Shown here in pieces: positions 1 through 64,000 of a stretch of DNA of 64,000 nt. The notes under the pieces are model-generated. The model was not told the origin of the DNA. It made no database searches and worked only from the letters and a program-made list of their open reading frames with translations. The translations under genes and the position numbers were made by a program. Position 1 is the stretch's first letter; each line of letters begins with the position of its first letter. Origin of the DNA: Raillietiella orientalis (taxonomy: Eukaryota). The stretch spans positions 2,356,001-2,420,000 of the forward strand of contig JAYWIR010000014.1 of assembly GCA_036172245.1 (NCBI GenBank). Reading direction: 5' to 3'.

Positions 1-172
1 CCCGAAACTTCGTCCAAGTTGGTTGGCTGATTGGTTGGTTGCATTTGCTTTTAAACCGCACTAAGTGAGGAGGGGGGGGGGATTCGATGTTTGCATGTCT
101 TCCTTTCCTTCAGGTTTTTTTTTGTTTTTTTTCATCGGTGGGAGGGAGGAGGCAAAACAGGATAAATCGGAG

Positions 173-745
173 GTTTTTCACCCGGGTGAGCTGGGGCTTT
201 TATTATTAAAATTTTTACAATAGAAAACATTTCATAATAAAGTCTTGATTTTTTCGTTGTTCTGCTTGTTTTTCAGTCGGGACATATGGCCCGACTGTCT
301 TGAGGCACTTGTCCTTACCGACCCGCAGGCCGATAAGGTCCTCCACACTGGCGAAAGGGCGGGAAAAACAAAGATAAAACAAAAAAAAGAAAACGCCTGG
401 GGGGTAATGTTCTTTGGGAGGGGGGGAAGGGAAGGGATCACGGTACGCCGTGAGGAGGCCTCTGCATCCGGTCACGGATGCGGACGAGTGCCTGTAAATG
501 TTTTTGATGTCGGCGCCAACGGCAGGCCTTCTCTAAGGAGATGGCTGCCCAGTGGATGGCATTCCGACTGGTATGGCCTCTCCTTGACGCGGTCCACTTG
601 TCCAGAATTCCGCATATGCAACAGAGCACTGCTACACACCCGGAAGCTGGCAAGGCGTCCCGCATCAGGAGTCGAAAGATGTTCTTCGGGTCGCCCCGCG
701 GAATGTTCAAGATCGACGAGAGTCGGTCCCACATATCGCGCAGGG
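173..745 (-). mobile_element. 3' fragment of L1/Tx1-type non-LTR retrotransposon (ORF2 C-terminus plus 3' UTR)
   Basis: Minus frame LRDMWDRLSSILNIPRGDPKNIFRLLMRDALPASGCVAVLCCICGI...; stop then T-rich UTR, AATAAA and hairpin CCCAGCTCACCCGGG. Homologous to 63430-64000. Confidence 0.8.
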
Positions 746-749
746 AGGT

Positions 750-1900
750 AGGCTCGGGAACAAAGGTGATTTTGATTTTCCAATGGCACATGAGGAATCT
801 GGAAAGATCGCACGCAGCCCAGAGAAACAAAACAAAACAAAACAAAACAACGCTCCTGGAAACCAAACCTAGAGGATTGTTACGTCTTGTATTGTTACTG
901 AACTCGTATTGTTGCGTCACCAGCCCACTCTGATTCGTTCCCGATCCCGCGGGTTGTTTCAAAAGAGGTCCAGGGGATTCGTGCACATTCACGAGAAAAA
1001 CAACAACCAGGTGGTTCCCGGTTTCACGAGTGTGTAGGTGTTTGTTTCGGTCGTTCCTCGCGTGTCGTTCCCCACGTGTTCGGTTTGCAAATTCCCAAGC
1101 AGCGCGGTTTTTCAGACCGTTTTCGCAGCAGTGCTCGTCCTGTAGCTCTCCTCTCTGCAGCCTGGTTTCGGTAGATTTCGTGAATACAGCGTCCACATCA
1201 GGAGGAGAGAGAGCAGGATGCCACTCATCCCCGCTTCGTATGCCTACGGGTACTACCCTTTCCTTTGACGCTTCGTTACTTCTGACAGGCCACAAATGTT
1301 CGTTTCCTTCCAAAGAAGCGAAGAGCCCGAAGTGCGATTTATTGTCGTTAATTCCATAATAAGATCCTCTTTCATCTAATTACAGAAGAGTAATTTGCTC
1401 TTCCCGTTTTAGCATATGAATCGGTGGATGATGGAATTCCGAAATGAGTGACTGCAGTTCCGCTTCAGTGCACAGAAGCCATCAGGATCGGGGAATAACC
1501 CGTGCGTTTATACGAAAAGGTTGCATGGCTCCGTCTTCGGCGCCGTTGCATTCATATGACTCCAGGAATAAGAAGAATGATGCGAGCACCTGATGCCAAC
1601 GCGTTTAGCAACCGCAATGGCTTCAGCAATTCAGTTCTAAGGCGCCGGATCGTGAACGTTTTCATAACGATTTGGCCAGGAGGAAGCTCAGATTTGCGAA
1701 CTGTTGCTATCCAAAGAGGATGCTTCAGCTTGCTTTTTCTGAAAACTCGAGGGTTTCTTCTGATGCGCACCTTCTTCCTAGCTCCACGAACGTATTTGTA
1801 TGTGTCCAGAGTAATTTTCCCCATCACTTTGTCTCGCTTCGACATGGCAACGAGGAACGAAAAGCATCATTTATTTTTGCTCTGCAAGTCTTGTATAATT
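750..1900 (-). pseudogene. Decayed rhabdovirus-like glycoprotein (G) EVE
   Basis: Across frameshifts: LFPDPDGFCALKRNC, VGIRSGDEW (cf. VSV G GVRLPSGVW), EHCCENGL, and a C-terminal hydrophobic stretch VVLFCFVLFLWAAC. No introns. Confidence 0.45.
826..851. repeat. (AAAAC)n microsatellite
   Basis: About five tandem AAAAC units read directly. Confidence 0.85.
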
Positions 1901-2139
1901 TTGCGAAAAATGTTTACTCGAGAAAATGAGGCGAAAAGGAAGGAAGGAAAGGTTCGGAAGGAAGGATGGAGGAAATCTGCTGATTTCTGCAGCAGCATCG
2001 AAAGAAAGTCTCGATTCAAAATCAGCCCGAGCTGCTTCAATGAAGCTCTTGATCCAGCGTAGCGGCAATCAGTTTTCACGGTTCGAAATCTCACGACTTC
2101 AAAACTGTTATCTAGAAGAAAATTTATTCACATGATGGT

Positions 2140-3340
2140 ATTTAACACTGTTCAGCGAATTTGACCCTAGCAACCAGAGTGAAACTCTGACGTTCGTTAA
2201 GCCGCCTGCTTCGAGACCGCCAAGCGGTGAGACGTGGAAGCTCTCCGAAACCTTCACTGGAAACGCACGGCGTTACTTGCGGGAGACACCGTCGGCGCGG
2301 CGTGCTACCTCTGAATTCTCTTGAGGGACATTGGGCTGGGCTCTGGGCCCCACAAATACAGCTCACCGGGCTTCACGTCTTTGGTTTCTGAGACAAACGG
2401 CTCAAGCGTTCTCCAAACGAAAAACGCGAGGAACCTCTTCGTCAACGCTTCCCGATGGATGCCTTACTGCTCTCGCGCACTTTAGTTCACTGAGACTTCC
2501 CATGGCTTAGTGCAAGTACGCCTTCGGTACGACTCAGTCCCGACACGGTGACGCATTGCACTCGCCAGTTCACGAGAAGGTCCCAGGCCGCGCAGCGCGA
2601 CCTCTACATTGCCTGCCGAGTTCAAAAAACCTGGGATGTGCAGAATACTTTGAGAGGCAAAGGGTGAATCCGTCCCGTTAGGCACTCATGGGAAAAAAAT
2701 CAAGTGCAGATCGATGGAGATCGGAATGGCCTGGCTGCGAAGGTCGATCATCTGATAGATCCCAGCTCTCTATTAGAGAATCCTCCAAGGTCGAACTTGG
2801 CTGGATCTTCGAAGTCGAGGACGGGCACAGTTGGCCACGACGACTGCCGGAACTTCATCTTTAGAGAGAACGGACGCACCCTCAACGTCGAACTCCTTGA
2901 AACAGCCTCCAGACTCGTCTGCAGGCTGCTTTGGGCTATGGGCTCTTCTCCGTTCGATCGCCGTTACTAGGCAGCTCCCGATTGGTTCCTTTTCCTCTGC
3001 TTAATAATCCAGTGGGCACTCCCTCCTGGACCAAGCGGGGTGTTGAACAAGAATAAGGAATAGTAGAGCGAAGAGCATGAGGTGGAACACCCGCCAGAAA
3101 CTTCGACAGCCACCATTCCGTACGTAGGCGGCAACATGGGAGACGGACGCATTCGGAGAGTCCCAGCTCCCATTGGATGAGCCATATCCTCCAGTTCGCG
3201 CCGGCATAGGGCGGGGGAGGAGGGTGGGGAGGGAGCTGGCGTACCGACTGGCGTGAACTCGCTCCCACTGCAAACGCAAACGCAAGCGTCGGCCACCAGC
3301 AGGACGGAGAGTGCGGCTGGCATCCTTGCTCCTCTCATTC
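2140..3340 (-). pseudogene. Second decayed G-like EVE, upstream of the first on the minus strand
   Basis: Signal-peptide-like MPAALSVLLVADACVCVCS; GGCSTSCSSLYY resembles RGCFTSCKSSL at 18.3 kb and the G motif C..TTC..WY; later DESGGCFKEF. Heavily frameshifted. Confidence 0.35.
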
Positions 3341-3419
3341 GAAGAGACGTCTATAGCGCTCGTGCTGCTCCATTCCAAGGACGCGAACGGGTCTCTCACA
3401 TCGGGTCTCATCGGGAGCG

Positions 3420-3654
3420 ACGGATGACGCCGGGGAGTTTAACCAATGCAAATAAACATGTAGACACAAGGGGTGGGGTCGGAAAGGTCGCCGCCATGGG
3501 AGTTGCAAGGGGAAGGGGGACTGGAGCTGTGGAAATACAGGAGGAAAGGAATGATACAATTTGTAAATAAAGTAATTGGAGGAAGAAGTATGATAAGGAG
3601 TCGGTTGTCATCTAATTCCGGGGGTTCTCCTTCGTGGTCCCTGCAGCAACTTGG
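3420..3654 (-). mobile_element. 3' end of an older LINE, interrupted by the 3655-5253 insertion and resuming at about 5254-5560
   Basis: Shares the 15-mer CACAAGGGGTGGGGT (3465-3479) with the LINE 3' end at 21020-21034; split by a target-site duplication. Confidence 0.5.
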
Positions 3655-5253
3655 TTTATCACCCGGTCACGTCAGGACGTTTATCAGAAAAAATGATAAA
3701 CATACATGTGGAGGGCCATAGACCCTACATTGTCCGAAAATGCTCGGAAACTGCCGAGTAACCGGCACGTAGGCCGGCGAGGTTCGCCTCGGCAGCGGAG
3801 GAGGAGGAGCAAACAAAAAGAAAAATAAAACAAGAAAATGTATGCAAAAAATTGGGAGGGCTAGAGAAGGGATCACTGGAATCTGGAGGGCGTCCTCTGC
3901 ATCCTTTCCAGGATGCCGGCAAGCTCCATCCGAGTATGCCCCAGGTGGGACCATCTTGTTGCCGTCCACAGGAAGCGCAGGGCGAAGCAGGTGGCGTCCC
4001 TATCACGCCGTCCTCCTCTCGCGTAGCTCCAGGCCGCCGCAATCCCACGTAGGCAGAAAAGAGCTGCCAGGGATGCGGCAGGCGAAAGGGCGTCGCGCAC
4101 GAAAAGGGGCCTCATCACGTCCCTGGGATTGTCCGTCGGTGCACCAAGGACGGTTGCGAAATGCAACCACAGGGGCCGAAGGGCAACACAAGTCTACAAG
4201 AAGATGAGGGTGGGGATTCCCGTTCCCCGCACCTGCAGCAGTTGGAATTCACAGCCCCCCGGGTCCAGTGAGACCGGCGGGCAGCGTTGCACGGGTGGTC
4301 CCAGTGCAACAGCAGAAGTGCCGACTCCTGCCACTTCAGGGGGACGGTCCGGTCTTCTTCAGCGCTGGGGGCCACTCGAGGTCTTCCTGTAGGATTCCCA
4401 GCAACTCACCCCAGTTCCATAGTTCCTTCGGTGGGGCACTTGGGTTCGCAGAGTCCTTGAGCTGGCCCGTGGTCTAGCCACCTAATCCACTTTGCTCTTC
4501 CACCGAACTCTCATCAGACCTCCCATTTGGCCGGCTGGTTACTGCCCAATTGCTCCCTGTGGGAGATCAGTGCCGCGGCTAGGGAGGTTCTTCGCACCCA
4601 CTCACACGCGGTGGCCTGCACGATGACGTCCTGCAGCGTGCAGTTGTTGTAGAAGGAGTGCAGCAGTCACTGCCGTGTCTTCGTTGTTCTTGGCCCATGT
4701 GCGAACAGTTTCCTGCAACCAGGCACTGCCGTTCGCAGGCCTGCAGGAGACGCAGTTGTTGGTCCTGGTCAGCTTGGCCATCCGCCGGATCTCCAGTCCG
4801 CAGCTGGACAAATTGCCGCCGCGCCAGGAACGAAGACAGTCCCGCGTAGTCGGTGGCTCGATTGACCAGGTATCGTGCGGATTCGCAACAGTTCGTGCTC
4901 CAAAGATTCTCCACGAGGGCAAGAGTCCTCCACTGGAGCTACCACTCCAGGCGTTCCAGCTTCCGGAGACGGAGGCTCCCGTCGCGACGCGGAGCGCACA
5001 AGTACTTCAGGCGGACTCGGGGCCTCCTTGTGCCCCAGAGGGCAGTTCTGAGGAGGTTCCTCGTCCGCCTTTTATGTTACTCGGTGAGGAACAAACAAAA
5101 AGCGGGGAGCAGAGGAAGGAGGCCACGAACATCTTCCACACCGCGACCCGTTCCTGCAAGAGAAGCTCTTTATTCTGGAACGGGTCGAATATGCCGACTC
5201 TGCCTTCTGGAGGCAGCTGGGCCACTCCGCCGGAGAATGGTCCCCAGCAGCTT
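3655..5253 (-). mobile_element. 5'-truncated L1/Tx1-type LINE with 13-bp TSD
   Basis: ERVAVWKMF..., CAPRRDG, PLKWQESALLLLHW, CCRCGERES zinc-finger-like motif, structured 3' UTR. TSD TGCAGCAACTTGG 3642-3654 / TGCAGCAGCTTGG 5254-5266 (1 mismatch). Confidence 0.85.
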
Positions 5254-5699
5254 TGCAGCAGCTTGGCGACTTCCTATCTGGTCGCTGCTGATGCTGGAGC
5301 CAGTGCAATCGCGCGTTGCAGCCGGAGGATTGCCATCTTGATGGCACTCGCTGCTGAGCAACCGCGTGCTGAGCCTCTTTGTGCTTAGTGTCTGGCCGCC
5401 AGCCGCCTGAGTGAGATGCGGCGCGGAGCCTGCGTCTCCAGAAATGGTGCCGAGGGTGCACGGACACGACAGGAGAGCCATTCTCTTGGCCATCCGGTTC
5501 CTGCGGATAGCAGCGAGGTGGAAACACCTGCAAAGCTATCAAGGGGAGCTCTCCGACATCCCGTGAAGGATGAAGAGGACCATGAGGTGTGGGATGTGAT
5601 TCTTCCCCTGTTTGCTACATTTTCTTCAGATTTTTTTTGCGTTTCCTTTTCCTTCCTGATCCTTCAGCTCTCCTCCGTGGTGCTTTGGATCTCTTCGAT

Positions 5700-7490
5700 G
5701 TCCCCCCATTGAATGATCGGACTTGGTGAAACTCCCTGCACCCGCGGCTGTCTCATGGAAAGGCGGAGTCTGCGTCGGTACCTTGCGCTGTCTCGTCCCA
5801 ACCTCCCCACTGCCCCCACCTTTCACTCCTTTCTGGCCCGTCTTTCCGCCGCCGCTGACCATGGGAGAGGTTACTCCTCCCGGAGGATGTTCACTGGCTG
5901 GGCCATGCGCGTTGCCGAGCAGGAAGGAGGGCGAGGCTTTTATGCCTCGGTCCTTCCTCGCATTGTCCTGCCCGGAGGCGCCTTCCCGTGTGGGGGCGGC
6001 CGTAGCGAGGTTTCGCCGCCACCGCCGCTGCTGCTGCCGACAATTGGCACGCGGACGTCCGAGAGCGTCGGATGGTCTTAGGAAGGAGGAGACGCCCAGC
6101 CGGAGGCCCCCTCAGGGCAGGGAGACTTTCACACACGTGCACGGGTAGGGGGTGGGAGGGAAGGCGGAGGGAGGGATACGGAGTCGTCTGGAGGAAGAGG
6201 ATGGGGAAGCAGGCTGTCGCTCTTTGCTGCTGCCGCCGGAGGAAGCCCTCTGGTCGTGTGCGCTTCCTAAAGGCTCGCCCGGGACGTCCAGTGGAAGGGA
6301 AGACGTGTGAGGGAGATAGAGGAGGAACCTCAGGAACTTGCGCAGACCACCGGTCCTTCGCTGAACCGCTGGTGCTGATGCCGAACGCTGGCGGTGGCGT
6401 ACGACGCAGGTCTTCCCCCCTCCCGGAGCTCTTGTGCAGACGGCGGCCGTCATCCGCCACCTCCGACCTCGGGACGGCTCCCTGCGCTGGATGCCTTCCG
6501 ATGCGCACTCCCTCGCTCTTCCTCCCTCTTCTATCGGCGGCCTGCTAGTGCACGCACGAGGGAAGGATCGGGATACGAGCTCGGAGTTCTCATGCGACGG
6601 TCGCCTGCCCCCTTTCCCCTCCCCCCCCCCGTTATCTGATTCGCAGCGCCGTGGCAACTCGGGCTCCGTCCGCTGGGGAGCCGCGTGGCCACTGTGCCGG
6701 AAACGAGATAACGACCTCTTAATGGCTCCCTCGCAATCGCCGCTTGCTGCCTTCCGGAATGCTAATGGCGCCGTCCGCAGGAACCATTACGACGGGCTGG
6801 CGTTTCCCGTACGCGCGTCGTCGTCTCGCGGGGCAACGCGCGTGAGGGGAGGACCCGCTCGCACTCTTCAGCGGACGCACGGCGACATTAGGAAACGGGC
6901 GGACTCGCTCGTCTGCAGTTCGCGGGGTGGGGTGGGGGGTGGGGAGCGGCGGAGGACAGCAACGGGTTCAGCTGAGGAACCGCCGACGCTGCTGCTTCTG
7001 CTGCGAAGCGACAGCGATCGCCGCTGCTTGTTGGTTTTCGTTTGCCGCGGGATACGCGGGATCACCCGCGCGCGCAAGAGAGGGGAGTCACCAGCCCACC
7101 TGGCCCTCGTCGGCAAACGCCGCGTCCAGGGTCAAGCGTTTACACGGGAACCGTTCTTCCCCGTGCGACGCCGCCCCGGGGATGCAACTTACCCGCGCGC
7201 CGCTTCGGACTCGAGGAAAGCGTGTGGACTCAAGCAGCATCCTCGGCACCTCCGCCAGCGCCGCAGATCCGGTCGGCAGCATTGCCTCTCCGAGCTGTGG
7301 GTTTGGTGCGAAAAGAGTGCCCTCGCGGTGGCGGTGCGCATCCAGGAAACGGGCGGTCGTTCTGGTCTAACCGTCGTCGTCTGGAGAATGGAAGTGGCGG
7401 GGCGCACCGGGACGCCGTCTGACGTGCGTGCATCCTGCTGACGACGACCGTCATCACCGCTCTGGAGCTTTCCGCAACGCCATGCTGGCG
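5700..7490 (-). mobile_element. GC-rich low-complexity decayed element sequence, probably LINE ORF1/5' ORF2
   Basis: Arg/Pro/Ala/Ser-rich broken frames embedded among LINE pieces; no diagnostic motif recovered. Confidence 0.3.
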
Positions 7491-7496
7491 GGGGAG

Positions 7497-7890
7497 ACTC
7501 CACCCGGATACGCCTGGACGTTTTTTCAAACTCTTCCATGGTCAATACAATACGTGGTACAAGGCCCCACTAACGGTTAACATTTCGCCGGACCTGACGG
7601 GACACCGTACGCAGTCCAGCGTGACTCTCCTCGTTAGTGGAAAGGGAAGGGAGAAAAAACAAAAAAAATAAAAATAAAACAATAACCAGAAAAAAAAATT
7701 TATTGGAGGGAGGGGAAGGGATCACTAACCACTGGGAGGAAAGTCCATCCTTCGCAGGATGCCCTCGAAGTCCTCCTTTAATTTACCCAGCTGGGGCCAT
7801 CTGGCAGCTCTCACTATGAAGCGAACAGCATACGGGATGACGTCCCTCTCGTTGCGAACATCGTCGTGGGCATCACTCCAAGCCGCCACG
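7497..7890 (-). mobile_element. Short LINE 3' fragment
   Basis: VAAW...RGTSS...WPQLG-type ORF2 end, TGATCCC, T-rich UTR, terminal hairpin CCAGGCGTATCCGGGTG. Confidence 0.75.
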
Positions 7891-7929
7891 GTGCCTCGGA
7901 TTCAGCTAAGGGGAGAGGGGGGAGGGGAA

Positions 7930-9360
7930 GCACGCGCGTCCACGTAACTAGCCTTCGAGGATGCACGCCCCCCCTTCTTCTCCTTCTCCCCTTGCTTTTT
8001 GGTTGCCCTGCTCCCGGGAAAGCGGATGGAGGACCTCCTAAGGAAAGCCTTTGGGAGTACAGGGATGTCCCGAGTCCGCTTGAAGGACTTGTGCGCTCCA
8101 CGTCGGGACGTTGGACTGGGTCTCCCGACTCTGGAGCGAATGGAGAGACAGCTCCAGTGGACAGCAGTAGCCCCACTGGCAAAGAATTGGAGCACCCATT
8201 GGTGCACACGAGCACGCCTGCTGGTCAAGAGAGCATCCAACCTCGTCTTTCTTGTCGCGGTGCCGAGACCGCGTCCAGAGATGCAGATTGATGTTGCGGC
8301 AGCTCACTGCTCCGACAAGGGAGGGCAGCTGGATCCACTACTGCTCCGTGAACGGAGGACTTGGCTGTAGGAAAACGTTCGCGCGTGGGCGAAGATCCAG
8401 GAGCCGAGACCGATGCTATCGCGATGCTTGCGCTGCTTATCTCACAGCGGGTACTCTCTCCAAGTGCATCCCAGAAGGAGTGCATGCGCAGAGCAAACAT
8501 CCCTTGCCGCGGCGCTGCCCTCCTTGATGGAACAGATCGGCAGCAGTCTTCCGGTAATATATATGGCTGGCCGCGTGCAAACCGGGTGGAAGAAGAAAAG
8601 AGTTAGGAGCGCGGACCACGGGTCGGCTGACGGATGCTGCGACCCCAGGTGCCCACCTAAAGGACTTCTTGCGCTGGATTGAGCTGCTGGGACATTCCTA
8701 GGGATGACCCCGAGTGGTCCCCAAGTGCTGAAAAACTCGCTCATCCTCCCTCTCAGGTGGCGGGAGTCGGCGACCCCGGCGTTGTACTGAGGCTTGCAAG
8801 ACCCACCGAGATCACTGGACACGGGGGGGAGAGGGATTACCTCGAACTGCAGCAAGTGTGGGGAACGAAAGTTCCACCTCCTGCACCTGCTTGAGGATTG
8901 TGCTGCCCTCCGGATCATGTGGGAACGCTTTGCCGCGACCTCAGCTTCCCCCGAAGGCAATCCCAGAGGTGTTTTGAGAATTGACACTCTTCGTAAGAGA
9001 TGCTCTTACGCCCGCCGCATCCCCCGCAGCTCTCTGCTGCCTTCGTGGGATCATGGCTGCCTGGAGCACTGTTGAAGGAAGCGGCAACGATAGGGATGCC
9101 ATACAGTTTGCAATCCGTTTCTTGAGGATGGCGACGAGATGGCCCCATCTGGGGAATATGCAGTCCGAACTTGCCGGCATCCTTAGAAGGATGCAGAAAA
9201 CGCCCCATAGCAGACAGTGATCGCTTACCCCCCCCCCCCCCCGCCAGAGTGCTTTCTCTACTTATTTATTTTTCTATTTTGTTTGCTTTTTGTTTGCCCC
9301 CCTCCTTTCTATTGTCGAGATGATCGTCACCGGTCTGAGCATCGGCAACCCGACAGGCCC
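7930..9360 (+). mobile_element. LINE ORF2 3' fragment
   Basis: RVRLKDLCAPRRDVGLGLPTLERMERQLQW; CSKCGERKFHLLHLLEDCAALR (CxxC..H..C); LCCLRGIMAAW...WPHLG; stop at 9220. Confidence 0.85.
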
Positions 9361-9495
9361 TTCGACGAAACGTGATAGAAGCGACAGTTCCACCACTACG
9401 CTGCACTGACGTGCTTTTTTGTGGCTCCTCGAGCGCGATTCTTTTTCCGTCTTCTATGTGTGTGTTGTGCTCGTATGCGTCTCTTCGAAAGTCCA

Positions 9496-10205
9496 TGGCG
9501 CTGACACAAGAGAGGATGGAGGCTGCAGCCTGCGACGGAGTTCCTACTTCGGTTGTTCTGCCAGCCTCTGATGGTTCTGTTTCGCCGCCGGCGAGAAGCT
9601 TTGCCGCCGTCGTCAAGGCGGCGACAGCAAACGGAGCACCGCCCGACGAAGCAGAGTTACAGGCATATGCAGCCCATAGCTACAAGCCTGCGCTCTGTTA
9701 CCAGGTCAGCGCCTCGGTCTCCGACGGGGTCGGAGAAAATTTATGGGACGAGCTCGAACGCGTCTGGATCCGGCAGGATGACCTCCTGGTTGTCATGCCT
9801 GTGAGCGCGCTTGGACACTCGGAGGTGCACTGTAAGCAAGCAGCCCTAGTCCAACACCTTCTCCGCACCCCGCTGAACTTCCGCGGGAAGGAGGTCGTCC
9901 CATCGGCCATGGACCAGTCGTTCGTGATCCAATTGTCCGCCATCCGGGTGGAAACTACCGACCTCATGCTCGTGAGTGCTCTGGGTGCATTCGCCACGGT
10001 GCACGCGCTGTGGAGAACAGAGAACCTTATTAAGAGAATCGCATCTCTCCACAGCGGACTTGCCATGGAGCAAGTCACCATGGCGGACCGGAGGCTATTA
10101 CCTTCTCAGCTCCAGGTGGGCGATGAGGTCGTTCACCTGAAATTTGCGGGTCAGCGACTAGCATGCGGCATTTGCGGCAAGGAGGGCCACCGTCCGTGGA
10201 AGTGA
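9496..10205 (+). mobile_element. LINE ORF1 (gag-like), truncated in its zinc knuckle
   Basis: Open frame MALTQERM...RSFAAVVKA...VSALGAFATV...FAGQRLACGICGKEGH; SFA.VV and G.Q..C..C...GH are typical of L1/Tx1 ORF1. Confidence 0.8.
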
Positions 10206-10396
10206 CCTTCTCGCAACTGCCGCTACTGCAAAACGCTTGGGGCGAGATTCTCGCATTACCTCCGGAGGAGGTGAAGTGGCCCCCAGCGTGTTGGAGCAGT
10301 GGCTCCCTTTCCATGAAGTGGCAGGAGATGGCTTTACTCGTTTTGCATTGGAGACTCCCCTGCAAAGCACGCCTCACCCACAGGACTCGTGGAAGT
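10206..10396 (+). mobile_element. LINE ORF2 fragment just upstream of the zinc finger
   Basis: WGEILALPPEEVKWPPACW...WQEMALLVLHW..ARLTH; homologous to 12840-12985 and 62741-62899. Confidence 0.8.
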
Positions 10397-12238
10397 TTTC
10401 ACCCGGTCACGCCGGGGCGTTTATTGATAAACACTTTACATTTGCGGTACTAGACCCCGCTACGGCCAATAGTTCATGGGACCTGCCAGGAAGCCGCTTC
10501 GCAGACCGGCTTGACTATCCTCGGCAGCGGAGGTAAAACAAATAGGGGGTAAAACAAAAAGAAAAATAAATGAAACATACAAAAAGAAACTATTTGGAGG
10601 GCCGAGAAGGGATCACTGCCCGCTGGAGGAAGAGACCATCCTTTCCAGGATGCCCTCGAGGTCCCTCGTCATAGCTCCCAGATGGGACCAGCCGATCGCG
10701 ATTCGCAGGTAGCGACCCGCGTGTACGATGGGGTCCCTATCGCTGCTTCCTCTGTTGGCTGCGCTCCACGCAGCCACAATCCCTCGGAGGCAGCAGAGCG
10801 CTGCCAGGGTTGAGGCTGGTGGCAGGGCGTCTCGCACGAAGAGGAGTCTCAGAACGTCTCTGGGGGTACTGCCGACCGGCATACGGAGGGTCGTAGCAAA
10901 ACGTTCCCACAAGGACCGGAGGGCAGCGCAGTCCACTAACAGATGGGGGAGGGATTCCTTCTCCCCGCACACTGCACAGTTCTGTCCCACGTTCCCGAAC
11001 GTCCAGTGGTGGCGGCGCGCGTTGCAAGGAAGACCCCAGTGCAACAACAGCAGCGCCGTTTCCTGCCACTTGAGAGGGAGGGTGGATGGGTTTCTGAATA
11101 ACGGAGACCACTTTAGGTCATCCACCGGGATGCCAGGCAGCTCGCCCATCTCTGTATTCCTCGCGGGAGAACGCTTGGGGTCGCGGCGTCTGCCAGTTAC
11201 CTCATGGTCCACCCACTTAAATCCTTCTCCTTGCCCGCTATCCAGCAGGTGACTTGCCACCTCGGCTTCCGGCTGTTTTGAAGCGCCCTTCTTAGGAAGG
11301 GCAGCGCGGTGGCCAGTGGGGTCGTCTCCGCCCATGTGCTTCTGGCGGGACACTCGATCATGTTCCGCAGCGTGCAGCGGGTGTAGATGCCGGGACGCAG
11401 GCGGCTGCAGGATTCTCCACTGAGCTCGTTTAACTTTGCTCACGTTCCAACTGTTTCTTTCAGCCATGCGCTGGAGTTGGCGGGGCAGCAGGCCATCCAC
11501 CTGTTCTCCTTTGCCAGGGTGGCCATGCGTCCCAGGAGAAGGCCGCATCTTCTTATTTTCCGGCCGGGGCACAGAAGAAAAGACGCGAGTCCTTCAGTCC
11601 CGGACATACGTCTGGCGAGAAGGCGGGCCGGAACGCACCAAGGGGTGCTCCACATCTTCGCCGCGATGGCTAGAGTACGCCACCGCAACTGTGTTTCCAC
11701 GCGCTCCAGCGTCAGGACGCTAAGACCTCCGTCCCGACGTGGAGCGCACAAATCTTCCAGAGGCACACGAGGCCTCCCGCCGCCCCACAGGGCGATACAC
11801 AGGAGGTCCTTCGTTCTCTTTTTCATTTCACAGGGTACGGGGCAAACAAAAAGCAGGGGCCGAAGGAGGGGGGCCGCAAACGCGTTCCACACCGCGGCCC
11901 GTTCCGGCAAGTGAAACTTGCCTTCTAGGAACGGGCCGATCGCCGACTCCACTTTCTGGAGACGACCTGACCAGGCTTCTGACTGGCAGAAGTCCCCCAA
12001 CGGAACGCCAAGGTACTTCAAGTACCTCTCCGTGGGGATCCCCAGGAGGATCCAATCAGGTCATCCTGCCCACGTTGCACCAACCGCAACCAGCGACGAC
12101 TTGGTCCTGTTCACCCGTAGTCCTGTCCCGCGGCTCAGCAAGTCGAAGAAATCCTCGACTGCCGAAGCCGGGGTGGACATGGGCAGCAGGAGCAGAAGAT
12201 CGTCAGCATACGCCGACACGGCCGGCGTACCTGGGCAC
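10397..12238 (-). mobile_element. 5'-truncated LINE from RT core to 3' end
   Basis: YADD at 12199-12210, KYLGVPL, CAPRRDGGL, CAVCGEKESLPHLLVDC, stop at 10613, structured UTR, AATAAA plus hairpin. Confidence 0.9.
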
Positions 12239-12239
12239 A

Positions 12240-13610
12240 TGCGTTCCACGCAGGGACGGTGGGCTTGGTCTCCTGACGTTGGAGCGCATGGAGCGACAGC
12301 TCCAATTTAGAAAACTTGCCCTTGTGGCAAAGTATTGGACAGCACCCTGGTGTGCGCCGATAAGACTCCTCGCCCACAGGGCAACCGGCTGCCACGGATT
12401 GACCTCAATCCTGGTAGCCAACGACCTTAGCCTGAACCGTTGTGGGTTTCAGCTACGCGATCTGGTTGCCCTGGTGAGGGAGAATCCGTGGATCTATTGC
12501 ATCCCCGCGGACTGGACTACCTGGCTACAGGAGTCCGTTTCCGTGTGGGCGAAAATCAACGGCTCCAGCGATGAGGACTTCTCCTGCCTCTGTAGAGGCA
12601 GGTACGCTGGTCAGCCACTGCAGGAGATCGTTTGCAACCCACGAAAACTTCTGTGGGCTTCCTTCACCCCCCTTGCCCCCGTGCTGCCCTCCCTCAGGGA
12701 AGTTAGGGACAGCCAACAGGAGGCATCGTGGGAAGTGTCCTGCCTCATCGGAGGCAGGAAAAAACAGTTGAAGGCGTGGACGTCTCGGGAACTAGCGGAC
12801 GCTAGTACACCCTCTGTCCCGCCGAATGGACTTATACGCTGGGGCGCGCTGCTCGACGTACCTCCTGAGGAGGTGAAGTGGCTCCCAGCGGCTTGGGATA
12901 ACGGCACCCTTCCCCTGCAGTGGCAGGAGACGGCGTTGCTTCTGCTCCATTGGGGACTTTCAAGCAGAGCGCGCCTGTCTCACTGGACATCGGGGATTGC
13001 GGATGCCCTTTGTGCACGGTGTGGAGAGAAGGAGACCTTCCCCCACCTTCTTGTGGACTGCATCGCCCTCCATTCCTCTGGGATCGTCTTGCTAGGATCC
13101 TGAACATTGGCCGGAGGTACACCCAGGGACATTTGCCGGAGACTGTTCTCGCGTACCTCCTTGCCCCCGGCGGCGTCATTAGCAGTGCTGTACTTCATCC
13201 GCGGAATCGTGGCGGCATGGAATGCATCCAGAAGACGCAGGAATGGCAGGGATGCCATCCACTGGACGCGAATTTTCGTGCGAAACATCTCCAGGTAGCC
13301 CCACCTGGGCGCAAACAGGACTCAGCTCGCTAGGTTCAGGATCCTAAACAGGATCTAGAGGACCAATCCACGCGCAGTGTGATCCCTTTCCGCCCTCCCT
13401 ACTCCCAGATCTTTGTGCCCTCCCTACGTTTCACTTTGGTTTGTTTTTTTGTTCCTTTATTCCTCCACCCGCGCGTTGGATGGACCTCGCCGGTTTTTGC
13501 ACCGGCAGCTAGCTTTGTTGTGGAGTGGTAAACCCTTGGGTTCACCACAAGAAAATAGAATGCACTTTTATTTTATATAAATAAATGCCCCGGCATATCC
13601 AGGTGATAAA
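12240..13610 (+). mobile_element. LINE ORF2 3' half plus 3' UTR
   Basis: CVPRRDGGLGLLTLERMERQLQ...CARCGEKETFPHLLVDC; TGATCCC, T-rich UTR, AATAAA, CCCCGGCATATCCAGGTG. Confidence 0.9.
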
Positions 13611-13649
13611 CTGCAAAATGCTCGGTCATTCCATCAAGGAGTGCGCCGA

Positions 13650-16600
13650 ACTGAAGCGCTAACGGCAGGCGAGTAATCGCCTCCAATTGACGCCGTGCTC
13701 CCTGAAAACTTACCCCGCCTTGCCGGGAAAGAAATCGGGCGCGAATGACGCTGCTGCAGCGAGTGGCAGCCCCGCAAAAGAGGGCACGTTGCTTCAGGGA
13801 AGGAACAATCCCGGAAAGCCGCGCATAAGGGGAAGATGCCACGCCGCCCTGGGGGCAAACAGTCCTGCGCGAAGCAGCCAACGGGTTAACACTCAAAAAA
13901 GGCTGCTGAACCTTCAGCATCCATTCCCGCATCGAGCGGAAGCAGGGAAAATGAGCGCGGAGACCCCCGGAACTGCCACTGAGCGGCCGTGCCTCCCTCA
14001 GTCCGGGGAAAGCACGCCGTCCACGGTGAAACCGCTGGCAGCGAAGGCTGCAACGCATCGCGCGATGGCGGAAATACCTGCAAGTTCGCCCGCACCAGCG
14101 AAGGAGCAGTGCAGCAGGCAGAGGTGGCGGAGCCGTCTCTCGCCGCGATTGCGAAAAATGAGCTGTTAGCTACTGTCCAGAAGGCGCGGGAGGCTCTGGC
14201 CTCCCAGGATGGAGTCGAAGAGGACAGTGACGCGGGCTGGACTCTGGTGGCCAGGAAACCTAGAAAGGGGAAGAAGGTGGACCCTTCTCACTTCCCCATC
14301 CTGAAGGTAGGCGGAAGGAAGAAGCCTAGCGCGCCGAAGAAGGCGCAAATCAAAGTTTGCACTCCGACTACGTGCGCTGTCGCTGTCGCTTCGCGCGAGA
14401 GGGCTGCTGCAGAAACCAAAGCGCCGGGAGCTGCGTCGGCGACTGCGGCGATCCCTGCACAGGCTGGGCAAGCTTCCACCTCCCGGCACAACAAGAGACA
14501 GGCGAAACTCCAGTCTCGCACGCGGCATTCCGACTTCGAGGTGGAGTCCGACTGCAAACCAAAGGAGCGCGGATCCCGGGGAAACCCTGGAGCACTCCAG
14601 GCTAAAGTTGCCGGAAAGAGCCTGTTGCCGGAAGCGGTTCCAACCCTTCCTCGGAGCCCGAGGCGATGATTCTCGGCTCCCAGGACTCAGCTGCGTGCGG
14701 CGTGGTGGAGAACGGGAGCGGTTCTGTTTCCCAATCTGCAGTGTCAGCTGGCGGTACTCGCCAGCTGACACCTCGCCGGACGAGGCGAGGAGCACGCCGC
14801 CGCAGCAGTGATGCGTGGACTCGCGTCCGCTCGTCGCGTCAGCGTGGCCTGTTGGAACGTCAACGGGCTGTGCGACGCCGACAAGAGGCGGTAGCCAACG
14901 CCCTTTGCGCGTTCGATCTGATGCTGCTGCAGGAGATACACCGAACAGCAGGTAGCTGATCTGGAAGAGCGCGCAGGCGGGAAGCTACACTGGCGGCAAG
15001 GCTCCGCGCTCACATGCGGAGTCGCGTTCCTCGTCCGGGGCAGGGTGGCGGGGGCGGTGTGGAGTGTCCGTTTCGACGTGGGAGGTCGAGTGAGAGAACT
15101 TGTTCTCAAGTGGTCCGAATCGATCGACCTGGTCGTTACGAACATCTACGAGCCGAGCGGCGGCCGCCACTACGCCGAGAGAAATTATCACCGCGATCAA
15201 AAGGCTCAAGAGGCGGAAGGCACCAGGGGAGGACGACCTGCCCGCAGAGTTTTTTCAAAGCTTCGCGGAAGAGATAACCCCCTTGGTGCTTAGGTTGACA
15301 CAGCTGATCCGGGAAGAAGGCGATGTTCCCGCCTCGTTCCGGTCAGCTAGGATGAGGCTCCTTTCTAAGGGAAGAGACCTCCGTAAGTTAAACAACTCGC
15401 GTCCGATCACATTCGTGAACACGGACGCCAAGTTGGTCGCAAAACTGGGCTGCGCGGCTCGGACAGGTGGCCGAATCCGTAATTAGCCCGGAGCAGACTT
15501 ACGCTGTTCCCAGGCGAGCTATGGAGGCCAACCTGTTCTTCGCCAGCACATGGTTTCATGTGCAAAGCGAAGTAAAAGAGCGGAAGGGAACTGTCGGCAA
15601 CCACAATTTGGGGGAGACCGCTGGTCAGGGTGGAGACAGCCGGCCGGGCAAGGGAGCCCTAGCGATCACAGTCAATCTCCATAAAGTATTCGACTGCGTG
15701 GACCAGGGGTTTCTGCTGGAGCTCCTGGATCGCATGGGCTCGCCACCCTCCCTACTGACCTACCTGCGCTCTTGCTGGCGCAGTGCGATAATAAACGTTT
15801 TCTTCAGCAGTCAGAATGTATACGGCCTGCCGGTGCACCGCGGGATAAGGCAGGGCGATAGCCTGAGTCCCCTGCTCTTTAGCACCTGCTTCGAGTTGGT
15901 GCTTAGAGCGTACAGGGCGACTTTGGCTGCCTTGCCGAGCTCGTGCCCCAGCACGCCTGCTGTAGCAGCGTACGCCGACGATCTTCTGCTCCTGCTCCCC
16001 ATGTCCGCTCCGGCAGAGGCAGTCGAGGATTTCTTCGATCTGCTAAGCCGCGGGACTGGACTGCGGGTGAACAAGGCAAAGTCGTCGGTGGTGGCGATTG
16101 ATGAGACGGAGAGGTGTGTCGCCAATGGCAGAGCATTTCTGCAGGCGCGTACCTTCTCCCGATGCCCGAACATCCGGCGCCTGGAGGAGTACAAGGCCAG
16201 GGCCGAGCGCTAGGTCTGGAAGTCTGGAGCGGCTTGTCTGCTCGACGACCATGGCCAAGAATGCTCGGCTGCAGCCGACGTGCATCGCGTAGTCAGGCTC
16301 CTTGTAGGGATGCCGGCTTGGGCATCCTGATGCTGGAAAGGATCGGACTGTTAGTGCAGTTTCGCATGCTGGCACTTTATGCCCAGCTTTGGACGACTCC
16401 ATGGTGTGCTCCGGCACGGCTGCTGCTGCGGAGCTGCACGGGTGGCGACAGACTGCTTTCGTTGCTCCCGCATACGGAGCGCGCCACGAGAGGATCCGGC
16501 TCCCCGCTGAGGCAGCTCGCCTCGATCCTGGAAGCGCATTCGTGGATCTCCTGCCGGCCAACGAACTTTAACACCTGGCAGCAGGAAGCCTTATCTTCCT

Positions 16601-17613
16601 GGGCAAGGCAACAGGACGTGTCCCGTTTGGAACTCCGTTGCTTGAACCTTTCTCCATACTGTCCAGTAGAGGAGGTGTTGCAGAACCAGGACAAGTGGAC
16701 TCGCCTGGCCGCTACGCCCCTCGCCGAAGCGCTGTCTGCCCTAAGGGCACGAGAAGACAGTTGCCTACTGGCAAGGTGGGAGGTCGCCTGCGCTATCGCA
16801 GGGGAACCCGACCTCTGGGTGGCTGGAGGACGAGCGAGCTGGCAGACGCTGCCACGCCTCGCCATCGTGCCAAGGGACTTCTTCGGAGGAGCGAACTCTG
16901 AGGGTGCCCTTCGAAGAACTTGTGGTCCTCCCCTCCTGCTTGGACACGACTATGTTCCCCCTTCGTTGGAAACAGGACGCGTTTATGCTGGTACATTGGG
17001 GTTTCTATTGCAACCAGCGCGCACACCTAGTTTCCAGGGGAGTCGCGTCCCCGAACTGTGAAAGGTGCGGAGCGGTGGAATCGCTCCCGCACCTGCTATT
17101 CGACTATGGTGCCCTGCAGGGACTGTGGCGGAGGCTGTCTTCAACGCTCCTGCATCCGGGGGACATCGCACTGGATTTGATGCGCCGCTTCTTCACGCGT
17201 GGCGGCCTATCGCTTGGCGCGGTCATCTCAATCTGTTGCATCTGCACCATTGTCAGAGCCCGCCACGTATTGCAGCTGCGAGTGGCCCCGGCAGCGGTCA
17301 CCGTCGGTGCAGCCTGCAATCTGAGTATGGCCGCCGGGTGGCCACACATCAACGACTAAGTGAGGACGGAGACATCCGGCATTCAACGCCGGTTCTGAGA
17401 AAAGGAAGGGTCGAAGCTACAGACCCCTGTCCCTACCCTCCTGCCCCTCTATGTTTATTTATTTATTGTCCTCTCCCTCCCGTTCCGAACTCTCAGTATG
17501 CCCGACCTGCGTGTCGGGAAACCCTCCCCCTTAACTTCTGCTCTCCTTGCCTGGGAACGATGTTCCCAGATGATTACATTTTTAATAAACGACCCGGCGC
17601 AACTGGGTAACAA
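13650..17613 (+). mobile_element. Longest LINE copy: ORF1 C-terminus, AP-endonuclease, RT, zinc finger, 3' UTR; internally deleted and frameshifted
   Basis: GWTLVARK (ORF1 tail); WNVNG, LLQEIH, GVAFL, NIYEP (APE); KAPGED..EFF, RPITFVNTDAK, RGIRQGDSLSPLLF, YADD 15971-15982; CERCGAVESLPHLL; AATAAA plus hairpin about 17584-17609. Confidence 0.92.
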
Positions 17614-17614
17614 A

Positions 17615-18000
17615 CCACTGGATTTGCGCGTTTATTCCTGAAAGAGACGCCCAGGCGCCGCAACCGGATGAGAAGAGGGTGTACGTCAGACGGCGACGAG
17701 GAGCACTGCGCGTCGGGCGCAGTGGCGCGTGGACGCCGCTGCTTTGGACCCCTCGTCCAACTCATTTGTTGGGTGGGAACCAGCGAAGATTTTGGCCGGG
17801 CAGCCCGGTGCAGGGGCACCGCCCAGGCGCTCACACGCGTGGCCTTCGACGAGTACTTGCGTTCAGGTGCCCCCCTGCCCCTCTTTCCTTCCCCCCGCGC
17901 GCGGAGCACAACGCAGCGCTGCGAGGAGACATTTACCAACGCGCGTCTTTCCGCTGCGACGACTAGAGATTAGGAGAAGCTGCATTCCGTCGGACGCGTA
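17615..18000 (+). mobile_element. LINE endonuclease C-terminus/linker remnant
   Basis: LDLRVY, TSD(G), WRVDAAALD...WEPAK resemble the L1 pattern LD..Y / SDH / W.LN..LL / WE..K. Confidence 0.4.
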
Positions 18001-18029
18001 GGACGAAACGTCCGGGGGGGGGGGAGGTG

Positions 18030-18500
18030 CGGCGGCAGAATCAGGCCAAAAGCCAGGAAACACTGGGATTTGCGCGGATCCACCATCTTGCAGAACTGAT
18101 TTATGGCCGCGGAGGTAAACAAATCCACTGCCTGTGTGACCAGGTTTCATCCGATGTAAATCAGCGCGTTCAAATGATACAGAAGGAGACGCTACTTCCA
18201 CGACAGGATCCCTTGGAAGTTGCAATATGTTTGCCTTCGGAGGGAAACCCCATTTTTCCTCGTGCATCCCTTACGGGAAAGAGAGGGTTTGACATAACGA
18301 TGGCAATAAAACACGAGGCCCTCACACAGTGACGACTTGCATGACGTGAAGCACCCTCTGTAAATTTTACGGCAAACCATTTCCTTCGTTCCGCGCCCTC
18401 TGTAGGATGTCTGAGGACAAAAATCGGATTCAGCGAATAAAAAAAAAAAAACGAGTGCCAAACGAGAAAAGACACGGATTAAACGAACATACATTGGATT
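18030..18500 (-). pseudogene. Rhabdovirus-like G EVE, N-terminal part
   Basis: Signal-like MYVRLIRVFSRLALVFFFLFAESD, then CP, MVCRKIYRGCFTSC, VKPSLS..C, GFPP..YCNF, HTGSGFV, in the same order as VSV G (CP; MC..TTC; TPS..C; GFPPQSCGY; YTGEWVD). Confidence 0.6.
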
Positions 18501-18749
18501 ACTTGCTCTGGAAGCAACAGAAGCACTTCCCAAGGTAAACATCTGTTCTCCTGCATCTCGCCTAGGAAAAATATCCAAGACTATGCAAATCTGCGTAAAT
18601 CTTTGCTCAAACGAGCGGAACGAGCTCGGGAGAACAGCGAGTGGGGGACTCCGGAATTTTTTTGGAAACACGAGGAAACTTGGCGACCCTCTTTGCACTT
18701 CCTATTAGTCCGAGTGTGCCGCGTCATTTTTCTTTTTTTTCTCCAGGAA

Positions 18750-19260
18750 CCGCGGCCATCTGGAGTGCCCTTCGCGATGCGTCCCACACGTTGAGCCGCT
18801 GCGGATGACGTCACAAGGAAATTGCGAAGGAGTAGCCAAAACCAGGATGAAAAAGGCCTCAAATAATTGACTCGAGAGTCAGCAAACACCCCTGGAGCGA
18901 GCAGCCTCCTCAGTGTGATGCCGGGGACGATGGCGAGATGCTGGTTTCCTGCGATTCAAGAAGTCCGGATCCGATCCTTCCTCGGTCATCTAATCATCCA
19001 TCTTCCGAGGCCGATTCCATCGTTTGGTTCTGCTCGTCTCTGTTCCCATCCGAAGCCTCGTTTATCTGGAACATTTCACAAAACGCTCGCCGCTTCAGCG
19101 CCACTCCCCGCGCACCCCTGCCCGCTTCCGGAGTGTTCCTGGTTCCAGAGGGAAGGGAAGCCTCTTGTGGCATCGCTCATGGACAATGAGCAATCCTACA
19201 CCTCCAGGCTGAAGGGACACCTCAGAAATCCACGGCCACCGCCTACTACCAGTCTGCATT
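18750..19260 (-). pseudogene. Rhabdovirus-like G EVE, C-terminal part
   Basis: FPSLWNQEHSGSGQG (cf. LSYLAPKNPGTGP), W...EPNDGI (cf. GPNGV), hydrophobic AFFILVLA; frameshifted. Confidence 0.35.
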
Positions 19261-19754
19261 CGTATCCACTAGCCATGGAATTCCCGTCCTCCTCTTTTGT
19301 CCCTTCCCTCTTCGCCGGGATTCGCTGTGCGAGGAGCTGCTTCTCCCGCCACCGAACTTTGCGGAACGTGGACTGAGGTGCTTCTCGTGATGGCTCGATA
19401 CTCCTGGAGGTCGTCCTGATGCACCTCCGGCAGTCTCCAAGGACACTGCTCCAGCGCTGCTAGCGGCCAGACCTTTTCGCCCGTCACTGCGATCCCCCTC
19501 CTCCTCCAGCCCTGTTTTGCGCGCCAGAGCTGGAACTCGGCTGCCCTCCATTCGTAGGCAGGAGTGCCACAGGAAAAAAGGATGGAAAGGTAGCGCGCTT
19601 CGACCTCCCGCGTGGTCAGGAACGGAGCGAAGTGCTTACCCTGCAGGAAAGGCTGAAGTGGAACCATCTGCCGGAGATGCGGAGAGGTAAGCCGGTGATC
19701 CCGTGCAATCTCCCCTCCTATTTATCTTTTTTATTTTTTAATTAACGGTTTTCT

Positions 19755-19820
19755 CCCTTGACTGACTGAGGCCTCTGTTCGTGGAACCAGGCGTTGCGGG
19801 TTCGAATCCTGCACGCGAGG
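19755..19820 (+). pseudogene. tRNA-like remnant (tRNA pseudogene or SINE head)
   Basis: T-arm GCGGG-TTCGAAT-CCTGC 19796-19812 (B box) preceded by AGGCCTCTG...CAG resembling tRNA-Arg; D-arm and acceptor stem degenerate. Confidence 0.5.
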
Positions 19821-19899
19821 AAGGACTGACACCGGGAACAGGGAGAGATGTGTCATGGGTTTTGAGTCTCCCTCCCTCTTCCTTCAGGATGACGCTGGT

Positions 19900-20960
19900 T
19901 GGCCTGAAGGCTTCAGATGTGGCCACCGGTGGAAGCCAGAAACCCCGAGTATCGCCGTTTACTGACCGACACCGGAAGCTGACCCTCCGTGGTCTTTCCA
20001 GGAATCAGGGAGTGCCGGTTCCCTTCGGGGTTTCCCTCCGGTTGTGGAAATGGAGCCGTTCATTTCGTGGAGCTGGTGGATCTCCAGAGTGTGAAGGAGC
20101 GCGCTGCTCCCTTTGGGGAGCGCTCTCCAGAGAAATCGGGAAGCGTCCTTTTGGTGTTCTCTTCAGAGGAGGAGGAGGAGACAGGGAGAGGATCACTTGC
20201 AGAGTCCCTCCTGAGAATAAATTCCAGGAGCGGGAGGATGCCTCCCGAGAGAACAGAAAGAAGAGGATCACTTCGGGTTTCCCTTCAGAGACAACCAGGG
20301 AGAAGGTTTCTTTAGGGGATTCCTTCCCAAGAGTAAGAAGAATGGACTCCCCTTCTCTGGAGCCTTTCTGGATTCACAGGGTGGTCCTTACTGCGTTGCC
20401 CCCTATAACTGGAAGAGTTGCTCCACGCACCTTCGGGTGGCGTGGACGGTGTTTAAGAGCTCCGTGACCCCCCCTCCTCCCTCTCCCTAGGGAGATCTGT
20501 TCTTCAGTGCTCCTTGAGAGCCAAAAGAAGGCTCCTCTGCCTCTGGACTCTCACAACTGTCTCAGCAGACTTGCCAATTCCATGGACTCCAAGAGCTCGG
20601 TCATCGCAGCATCGTCGCTCTCAAGTCGTGTGATCTCAATCTGGTCGTAACTGCTGCTCCGAGGCACTGCGCTAAACAGGGAAGCGAATCTTTTTTTTTG
20701 CCGCGTTAAGTCACAGCTGCTATCACCTTTGTGTCTGGAAGTCCTGGAGCGAGATGCTCTTGTGACGATTACGTATCAGGGCTGCTACTCTTAGCGTCTG
20801 TCGTGGACTGAAGTTACAAGATCAAGGAAAGGGAGCCTGTGATCATTAGAGGAAGAACCGACTGCATGCATCCTACGTCTTGAACCCGAATCGAATCTCC
20901 TGGTTATGGCCTCACCTTACTGCGCAAAAGCACTGACGGAAACCAGGGGAGCAGACCAGA
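19900..20960 (-). pseudogene. Mononegavirus-like nucleoprotein C-terminal remnant followed by Ser/Pro-rich (P-like?) decayed ORF
   Basis: HRLPFLDL (20818-20841) then HLAPGLPDTKVIAAV (20712-20756), parallel to HYHFPFL / HDLDTAQFPEIRLVAA at 55.4-55.6 kb and the N pattern PY/F..L...LAP..FP.L..A. Confidence 0.35.
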
Positions 20961-21004
20961 GTAGGGACGGTGCTCTCACAACTGGAATTCCATCGGACAA
21001 TACG

Positions 21005-22160
21005 ATTTTCCCCAAGTCCCACAAGGGGTGGGGTAAATTTATTTTTCCTTTTTAAACATTCATTCTACAATCACGTTCACACAATTCACAATCACTGTCT
21101 CACTTGGAAGTCCTTTCGGGTGGTCCAAAGTTCTACATTCAGGGTGGGTTTCTGGTTGTTGGGTCCCGGGCGTCGTCCTCAATCCTCTTCAGGATGTATC
21201 GGTACGTCCAGGCTTGGAGTTGTATACAATTCCTGATACCGATTTCCTTCTGGATCAATCCTTTCAGGATCTCCATCGGGGGTGCGGTTCTCCTGGCTTT
21301 CCTCATCTTCCACCACCGCACAAGTATGGCGGTGATGAAGAGAGCAATGGTCGTCCTTATCATTGGGTTGTAGCAGGGAACATTACCATTTCCCTGAAAC
21401 ATTCTGGCAAGTATTTCCATTGTGGAGCTGTTCATGAGTCCAACGATCCTTTTCAGGATCAGCCAGTCATGGAGCAATGTGGGACACGTCAAGATGTGGA
21501 GTCTTGTGTTGTGTCTCCACATGTCTTGCAGTCTTGATCATCCCGTCTTCTAGTGAAGTATTTTAATCTGGACCCGCTCAGAATTCTTCCATGATAAAAC
21601 ATCAGGAGGTTGTCCTGGGTGTCCGGCGGAAGGTCACTCCTCCAGAGCGTCGTGCCGATCGCTAACAGGTTGATCCTGTCACTCCCGTAGCGATCGGCTG
21701 CTTCTCGGAGGGCACTGGTGTCTTGATCTTGATCCTTTATCATTTTCCGGAGGTTCTGCTTCGTTACCTTGGACCACGTGAAGTCATTGTGGTTTATCCA
21801 CACTTCGCGTGTCCTGTGGGTGTATCGTCCTAACATCATCTCTATATACGGAAGTATACGAGTGTGATGTAGGTAACCTCCTCTTCTCCATTCCTGGATG
21901 CGTTGCAGGGTAACTCTGGGCCGCTGGTAGATCCAGCTTCTCGTGTCCGGGGGGACCGGAAGCATCCACGGGATCACGAACGTGTCTTGAAGACTGAGAT
22001 TCGGGCCAGAGATTACGGAATTTCTGAACGTGAAAAGTTCGCAGTCTCTGATGACCTCGCATCACTCAGATGAGTGCCTGACTAGATCTCGGGGGAGATA
22101 AGCCAGAGGAGTTAGCTTCTTCAGAAGAGACTTCAGATGTCCTCGAAACTCTTCCGTTTG
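21005..22160 (-). mobile_element. 3' fragment of a second, divergent L1/Tx1-like LINE family
   Basis: LWRSDLPPDTQDNLLMFYHGRIL...DCKTCGDTTQDSTSHL (zf-RVT-like), ILVRWWKMRK; AATAAA followed by hairpin CCCCACCCCTTGTGGGACTTGGGG. Confidence 0.75.
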
Positions 22161-24786
22161 AGGAAAAAAAAAAAACATTCACTTTTACTGCTTTTTATTT
22201 TAAAAGCATAAAAAAGGTGAATTCATGCAGCTAAAGAGCAGGAGTGCGATTTTGATCAGTTTTTTGATAGTTTCTGTTTGTTCTTTACGATCACTTATTT
22301 TTATAACGATTATTTATGATAGCGTTTGAAATTCCATCTACCTTAGCTGATAACTTTTCAACTGTATGCTGCTTCAGTTCATAACCGTTATTCTTTCCAT
22401 GGCCGAAGAACTTTAAAATGACCCAGTTCCTTGATATTTGAAGTAAAATTCCCCAAAAGTTGATTAAACTATTTATCATTGAAGTACAAGTGAACAGCGC
22501 CAATTTCGTAGAAACAGTGAATTGGCGCCACAACCCGTGTGAATGCCAGATTCATCATGATGTTTTTTTTACCTCCTTGCATCTGATACTACCTTTTAAT
22601 ACAATGTGACTTCGTTTCTTTATGAGATCACACAGCGTCGGCATCATATCAATATGAAGAAAGATCGTAACTTCAAAGCTGCAGAAAGAAAAGCTTCGGT
22701 TGACTTTTTACTTCCTACTATAATTTCATTACAGGAAACTGTTTTCTTATATGATTCGTCTTTTATTTTCATTTCGAATATCTTGATGATGGAAACTGGC
22801 AATTACACGGCAAAGACGAACTGAAGAAAGCACGAATAAAAGCAGACTAGAATGAAAAGAAATCGAAAACTGATTCAATGAAAAAAATAATTTTCAACAA
22901 TCACAAATACTAATAATAAAAAAAATTCCAGGTATTCATCATGTCTTTACATTCACAATGAATTATACAGGTCGCGCCTCGCCTTAATATCTCAAATAAT
23001 TGAACAAAAAATTAACTAAATTTTTAAAAACTTAGGAAACTGCCTGGATTGTGTCAGCTTCTGGATTGTGCAACCTTTAAAAGACTGATAACGGATACAA
23101 CAGAAAGAATGGGAATATATTCAAATATATGGAAGAATGATTTGCACTTTTTGCACTAGCATTTATTGTTTACTGAAATACAGTGACGCAGGATATACAA
23201 ATACCATATATCTAATCAGATCACAATTAACTAAATAGAGTGCACATCAGTTCGAAAAAAGCAGTTGCAGAAAACACGATGCCTCGAAATCTGAAAATTC
23301 AGATGCACAGTTATGTTTTTGCTCTCCCTATAATAGCTTTCTTATTGCAGGCACCCTAGCACTTTATTGCATATGCAGTTGCAGTGTCTCGGTAATCCAG
23401 TGGCAATGCAGCAGTATACGGTAGACTCAGAACTGAAACTCTTGCTTTCCAAAAGCAGTTATTGTGTCCAATAGATGAAATAAAAAATGCTTCCTTCTAG
23501 AAGAAAAAAAGATGACCCATTTTAATCCTGATCTTCCTTCCAAGTCAAAACAATCAATGTTCAGTAATGTATAAGGTAATGAGGCTTTCAATGAGCTGTT
23601 ATCAACATCAGTCTGCACCTATTATTACTAGCAACTCAATATCACAAACTGTGATCCATCCTCCATATTAAATAGTTCAAATAAATCAGAAGAACAATGT
23701 TCCAAAACTTTACGGAATCAGCACTTTAAAGCATAATGGGGTAGAACCCAATTGCAATTTCGAAGTAGGGAATATAGTCTCCAGGCTCGTGCTTTTTCTG
23801 TGTCGTTTGTTATTTTCATAGACAAAAAAGATAGGAGCAAAGATTCAGAATTCTTTGGATAGAAGTTTTAAAGCTATAATTATGGGTTGGTATGCACATA
23901 ATTATAGTAGCTTTGTAAGATTTATACTGAGAATTGTGAGCAATATTATCATGCAATTTGATTTGGGACAAATTTTTTTCGTACTATATTTTGAATTCTC
24001 GACAAAAACAAATCTCTTCTACAGGGTTAAGTATATGTTAATAGTGGAGAATCTCTCCAGACTGATAGTGTCGTATAGCCTACACAAATAAAAAAAACAT
24101 TTTTGAAATAGGAAAGGATTTATTAAGGTTTAACAAAAATCATCTGTACAACTCATTTATCTTTGTTCCGCTAAGGAATTTTTTGGCTACTTACCAAAAA
24201 GTACTTTTGTTGTAATGGAAGGACTCAACTACAATTCAGAAAAAGCATTTGATTCGTGTGAGCTGGTAACACTAGGCAAAACATGCTCTATTAATGATGT
24301 AACGTCGTATCAGTCCCTATTTTCCCATGTTCATTTCCTTATATGTTCTTCATGCAACAGTAATCTTATTTTCAGTATGCAGAAAGAAAGAAATGTAAAA
24401 CTGTAATTTTTACCCAAAATTTCACCCATGCCGGTGTTGATGTAATCTGTCATTAATCTAGATGAAGGGTTTCGTTTTCCATGCAGCGCACAGATGAAGT
24501 TCCCAGTAAACAGAAATGTTTTTTTTATTGTTTGTAAACACTTGTCTCCAGGAGAATTTTTGTTGAGCATCTCCTTTAAAAATTAAGTCATTCGAACAAT
24601 GTTTATACGTTCTCCACATTACGCTTATCTTCGCAAGACGGATTTGTGGGGAAGTTGGAAATCAAATTTCGTTCTGATGTTTTCATGCCTTATGGTGCAT
24701 GAAAAGCACCGGAGCTAAAGAAGGCTTAATTTTTAATTTTTTGGTTTTAATGAGCAGTAGTGAAATCCTAAGCCATCACTTACCCA

Positions 24787-27700
24787 ATGGACAATCTGCT
24801 CAAAAAAGTTGTCTGCCATTTTATAAAGTAAGTTTTGCATTTTGTTGTTTCTATCCATTGCTTTTGAAAAAATCTTTAGATTTTAATTGAGCTTCTTTTT
24901 TCTATTTTCGAATCTGTGAAAGTTATGGTGAATATTGTACATAGTTCTAAGTGACATAGCCTTATTGAGAGCAGTGAGCTTTTTAATAAAGTTGTTATTA
25001 CCGTTTTTTCATTTTAAATTTTATTGCTTTTTGAGTACTTGTTATTAAAGATTTACCAAGAATCTGGCGGCTGATACAATAAACATCAATGCCATGAAAG
25101 GAGAATGCCATTTGACCAATGTGGAGTTAGATGAAAATGTGTTGACAGATTTCTTGGAGCTTCCAACGTGGATGAAGATAACTAAAGCAAAATGTAATAA
25201 AGTATCATGTAGGATTCCGTGGAGATATCTCAAAACATTGCCTATTGAATTAGTAAGTAATATTTATATACTCCACAAAGAAATGATAATGTGGGAAAGT
25301 ATTGCAAGAATTTTTTTCTTTTTTTTGATTTTCGGTTAATAATCAATTGCAATGAAAGCTAACTTAAATGAATATTTAATGCCACTTTTTATTGTAGCAT
25401 TGAGGTACATGTTGGATAGTCTGAGTTAATGTTTTGAAAGCATTCTACTCATAGTACATAAAAATATCCAAGGAAAAAATGAATTGTTTTTCATATATGC
25501 TTTATATATTTTTTTTTTGTCTTTACCATTTTTATTTTAGATCTTAAGTGATGTACATTTGGAAACTGAAGCCTGTGAAAATCTTAGAGTATACAAAAGC
25601 TGTTTAATTTCTGGCAATGCAGAAAAATGTGGTGTCTATGGCTTTATGAATAAGTTGATTGATGGGACAAGAGTCTACATTGACACTATATCAATTTCCT
25701 TTAAACATGCTTCTGCATTTGTCTCACTTTTGGTATTTATCTATTTTGGACTGCTTTCTTATCTTATTTTTAGATCAGATATCTGACTTTCTTGTAGAAT
25801 CATGTTCACCCACATGGCAAAAAGCAGATTTAAAAACAACATATTTAAAGTCCAAAGAGAAGAATGAGATTCTAATATTTAAAGAGATGAAATGTCAGAT
25901 TATAAAAATAGAAGCAAAATCATCTTCAATTGTTTTTCTGAGACAAATCATCAATGACTTGAAAGTTAGGTTAACCATAAAGAAACGTTTAACAGGTAAA
26001 ACTGTTATATGGTGTTGCCTTTATTTAATGTGTAGTACATATTATTTACTATGTATTACATATCAACTAGTAATATGCAATAAGAAAATTGTTTTCAAAA
26101 CACTTCATGCAAATATGTATGCAAACTGTATTGAGAAAAAAAGTATTTGTGTTTCAGACAGCTCACTTCTGGGGAGCAAGCTGGTGCTCATCCTTAATAC
26201 CCAAGTTGTCCTAGCTTTCACTGATTCCCAATTAAAAGCTACTCTTTGGTTTGCCAAGTCTCTATCTAGTCTTTTGGAAAAATCATTTGTGGAAAGCCAT
26301 CACCACACAGCTTTGCGAAAGTTTCAGGTGACTTAGCCTTTTTTTAGACTAATGTGTAATGTATGTATAGCTAGTTTATCTGAAATTAATGTGACACATT
26401 AAACAAATTCATATTGACCGAATCTCTCACTTGCAATAGAATATAATTGTCACTGTGTAGTGTAATAAGAAAATAGAAGTGGATTTGCACAACATTTTTC
26501 TAATTAGATTTAAATTGTTTTTCAGCTGTGCGATTTTGGCAAGACCAACATCAACAGCTCTGTTTGCCTCTTTTATAGTATTTTATTTACAACACTGTAT
26601 TCCGACTTTTTGACATTTCCTCTTTAGATCTGGAGATTTTTCCCTGTCGTCTTTATTTAACAGATTTTTGTGTTCCAAAGATATTGGTTTATAAATAATT
26701 TCAGAATCAAGCATCTTATGAGTGCTTGCAGCGTCACAGTCAGTGGAAAAATGAGGGTAATCTTCGCCACCATGATGTTGTGGAAACTTCATACCATCTT
26801 CTCTTTCAACATTTGATCCTTCACTTTAGTAATGATGTAGCTAGTAAGCACTAACCATATGTTTATTTGCCACCCTTACAATGTCCACTTTTAGCTTTGG
26901 AAACATCAAGTTCTAATATGAAAAAATTGGATGCAGTTCAGCTTCAAGTAAAAGTTTTACAGCTGGATTATTATCCGTATCATGTGGCATGTAGTTCCCG
27001 TCATCATTGGTATCATTATTATGATAATCTAGTGTTTCGATGGCATCAGGAAGATATGCAACGCTTTAGATCACAGCACGCAGGCCTTCTTCTGAGTACA
27101 TTTTGCCCCCAGAATGCTATCAACACAGAAAAGCTTGATACTGAGGTTTGTTTTTGCAGTAAAATTCGTTTTCTTTACGTCCTAGATAAGAATAAGCATT
27201 CAAAAGTGAATGTAGAATCAGAAGCACCGCAGGTGAATTTAGAATGTTTGCTTTCTCACCTCAATGAGCTTATGTCTAGCTGTATTATTCTGCGCATATC
27301 TGAGTTATCTGTTTCTCGAGTTCTTTGCTCTTCACAAGATTCTCGACCTCTCATATCAGGTAATAAGATTTTTTTTTCCTTTACTAGCTGAAACACTTCC
27401 TTCTATAAGGTGGAGGAGGCGTTATGCAAGAAACCTCCGAGAATGGCTTCCAACTCCATATTGAATTTACTCAGTACTACTACCCAGGAAACCAGAGCTT
27501 CCCCAGTGAGTGATCATTGGTGTTTGGTTATCAAAATAAGAGTGGGTTATTTTAGAGCCAAGTTCCAAACTGGCAGTTTATAGCAACATGCTATCTCTTT
27601 CACTGGATATGTTGACAATAGTTTGGCTTAACCGGTTTGTACTTGTTTTAATGGAACCTACACAAAAACTTTGGGAAGGACAATCAAAAACAAACATGAA

Positions 27701-30131
27701 TATTAGATTGGAAGCTACCCATTCGACAGTGAGTTCTTGTTTTCGAGGGTGATGTTTATTTTGCAAATGTAGGTAATGCTAGAGCTGGAGGATAAGCTTT
27801 GCTCAGCTGTTACCCCTCAGAGCATTTGTATTTATGCTTCCAAATTGCAGCTGACAAATGGCCTGATAATAGGCAGCAAGCAGCATATCAATCTGCGCAC
27901 TTGCTTAACTAAATTATCTTATTCATGCAGTGAGGATGTTGTTCATTATGAAAATATTCCTTACTCTGATTGCTATTTCAAGGATGCACTAAGTTAGTCA
28001 ACCTATACTGCATATTTTTCATATAAACCAACAAATTGTTTGTTTCATGTATAGATTGGTATGAGCAAGACCCAAGTCCAGAATTAGATACTGGGCTACC
28101 ATACATATGGTGCATCATTCTGGGCCCTATTACAATGCAATTCCAAAGCATGATAGATTTATCTCTCAAAGCCATCCCATTTTTTCATTCTAATGAAATT
28201 GACTTTTGGTGGTGCAACCCTGCATCAAATAAGCAAGCATCAGAACTAATAGAACCTTCTGAAAATGTGCATATTATCAGTCATGTTCCACAAGTTGCCT
28301 ATATCCAATTAAACCATCATCAGTATATTTTTCTACTGAGTGTGCTGGACTTCTTATTAGAACTAAATTCAGTGCTGCAGGAGGACTGGCACCAACTGAA
28401 TCTTACTGATCAACAAATGACTCTTTTCATGTGCTGTGCTGCCACCCAGATAAACATTTCTATCATCCTTCCTACTTCAGAAGAGAAACCTGGTTTCATG
28501 CAAAAAAGCAGTAGATCAAAAGATTCTTTTCCATGCTCTAGTGGTGGATGTGAAGGAGTCATTGCTCATGATTGCAAATACATTACTCAGAGGGATTTAT
28601 CATATGATTCCCTGGGTTCCTTAATTACTCGTAATTTTACCAACCATCGTGATACCTCGGATGGAAAATCAAAGAGTTCAGATAATTTAAATGACAATGG
28701 CCTGACTGTGGATGGTAAGCAAAAAGTGACTTGGTGTAATGCTACCAAAATAGTAGTGCTTGTTCTTCAGATTTTTCCACAGATTTCACGTTCATTGTAC
28801 ATCATGATTATTTGAGTGCCCTTCACTTGGATTTACGTTGGGAATTTAAAGAGAAGCAAATTGAAGAAGCTGATGAAGTGACAGAAGACACCTTTTCTGA
28901 AATCAGCGCTGATGAAACTGGAATAAGTGTGGTATGAATACGTATAAATGGGAGAAGAACGTTTTTTCAGAAAGTTCCAGACATTCATCATCACTTTTTT
29001 TTTTAAAGATGCTTGATTCTCTTACAGACATCTCTACATGATGTAATTAATGGTCTTGTTTCGTTAAGAGAGCATGTATTCTCTCAATATCTATCAAAAC
29101 ACTGGTGCTTGTGTTATTTTAAGTTGTTCATGTTCAAACCATTTCCACCAAGTTTTATTTTTAAAATCTTTAGGATATGAATAGAAATACAACTAACAAT
29201 GAATACATCACATCAAGTTTTTCATGTCTTTCTTTCTCATCTTTTGGTTTCAGGTAACAGAACTTTCTTTTGCATTTCAAGATAGCATAATTCGTGCCAG
29301 CTTCAATGAACTGTTGTATTTGATGTTTTTTTTTTGCAAGCAAGCAAAAAATGTTGAACACAAAAATGTTGCCTATGAGGATTTGCAGGTATGAAAAAGA
29401 CTCCTTTTTTTAAACTTTTAGTATTAAATATTTCATATTATGTGGTAATGTGACGTTGCTTTTGGAGATTTGTGATATTGATTGTGTTCATTCAGCAAAA
29501 ATTATTGAAAGCAAAAGTCCATTCTGAGTGTAAAGTTCCATGTGGATGGATTCCTACAAAAGATGATAAATCCAAGACAGAAACTTTTGGTTCTTCATTT
29601 GGTTGCAAACCATTGTTGGATGTACAGGATATTACACCGTGGAGAACATTTTTTTCATTTTCGGATGTTGAGTTGAAACTATGCATGTCATCCCTCCTAG
29701 GTCTTTCCGAATTTCTAGAAACTGACAAAATGCAACCACCTGTCCCAGTTCAAGTGAGTTTGGAAACAGATTTTGCATTTAATCCCTGATTTTTAGTTGT
29801 ATATCAAAGAATTACTGTTTACTTTGATTGATGATCGATTTGCTGCATGTGTACCAAAGCAGATGCATATTACAAATGCAGTCATCTTGCAGAATGTTTT
29901 TGATGGCATCCACAATGGTAGGGAAAATGTGCAGTTCTAATGTATAAATAATGCTTATAAGCAGTGTCCAATGAAAAGCCCTGTGAAAATGAGCAAAAAA
30001 AACTTATTGAGGAAGTGAAATCTCTTCAGGATGAAGTGAAAGAGTTGCGTTTGCAACTGAAAAATCAGGAGCTGGAGAATAGGTCATTAAACGAAATTCT
30101 GGAAACAGTACTTAGATGCAGAAAAGATTAA
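24787..30131 (+). CDS. BLTP3: Bridge-like lipid transfer protein 3 (UHRF1BP1/UHRF1BP1L family), multi-exon
   Basis: Exon 24787-24827 spliced to 25051 gives MDNLLKKVVCHFIK-FTKNLAADTININAMKGECHLTNVELDENVL..LELPTW (chorein-N-like, matches the UHRF1BP1 N-terminus). Later FTDSQLKA, DVVETSYHL, DYYPYH; C-terminal coiled coil, TAA 30129-30131. Not all central exon borders resolved. Confidence 0.9.
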
Positions 30132-30826
30132 AATTATTGAAGCACAATAACTTTTTTTATTGGAAAAATATTTTATGCACGTTGTGATGGTTGGGAGAAC
30201 AGAAAGCATGGTTGCATTGTCATGAAGGCCCCTTTTTTATCTCCATTATTCTAGTGATCAATGGCTTGACTGAATTTCTTATCAATATCATTAAGTCATC
30301 ACTGGTCTGAAGACTGAGTATCTAATGCATTTTACGTGATTAATTTGAATGTGAGAACCACCTCGAAAATCTCGCCATTAAACAGTCAAACCTGCTTTCT
30401 AAAAAGTGATATTGCGCTACCAGTATGTGATACTTTGTCAAGAAGTGATCTGAATGCCTTGTGTAAGCTTGCTGGTTTCCATGAACAGTGAATTGTGTAA
30501 CAAACCCTCAAAAAGACTGAAAAATTGACACATTTTGCAATAAAAATTGAATGGAAAGTTAGTTGGATAGCATGATAATGTAAAGTTCCAGTGAGTATAA
30601 TGGAAAGTTTGTTGTCTTACAACTATGAATTGGGTTTTTTCTGCATTTGTGAGTTAGACATGTGGTTTATGGTCGAAGTAACAATCAGTACAATAAATGA
30701 ATTGTATGATTTCAGGGTTATGATCGTTCTCAGTGTTAGAGTGGGAATTCATGATTGTATTGAAAAGTATTGAAGGTTATATGCACATATATATACACAC
30801 ACAGAATCTCCCTTAGGGCTCTAAGT

Positions 30827-31480
30827 TCACTGTAATTGAACCAAAGGTTGCATCAAGTCATCCATGAGCTGGTCGATGTAGTTTTGTGGCATCTTACGAA
30901 TAGCAGCATGAATTGTAAGCTCCTTTAAGGCTGTAAAAAAAAAAAAATTAATTCTGACAAGTCTGACAAAAATTCTTTACGATTTTTAGTGTCGTGTGTG
31001 TGTGTGTTTTTAAGTAGTTATTTCATAATGGGAAACATTCTGGAAAAATACGGAAGGCGATAAATTCACGTGCTCTGTGACAAAACAAGTGTCTTCACGA
31101 CTGCTCCAATCCGACAGGATATCACCGAGCTGAATCGGCACTTATCCTGGGAGAGCCCGGATGATTCTTTTAGCAGTTCCCACATCGTTCAACTTCCTGG
31201 AAATCGCGAACATCCACTGGGATTCTTGAAATCCAAGTGGGAGAACCGCCCGTACGGAGGAACACACATACGTTAAGAGCCCGATGTGACGAAACGATTT
31301 CTTAGTCCATATAGAAAACGGTGTTGGTGACTCGGCTGAATGTAATATTTGTCTCGAAATCCGTACGATTCATTTTCTGGACTCTTAGATTTTCTCATCA
31401 CGTAAAAGGTGCTCTTTACGGTGATGTCGAATGAACTGTGGTACATTCCGAATGTGTGCACATGGTTGTTGTTTGATGTT
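30827..31480 (-). other. Possible spliced transcript without a long ORF (lncRNA or small ORF)
   Basis: Acceptor T-run-ACAG at 30931, donor 31068-31069, 47-nt GTATGT..AG intron 31225-31271, acceptor 31481; frames do not join into a long ORF. Confidence 0.3.
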
Positions 31481-32605
31481 CTGAGAAAGATTCCAATTTG
31501 TTTGGAAAGTTTTCTCTATCTATCCTTATCAATTATCCTTAGTGGCAGCAAATAATGACCATTCTAATGAAGATCATCATCATATCGAGCTGAAGTTAAC
31601 TGCAGCATTTACAAAGGAAGAAAGAAAAGCAATTGAGCGGTCAGTATTGATGGTAGCTGCGTTGGTCATAATTTCTGCTGATTATTCAGAACAGCTCAAT
31701 TAAATATTTTTCAGTTTCTCACTTTAGGAAGCAATATTTGTCGCAAACAGAAAACATGAAACGACCATTGACTAGCTGTTCATTTCCCACCATTGACTGG
31801 GATGAGGAATTGGTTGAAATTACAATGTAAACAAGGTGGAAAGTGACCTGAAAAGCAAATAAATAATTAGACTCACTACAAGTTTTTAGTTTAAAATACT
31901 CTGTGGTGGCGTATTTGCAGAACAATAGTTTGGCGAACATTAACAGCTGTTTTGTTCGTAACCGATAATGTGGACAGCCGAATGGAGAATACAAAAACGG
32001 ACATTGCTTTTGGATACGAGACGCAATTTTATAAGCTGTAGAGCATTGCAATTTTAGATATATTTTCCCCGTCCTAAATACGCATTTGCCAAGACAGTAT
32101 CATAAAAACGTGTGTTGATTGTGAAAATCAGCATCATTGACTAGTTCCCTGATGACACATTAAAACAGTTTCGAAAACCCTATGATAGAAGCACATTCAA
32201 GAATATTGATAGACCACATCACCATTGAGAAATAAGTGTCTTACTCTATCGACAAAATTCAAAGCATTGAGTATTTTTGAGCGCAAGTGACTTTACGTAT
32301 GTGGAACGGCGATTAAAATTACGTATAAACATGCATCCAGTACTTCCATGTTTGCAACAGTTCCTTTACTTTTAATGCAACCATTAAAATCTATATTGTA
32401 GGTGCCTTGAGATAGTAATATGTGAGCTTTAATCTTTCATCAAGGCCTTATTAAATAATCAAAGTGTTAGTAGAATCATTGAGAATGATAAATTTATATT
32501 GTAGCTGCCTTGTTATATTAAATGTGAAAAATTGCAAGATTTTACTAGCTGATGAATACAGCAACGCAATAATCACGAATTAGTTATGTTTTAAATAATA
32601 AAAAG

Positions 32606-33296
32606 GTTCTTTGCCTGCATTCATTTGAAACCTCTACCTTATAAACTGTGGCTTAAACACATCAGAATTAGCGTCTTGGTTGATGTGAAACTACAAAGGA
32701 CAAACACTAATAATAAGTGTGCTCAAGAGGGCAGGTAAAAAAAAAAAAGGAAGTTGCCTATCCTCAGTTCTCTTCTATTTTGTGTTTGTCTACTAAAAAG
32801 ATGATGTAGGCTCATTTGAAAGTTTCATCTCATCGTACTTCATCAGGATTTTTGAAACATATGTTTATCACGAAAATTTCATTAGTGAACCCAATTGCGA
32901 TTCATAACTGTAATACAAGCTTGGTTTTCTTGATTTTTATTCTCACTTTCAGATGCACTGATTACGAAGTGCAGTTAATTCACTCAGAATAATCATGAAG
33001 TCCATATATCTTATTTATTTGTTTTTCTGGACTTATTCATTGGCACATCCAATTTCTTCTATTTTCCATTTTTCATAATCCATGGCAGATATACAAAAAA
33101 TAAAAGCTCCACAAAGGATCGTACGTTTCTTTGTCACTTTCATAACCTTTTGTTATCTGTAGAAGACCAAAGAATAGAATATTCCATCAAAAATACTATT
33201 ATTAATGCTTTACAAAGTATGGAGATTTCACCTTCGTGTTTTGCAGTCATTTGCAGATATGCTTTGGAAGAATTGAAAAATCACTCCAAGGTTTGA
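32606..33296 (+). CDS. Possible 3' exons of a small orphan gene
   Basis: Exons about 32606-32734, 33089-33120 and 33163-33296 join in frame (FFACIHLKPLPYKLWLKH...KDQDQRIEYSIKNTIINALQSM...NHSKV*); 42-nt GT..AG intron 33121-33162; no start or homolog identified. Confidence 0.3.
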
Positions 33297-33666
33297 ACAT
33301 TCTTTGTTTGCTGTTCCATGCCATTATCTCTTCTCTCTGGAAATATCTATCAATATTTTCTTTGAATTATTGATAAATGTATTACTCGTATTTATCTCTT
33401 GATTTATTACATGACGATAGTAAATGCTGTGTAACCGTTACTTCGGAATCCGAGAATCCTGCTTTGGGGATCATTGCCGACGGAGTATGCGGTGTTTTCA
33501 TCGTAAGGTTTAGTTTGTTTGTTTTTGTGAAAATAGTGTCATTTTCCTTTGTGAGAAATGAAAAAACCGGAAAGTTGTTTAAATGCTCAAAATTCTTGAG
33601 AGTTTCATCCTTGTGTTTAAAATATGATAAACATTAATGGGAGGAAACACCTTTTGGTGGTAAACG

Positions 33667-35765
33667 ATGTCTTTATCTGGACCCCGAGTTGTAATTGTAT
33701 ATAAAAGTGATACTGGGTTCGGTTTCAATGTTCGTGGGCAAGTCAGTGAAGGGGGCCAGCTAAAGTCTATTAACGGTGAACTGTATGCACCGCTGCAACA
33801 TGTAAGCTCAGTTCTTGAAGGAGGTGCTGCTGACAGAGCTGGAATCAAAAAAGGAGACAGAATTCTAGAAGTGTTAGTATCAATTTTTTTCAAATGCACC
33901 TTTGTATAGGAGAATTTTAAAGTAGCTGTGTTGGACTCACCAATATAGCCAGCAATTTACTATTTCCGAAAGTGGTTGTATCGTTATATTTTTCTTTTTT
34001 CCGATTTGTGAATTCAAGCAAATAACGTTTGTGTTAATATCAGATAGTTTACTTATAATTTTAATTTTTTTGAAAAAAGAAATGGAGTGAATGCTGAAGG
34101 TGCTACTCACAAACAAGTAGTGGATCTAATCAAGTCTGGAGGTGATGTTTTAGCACTTACAATTATTTCTGTATCACAAAAGGTATGCGCTTCATTTAAA
34201 ATGAAGTGGTAGCTTAGAATTTTCTGAAGGAAGCGGAGAAACTGGAACCTAAAGATGAAGTGTTTAGCTATACTGTGTATGACTACTCAGAGAAAAGGTC
34301 TCTCCCAATCTCTATTCCTGACTACAAATGGATCATTAGAAATGAAGACAAATACGTAGTATAGAATTTTGAAATTATTTTTAACTTTGTATTTAATCTT
34401 ATAACTATTATATTGTGCAAAATCAGAAAATTAATTTTAGGTTTATAACATTTACATGGCAGGCCGCCATTTGTGTTCACATCGATACAGAGAATTTCAT
34501 AATCTACATATGAATCTGAAAAAGGAATTCTATGACTTTACTTTTCCTAAACTTCCAAGTCGTTGGCCATTTTCCTTAACAGAGCAGCAATTAGATGCTC
34601 GTCGTAGAGGTTTGGAATATTATCTGGAGAAAGTGTGTGTGGTAAAAGTGATTGCAGAAAGTGACATCATTCAAGAATTTTTGACTGAAAGTCAAGATGA
34701 TCAGGCAAGCTGATTGTGTTTAAAATATCATAATGATAAATTATGTTAGTCAGCATTAGTGGATCTTAAAGTTCTTTTGCCAAATCAGTCCATAATTACT
34801 GTTACCATTAAACGTAATACTGCATCTCAGGAAGTGTATGAGCAGATAGCAAATAAGATAGGCTTGTCCAAGAATGCTAGCCAATACTTTGCTCTTTTTG
34901 AGATGGTAGAACACAATTTTGGTAAGTATGCAATACCAAAAACTCAAGTCACATCATAACTTTTTAGAACGAAAGTTACTGGATGGTGAACAACCACATT
35001 CTCTTTACATTCAGAACTACAGTACAGTTACAGCTACTTGCCTATTATTACGACGTTGGCTTTTTCATCCCACTTTGGAGATGAGCTTACAAAATGATGA
35101 TTTTTTCATGACGTTATTATTCTGGGATGTAAGTGAAAAGAAGATTTTGAAGTTTTTATTGTGTATATGATTAGACCATAGGAGAAGTGAACAAAGGTCA
35201 CATTTTGGCTGGTGAAAGGTTGTATGAACTTAAAGCTTTACAAAATGACTCACGAAAATCAGAGGTTAGAAATTAAAAGTAGTGGTATTTTCTAATAGAT
35301 GATCTTCAGTATCTTCAACTCGCCCATTCTCTGCAAGGATATGGTTATGTTACTTTTCCACATGCACCTTGGAGTGCCCGCAAAACTGGTCATGTGATAG
35401 TAATGATTGGTGCTGCTGACGTTAAACTCCAAGCTACTCTGAGTGATGGTACATTGGAGGTGAGCAAATTCAATGCCTTATTGTTTGATTTTGATTTGAA
35501 CATGTGGTAGAATCATAGTATTAATATCAGCTGGAAGGAAATAAGTGAATTTGATACTGATGAAGCTGAAGTAGCATTCATGTTTATGTACACTCAACAA
35601 GAGAAAGCCCGCTGGATCCGCATTTTCACTCCTTATGTATGTATGTATTGTAAACTGGATTCAGTGTAGAGCTTCCTGTAGTATCACTACATGGCAGAAT
35701 GTTTTGAGCGAGTACGAGAAGAATACCAGTGGGCAGCTCACCAACCTTCCAACCATACACAATAA
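33667..35765 (+). CDS. SNX27: Sorting nexin-27 (PDZ-PX-FERM), 10 coding exons
   Basis: [40 protein letters not shown] (PDZ); [29 protein letters not shown] (PX); FERM-like exons. Exons 33667-33872, 34080-34182, 34230-34358, 34441-34704, 34750-34921, 34968-35128, 35175-35264, 35310-35459, 35511-35636, 35682-35765. Confidence 0.97.
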
Positions 35766-35805
35766 AGAATGCCAGCAATTGTTTGAATTTTTATTTTAAA
35801 GAAAT

Positions 35806-37398
35806 TTAAACAGATTCCTGTACTGCTGGTTCGTAACCACCAGGTCTATCTACCTTGCTACCTATTTCACCAGCAGCCCCACTCTTTGAAGGCAATTCAC
35901 CATGCATCTCCAGTAACTTGGTTAACTCAAATCTTGGCTTTTTTAATACTTTCACCTAATCCAACAATACACAATGGCATGATTTAACTGCATAAATCTT
36001 ACCTTGCGAATGTGCACATCATGCAAGGGATAAAATACATGGCATGCCTTTTCAATATCTTTGGCTATTGAATCAGGAATCAATTTATTAACCACTTCTT
36101 TAAGATCGTTGGAAGCTACTTCCTTAGTCATAATTTCCACCATTTTTTTCCGAATGGCTCTCACCTACACATCCTTACTAGTCATGTTACTGTACAATAT
36201 TACCACACCTGTGTGTGTTGAGCATAGCATGTTTTTCTGTGCGAATTAGGGCTTTTCATGGTAAAACCAATGCAGAACAAACGAAGCAAATAGCCATCAG
36301 TTGTCTTGACATCTACATTTGCTTCAATAAGTGTCTGCAAAATAGGGGCATTTACTATCTTGTAAAGATACAGGGTACTAACCTGCCATTTTTTGACCAT
36401 GGACCTAAGTTTATCTGTAGTTAGATCCATACCATGGAAATTAGTTAACACATGACGACCTTGCACTTCTTCTGCTACCAGACGAAACTTTCGAAAAGAT
36501 CTTTCTGCATCTTGATCATTTTGCAAATCAGCTAACGACACTTCGAAGACACGGCCCTTTAATCCCTCGGAAGCAATACCTAATGTGTCTCATTATGCAA
36601 AACTGTGATATTATCAACATACGTGTCCCCTGTGTGCGGTTAACCAATGTCTTTCCGATCTGGCGGACACTAAAAGTAGATGGAGCCTTCACATCATACC
36701 AGTCTTTTCTTGTAAAAGGATCTATCCTAAAATATAAAGATGAAAATGCATCAAAAACTCTACTCCATATATTTTTGAATGAAGAATTTACATATTCACA
36801 AATAAGCCATCAACCCATATGCTATAATTCACATTCACTTACTCAAATTTAATAAGAATACGAAAACAAAAACCTCACACGCAAAACTACCCATTTCAGC
36901 CTTCGAGTTGAGATGAATGTGCTGAATCTGAGCTCTAACAGCTCTTAGCTTCATCACTAAACATTGCTATCAATCAGACACATTGCTCCATCATTTTAGA
37001 GAACTTCAAACATATCACTTTTAAGAAGCAATAGCATAAGCTACTTTTTCTTATGTTTTCATAATTTACATTGTTAAAAATATGAAAAATACTCATACAA
37101 ATTAATTCATTTACAACATACATCAAAGAAATTCGGCTATGCAGTGAACGCATGCACATTGAAAATAATCATAACCATCTGACATTATTCAGTACTTTCA
37201 TATATCCTCACTACTTCCTTCTCAAGTTATCGACCATGATTCATATTAAATACGAAATTTGGTCACACGCGATGTCGTACCAAGTAATTTACTCACAAAC
37301 TTTAACTACAAATCATAAATTAAAAACTTAACTTACACCTTCTTTTTTACTCCTTTCTTTCCGGCTTTATTCAATCCCTTATTCTTTCCAACAGCCAT
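35806..37398 (-). CDS. RPS3A: 40S ribosomal protein S3a (eS1), 6 coding exons
   Basis: [28 protein letters not shown]...[18 protein letters not shown]...YEPAVQESV*. Exons 37337-37398, 36623-36726, 36383-36579, 36209-36334, 36003-36164, 35806-35955. Confidence 0.98.
36892..36961 (-). ncRNA. Candidate box C/D snoRNA in the RPS3A long intron
   Basis: Box C GTGATGA (36951-36957) and box D CTGA (36896-36899) bound a 62-nt core on the host strand; rRNA target not identified. Confidence 0.5.
36974..37018 (-). ncRNA. Weaker box C/D snoRNA candidate
   Basis: GTGATAT..CTAA..ATGATGG..CTGA with flanking TGCTATTG/TGATAGCA stem; short, degenerate C box. Confidence 0.3.
37189..37244 (-). ncRNA. Weaker box C/D snoRNA candidate
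   Basis: ATGAATC..TTGA..GTGAGGA..CTGA in C-D'-C'-D order; C box non-canonical. Confidence 0.3.
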
Positions 37399-39818
37399 GT
37401 CACCTGATCTACGAAATACATGTAGGATATAACATATTACATCCTGTCTACCTTCAAGGTTACCAAGATCACAGATACAAAATAAGAAATTCTTAAAACC
37501 TTTTTTAAAATTTCCATAAGAAAATGAGCACAGAAAGTTAAACAGTCGTCGATTTTTTAAACAAATCAATACATTTCATTAGCTTTTAAAAAAATTGGCA
37601 AAAATAAGAATACTAGGGTAAAGGGGTAAAGTTTATTCTGAAGCATCAGACACATAGAACGCAATCACAAAGATGATGCATTTAATTCCCTTAGGATCCA
37701 AATAAAAAAACAAAACTAGAATTTTTAAAATCATATTAAAAAATCTACAATTTCAAATCGTCTCATTAGCAAATATATTTTCTGCTTATTGAACATAGAG
37801 ACAAACAAGAAATTTAATACAGGATACAATGGTGAAACTCATAATAATGTGCATAACTATGGCGTTTCTCGATTCAAAATGAGCATGTTTATATAGATCC
37901 TTTTATTTTGTTTTGGTAAGTTCCTAGTTCATTTATGAAAAATTTAAAAAGCTACGGTTTTGATACCAACTGGCAACTCACACTTTTCATTTAAAAGATA
38001 ATGTTTTTTTAGCTTTAAAATTCTAGGAGTCGTTATTAGATTGGCACATATCATTTAATATCATGTATTTTTTTCGTTCCTTATAGATATGCTTAATATA
38101 TCCTATAAATATAAAGTATTTTATTAAAGCATTCTCCAATGTATTGCAGTTTATTTGTTTCCTCTAAATATAGAGTATTCTTACTAAGTACCATGAAAAT
38201 TTAAACATCTCGAACGGATAGTTTCTACAATCACCTGAACAAATAGTTTCTGCAACTTGGAATGACGCATCCTTGAGTGAAAATACTACTACTCTAAATT
38301 GATTTTTGAAATAAATTTCTCCAAGAACTTTTTATTGTATTTTGTTAATAACGATTCCTAAATAAAATTCAATCAATTCATTGCTCCATCATTCTTCTGC
38401 TGCACTAACTTTCTCATATTTTCAGTAGAGCTCTTATGATTTTATTAGTAATAAAAATCTAGTTTCTTGACTTTTAATCTAACAAGTAAACCATAATAAA
38501 AATACAACTTCGATTCTCATAGTAGTTTCAATTGTGTTTACATAACATTGGATCATTTCCCATCAGCTAATTTTAAACTACTAATTACTGCTAAATATTC
38601 TTTAATTTATTGCAAAAATTCTCTGTATACTCCTTTTCCAAGTAGTTTTCTTTGTTTTTATACTTTCCATTGTTAGTTTTACAAGTCACAATTAGTGTCT
38701 AACATGGTTTAATTCAATATAGCAACAGATGTTAATACTTCGCATCTTCGTTAGCTTGTTTTCATTTTATTCATTGGACCAACACCCTGTATATCTATTA
38801 TGTGCTCTTGTGACATATGTTTTAACCTCCCAAAGTGGGAAACAAGCCTTCACACTGCTTATTGCATTTTGCCTATGCCACTTGCCTCATTACGATGCAT
38901 TATATATTCTCTTTAATCATGTGAAATAAGAAATGCGAAGTTCAGCACATATTTCAATCCATACTTGAAGTCGAAATGTTGAAATTTCTTACATACAACA
39001 AAAACTGAAATTTCAAGTCTCAAATTTTTATTTTTACTATCTTTGGGTAGCATTAAGATTGCGATGTTTTTAGTAGATTGAATTGCTTGCTCAACTTTCT
39101 GATAATTTTGCGCTTGAACTTCAAATCTTGTATTTGAATCAAAACAAAGTGATAAATAACTGACAGCCACAGTATTTTTCTATAATCCTTTGTAGATTCA
39201 CATTTTGTAAACATGAATTTTCTAAATGCCTAACTTGAGATTCTAGGTTGCCTCTATATTTGGTCAAGTGCTTATGTGTTAGCAATTGTATACTTAGAAT
39301 GTCTAATGAATTTTCTTAGTTTCCATCATATTCTTTACAAGTTAAATAAGAATCTGTTGCTAATTCAAGCTTTCGCATAATTATTTAAAAATTGGTTCAG
39401 GTGATATGAATTAGATATGATTAAATGGATTTTACGGTTCATTTCGTCATATCAAATAAGATATTTAATTTTCAACATAAGAATTTGATGATATTGAATG
39501 ATTAGTGCAGATGAAATAAATAGCTGAAAAAACGGAATATCTAAAATTTGAATAATAATTAGTTGGATTTTGAGTATCAGATATTGGTATTTTAATTTTT
39601 TGAGTGTTAGTCTTTTATCGTTATCATTTGAAAATACAATTCTATGAAGTTTAAATTATTCAGTTTTTCGTTAATTAGTTTCTAAAAGAGCATTGTGGAA
39701 CTAAAGTTGTCTACGCGAATAGTTTTTTTGCGTGGGAATTCTGATGCCATACATCGTTCTTGAATCTAGTTGCTGTTTCCTGTTTTGATGGTGATCTGAA
39801 ATTTTCCATTTCAACAAA

Positions 39819-40608
39819 ATGCAGTTATTTATCAACGGAAACAAACGTTTTTCATGGTTGTGCAGTGGAGAAGAAAGTGTAGAAATACTAAAGGCGAGCA
39901 TCATGCAGTTGTTATTCTCTTTAGAAAAAAAAAATTTTTTTCTTAGTAATATGTACCTTGTTTCAGTTTATAAAAATGCCTCTACCAATCCTTTTGTTAT
40001 TATAGCAGTATGAACAGTAATGCGGTGTGAATTGGATTAATCCTATGAATTGTTAAAAGTGATACATATTGTTTCGTGACCTAGGTTATTAGAAATTACC
40101 AATTAGTTTGATGTTAACGTAAAGTACTTGTTTGTCATCAAACTGTTTCATTTTTAATAAGTATTTTGTTTTGGTAAATTTATTAGAATTTCATCTCTGA
40201 AGAAGAAGGAGTTCCTGTAAATGAATTACAGTTGTTTGCTGCTGGTGTGCCATTGAACGATGACATTGTAGTGGGTTCCTTAGATTGTCAGACTATTGAC
40301 GTGTGCTTACGCTTAAAAGGGGGTGAGTTACGTTCCTGGTGTCATTTGTGTTTCAAATTCTTAAATTTGTTTAGGTAAAGTACATGGTTCTCTTGCACGT
40401 GCTGGAAAAGTAAAAGATAATACAAAGAAGGTGAAAATGTTATCCTAGTTAATTTTATCTAAAATCTTGTGTTTAGGTTCCTAAGCAAGAAAAGAAGAAA
40501 AAGAAAACTGGAAGAGCCAAACGAAGAATGCAGTATAATAGGAGATTTGTCAATGTTGTTCAGGGATTTGGGAGGAGAAGAGGGCCTAATTCAAATGCTA
40601 CCAATTAA
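39819..40608 (+). CDS. FAU: Ubiquitin-like FUBI / 40S ribosomal protein S30 fusion, 4 coding exons
   Basis: MQLFING...[19 protein letters not shown]...[27 protein letters not shown]. Exons 39819-39893, 40187-40322, 40375-40430, 40477-40608; first intron needs a GC donor. Confidence 0.96.
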
Positions 40609-42339
40609 AGTTTCATTTGTAATTATATGACTAAATCTTTAGTGATTGGTAATTGTTTTATTAAATTTTCAAGCACTAAGTTTTAAAGTAGCAGGTCTAA
40701 GAAACTCTCTTGTGTATTTTGTGTAATTTCTTGTCTTAAAGTAGCATGTAGTTCCGAGGGAACTACATAGAAGCACATAACAGTTATACTGAAAATGAAC
40801 AGTCTGTGTTAAATATTTCTGATCAAGCATTTTTGGTCATATATGTATGGATTCATTGTATACTAATATCATCTACATCTTACATTAGTTATAATTGATG
40901 TTTGGTCTCTCTGAAGTTAGGAAACTAAATATTTTCTATGCTTTGAACTTAATATTTAATTGCAAATAGTTATTTTAAGGCAACAGTGTATTCATTTCAT
41001 GATTTTTGGTTATGTACCCCCAGCATACAGGTATTTCATACTTGTTTTATTTAATCTTGATGTGATCTTGTCAGGGTTTTAATTTTATATCCACTTTGGG
41101 GATGCATTTCTGATATGGTTGTTTACTTTTTTTCACTGTATATGTCTTTTCTTTCATAGTTGCTTGTGGATTCCTAATTGGATTTTAAAGTTCAGGATTA
41201 AAAACGTTTCTTCTTGTTACAACTTGAAAAATTATGGCTAAGCTCAAAAAATGGTTATTTATCAATACAGTGAACACATTGGAGATATTCTGCTGTTTTG
41301 TTCAAGATATGAACTTTTATTTTAATTTTTAAAGACAGGTGTACTGGAAGCAATGAAAAGCTTGAAACATCACGTATTTCACTTTCACCTGCAATTAGCA
41401 CAAATAAATTGCATTGTAGTTCGTCAGTTCCCAGTTAAAAGTGAATGACGTTGTCAAATGAGATACATCCAAACATAACTAAAGGCCAATATTAGAACTC
41501 AGCCTCCAAAGGTTTACCACCAGTTCATATACAGTGTAATATTCCATTAGCAGTTGTGCAGAACCAAAAGTAATTTTTCCTGTGCAAGATACGAAATTTT
41601 AATCTGTAAAAAGTGTAGATTTTGGTTATTGACATAGCAATAGCAAGCCAGTTTTGTCTACTGATAAAATTGGTTTGATTGAAAGCAAGAACTTGTAAAC
41701 TATTAATCAATTGCATGCCATGCAAAATCAATTTCATATTATTTAAATAGTCAGTTTTTTTTACCTTCTAATGAAATGAATGAAATTTAATTAAAAAAGA
41801 ACTGCTATTACTTAAGGTGCACTTCATTACTGATTGAAATAAAGTAGCTGCATTAATGCCAATTAAACTGAATACAGTTTTTGCTGAAAGTGTTGTACAT
41901 CCATTCATTGTACTTTTGAAGTTGCATTTGAAGTCAGTTGCAAAGATAAAAGTAACAAATAGTGAGTGCATAGCATCGATTGCTTTTTTTAACCAAGTGT
42001 ATAAGTTCTAGTTTGGGGATCAATTCAAATTCCAGTTTTAGTTGTAGATATATTTTAATTCATCTCTTACTATTCTAACCAGCAAAGCACAAGAATACGA
42101 TTATTCGAGGAGGCATGAGCAGAGTAAGGGAGAATAAATTCTCTAAGCCCACTTTTCATTAATTATTCCAAGAAGACTTGTCCATTAGAATTGTTGGCCT
42201 GCTTTGCTAATCTAAAAAAGATTTTCATATTCATACCACAAATCCAGTTTACTAACATGACTCCTTGTACTGGAAGTTACAAAAACAACATATATACATT
42301 TCATATTACAAATAACTGTTTATTAAGTTTGGGTGCATA

Positions 42340-45300
42340 TTAAACTTTCTTCTTCTTTCTGCCCCGTGTCTCTTCACGTGGAGTACCAGATGCATCACTC
42401 TTCCGTTTCTGACCAGATTTAACATGAGTTGATCCTGGTTTAGGTCCTCGTTTCTTCCTCTCTGCTCGTTCCTTTTCTTCCAATTCTTGGTTTTCTCTTT
42501 CTATGAGAGTAATTAACGTATTGCATCGTCGCTGCAATTCCATAGCTGTACGTGATTTGATAAACCAATCAAATCTAAATTGGGGCGCTGCTCTCACTGC
42601 AGCACGTAATTCTTCATATACATTCTCTTTGTCAAATCCCAACTTATGCAGCATGCATATGAGAAAACGATCTTCTTCCTCAGTGTAATTCTTTCCTTTG
42701 TTGGTGCCATATGCAATACGTAACTGATGAAATGGTGCCCGATAACGTGCCATCTTTTGTTCCTAATGATTAATCTGTTGAACTTTTCCTATCAATACCT
42801 TGGCATCAAGTGCACGTTTGATGGATGCTCTCCTCTGTATCTTTGCTTCTCCCTTTTCAATTTGGGCCATAATTCGATCATAATCTGTAAGCTCATGACA
42901 ACGCTCCCAAAATACTGCACTGTATTCCATCACTTCTTCTGGAGACTTTCCTGGAAGAAGCCATGGCACGAACTGGTTTCCTATGTACTGTACCTTCCAC
43001 CTCTTTGGATATAGCCTCAATATCATCTCGACCATACTTCTCATTAGCCTTAATAAATTGATTAAAATCCCTTTTGCTCCAGTTTGTAAAGCCCTTCAAA
43101 TAAAGTATTAGTAGATTCTCAGAAAAATCATTTCACCTGTTTTAAAAGTTCTTCCTTTTCTAACTGTTCTTCCTCGATCAAAGGTTCTGCTTCATCAATT
43201 TTCTTCTGCTCATCTTTCTGAGCTCTGTTTGCATCAGAACCCAAATCTAGATTTTTGGGAACCTTCAACGGAACTGTATACTTCAAAAAGAATTCTGTAA
43301 CTTCTTACCTTGTAGCTTATACTCTTCCTATAAAAGTAGATTTCCTGATCTAAAAGTTCAAATAGTCGTGGAGGGAAAAACTGAAAATCTTGAACTACGG
43401 GCTGCTTGGGAGGTCGTGGTGCCTAGGATTAAATATGATAATGGACACGTTGCAAATATTTCCGATTTACTTTAGGAGCTTTGGGTTCTGAAACTCGCAG
43501 TGCTTCTCGGAAATACTGATCCACTGCATAGTTAGCCTTGCGTTCCCGCTTGGGAGGTTCAATCCAATGCCCAACAAATGTTTTTTGTTTTTCCCTAATG
43601 AATAGTGAGCACCGCTATTTTGAAAAAATAACTGACCTATAATCTTCACCTTCAAATTTGTATACCGACTCTGTTGGAGCATCCAGAGTCAGATTCATGA
43701 GCGAGGACTCACCAAGCTTAGATAACCTGGCATTCAGTTCTTCTGTCTACACAGAAAAGACCATATTTCTCGAACATTTTTATCACTTACTTTTGCTTCT
43801 CCCTTAGATAGGATAGCATCAATATCTTCATCAGTAATTTCAGAATCTTTGGAAGCAAATATGTGGTCAGCTCCAAAACGTATCATGTTCAACATTTCTT
43901 CCTTCCCAAGAGCATTGGTTTTATTATCCACTAATCGCCCTGTTGTGCAATAAATAAACAGTTGACTTCTTGCATCACATTCTGGTATTACCTTGCTGAA
44001 TGACAATACGATCCAAACGCAGTTTTATCTCTGCCCTTTCCACTATACGTTCTTCAACTGTATTTTCTGTAAGAAACCGATATACACGAACTTGCTTTGT
44101 TTGTCCAATACGATGAGCTCTATCCATAGCTTGCAAGTCCACTTGTGGATTCCAATCCGAATCATATAAGACCACCACATCTGCTGTGGCCAAATTAATT
44201 CCTAATCCACCAGCACGAGTTGACAACATGAAGAGAAACTTAATACTATTAGGGGCATTAAATTCGTCAATTTGTTTTTGCCGAAGCTCATGAGGAGTAT
44301 TGCCATCTAGTCTACAATACTACCTGAGAACTTATAGAAATATAAATGTTGCACTCATCTCACCTGGTAGCCACGCCACAAACAATAATCCTCTAAGATA
44401 TCCAATAACCTTGTCATCTGACTAAAGATCAAAACACGCGAGTCTTGCTGCTGCAAACGAGGTAATAGTTTATCTAGAATGCTCATTTTTCCACAGTTTT
44501 CCACTAAATGATAATCAGTTGTATATGGTGGTCCTGGTTCTGCACCATCAAATAAATAAGGATGATTGCAGCATTTTCTGAGTTGCATCAAGATGTTTTG
44601 CAGGCGCATCTTATCTACTTTGCCTGCTCCATTAACCACATCGATGTCCTTCATCAGAACACGGGTATACCATTCCCTCTGCATTTTACTTAAACCAACG
44701 TATACTTTGACTTCCTTCTTGGGAGGAAGTCGCTTTTCCACATCTGATTTCAGTCTTCGCAGAACAAAGGGTCTTAAAACCTACTGGCATTGCAAACAAT
44801 CTTTTAGTTATTATCTACATACTGCATGCAATCTCTCCACCAATTGAGCATCGCCCAAGAAATTGTTCGTATTAAACCATGAATCGAAGTCCTACAAGAA
44901 ACAAACAAACACAAAAAAAACAGCAATGAAAGATGAATCTTTTTGTATCCTTACTTCAGATGAATTAAAAACATCAGGTAAGAGAAAATTTAATAATGCC
45001 CACAATTCATGCAAGTTGTTTTGTAAAGGAGTGCCTGTGAGTAGCAATCTGTTGGCAGTTTTGAATTCTCTTACAATTTCCGACAATTTTGATTTTTCAT
45101 TTTTAATTCGATGTGCTTCATCAATGACCAAGTATCTCCAGTTAAATTTTTTAAATACAGATTTTTCCTTGATGCACATCTCATATGATGTAACACATAC
45201 ATCCCACTCCCCAGGCATCAAAGTTTCACGAATGAGATTTGATCGTGTTTCCTGATCTCCAATAAGGCATACAGCATGAAGAGTAGGCACCCAACGCTTA

Positions 45301-48300
45301 AATTCACTCATCCAATTAGCAAGAGTTGACTTGGGAACAATAACCATGTGTGGACCAGGGATGTTCCGATAGTGTTTCATGTACCTGAGGCAATAAAATT
45401 AATACCAAAACGAAACAAAAAACTATAACATTTCATTGGTCATAACAAGCTAAATAAACTTGAGAATTCCAGACGAATTCCTTAGTATTTTTCTGTGAAA
45501 CAAAAAATCTGTTTTCTTGTTAATTATGGGGGCATTCAGATTATTCAGTGATGATGGCAAAGAGTCAACAGCTCTTGAATAAAAAAAAAAACGGATACAG
45601 AAAGCAGCATCAAAGCAAATACATTATTCCTCAAATTAATGATGGAGGCTTTGAATGAAATCTGTTCTCGACACAAACATTTGAATCGAAACAAAAACTT
45701 CAACAGCATCTAATCAAACAAAAAGAAAAGACTACAGAGAAAACAGTTTTCAGTTTTCACATTAAATTATTCCCTAAGAAGGAATGAAAAATACTTTGTA
45801 TTTAATGGCTCACCGTTTTCATTGATCCATCTTAACATGAAGATAATGTTCACAACAAATTAAATATTGAACGTATTAGAAAAGAAGTAAAAACAAACCG
45901 ACCTCATTCATGTTCATGTTAATTGGGGAGGGAAGAGGATGGGGGCCTTCAGTCTCAATCTTACCCCAAAAGAGAAATAGTCTGCAAAGTTTTTCCAAGA
46001 CCCATCTCATCAGCTAGAATTCCATTAATCCCATTTTCATAAAGTGATATCATCCAATTCAATCCACGCACTTGGTAGTCCCTTAATTCTCCATTTTTTA
46101 CGTAGATAGGAGATTCATCAAACCAAGTAATGATTTTGGAACTTGAACTATCAGCTAGGAGTTCTTCATCCTCTTCTTGCTCAGTTTTTCTATGCCGATG
46201 GCTATAATGAAAAATAAGATTTTCATGCTTTATCAATAACAATCATCTAATTGTAAACTGAGATTTACAATATGTATTGTACTCACAGCAATACAATACC
46301 CCAAAAATTTGTATCACCAGGAAAGGAAACAAGTTTGAAGATTACTTATATACCTTACAAGTTGATGCTATGAATTAAAGTCTATTGGAATAGTCGACTT
46401 ACAGTGATTGTAATTACAGTAATTTAATAAACATTAATGCACATACCAACTCCAAAGCTCTTTCCTACAGTTGATGTCAACAGAATGAAACTTTAAGGAA
46501 GCACACCAACAAATACAATCAATACTTTGTGAAGAATCGATAATTAGATTTATTTTTTTTTTTTTATACTGACTATTATTCAAGAGGCATAGAGTTGCTA
46601 CTAGATTACAGATGAAAGAAGAAAAACTCTTGATGTCCATAGAAATCAATTATATGAATAGAATTACGAGACCTAAAGTTTTGTAAAACAGAAATTCCTG
46701 AAAACAGAAATAAAAGTGAGTTACATAACTGCTCAATGAATACAAACAATATTATCGTATCGAAGAACATGCAAATGTTCGATTTAACTTGTAATCTATG
46801 AAAATCTATCGAAAAAAATCATGGAGGAATGTAACAACCATCCAGATAATACACTTCTAAAGGAAAAATATTATGCAGCACAGAAGTTGGATTACTTTGT
46901 GCAACTGTTACACATGCAAAGGTAATAAAATTTCAAAATTAGTTGTGCATCGGTAGGAAATACTAAGAATCCAATTCTAATGTCAATGATAACACACTAT
47001 TGACAACCGTTTCATTTACATGTATTACAGGCTTTTAACTTAAAGTTCTGCAAGATAACCTTTATAAAGATTTGGTTGAGTTGGTATGTTCTATATGCAA
47101 TACATAATTTCAAGGAAAATCGTAATAAATATTTCAATCTAAATACTCAGAATTGATGAGCATTTATACCCAACAACTTTAACAACAGAAATGTAATTTC
47201 GGAGGTGCTGTTTCCATATCATTAAAAGTTTATACTTCAAATGTACAAAAGATCCGTATGTATAGATTTGTGGTTTAATTATTCTAATCTTCACTTATAC
47301 ATGTAAAAAATACTTTATCAATATACAAAAAAAAGTATGAATGCTATATGGAAAATTACGATTGCTATATGAAAGCAAGAAATTTTTTTTTGTGACAGCC
47401 CATTAACCTTTCTGCAAATTTTCAAATACGGAAGCAGTAAACTCAATATAAACTTATGAGATTATGCATACTCCATATACCAATAAGCTCATTTTAATTT
47501 ACCTTCATAAAGGTAGCTTTGTGAACATCAAACATTAACATAGGTTGCTTTGTATCTACTTGCAACACAATTGAAAAACAATGTAAGAAGTGACTTACTC
47601 TCCACTTTCTGGTAAAACTGGCTCTTCTTTAATTTTGCGTGGCCGACCAGGTTTAAGTTTCAAGGGAGAACATGGTGTTTTGTTGTCTTTAGTTCCTCCA
47701 GCCATAAAATGGGCAAAAATTTCAGTCTGCTTCAAAAGGTATTCAAAGCGTTTACTACTATCCCTTTGCTAGTACATGAAAAAAAGGAGTACAAGAGTTG
47801 GAATACATGAGTTGCTTTTTGAACTAACCAGTTTGATTTGATAATCATCAATCCCTCGAGGTTTCTCCTTCTCATGTTCATTTTCAGGTATGATGCAATC
47901 CTGAAATGAAAGATGTGAAAAAAATTTTGATTTTGCTTATGAATAAATGAAGTGTTTAAACATAAAAATTCCTTGAAGCATAAAGGATCTCCTCAAGTAA
48001 TCTAACACATCAGTCATAACATTTCAATTTGTTTTTCAATAGTTCCATATGCTAAGCTAGATTTTTGTTTCTTTAATTCTATCATATACATCTTTTAGAA
48101 CATCTCCACACTTTACTTATATGATTCATGGTAAATATCAAACAAATGTAAAAAAAATAACATAAAATAAAATGAAATTCTCAATTTCCGCAAAAGGTGA
48201 CTTGATAAAAGCAAATGTGCAACTCCGAAATGAAATAATTCCGATTTTTTGGATGACCAGCAATATGAATGCAAGAAACTTGAAACAAGATAAAAATAAT

Positions 48301-49315
48301 TTCACTGATTTTCTTTGACTATTCATCCTCTATCCCTTATTGGAAAATAAGGCATAAAATTTCACAGAAAGGCACTTACACCACGTCCTCAATAATTAAT
48401 CACAATGAACGAACACAATCAAACAAACATAATGCTTCCAGTATCGACACTGGCAAAAAAACACTACAAGTGAGCTCCTACTAAGATCTCAAGATCAATC
48501 AAATTGTGAATGACGACTGAAAATTAAACTTACTGAACATCAGGACGTTCATGAAACATTTTCATAAATTCCTGGGGAACAAACGAATCCTGAGGGATTT
48601 GATCTAATTTGTTAGAATCAAACAAATCAAATCAAACCAACAAAAAAATCTAAATAACCTTTTCACTTGAACTTGAAATGACAAGTTCTTCAAAACTGCA
48701 TCAGTGATACTATGTGTAAATTAAGTTTCCAATGATGATATACCTCAAAACCTTTTAAGCCATTAACATGAAAGAAGTCAAATTTGTGAAATGGTTACAA
48801 TTAAGTACTGATCTCCTGAATGGAAACTGTGGCACAAACTTTCCAACAAAAGATGTAAGATGCATTAATTTAAAGCATTAAAAAACCTGCAAATTCTTAA
48901 CACAAATGCTGATACTTTAATAAACAAGTTTAACGTTATGTTAAACTGATTTTAATGTACCCTCTAGATAACAGTACACATTAACATGTAAGCATACCAG
49001 TCTGCCTTATTTATGCATATACTGATTTGAAAGAACAGATCATAAGTTAAGCAGGGAGGGAGACTGCTTCTTAAGTAGCCACAAATTCCAGTCTCATTTG
49101 ATGATGACTAACTTTAATAAACCCAATCACGTGAGTTTCGACAGACTACCACCGAATTCAAAACAAGCGCATGTCAAACGTATAGTTTTCATAGGTAAAA
49201 GTTTTCATGGGATATTTTACAAAACTGCATTTATTGAAAAGATTACCGATTCCGTTTTCACTTTGATTTCGAGTTCTGAGTCCTTCTCAATTTTGATATC
49301 AAGTGCTTCTTCCAT
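42340..49315 (-). CDS. Iswi: ISWI chromatin-remodelling ATPase (SMARCA1/SMARCA5 family), multi-exon
   Basis: [53 protein letters not shown] and a HAND-SANT-SLIDE C-terminus ([12 protein letters not shown]). 5' exons 49247-49315, 47829-47900, 47599-47768, 45965-46201 join in frame; the start codon at 49315 is inferred. Confidence 0.97.
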
Positions 49316-49443
49316 GGTTTCTGTTTGCAACACACTTAACAAAGAAAATCAGGTGATATCTTTAAAGTTTCCATGTTTTAAAGAACATCAACTGACATTA
49401 CACATATCATCTGATTAGCACTTGAACTAAAAGGGAAAAATCC

Positions 49444-52400
49444 TTAATAGAGAACGTCCCACAGCAACTCCAAGACTTTAATGAAACTCCGCGAACCCTT
49501 CACACCCAACCGCAACGCGCACACGCCCGCCAACCGCAGACTAAGGGCTTCTGTGAAACTGGAAAGCTTCTGCTTCACCACGCTGACCGGCAAAGTTACG
49601 GCGGAGTACCAACATTTTTGACGAATAAAAACTTCAAAATCTCGGAACAAATTCGAAGTGATGGATGCTAAACTTTTGCCCGAGCTAAATGCTGATCGCT
49701 GTGATGATGGACACAAATGGAAGAAATTAAATTCAATAATGGGCCAAAAATGCGTAGAAAGCGAGCAAAGGAATCACTGACGTTGTTAATTGTAGGTATA
49801 TACCTTGTCCGGAAGACCAAGTTATGAAGTATTCGTTTCTTTTGTTTCTTTTCTATTTGTTTGACGAGACTTCATACTGATGCTTCCGTATGTGTATTTA
49901 TACTAGAAAAAGAAGGAATGATGACTGTTCAAAAGTTAATAGGTTTACTTTCGGAATCAACTTAAGATTTCCATAATCATTTTTCTCATTCCTGTCCTAA
50001 TTCTTAACTCTATGATGTTTACTCATACAGAAGACTATCGAATGCATATCATTATTTCGTTCATCCTTTTTACTATATTCTCCTATGAAAGTCTCTTTCT
50101 CCCCTTTCTCAAGGTTAAACTGATGCTCTAATTTTCAAGGTGCTACTGGAACTTTGGAAGTATAGTATGATTTCTTTTTTCCATACAACAGACCACAGTT
50201 CATTTCTAAATTACTAGAATTAGCTCGAACCTTCTCAAAAACGAAGAATACTTAATATCAATTTTTAAACTCTTCAAGCGATCCAAGTCCATACATACTG
50301 TCCACATATTTCTGCTCCACTCGGAATAATCTGAAAAGTTCATTGAGATAATAACTTCTACCCTTTCCTTGTAAGGAAACTTTTGTAGCAAACTAGGTAA
50401 GAAATTGAAAGTAGATCCAGAAATCCTTTGTATAAAATGAAGAATATGAGGAGCACATTTTCTGGGATCTGCTTCAGTGCTTATGTTTATATCGACGAAT
50501 CCCATACGTCATCACTGCAAATATTAATCGAAATACTATTTTAAAAAAAAGGAGAAAGGCATAACAGAGCCTGGGATTGAATGCTTTGAAGGCTTCCATC
50601 TGGGAAACTGAGACAGAATTTTTCATATCTGTTAAAGGATATCAGGTCTATTAAGAATATTAATCACTCTTATTTGGAAAATTTTGATTTTCCTTGATTG
50701 TTTAGAGTTTTCTCATTTAAAAGAATTAAAAGAATGCACGAAATCTGTTTCTTCCTATTAGAAAGTCATCTTGAATCTAGGGTTCTTGCATCTCAATTCA
50801 AACTCTTAGAGATTTTGTGTATAGCTCAACAAAAGATTGATTTATTACAGTGATGTTGCATGCGTTTATGCTTTTGTGATCTCTGAAGTCGAGCATGAGC
50901 AGGACAGATCTCTCCTTGAGCCGTAAAATCAACGCCTGTAATCAAAAAACAGCAACTTATTTGCAAAATCACAAGGTGACCGCACTGTGCTTAGCACTAA
51001 ACCAGATTACATACATCAAACTTTATTAAAATCCCCCAAAAATTTTACTGAAAGCAACGTGAGGAAAAAGTATTGTCCAATTCGTTAAAAGAGCACACAC
51101 ACACACACAGGAATCGAGTCTCCCTCCTTTTAGGATCTTGCGATTTGCACAAGTTCATCCAAATTCAGAAGTAAAAAGCATCCTATAAGATTTTCTCTCT
51201 CAATTCGATACAGCTTTATCTTCGATGGCTGTTGCTCAACTTGAAAGGCAGAATTCGATCAATGAATTCTTGTGGTTCTTAAGGTCATGATGATAAGGTG
51301 AAGTGATCTACGAAAGTCGCGATTGTGAATTTCATTTTGAATAGCAAAGCAGAGCAAAGGATAGCAAAGATTAAATGTAAGGAGGAAGAAGAAAAAGATG
51401 CAAGAGAACAAAACAGTCGGTTCTACGGGTATTTTTAGAAGGCCCTTTAAGAACACATTGGTTTGAAATGGATTGAAGCTCTTTTCGTAGGGTAAGCATA
51501 TTTCCAGGACACAAATGCTCTTTTATTTGGTTCCAGGTTTTCGAACAAATGAATTGTCTGCAGATTCTTGGCTAGAAAGGAGTTTGCAGCAACTTTTCAC
51601 AGAAAATGAATAACTTTTGTATGTTGAACACTAATTTTAGAGATTTTCGTGTGGTAATGGGTAAGCTCTTTTTAAATAGGATTTTTGAATTTGGACTGAT
51701 ATTCCGGGTTGTAGTCTTCAGAGTGCTTATATTAAAAAAAGGTTCTTTGTTTGTCAGTAGCAAATTCTAGTGAAAGATTAAAGTCCTTTGATCTAAAATC
51801 ATTGAGTGGAAGTGCAGATAAATCTCGTGAGTGCATGAGTAAACGAATCATTCCACTGAAACCATTCCTAGAAGCCAGGATAGTGCTTCTAAAACTATGA
51901 ATTCAGCTCTTAAAGCAGTTAGACCTGTCATGGCTTGCTGGTCTCTGTTTTCGAATAAAGCCATTTAAAATAGAAAATTACATCTTATTATTCTGTGGCA
52001 CTGAACTCTTGAATCCATGTGTAAAGTGCTATTCCATTACTACACTGGATATGTTTGCAGTGAACTCATGCGTTTCTTTTCAAGAATTTACTCTTCGAGA
52101 AATGGTGGGCCTTTGCTTCTGTACGACTGGAAACAACTGGAATCATTCTGAGGACAGAGAGGCAGAGTTTCCACACGAATGTTAATGTTTAAGATGGCAT
52201 CACTAATTCTGATATTCCAAAACTGACTTCAGGCCGTCAAATAGCGGATACCTTAGCAAAAGAATCGAAAATTCCGTTTGCTGCCCCGTTGCAGTGTGAT
52301 ATGAAATGCACTACCAAAAACAAAATATGTTTTGAGACCTAAGGAAATCGTAACTTATAAGTTTAAAGAAGTAATAAAAGCGATCTCGAATTGATCAGAT

Positions 52401-53019
52401 CCATTTTGTATATTCTTCGATGATGAAGAAATATTTGAAAGTTACAGGGCCAGAACTTAATACACGATAATAAAACGAAATCCAAAACGGATGTTGGACG
52501 GATGTCTGTAGGTAATGGATTACCACAGAAATTGTATTTTATCTGGATCTATTGAAAGATGGTCCTTAAGACTTGCAGAATTGGTGTCGATTCGCTATTG
52601 CAATAACTGCTTCGATCCATACAAAAAGCGATTTTTTATCTTGAAAGTAACACACTATGGGAAATCCCGTAAAAGGGATTTCAAAATCATCGAAAATTCT
52701 TCCAGTCGTTTCAATTTAATGAGATCAATTTGTTGATTAGGATGCCCTAGATCTGGATGAGCGAGTTCTTCCGAATAGTTGCCATGAATCCCCAAAATGC
52801 ACTGATGAAGTACTACGCTACCTACAGCATGGATTTTGTCAGCTGAAGCTGATGAATCGAAAACTCTTCAGGTTGTCAGCTGACTTCTTTCATTTCCCAT
52901 TTTGGACACCCACACAAATTTGTCATGCAATCCTCGTGCCTCTTCCCAATGCACTGTGCGCCTATTTCTGGTCGCTGCTTACCTAATTTCATCAAACCCA
53001 GAGAACGATAATTTGACAT
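49444..53019 (-). pseudogene. Endogenous bunyavirus-like L protein (cap-snatching endonuclease plus RdRp core), many stops and frameshifts
   Basis: Colinear degenerate motifs: ATG 53019; LHDKF 52916-52930; HPDLG..IDLIK about 52720-52759; KQSRK..IRV about 50665-50703 (F); ADPRKCAP about 50449-50472 (A, DxxKW); SGQGI..TTS 49799-49813 (B); HSDQ 49692-49703 (C, HSDD); FTEALSL about 49537-49558 (E). Spacing fits an L protein. Confidence 0.7.
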
Positions 53020-53290
53020 GGTATTACACTAGCTTTAAGCAATAGCACGATCGACCAGGTATTTTAGTCCCCTCGAGGGTAAAGTTTAGAGAGAATTTCG
53101 GAATCCAAAGGAGGCATCTCGATTCTCGAACAGTAAGAAACCTAACTTTTCTCAGAAGCAGAGTTTAATTATTTACAAAGAGTTTGGTATCTCGCCGTAG
53201 GGCTGGGACTACTAAGAATAAACAAAGAAGCAAAAGAGCGGAAAAACGTTCATAGGAAAGAGCCTTTCTCAACTTATAGAAAGAGTCTGA

Positions 53291-55300
53291 TTGTTTTTGC
53301 ATCTGGACCAAAGTGGGCATCCGCTACCCACGAATGAGAACAGCAAGCAGTGGAAGTTTCCTTCGGAAACGCCGTCTCTGAGAAAGCTGCTCATCGCAAC
53401 CAGCTGCAACTTTGCGAACATGGCGGCAGTCTTTGAGGAGATCGCGCCTGCCTACGAGAAGCGCAGCTCCCATTTTCTCGGGAACCTATTCGCTCCTATT
53501 GCTTGCATGTGCACTCGATTGTTCCAGCAAGCTGCAAGAGGAACGAAACGAGTGGCGGGTGTCCTGATTTGCACATGCATGACAGGCAGCACGGTCGAAG
53601 AGGAAAAAATCGCTACTTTTCAAGGGATTCGCGTGCGTAATGACAATCAGGAATTGGAGAAGAAACAAAATTGGATGCGCAACGAGGACGCTGTAGAACC
53701 ACAACGAGCAACGGCCTTCAGCAATGGTGTAGATGAACTTTTCACGCCGCCTCGTGGCATCTCGCTGAGAGAATCGACTCGGAAACTATCCAGCGTGGGA
53801 CTTGCGAGATGAATGAAGAGAACCAGGAAAGTTCAGAAGAAGCAATCAACCAACGTCCGCATCATACGAAAGAAACAGCAAATAATGGACTCAAGAAGAG
53901 TCAGGAATTAAAGAAAGATCCAAATGATCGCAGAAACCCCAGTGAAACCAGAATGTTCTGAAGGATTCTAGCTGAGAACAGACCGAACTTTCTGCACGAA
54001 GTATATCCATGCGCGGGAGAGAATGAGATTTTACATGCCTCCTGCTGCACGTGATGTAGCTTTGGGTATTTTTTAAACGACCGTTTTGCTAAGCTTCTTT
54101 GATTGCTACTTCATCTCGATGCCAGAATCCAGCAGAGGTTGCAAAAAAACTTCCTGTTCAGTTCTCTGATTTACTCTGTGTCACAATCCACATTATAGAA
54201 GTGGATACGCAACCCTAAAGGTGGGAAAACCTGGAGTCACTACCACACCGATTCGAAACTGCTCCTGGATGTCGTTTTGCGAAACTGCAAAGAAGTTTTA
54301 CGGACGCGATGAACTGAAACGCCGTTTGAATGATAACGCCTTTCCAGATGCTTTGGAGGAAACTATTTGACCTCGAACAGACCATCATAATGTAAACAAC
54401 CTTGGTGACAAACCTTATTGCTAGCATCGGTCATAACGGGCCCCTATCAGGAAGCCATCAAGTTTCCATAAAATCCTATGGGCAGGCATTTTCCTCAATA
54501 ACGAAACATTGGCCAACGGACAGGAAGTTGACCTTCCAATGCTTGAGACGTCTGACAAATGTTCGCGGTGATCTGAATCTGAGGGTGAGAAAGCATCTGA
54601 ACTTTCTTTCCAGTTCGACGCTCTGAGACTTTGAACTGAGCCATCTTTAGGGTGAAGTATACTCAGTGCTCCTCAAACTCGAACCAGAGAATTCGAAAGC
54701 ACCTGGAAGTCCACGTCGAGACAGATGCAAAGAGCCTCACGGCTCGCGTACTCAACCGTGCGAAGTTCATTCCTGTTTGGGAAGATCTCTCCACCATTGT
54801 GTGCGGGAGCTCCCATACGTTGTTCACCATCTGGGAAGAAGATTCGTCGTTACTGAAAAGGAAAGTCCTTCTGGCCCTAATTGATGGCGAAGTAACAGGA
54901 ATCCAGGATGTTCTCAGCGCGAAAAACCAACCCCAAAGTAAAAGGGCCGAGGCGAAATCACGAATCGTTCCCGAAGATAGCAAACAAGCCACGCGAGAGG
55001 AAGAACTGCTGGAAAATCCTGGAAGCCTTTTAATGAAACCATTTGAAGAATGAGCATGTGGGAAAAGTGCCGAAGAACGGCATGAAAAGGAAAGTGCGAA
55101 AGAGAAGGACTGGAAGTCGACTGCCAGGAGGTGTCCGGAGGGTGAGTCTTGAAAACGAGCGTGAAAAGTCCGGAAGCTGAAGTGGTTGCATTCCGTCCCC
55201 TGGGGGAAGTCAGGAAGAGACAGTCGTCATCCCAGCTAAGGATGAGGAAGAATTGAAAGCAAAGGTAGCTCACTTTCAAGAATTAGCGAATCGAGCGGGC
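53291..55300. other. Unassigned decayed, intronless coding-like DNA (possible further EVE)
   Basis: Open stretches 53291-53812 and 54652-55053 between two viral L remnants; no motif recognised. Confidence 0.25.
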
Positions 55301-55831
55301 TTATCCATCAACCCGGAGAAATGCGCTTCTGGGTTGGTTTAGGTTTCCCCAAAGCTACTCCGCATTCCATCCCTTTGTGCACTACCAAGCGCAACTTGGA
55401 TGATGGTAATTGAGATCAGAGGCAACCATCTTTGCTCATTACCACTTTCCATTCCTCACTAAAAAAGGTCAAAAACTAGAAGATTCATGCAAGAAAAAGA
55501 AATACCTTAATCTACCAAGGTGCTTCATGACCTGGACACTGCGCAATTTCCTGAGATCAGGCTTGTGGCTGCCAAAGTCGCTGTATCCTCCATTTTTCAA
55601 CTGCTCAATAAGAACAACAACAGACGAGCTCGTTCTGGGTGTCCACGAGAAATTGAAACATTTCTTTCTTATCATGTTGTACTGAAGACAGACGCTTCTC
55701 AGCATCTCTGTACTGAGATGCTGGTCTTGAACAAACCAGCTAAAGATGGATCATTATATCACCTTAAGAAAAGAAAGCGACAAGCATTTGAAGCTAGGGG
55801 AATACTGTCTCAAACACCTCGCTGCCATTGA
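55300..55831 (+). pseudogene. Mononegavirus-like nucleoprotein C-terminal remnant
   Basis: SEATIFAHYHFPFLTK then HDLDTAQFPEIRLVAAKVA; parallel to the 20.7-20.85 kb remnant. Confidence 0.35.
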
Positions 55832-56083
55832 TGAACTCCACATTCACATCCACGCTGTTCTCCATGCAGCGGGAGTCCAGCGTCTCAAGGGTTCAACTCT
55901 CTAGGTCAGTTGAGGGATCTCCCCGAACGGACTTCACTCTGAGAAATAAATAAAAGCATTGGCAGTCCTGAATAACTGAGAGCAAGCAGTACCCATCACG
56001 AGCGAACCCCTTGGCCATCTCATCTCCGTGCCACAAACGGTGCTACGCATATTCAAGCACAGGCCCGGGTGAGCGCCCGTTCC

Positions 56084-58400
56084 TCATATCCTGCAGGTAT
56101 GAAACCGGAGAAACTTTGACCAAGAACTCTTTGGTCGCCAAGCATTTCCTCTTCTACTGTGCGAGGTAGCAAGGCCCAAATGCCCTACACTGTTTGGATA
56201 ACACCAGAAAAGAAGGGCAAGGGTGGACCGTAGCGGCGGCCACAGGAACGGAGCGACCTTGAACGGAAGCCACGTACCGAAGGACTGACATTTGTGAACC
56301 TGACAAGACACTTGTCTTTGTGACGACACTGGCACCTGCGCAGTTGTGGCCGCCATGGCTGGAAGCGGACGGTTTTCTGCTTCCTGTTGCGTTGGCGCAG
56401 AAACGACCGATCCTGAGCCCCGGAACACTGTCCATGAAGTTCCTCCCGGGATCGGAAGCTCGGCATTCCTTCCCGCTCATTCCTCCTCCACTGTTCTTGA
56501 GCTCTTCACATGGAATAGGACGCTGGACACGATGCTAAAAATACAGTGGCATGTTGATCGAACCGACTGGACCTAATGCTGTGTTTCCCGTCCATTCGTC
56601 GCTCCTTCACTCTCCGGTTGAGCAGCCAGACTGCATCAAGAAATACAACGGGATTTTTCGAATTTTTGATTTCATGGGATCATCTCTAACCAAGCGCCTC
56701 GCTACACAAGAAAATTTACTTCTTGTGGAACCTCCGTTTCAAATGAGTTACGCATTCTCATAAAGGTTGTACATTACACCTTATCAAGATGCACTGAAAT
56801 TATTGTTAGCTGTAAAATCTTGTGCGGTTCGAATCTCGCTCGCCGCGATTGGGGCTGACGATCCCGCTCAACGGATGCTGCACCTCAAAGTAAAGCGGAG
56901 GAAGAAGTCAATTAGTGGAAATTCCTCCTCGGATTTCGGGCTTATTCTTTGTTCTGCCTAGTTTGCCATTCCCTCTCCAGGTGGACGTGCCAAACTAGGC
57001 AGATCATTCTAAAGCTGGCCCGTTCGAAAACGAATGGACTTCCTTTGGGGATTCCCCCACACGGAAGATGCAAGGCTTGCCACCAGTGCACCCTCCCTTC
57101 CACTCTGGTTGCGTTCATCGCTTCAGGAACTCATTAGATCTCCGGCGCTCACCGTATGACTCCGGAAGTAACGGAACATCTCTCAGTCTAGGATGACGAA
57201 GCTGAGGGTGTTGGCGTTCGCGTTGGCCTCCACACCCCCTTCGAAAAGATGCTGACGACACCCTTCCTCACGTCACCTCGTATACTTCGTCATGTTGGGC
57301 GGGGTACTCTCAGACGGTTTTTATAAGACGCAGCGTGGTTCGGCGAAATCTGAGCAAGACGCGCGGAAGGCAGAAGGTCGAATGGAAAAGTAGACGGACG
57401 ATGCTTTCTCATAGATCCTCTTCCATATTCTCCTTCTGCCGGTGTTGCTGCCCATCAAACATGGCTTCGCGGTCTCTGAAAACGGAGGACCCGTTTGCGA
57501 GGGGTGCAGCCGTCTCTGCTTTTCCGAAATCCTCATTCTGCCTGCGCAGTGCATCTGCGCGCAAGTTTTCGAATGGAGTCTCGAGTTGAAGGTAGCCGTA
57601 TCTCGAGGGTCCATTTCAACTCTGGGCCCACTTGCATTTCCTGGTTCGAATATAGTGGTCTTCGCTTCTGGGTCTGGTGACAGAGGACTCCTCCCCACAG
57701 CCAAGGGCCGTCTTTCTCACCTCAAGTGAGAAGGACTGGGGCTTTAATATCAGCGCCGAGGAGATCGTGTTTTTTGAAAGCGGTTTCTTCATGTACACCT
57801 ACAGTGTTGCGTCGGTTGAAGACCGAGGCGCCATCTGAAGTGGAAGAAATGTTAAGGGTATCAATGCCCATGAAGTCTCGCAACCGGGTGTCTGCGTAAA
57901 AGTCCACTTCCCGGAAAGCTGTTTGGGATTGCTCCTCGCAATTCGGAGAAGTGCAGAAAGTCGTCCGGAATGATGCGACGGACTTCGTCCCCCCTCTGGA
58001 CAGGCACGTTTGAAAAGTTTGTCTTCTCGAGAGCGCCACAGATGCTCAGTAGTCTCGTCTCAGATGGCAGTGTGCTCCAACGTGCAAGAAACCTGAAGGC
58101 GATAACCGAACTTACGGCCCTGCAAGAAGCAGCGCCTCTATGGCGTTCAACCACAGAGGCTGCCCTATGGAGACTTCTTGTCTGAAAGCACCCCGAAGCA
58201 AAGGAGTCAAGCAGAGATACCTGGCATTTTCGGTCTCCAAACCCATTGCGCCGTTGCATCTGCTGCGGGCAATACCAGAAGCTGCTGCAATAAGTTTCGA
58301 TTGCGGGGAAGGTCTGTCAAGCTGCAGAAGCAAAAGAGGAAACAACAGAGATCCATGCGACCCGGAATGGAACAGAGAACAACACCTTGGACTCTGTTTG
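56084..58400 (-). pseudogene. Endogenous mononega/chuvirus-like L protein, deleted and frameshifted
   Basis: Colinear remnants: LRRHPV/LHGH about 57864-57900 (GHP); ISEKQRRL 57507-57530 (KEREL); FDLSAF..RFR..T about 57320-57395 (A); GGVE(G)QR 57228-57240 (B); AGD 57138-57146 (C); LPCGGIP..PF.FER about 57020-57070; CS..R..W.G about 56560-56635; ATVHP 56220-56234 (HR position); PNSVGH 56178-56197. Confidence 0.6.
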
Positions 58401-59399
58401 CAGAAAGCTGAGACCAGAGGAAGAAGACCGAAGGCAAAGAGAAACGTTCTCCCTTTGCATCTTAAGAATGCCTTAGGAATACATCAGTTTCCGAGAACCA
58501 TAGCAGACCATCTCAGACAGCCACCGCAGAAAGCTGGAAGAACTCTAAAAAAAGGACAAGCAAACCCTTCAGAACTTTGTCTGGATGCGCCTCGATACTG
58601 ACAGGGAAGTGAGTAATGAAAACAAAAAGAGGAACTGAGAAATCCGGCGTTAAAAAGCACTGGAAAGGGGGATGAAAGGGGATTAAAAGGGAAGCACTCT
58701 GCGGAAATAATCCCATCCAATTGGGTCACCAGTAGCGAAAACGAATACTAGTGTCGGTGGTACTCCTCCCTCACATATAGGCTATGGTAGAGATGCAGAG
58801 AACCTTTTGCAAAAGGAGCCCTGGGGATCCCAAGACAAAAAGCAGCCTGGCTAGAGAACTATTGGGATCTGGTAACAAGAGTTTGAAGAAATATTGCACA
58901 CGGAAGGCAATGCAGGGGGGCATCAAAGAGAGTTCACTTCCTGGCAAGTACATTGATAATACTTGTCGGTCTGGGGATACGAACTTGGGGGAGCGATGCA
59001 CAATTTTGTGGCAAAGTCCCAGGCACTGAAAAAGATCATAAAGTGAATGTTCGTTTTTTTTGTTTCTGTTCTTCGTTCATAGATGGCTCCGCACCCCAGA
59101 CCCGAAGTGTTTCCGATTGAAACCGTATCACCCCTCAGCTTGCAAAATACCGCTCACCCCGGCACTGGGAATTGAGCACAGAAATATGTGGTGCCAAATG
59201 GATGCCAGCAATGATATACATTTGTACATATGTGGCAGGCTTTTATGAGCCGCGAAGAAGTGAGTTTCTTGGCACGTGGAATCTCCACAGATGAGGCTTT
59301 TACGTTCTGAGTTGTCGACAACAACCCTTGCTCTGCCATCCACAGTTTATCGAGCTGCAGATGCAAAAAAAAAAAAAAGTTCAGTTTGCTTCCTCCGTA

Positions 59400-61800
59400 A
59401 ATACGGAAAAAGACAGCAGGGATCGAACTGCCATCTACAGCTTGTTGGTCCAGATAGGTGTCTCTGCTAAATGAATTCGCGAACCCAGCACAGAGTGCGC
59501 AACCTGCCTGGCAGTGAGAAAGAGCGTCCACCGCGATTCGGTAATCGCGTAGTTCGAGCGCTTACTCACTGGCCCTCCAGGCATTCGAAGGCTCTCTGCG
59601 ATACCGAAGTTCCGACGGAGTGCAACTGGTTATCGGGAGGCCGGCACACTTTGCGTCTCCTCCTAGCAGCCTACTGCCTGAGGGGTCGACTGAGGATGCA
59701 AGCGGGAGCTTGACCCAGCAGCGAAAGCCCCACATACGGAGCGGAAGGAAACCCGACAGATTTAACCACAGAGGTCAAGCCACACAACAAAGTCCCCACC
59801 TCTTCAGGAAACTCGTCCACAGAAGCACAGCCCCCCGGTCAGGGATTTTCTTTCTCTGGGAAGTCCAGCATCATGTACACTACAATTACAAGCGTGTAGA
59901 CGTGAAAGCTCACAAAAATTTCACATGAAATGAGTACATCGCGTATTCCGAGGTGTGCGTGGATGCAAATGGACGTCCCCGGGCTTGCTGGAGCGCTTGG
60001 ACTCACGAAGAGCAATGCGTTGTTGCAGCTCGTCGCTTCCGATAGCATTCTAGTTAGCGCGACTGTTTCTTGGAGCTGGAACAGAACTCCACCTTCAAGT
60101 GGAACCCTGTTCTCGGTCGCTGGAGAAACATTCCCCCTGGCTCCAATCCATCCCGAGTGTTCCGACGTGAAAGTGAGGGTTTCTTGGCGTTGACCAGAGG
60201 ACAACTTGCTGACCTAGCAGCACCCTGACGATGGTCGCTCGAACGGATCTGAGCACTAACAAAGGGTCGCTGTCGCTCTCCTCTCTCTTGTCCTTTGCTG
60301 AGCTACAGGAACGCGGCTCCACTTCGCGGTGCCATGCTTGACCTCTCGCCCAAAATACACTCCTTGTGGAGGAACCAGGTGCGAACGCGAACGCGCAGGA
60401 TCCGCATAGGAACCGTCATGCGCACCGCCATCTTCGTCGAGATGGTGACGTCGAAATGGCATGATTTCCGAAGCATTCCTTGACCTTACCGTTGGTAGCC
60501 CCATTTTCAAACTTTGCCCCTCGTTACCAGGCTCCCTAATAAGGTAACGGGCTCGTCACTGCAGCGCCCGTTCATCGGTTCGGAGATCTGCCTGCCTGTC
60601 ACTTCCGCTTCCCCGTCCCACCCCTACCCCTTGTCCTCTTGACTGCAGTGCTTGCTCCTGATGACTTCCACACTGCCTTGAAGTCCGCTTGTAGAAAGGG
60701 AAGGGGCGTTAGTGCAATGACGACGGCGACGCCGCCTCGCAACCGTGGCAATGCGCATGCGTTTCCTCGCCCCGCATCTCCGATCACCTTCGCTACGCCA
60801 CCGAACAGCCCCTCTTGGTCCAGGAAGCCTTTCTGCTAGTGGACGTTCATCGATAGGCAGGAAGATGCTTGCTGCTTCGGACCTCAGCCCGCAGCAATCT
60901 CCTGCACCACAGCCAACGCTAGTTTGGCGGTCGGTCCGCCTACTGGCACGGAAGGGGCAGTTGACGTCGCCACCCCCGCGCTGACCCAGCAGCGGAAGCC
61001 CCCAGGCGCCGAGCTGAAGGAAATCTGAAAGCTTCCAACCACAGCGGTCGAAGTCTCATGACAAAGTCCTTAACCCCGCAGGAAACTCGGCCACAGAAGC
61101 CACGGTCCCTCGCGATCCGCGCGTCTCCGGGAAGCGGAGAGCGCGCGAGCGGATCCTATGTGGATGAGATGCCCGCAAACGGCAGCGCCTTCATCCGCGG
61201 GACAAGGAGGCGTGCGGGAGAAGGAATTATGCCAGAAGCAGTGGGGGAAGCAAGCAGGGAGAGGTGGGAGAGATTCGACAGGGCTCCGAGCGACGACGGA
61301 GCGCATGCCAAGGAGGGAGGAATCCCTCTGCCGCTGCGCGGAGCGACGCACGTCCGACCTCCCTCCCACCTGGCGGCGGTGGCGGCCGGGATGACGGTAG
61401 GTCGCGGAGCCATCATCCTGCTGGACGTCCACGCGTGCGTGCGAAACGCCGGGCGTAGAGGGAAGGAAATGGAGACCGTGGGGCAAGAGTAGCCGCTGGG
61501 CATTCGTCTGCTCGACTCCGCGACGAAGCCGTCTATCCGGCAGGCCGAGCCGAGCGTCTGAAGAGGGCCTCCCGGCGGTATCGCGGACGTGCTGCATCTG
61601 CACGCGCGATCCGGAGGGCTTGGCTGGAGCTCCGGGCTTCCCGTTTCCCCAGAAGAACCCGGCTGTCGAGGAAATGGCTTTTCCGTCGATGGAGCTGCCC
61701 CGACACCAGAACGCCCAGTCCAGCGCAGTCCACGATTGGAGTCACGAGACGAGACGAGGTTCACCAAGAGCGTCCATGGAGACGGCGCACATTAATTCTG
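59400..61800 (+). mobile_element. Decayed LINE ORF1-like remnants (at least two overlapping pieces)
   Basis: VKVRVSW, AIFVEM...IP.LTVG, degraded Cys/His knuckle and Pro/Ala tail; diverged direct repeat 59711-59835 / 60982-61108. Confidence 0.45.
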
Positions 61801-62029
61801 TGCATCCAGCACACCGGCTTCTGAACGGCAGTGATGCTGGTGCTATTTGACTGAGACGCCGATTAGCTGGTACTGCTGATCTCTTCGTCTTTCGAGGGCT
61901 GAGTTAAGAGCGTCCGGTTCAAACCGTTCCTGACCTTACAGAAAGAAGGGAGGGAGGGAGGGGGAGTTGCGGGTCGAGCGCGCGCGAAGCTCCGTGGTCC
62001 TGGCCGCGAGATCGAAGAAAATGCGCGGA

Positions 62030-64000
62030 ACATCAGTGCACGAGAGAAAGGGCGAGACGATCCTCCACCAATAAGAGGATAAGAGGTCTCCTTAGAAAAG
62101 CCCTGTGGGGCAATCGGAGGTCCCGCGTCCGGCTTAAAGACTTGTGCGCTCCAGGACGGGACGGTGGACTAGGCCTCCTGACGTTGGAGCACCCGGAGCG
62201 CCAACTCCAAATAACAAAACTCGCCCTTGTGGCGAGATACTGGACAGCTCCAGAGTGCACACCAACACGTCTTCTCGCCAATAGGGCAACCGGCTGCAAC
62301 GGATTGACTTCAATCCTTGTGGCTAACGACCGCAGCCTGAACCATTGTGGTTTTCAGCTGCGGGACTTGGCTGCCCTAGCGAGAGAAAACCTGGATCTCC
62401 TGCGTCCCGTGAACTGGACTACCTGGCTTAAGGAGTCAGCTTCCACGTGGGCTATGATCAACGGCTCCAGCAATGTGGACTTCTCCTGCCTCCATAGAAG
62501 CAGGTACGCTAGCCAGTCCCTGTAGGAGATCGTTTCCAACTCACGGAAACTTCTGTGGGCTTCATTTACTCCCCTTGCCCCCGTGCTGCCCTCCCTGAAG
62601 AACGCTAGGGACAGCCAAGAGGAGGTATCGTGGGAAGTCTCCTGCCTCATCAGAGGAGGACAAAACTTTTGAAGGCGTGGGCGTCTCGGGAACTAGTAGA
62701 CGCTGCAACCCCGAGTGTCCCAACTAAAGGACTTGCGCTCTGGGGCGAGCTACTCGGCATACCTCCGGAGGAGGTGAAGTGGCCCCCAGCATATTGGAAC
62801 AGTGGCACCCTCCCTTTAGATTGGCAGGAGATGGCGTTTCTAGTGCTGCATTAGGGACTTCTTTGCACAGCACGCCTCTCCCACTCGGCATTAGGGAGTT
62901 CCCACCCGGTCACGCCGGGGCGTTTATTAATAAACACAGTACATCTGCGGTTCTAGACCCCGCTACGGCCAATAGTTCATGGGACCTGCCAGGAAGCCGG
63001 TTCACAGGCCGACTTGACTCTCCTCGGCAGCGGAGGGGATAGGGGGTAAAACAAAAAGAAAAATAAATGAAATAAACAAACAGAAACTATTTGGAGGGCC
63101 GGGAAGGGATCACTGCCTGCTGGAGGAAGAGACCATCCTTTCCAGGATGCCCTCGAGGTCCCTCGTCATAGCTCCCAGATGGGACCAGCCGATCGCGATT
63201 CGCAGGTAGCGACCCGCGTGTACGATGGGGTCCCTATCGCTGCTTCCTCTGTTGGCTGCGCTCCATGCAGCCACAATCCCTCGGAGGCAGCAGAGCGCTG
63301 CCAGGGTTGAGGCTGGTGGCAGGGCGTCTCGCACGAAGAGGAGTCTCACAACGTCTCTGGGGGTACTGCCGACCGGCATCCGGAGGGTCGTAGCAAAATG
63401 TTCCCAAAAGGGCCGACATTAGGGAGTGTAGATGCCGATTGTGCAGGGTGCGGGGAATGGAAAAGCTTCCCCCACCTCATCATCAAGTGTGTCGCCCTCC
63501 GCCCAATGTGGAATCGACTGTCGTCGATTCTGGACATTCCGGTGGGCGACCCGAAGTTCATTTTCCGTCGCCTCCTGGTGTAGGACATCCTGCCAGCAGC
63601 CGCGTGTGTAGCAATTCTCTGCTGCATATGCGGAATCCTGGACAAGTGGACTGCGTTGAGGAGAGGCCGCAGAAGCCGGAATGCCATTCACTGGGCAGCC
63701 ATCTCCATGGAGAAGGCTTCCCGATGGCACCGGCTAAGGAAAATTCGACCTGCACTTGTCCGCAAAACTGGATGCAGAGGACTCCTCGCGGGGACTTGTG
63801 GTTCTTTCCTTCCCTATCCTCCCCGTAAAACATTGCACCCCCTTCGTGTTTTTGTTTTTGTTTTTTTTTCTGGCTTTCCCGCTCCCTTCGCCAGCGAAGA
63901 GGACCTCACCGGCCTGCGGTCCGGTAGACACAGGGGTTGCAAGACAGGCGGAACCACGTGATCTGCCTGAATGAACATAAAGACATTTATTACGAAATTT
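62030..64000 (+). mobile_element. LINE ORF2 3' half plus 3' UTR, interrupted by a nested antisense copy
   Basis: CAPGRDGGLGLLTLE...WQEMAFLVLH..ARLSHSALGS | VDADCAGCGEWKSFPHLIIKC; the frame rejoins across the insertion. Confidence 0.9.
62900..63413 (-). mobile_element. Nested 5'-truncated LINE with TSD
   Basis: Near-identical to 10400-10910; TSD CATTAGGGAGT 62889-62899 / 63417-63427. Confidence 0.92.

Follow-up and report, generated by a model that had tools for sequence, protein, structure and literature searches.

Antisense insertions of one LINE subfamily at the same ORF2 nucleotide of related LINEs in Raillietiella orientalis

Introduction

What brings near-identical copies of one LINE to the same position, and in the same orientation, in different LINEs? 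The question is raised by a stretch of 64,000 nucleotides from Raillietiella orientalis (GenBank assembly GCA_036172245.1, contig JAYWIR010000014.1, positions 2,356,001 to 2,420,000), hereafter the window, whose own coordinates are used throughout. An earlier note on this DNA had reported near-identical element 3' ends directly after the codons ARL(T/S)HxxxGS of two host LINEs, just ahead of a CxxC finger, and had proposed a LINE that targets its own relatives in antisense. The targets of the site-specific LINEs known so far are RNA genes, microsatellites, DNA transposons or LTR elements. A narrow full-text literature search found no published case of a LINE that homes to one set ORF2 position in its siblings; the poplar element Celine came near, but what is described of it concerns centromere targeting with unique TSDs and no fixed site. 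Here we analyze the junctions, the hosts and their surroundings, and weigh the processes that might account for them.

Results

Two junctions at one host nucleotide

Both junctions lie where the earlier note had placed them and could be mapped to single nucleotides, namely 10396/10397 (site 1) and 62899/62900 (site 2). The host codons at site 1 read KARLTHRTRGS and then meet the junction, and those at site 2 read TARLSHSALGS, the junction, and VDADCAGCG. In an ungapped host alignment the two junctions are the same host nucleotide (position b), which follows directly on the G-S codons of ARL(T/S)HxxxGS, four codons 5' of the CxxC finger in ORF2 of a related LINE. At both sites the host ORF is on the plus strand and the insert ORF, with its zf-RVT match, on the minus strand. 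Hence both copies of the inserted subfamily in the window (ins; 2/2) sit antisense at the homologous host nucleotide.

Site 2 has a transparent structure. The left part of the host LINE, H3, runs on the plus strand through its ORF2 up to b (62066..62899; the 5' limit is approximate, and there is no similarity to other LINEs further upstream). It is followed by ins2, a 5'-truncated copy on the minus strand (62900..63416) that corresponds to the last 517 bp of the element. The insert is flanked by a perfect TSD of 11 bp (11/11), the first copy of which, CATTAGGGAGT, occupies 62889..62899 and the second 63417..63427, both on the plus strand; thereafter the host resumes with its CxxC finger, and the right part of H3 (63428..64000, plus strand) continues through the finger, C-terminus and 3' UTR until it runs off the window end. 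The TSD, the 5' truncation and the intact 3' end are hallmarks of TPRT, and the clean TSD that the earlier note had recorded at 62.9 kb is thus borne out.

The insert at site 1, ins1 (10397..12238, minus strand), is likewise a 5'-truncated copy with an intact 3' end. It translates in frame from the YADD box of the RT through the CCHC finger of the ORF2 C-terminus (zf-RVT E=8e-5, below the gathering score), followed by a 219-nt 3' UTR with the terminal stem-loop motif at 10400-10419 and a 3-nt tail at 10397-10399. Its truncated 5' end is followed by another LINE and not by the rest of the host, so that no TSD is readable for ins1.

Over their common 517 bp ins1 and ins2 agree at 490 positions, differ at 23 and are set apart by one 6-bp indel, i.e. 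they have 95.5% identity across 513 aligned sites (94% by BLAST), and are young copies of one LINE subfamily; their 3' tails differ from each other. The insert and host families are relatives, with 46-54% amino acid identity in the ORF2 C-terminus. The host flanks of the two sites are far more diverged than the inserts they carry, with 123 of 159 positions identical (77.4%) vs 95.5% for the inserts (Fisher p=1.1e-10). This agrees with the comparison of host and insert divergence drawn in the earlier note, and sites 1 and 2 are therefore separate events, independent of each other.

Site 1 as part of a retrotransposed composite

The earlier note had treated site 1 as an insertion into a host LINE. 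The junction itself is real; the host, though, does not resume beyond the insert, and the host piece on the near side is only 156 nt long (H1, 10241..10396, plus strand). H1 was recognized by tblastn with ins, H2 and X peptides and by alignment as a fragment of a host-type LINE ORF2 that ends at b (...THRTRGS); it is 123/159 identical to H3 and 115/159 to H2. On its far side ins1 is separated by a single nucleotide from H2 (12240..13610, plus strand), a 5'-truncated host-type LINE with 75.5% identity to H3 over 1026 nt, so that the truncated 5' ends of ins1 (12238) and H2 (12240) stand head to head. H1 (+), ins1 (-) and H2 (+) together make up a 3.37-kb composite (10241-13610) with pieces from at least two LINE families, and the 3' end of H2 at 13610 is also the 3' end of the composite.

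This composite is bounded by a TSD of 15 bp, the left copy of which (10226..10240, plus strand) is identical at 13 of 15 positions to the right copy (13611..13625, plus strand), and which lies in the second CCHC knuckle of ORF1 of a further element, LINE X. Directly upstream of H1 the ORF1 of X reads CGICGKEGHRPWK, stop, PSRNCRYCKT; it resumes at 13611, where it reads CKMLGHSIKECAELKR, stop. Joining the two halves across the composite restores a CX2CX4HX4C knuckle. Given the TSD and the restored knuckle, 10241-13610 is therefore a single insertion into X. Accordingly, ins did not simply insert in place at site 1, which belongs to a composite that has itself undergone retrotransposition. The composite TSD and the head-to-head, cDNA-like junction show that the ins 3' end and its host flank were moved together, and the junction of H1 and ins1 probably arose at a different locus and came here on a read-through RNA. 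It is still counted as an event separate from that at site 2, because the hosts differ.

Several simpler dissections of this region were considered and rejected. H1 is not a duplicate of H2, with which it is only 115/159 identical; H2 is not a mosaic broken at b, as its alignment with H3 runs through that position without interruption; and 12073-12238 is not a separate X-like fragment, as it continues the ins1 reading frame through the YADD box. In a public run, X1 (see below), contigs run on past 12238 as a full element would, leaving a loose end there, from which we take the truncation of ins1 at 12238 to be local.

As to how such a composite might form, the simplest reading of its architecture appears to be a twin-priming-like event. 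An ins transcript extended by 156 nt or more of antisense host flank would have served as a second template during the insertion of an H2-type LINE into the ORF1 of X: the H2-type RNA would have been copied from one target strand, and the ins read-through transcript from the other, primed at a microhomology of 3-5 nt. In L1 twin priming, or 5' inversion, the classical criterion is that the inverted and direct segments derive from a single element RNA. The composite resembles products of L1 twin priming and 3' transduction in having one flanking TSD, an inverted 5' block and a direct 3' block that ends at the element 3' end; further likenesses are that two truncated, cDNA-like ends meet almost bluntly and that the inverted block carries sequence from downstream of the ins 3' end. 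It departs from classical twin priming in that ins1 and H2 belong to different families (46% amino acid identity) and overlap in their ORF2 coordinates, which means that they are not one RNA copied twice; nor do they come from the single RNA of the classical case. A further difference from the L1 events is that the transduced flank stops where it shares a microhomology with the target rather than at a second 3' end. The composite is of use in its own right, as the record of a retrotransposition in which cDNAs from two different LINE families were joined head to head.

LINE X has further features of its own. Its ORF1 starts at about 9339, its RT occupies 15419-16210 and its 3' end lies at 17614. 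In the first CCHC knuckle of its ORF1 an in-frame TGA (10203-10205) falls exactly at the expected last cysteine, directly after CGICGKEGHRPWK, and this copy of X is therefore dead. X (9310-17614) in turn appears to lie inside the 3' UTR of LINE Y, which occupies the plus strand at about 8019-9303 and whose last ~60 nt, with the terminal stem-loop motif of the family, follow X at 17615-17672 (segment 17615-17676). No TSD was found for X. The whole thus appears to be a three-level nest, in which Y contains X and X contains the composite.

A third junction in a public run

Logan contigs of the public run X1 were compared with the window; 235 of its pieces were placed on the window, 165 of these being less than 90% alike, and the results given here are drawn from 8 of 244 pieces, 6 of 213 loose ends and the seven joints listed. 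Among those seven joints, one contig leads from 10400, where ins has its 3' end, to the opposite strand at 10993, which is 2 nt from the uninterrupted, empty b-site that ins1 itself carries at about 10991. This contig has a depth of 2 and 54 nt on its shorter side, and it is placed at 80% likeness. Since the joint falls next to the b-site of ins1, the host there is therefore ins-like, a third host type. The X1 host would resemble ins more than H1 or H3, which in their final 60 nt match ins at only 39/60 and 41/60 positions, and the junction geometry is that of sites 1 and 2. Counting this contig with the two junctions in the window, the insert is antisense to its host in 3/3 cases. Two other joints among the seven listed, which link 13010 with 10326 and with 11002, we take for host-type copies without an interruption, i.e. 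empty sites.

Occupied and empty sites, and the question of chance

Recognizable homologues of the b-site number seven in the window: in the element at 3657, in Y at 8.7 kb, and in H1, ins1, H2, X and H3. Only the sites of H1 and H3 are occupied (2/7), and only these two read GGRAGT at the nick; the empty site of H2 reads GGGATT|GCG (12993-12998|12999). Five other LINE 3' ends, from sister families (at 3657, 178, 7501, 13610 and 17614), have other, unrelated flanks. The window contains 69 GGRAGT and 428 GGRAG motifs, and were the choice of site governed by the motif only, finding 2/2 copies at b would have a p of about 8e-4 (GGRAGT) to 2e-5 (GGRAG). The nick-site flanks of the sister families are also G-rich (...GG/AGT^T), and part of the site preference of ins may thus be a short generic motif. 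Moreover, 4/8 of the LINE 3' junctions examined lie inside other LINEs, and as such nesting is common in the window, a regional preference contributes as well.

In published practice, a retrotransposon has been called target-specific when more than 20% of its flanks fall in one target type (PMC4494074, Methods). Here the same target and the same nucleotide recur in both window copies (2/2) and in the one X1 joint, and the orientation is constant across all three (3/3 antisense).

The genomic setting and the shared 3' ends

The window is sharply divided in composition. The gene core (22301-53000) has 34% GC and holds exons of compact genes coding for BLTP3-like, RPS3A, ISWI-type SNF2/SLIDE and Vps55-like proteins; in sharp contrast, the repeat blocks with the LINE fragments have 57% GC (1-22300) and 52% GC (53001-64000). 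Within the latter, the GC-rich blocks at 1400-3656, 17677-22300 and 53000-62000 have long open frames on both strands, for which we found neither a Pfam match nor, by tblastx, any resemblance to the window LINEs. The LINE 3' ends at 3657 and 7501 adjoin such GC-rich sequence, and the flanks of the elements at 3657, 7501 and 178 have no similarity to the window LINEs.

All LINE families of the window end alike, with AATAAA, a short conserved GC stem-loop of 5 pairs and a mostly A-rich tail of 3-5 nt; there is no long poly(A). These shared ends lie at 174-220, 3654-3700, 7497-7540, 10397-10440, 13565-13610, 17569-17614 and 62900-62943. The sequence of the stem-loop is conserved across 8 ends, with a compensatory change in 0/5 pairs, and the flank beyond the 3' ends usually starts with C(C/T). 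A 3' end shared across families suggests stringent 3'-end recognition and possibly cross-mobilization between families.

Relatives and clade

A CX2CX7HX4C finger follows the RT in ins, H2, H3 and X; it is common also to L1-type LINEs and does not discriminate in favor of Tx1. The zf-RVT matches (E=8e-5 and 2e-4) are below the Pfam gathering score, the RT core scores alike against the R2Bm and human L1 ORF2p structures, and comparisons with the PDB and the Atlas did not resolve the clade of the window LINEs. Pfam detected no endonuclease domain, and no match to Exo_endo_phos, in any window LINE ORF (253 distinct ORFs scanned), and the window holds no full-length copy of ins, both copies being 5'-truncated; whatever specificity ins has is thus without a protein basis in the window. 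PF03372, an APE-type domain, is present in database proteins that are distantly related to the RT (25-30% identity).

A search with the RT at longer lengths returned 10 matches, one of them a close relative (P0001, JGI-sourced, 619 aa, on a 2870-bp contig) that is 66% identical to the RT of X and 64% identical to the post-RT region of ins1 and that ends before the b-site, so that LINEs of this kind also occur in a further public data set. A metagenome scan with the 20-nt 3'-end motif found 15 loci, all in GC-rich bacterial coding sequence and none a LINE, and scans of genome contigs and of viral contigs with a 23-nt motif found none in either. With the junction-spanning ORF, a protein search yielded one candidate at near lengths and 60 at longer lengths, none of them scored in either case, and a search of a representative library yielded one match, to an unrelated Ig-repeat protein.

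Discussion

The insertions of the ins subfamily occupy the same nucleotide of their hosts in the same orientation, arose in independent events and, at site 2, left a TSD. We consider it reasonably probable that they reflect a target-primed insertion of ins with a strong preference for one position in ORF2 of related LINE families, on the evidence of three junctions. From their geometry we infer the position of the nick and the logic of the strands: the host sense strand would be nicked right after GGRAGT, the codons for Gly-Ser four codons before the CxxC finger; the freed 3'-OH would prime cDNA synthesis on the 3' end of the ins RNA, with its short stem-loop and 3-4 nt tail; and a second nick 11 bp away would give rise to the 11-bp TSD. 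If the nicked strand is fixed, as we propose, every insertion would be antisense to its host, and the constant orientation would follow from this. Specificity might be supplied by an endonuclease or by annealing of a read-through RNA to the target, and in a compact, AT-rich genome the likely benefit would be a 'safe haven' present in many copies.

The second of these sources of specificity can be taken further, to a homing by RNA with no sequence-specific enzyme. Read-through transcripts from copies already at b would anneal, via their antisense-host 3' flank, to nicked or broken hosts, and base pairing would copy both position and orientation. The site-1 composite implies such transcripts, with 156 nt or more of antisense host flank in them, and co-transcribed target sequence is said to strengthen the specific integration of R2-type elements (PMC4494074). 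We nevertheless think this unlikely, as the host flanks of the three junctions are only 65-77% identical near b, which is poor for annealing across host lineages, as the first event in each lineage would still need another cause, and as the clean 11-bp TSD fits ordinary staggered nicking. Plain coincidence is in our estimation decidedly unlikely. In that case two copies would have met the same motif through a nick preference that is short and generic (G-rich ...AGT^/GG^T), combined with a regional bias for GC-rich LINE nests, as the similar short flank patterns of sister families, the 4/8 junctions inside other LINEs and the small number of window copies (n=2) would allow; the 69 GGRAGT and 428 GGRAG sites available elsewhere (p about 8e-4 to 2e-5 for 2/2 at b) argue against it, however, as does a third junction at the same position and in the same orientation in X1.

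A single ancestral unit of host and insert, spread by segmental duplication or co-mobilization, with the inserts subsequently homogenized by gene conversion or the hosts converted by other copies, seems to us extremely improbable. Site 1 does prove that the ins 3' end and its host flank can move together. Yet the divergence of the host flanks is 5-fold that of the inserts (36/159 vs 23/513), no host whose ORF2 holds an antisense insert of 0.5-1.8 kb can go on evolving as an active lineage, site 2 has a perfect TSD of its own with the host continuing on either side, the tails of ins1 and ins2 differ, and the X1 junction lies in a third, ins-like host. We therefore return to site-preferring insertion as the preferred explanation. 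The proposal of a LINE that targets its own relatives in antisense is accordingly supported in part, namely for the same nucleotide and orientation, independent events and relatives at 46-54% amino acid identity; a true target specificity would rest on three cases, in one of which, site 1, the junction was probably made elsewhere.

Targeting of this kind has parallels among LINEs of the Tx1 clade that insert into transposons, such as Tx1 itself in Tx1D (a piggyBac element), Tx1-Mar in Mariner-N4_AMi, Tx1-9_AMi in Harbinger, and Tx1-8_Crp and Tx1-4_AMi in LTR retrotransposons (PMC4494074). Like these, as they are described there, ins is a non-LTR retrotransposon found at a fixed position in a multicopy transposon, in a fixed orientation and with a TSD. 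It is unlike them in that its target is the coding sequence for the ORF2 C-terminus of its own relatives, in antisense; the specificity of ins is moreover a matter of three junctions as against a genome-wide census for the Tx1 LINEs, and the likeness drawn here is one of targeting. The LINEs specific for rDNA and snRNA genes, R1, R2, Keno and Utopia (PMC4640811), offer a second parallel: as far as that account goes, ins shares with them the logic of the multicopy 'safe haven', the precise junctions and possibly the help of a co-transcribed target. Their targets are host RNA genes, whereas that of ins is another mobile element; and R2 and Utopia have a restriction-like endonuclease (PMC4640811), whereas no endonuclease of any kind is seen in the ORFs of the window LINEs.

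Beyond insertion itself, ins might be thought to home always antisense into the ORF2 of its siblings as a safe landing site that also kills competitors, with convergent transcription feeding the small-RNA silencing of rivals. We regard this as very improbable, and a role of the insertions in disabling relatives or in creating antisense or dsRNA templates, as the earlier note had it, is speculation. If true, it would amount to a warfare of TE versus TE by site-specific retrotransposition, which would also build the LINE nests of the window.

The occupied GGRAGT site and the empty GGGATT paralogue, which occur side by side at this locus, would then provide a natural example of a retargeted nick site for cleavage assays. 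If a LINE does home to one fixed codon of its relatives, the target classes of site-specific retrotransposons would be extended by a new one, and such homing would help explain the growth of LINE-only nests beside compact gene regions.
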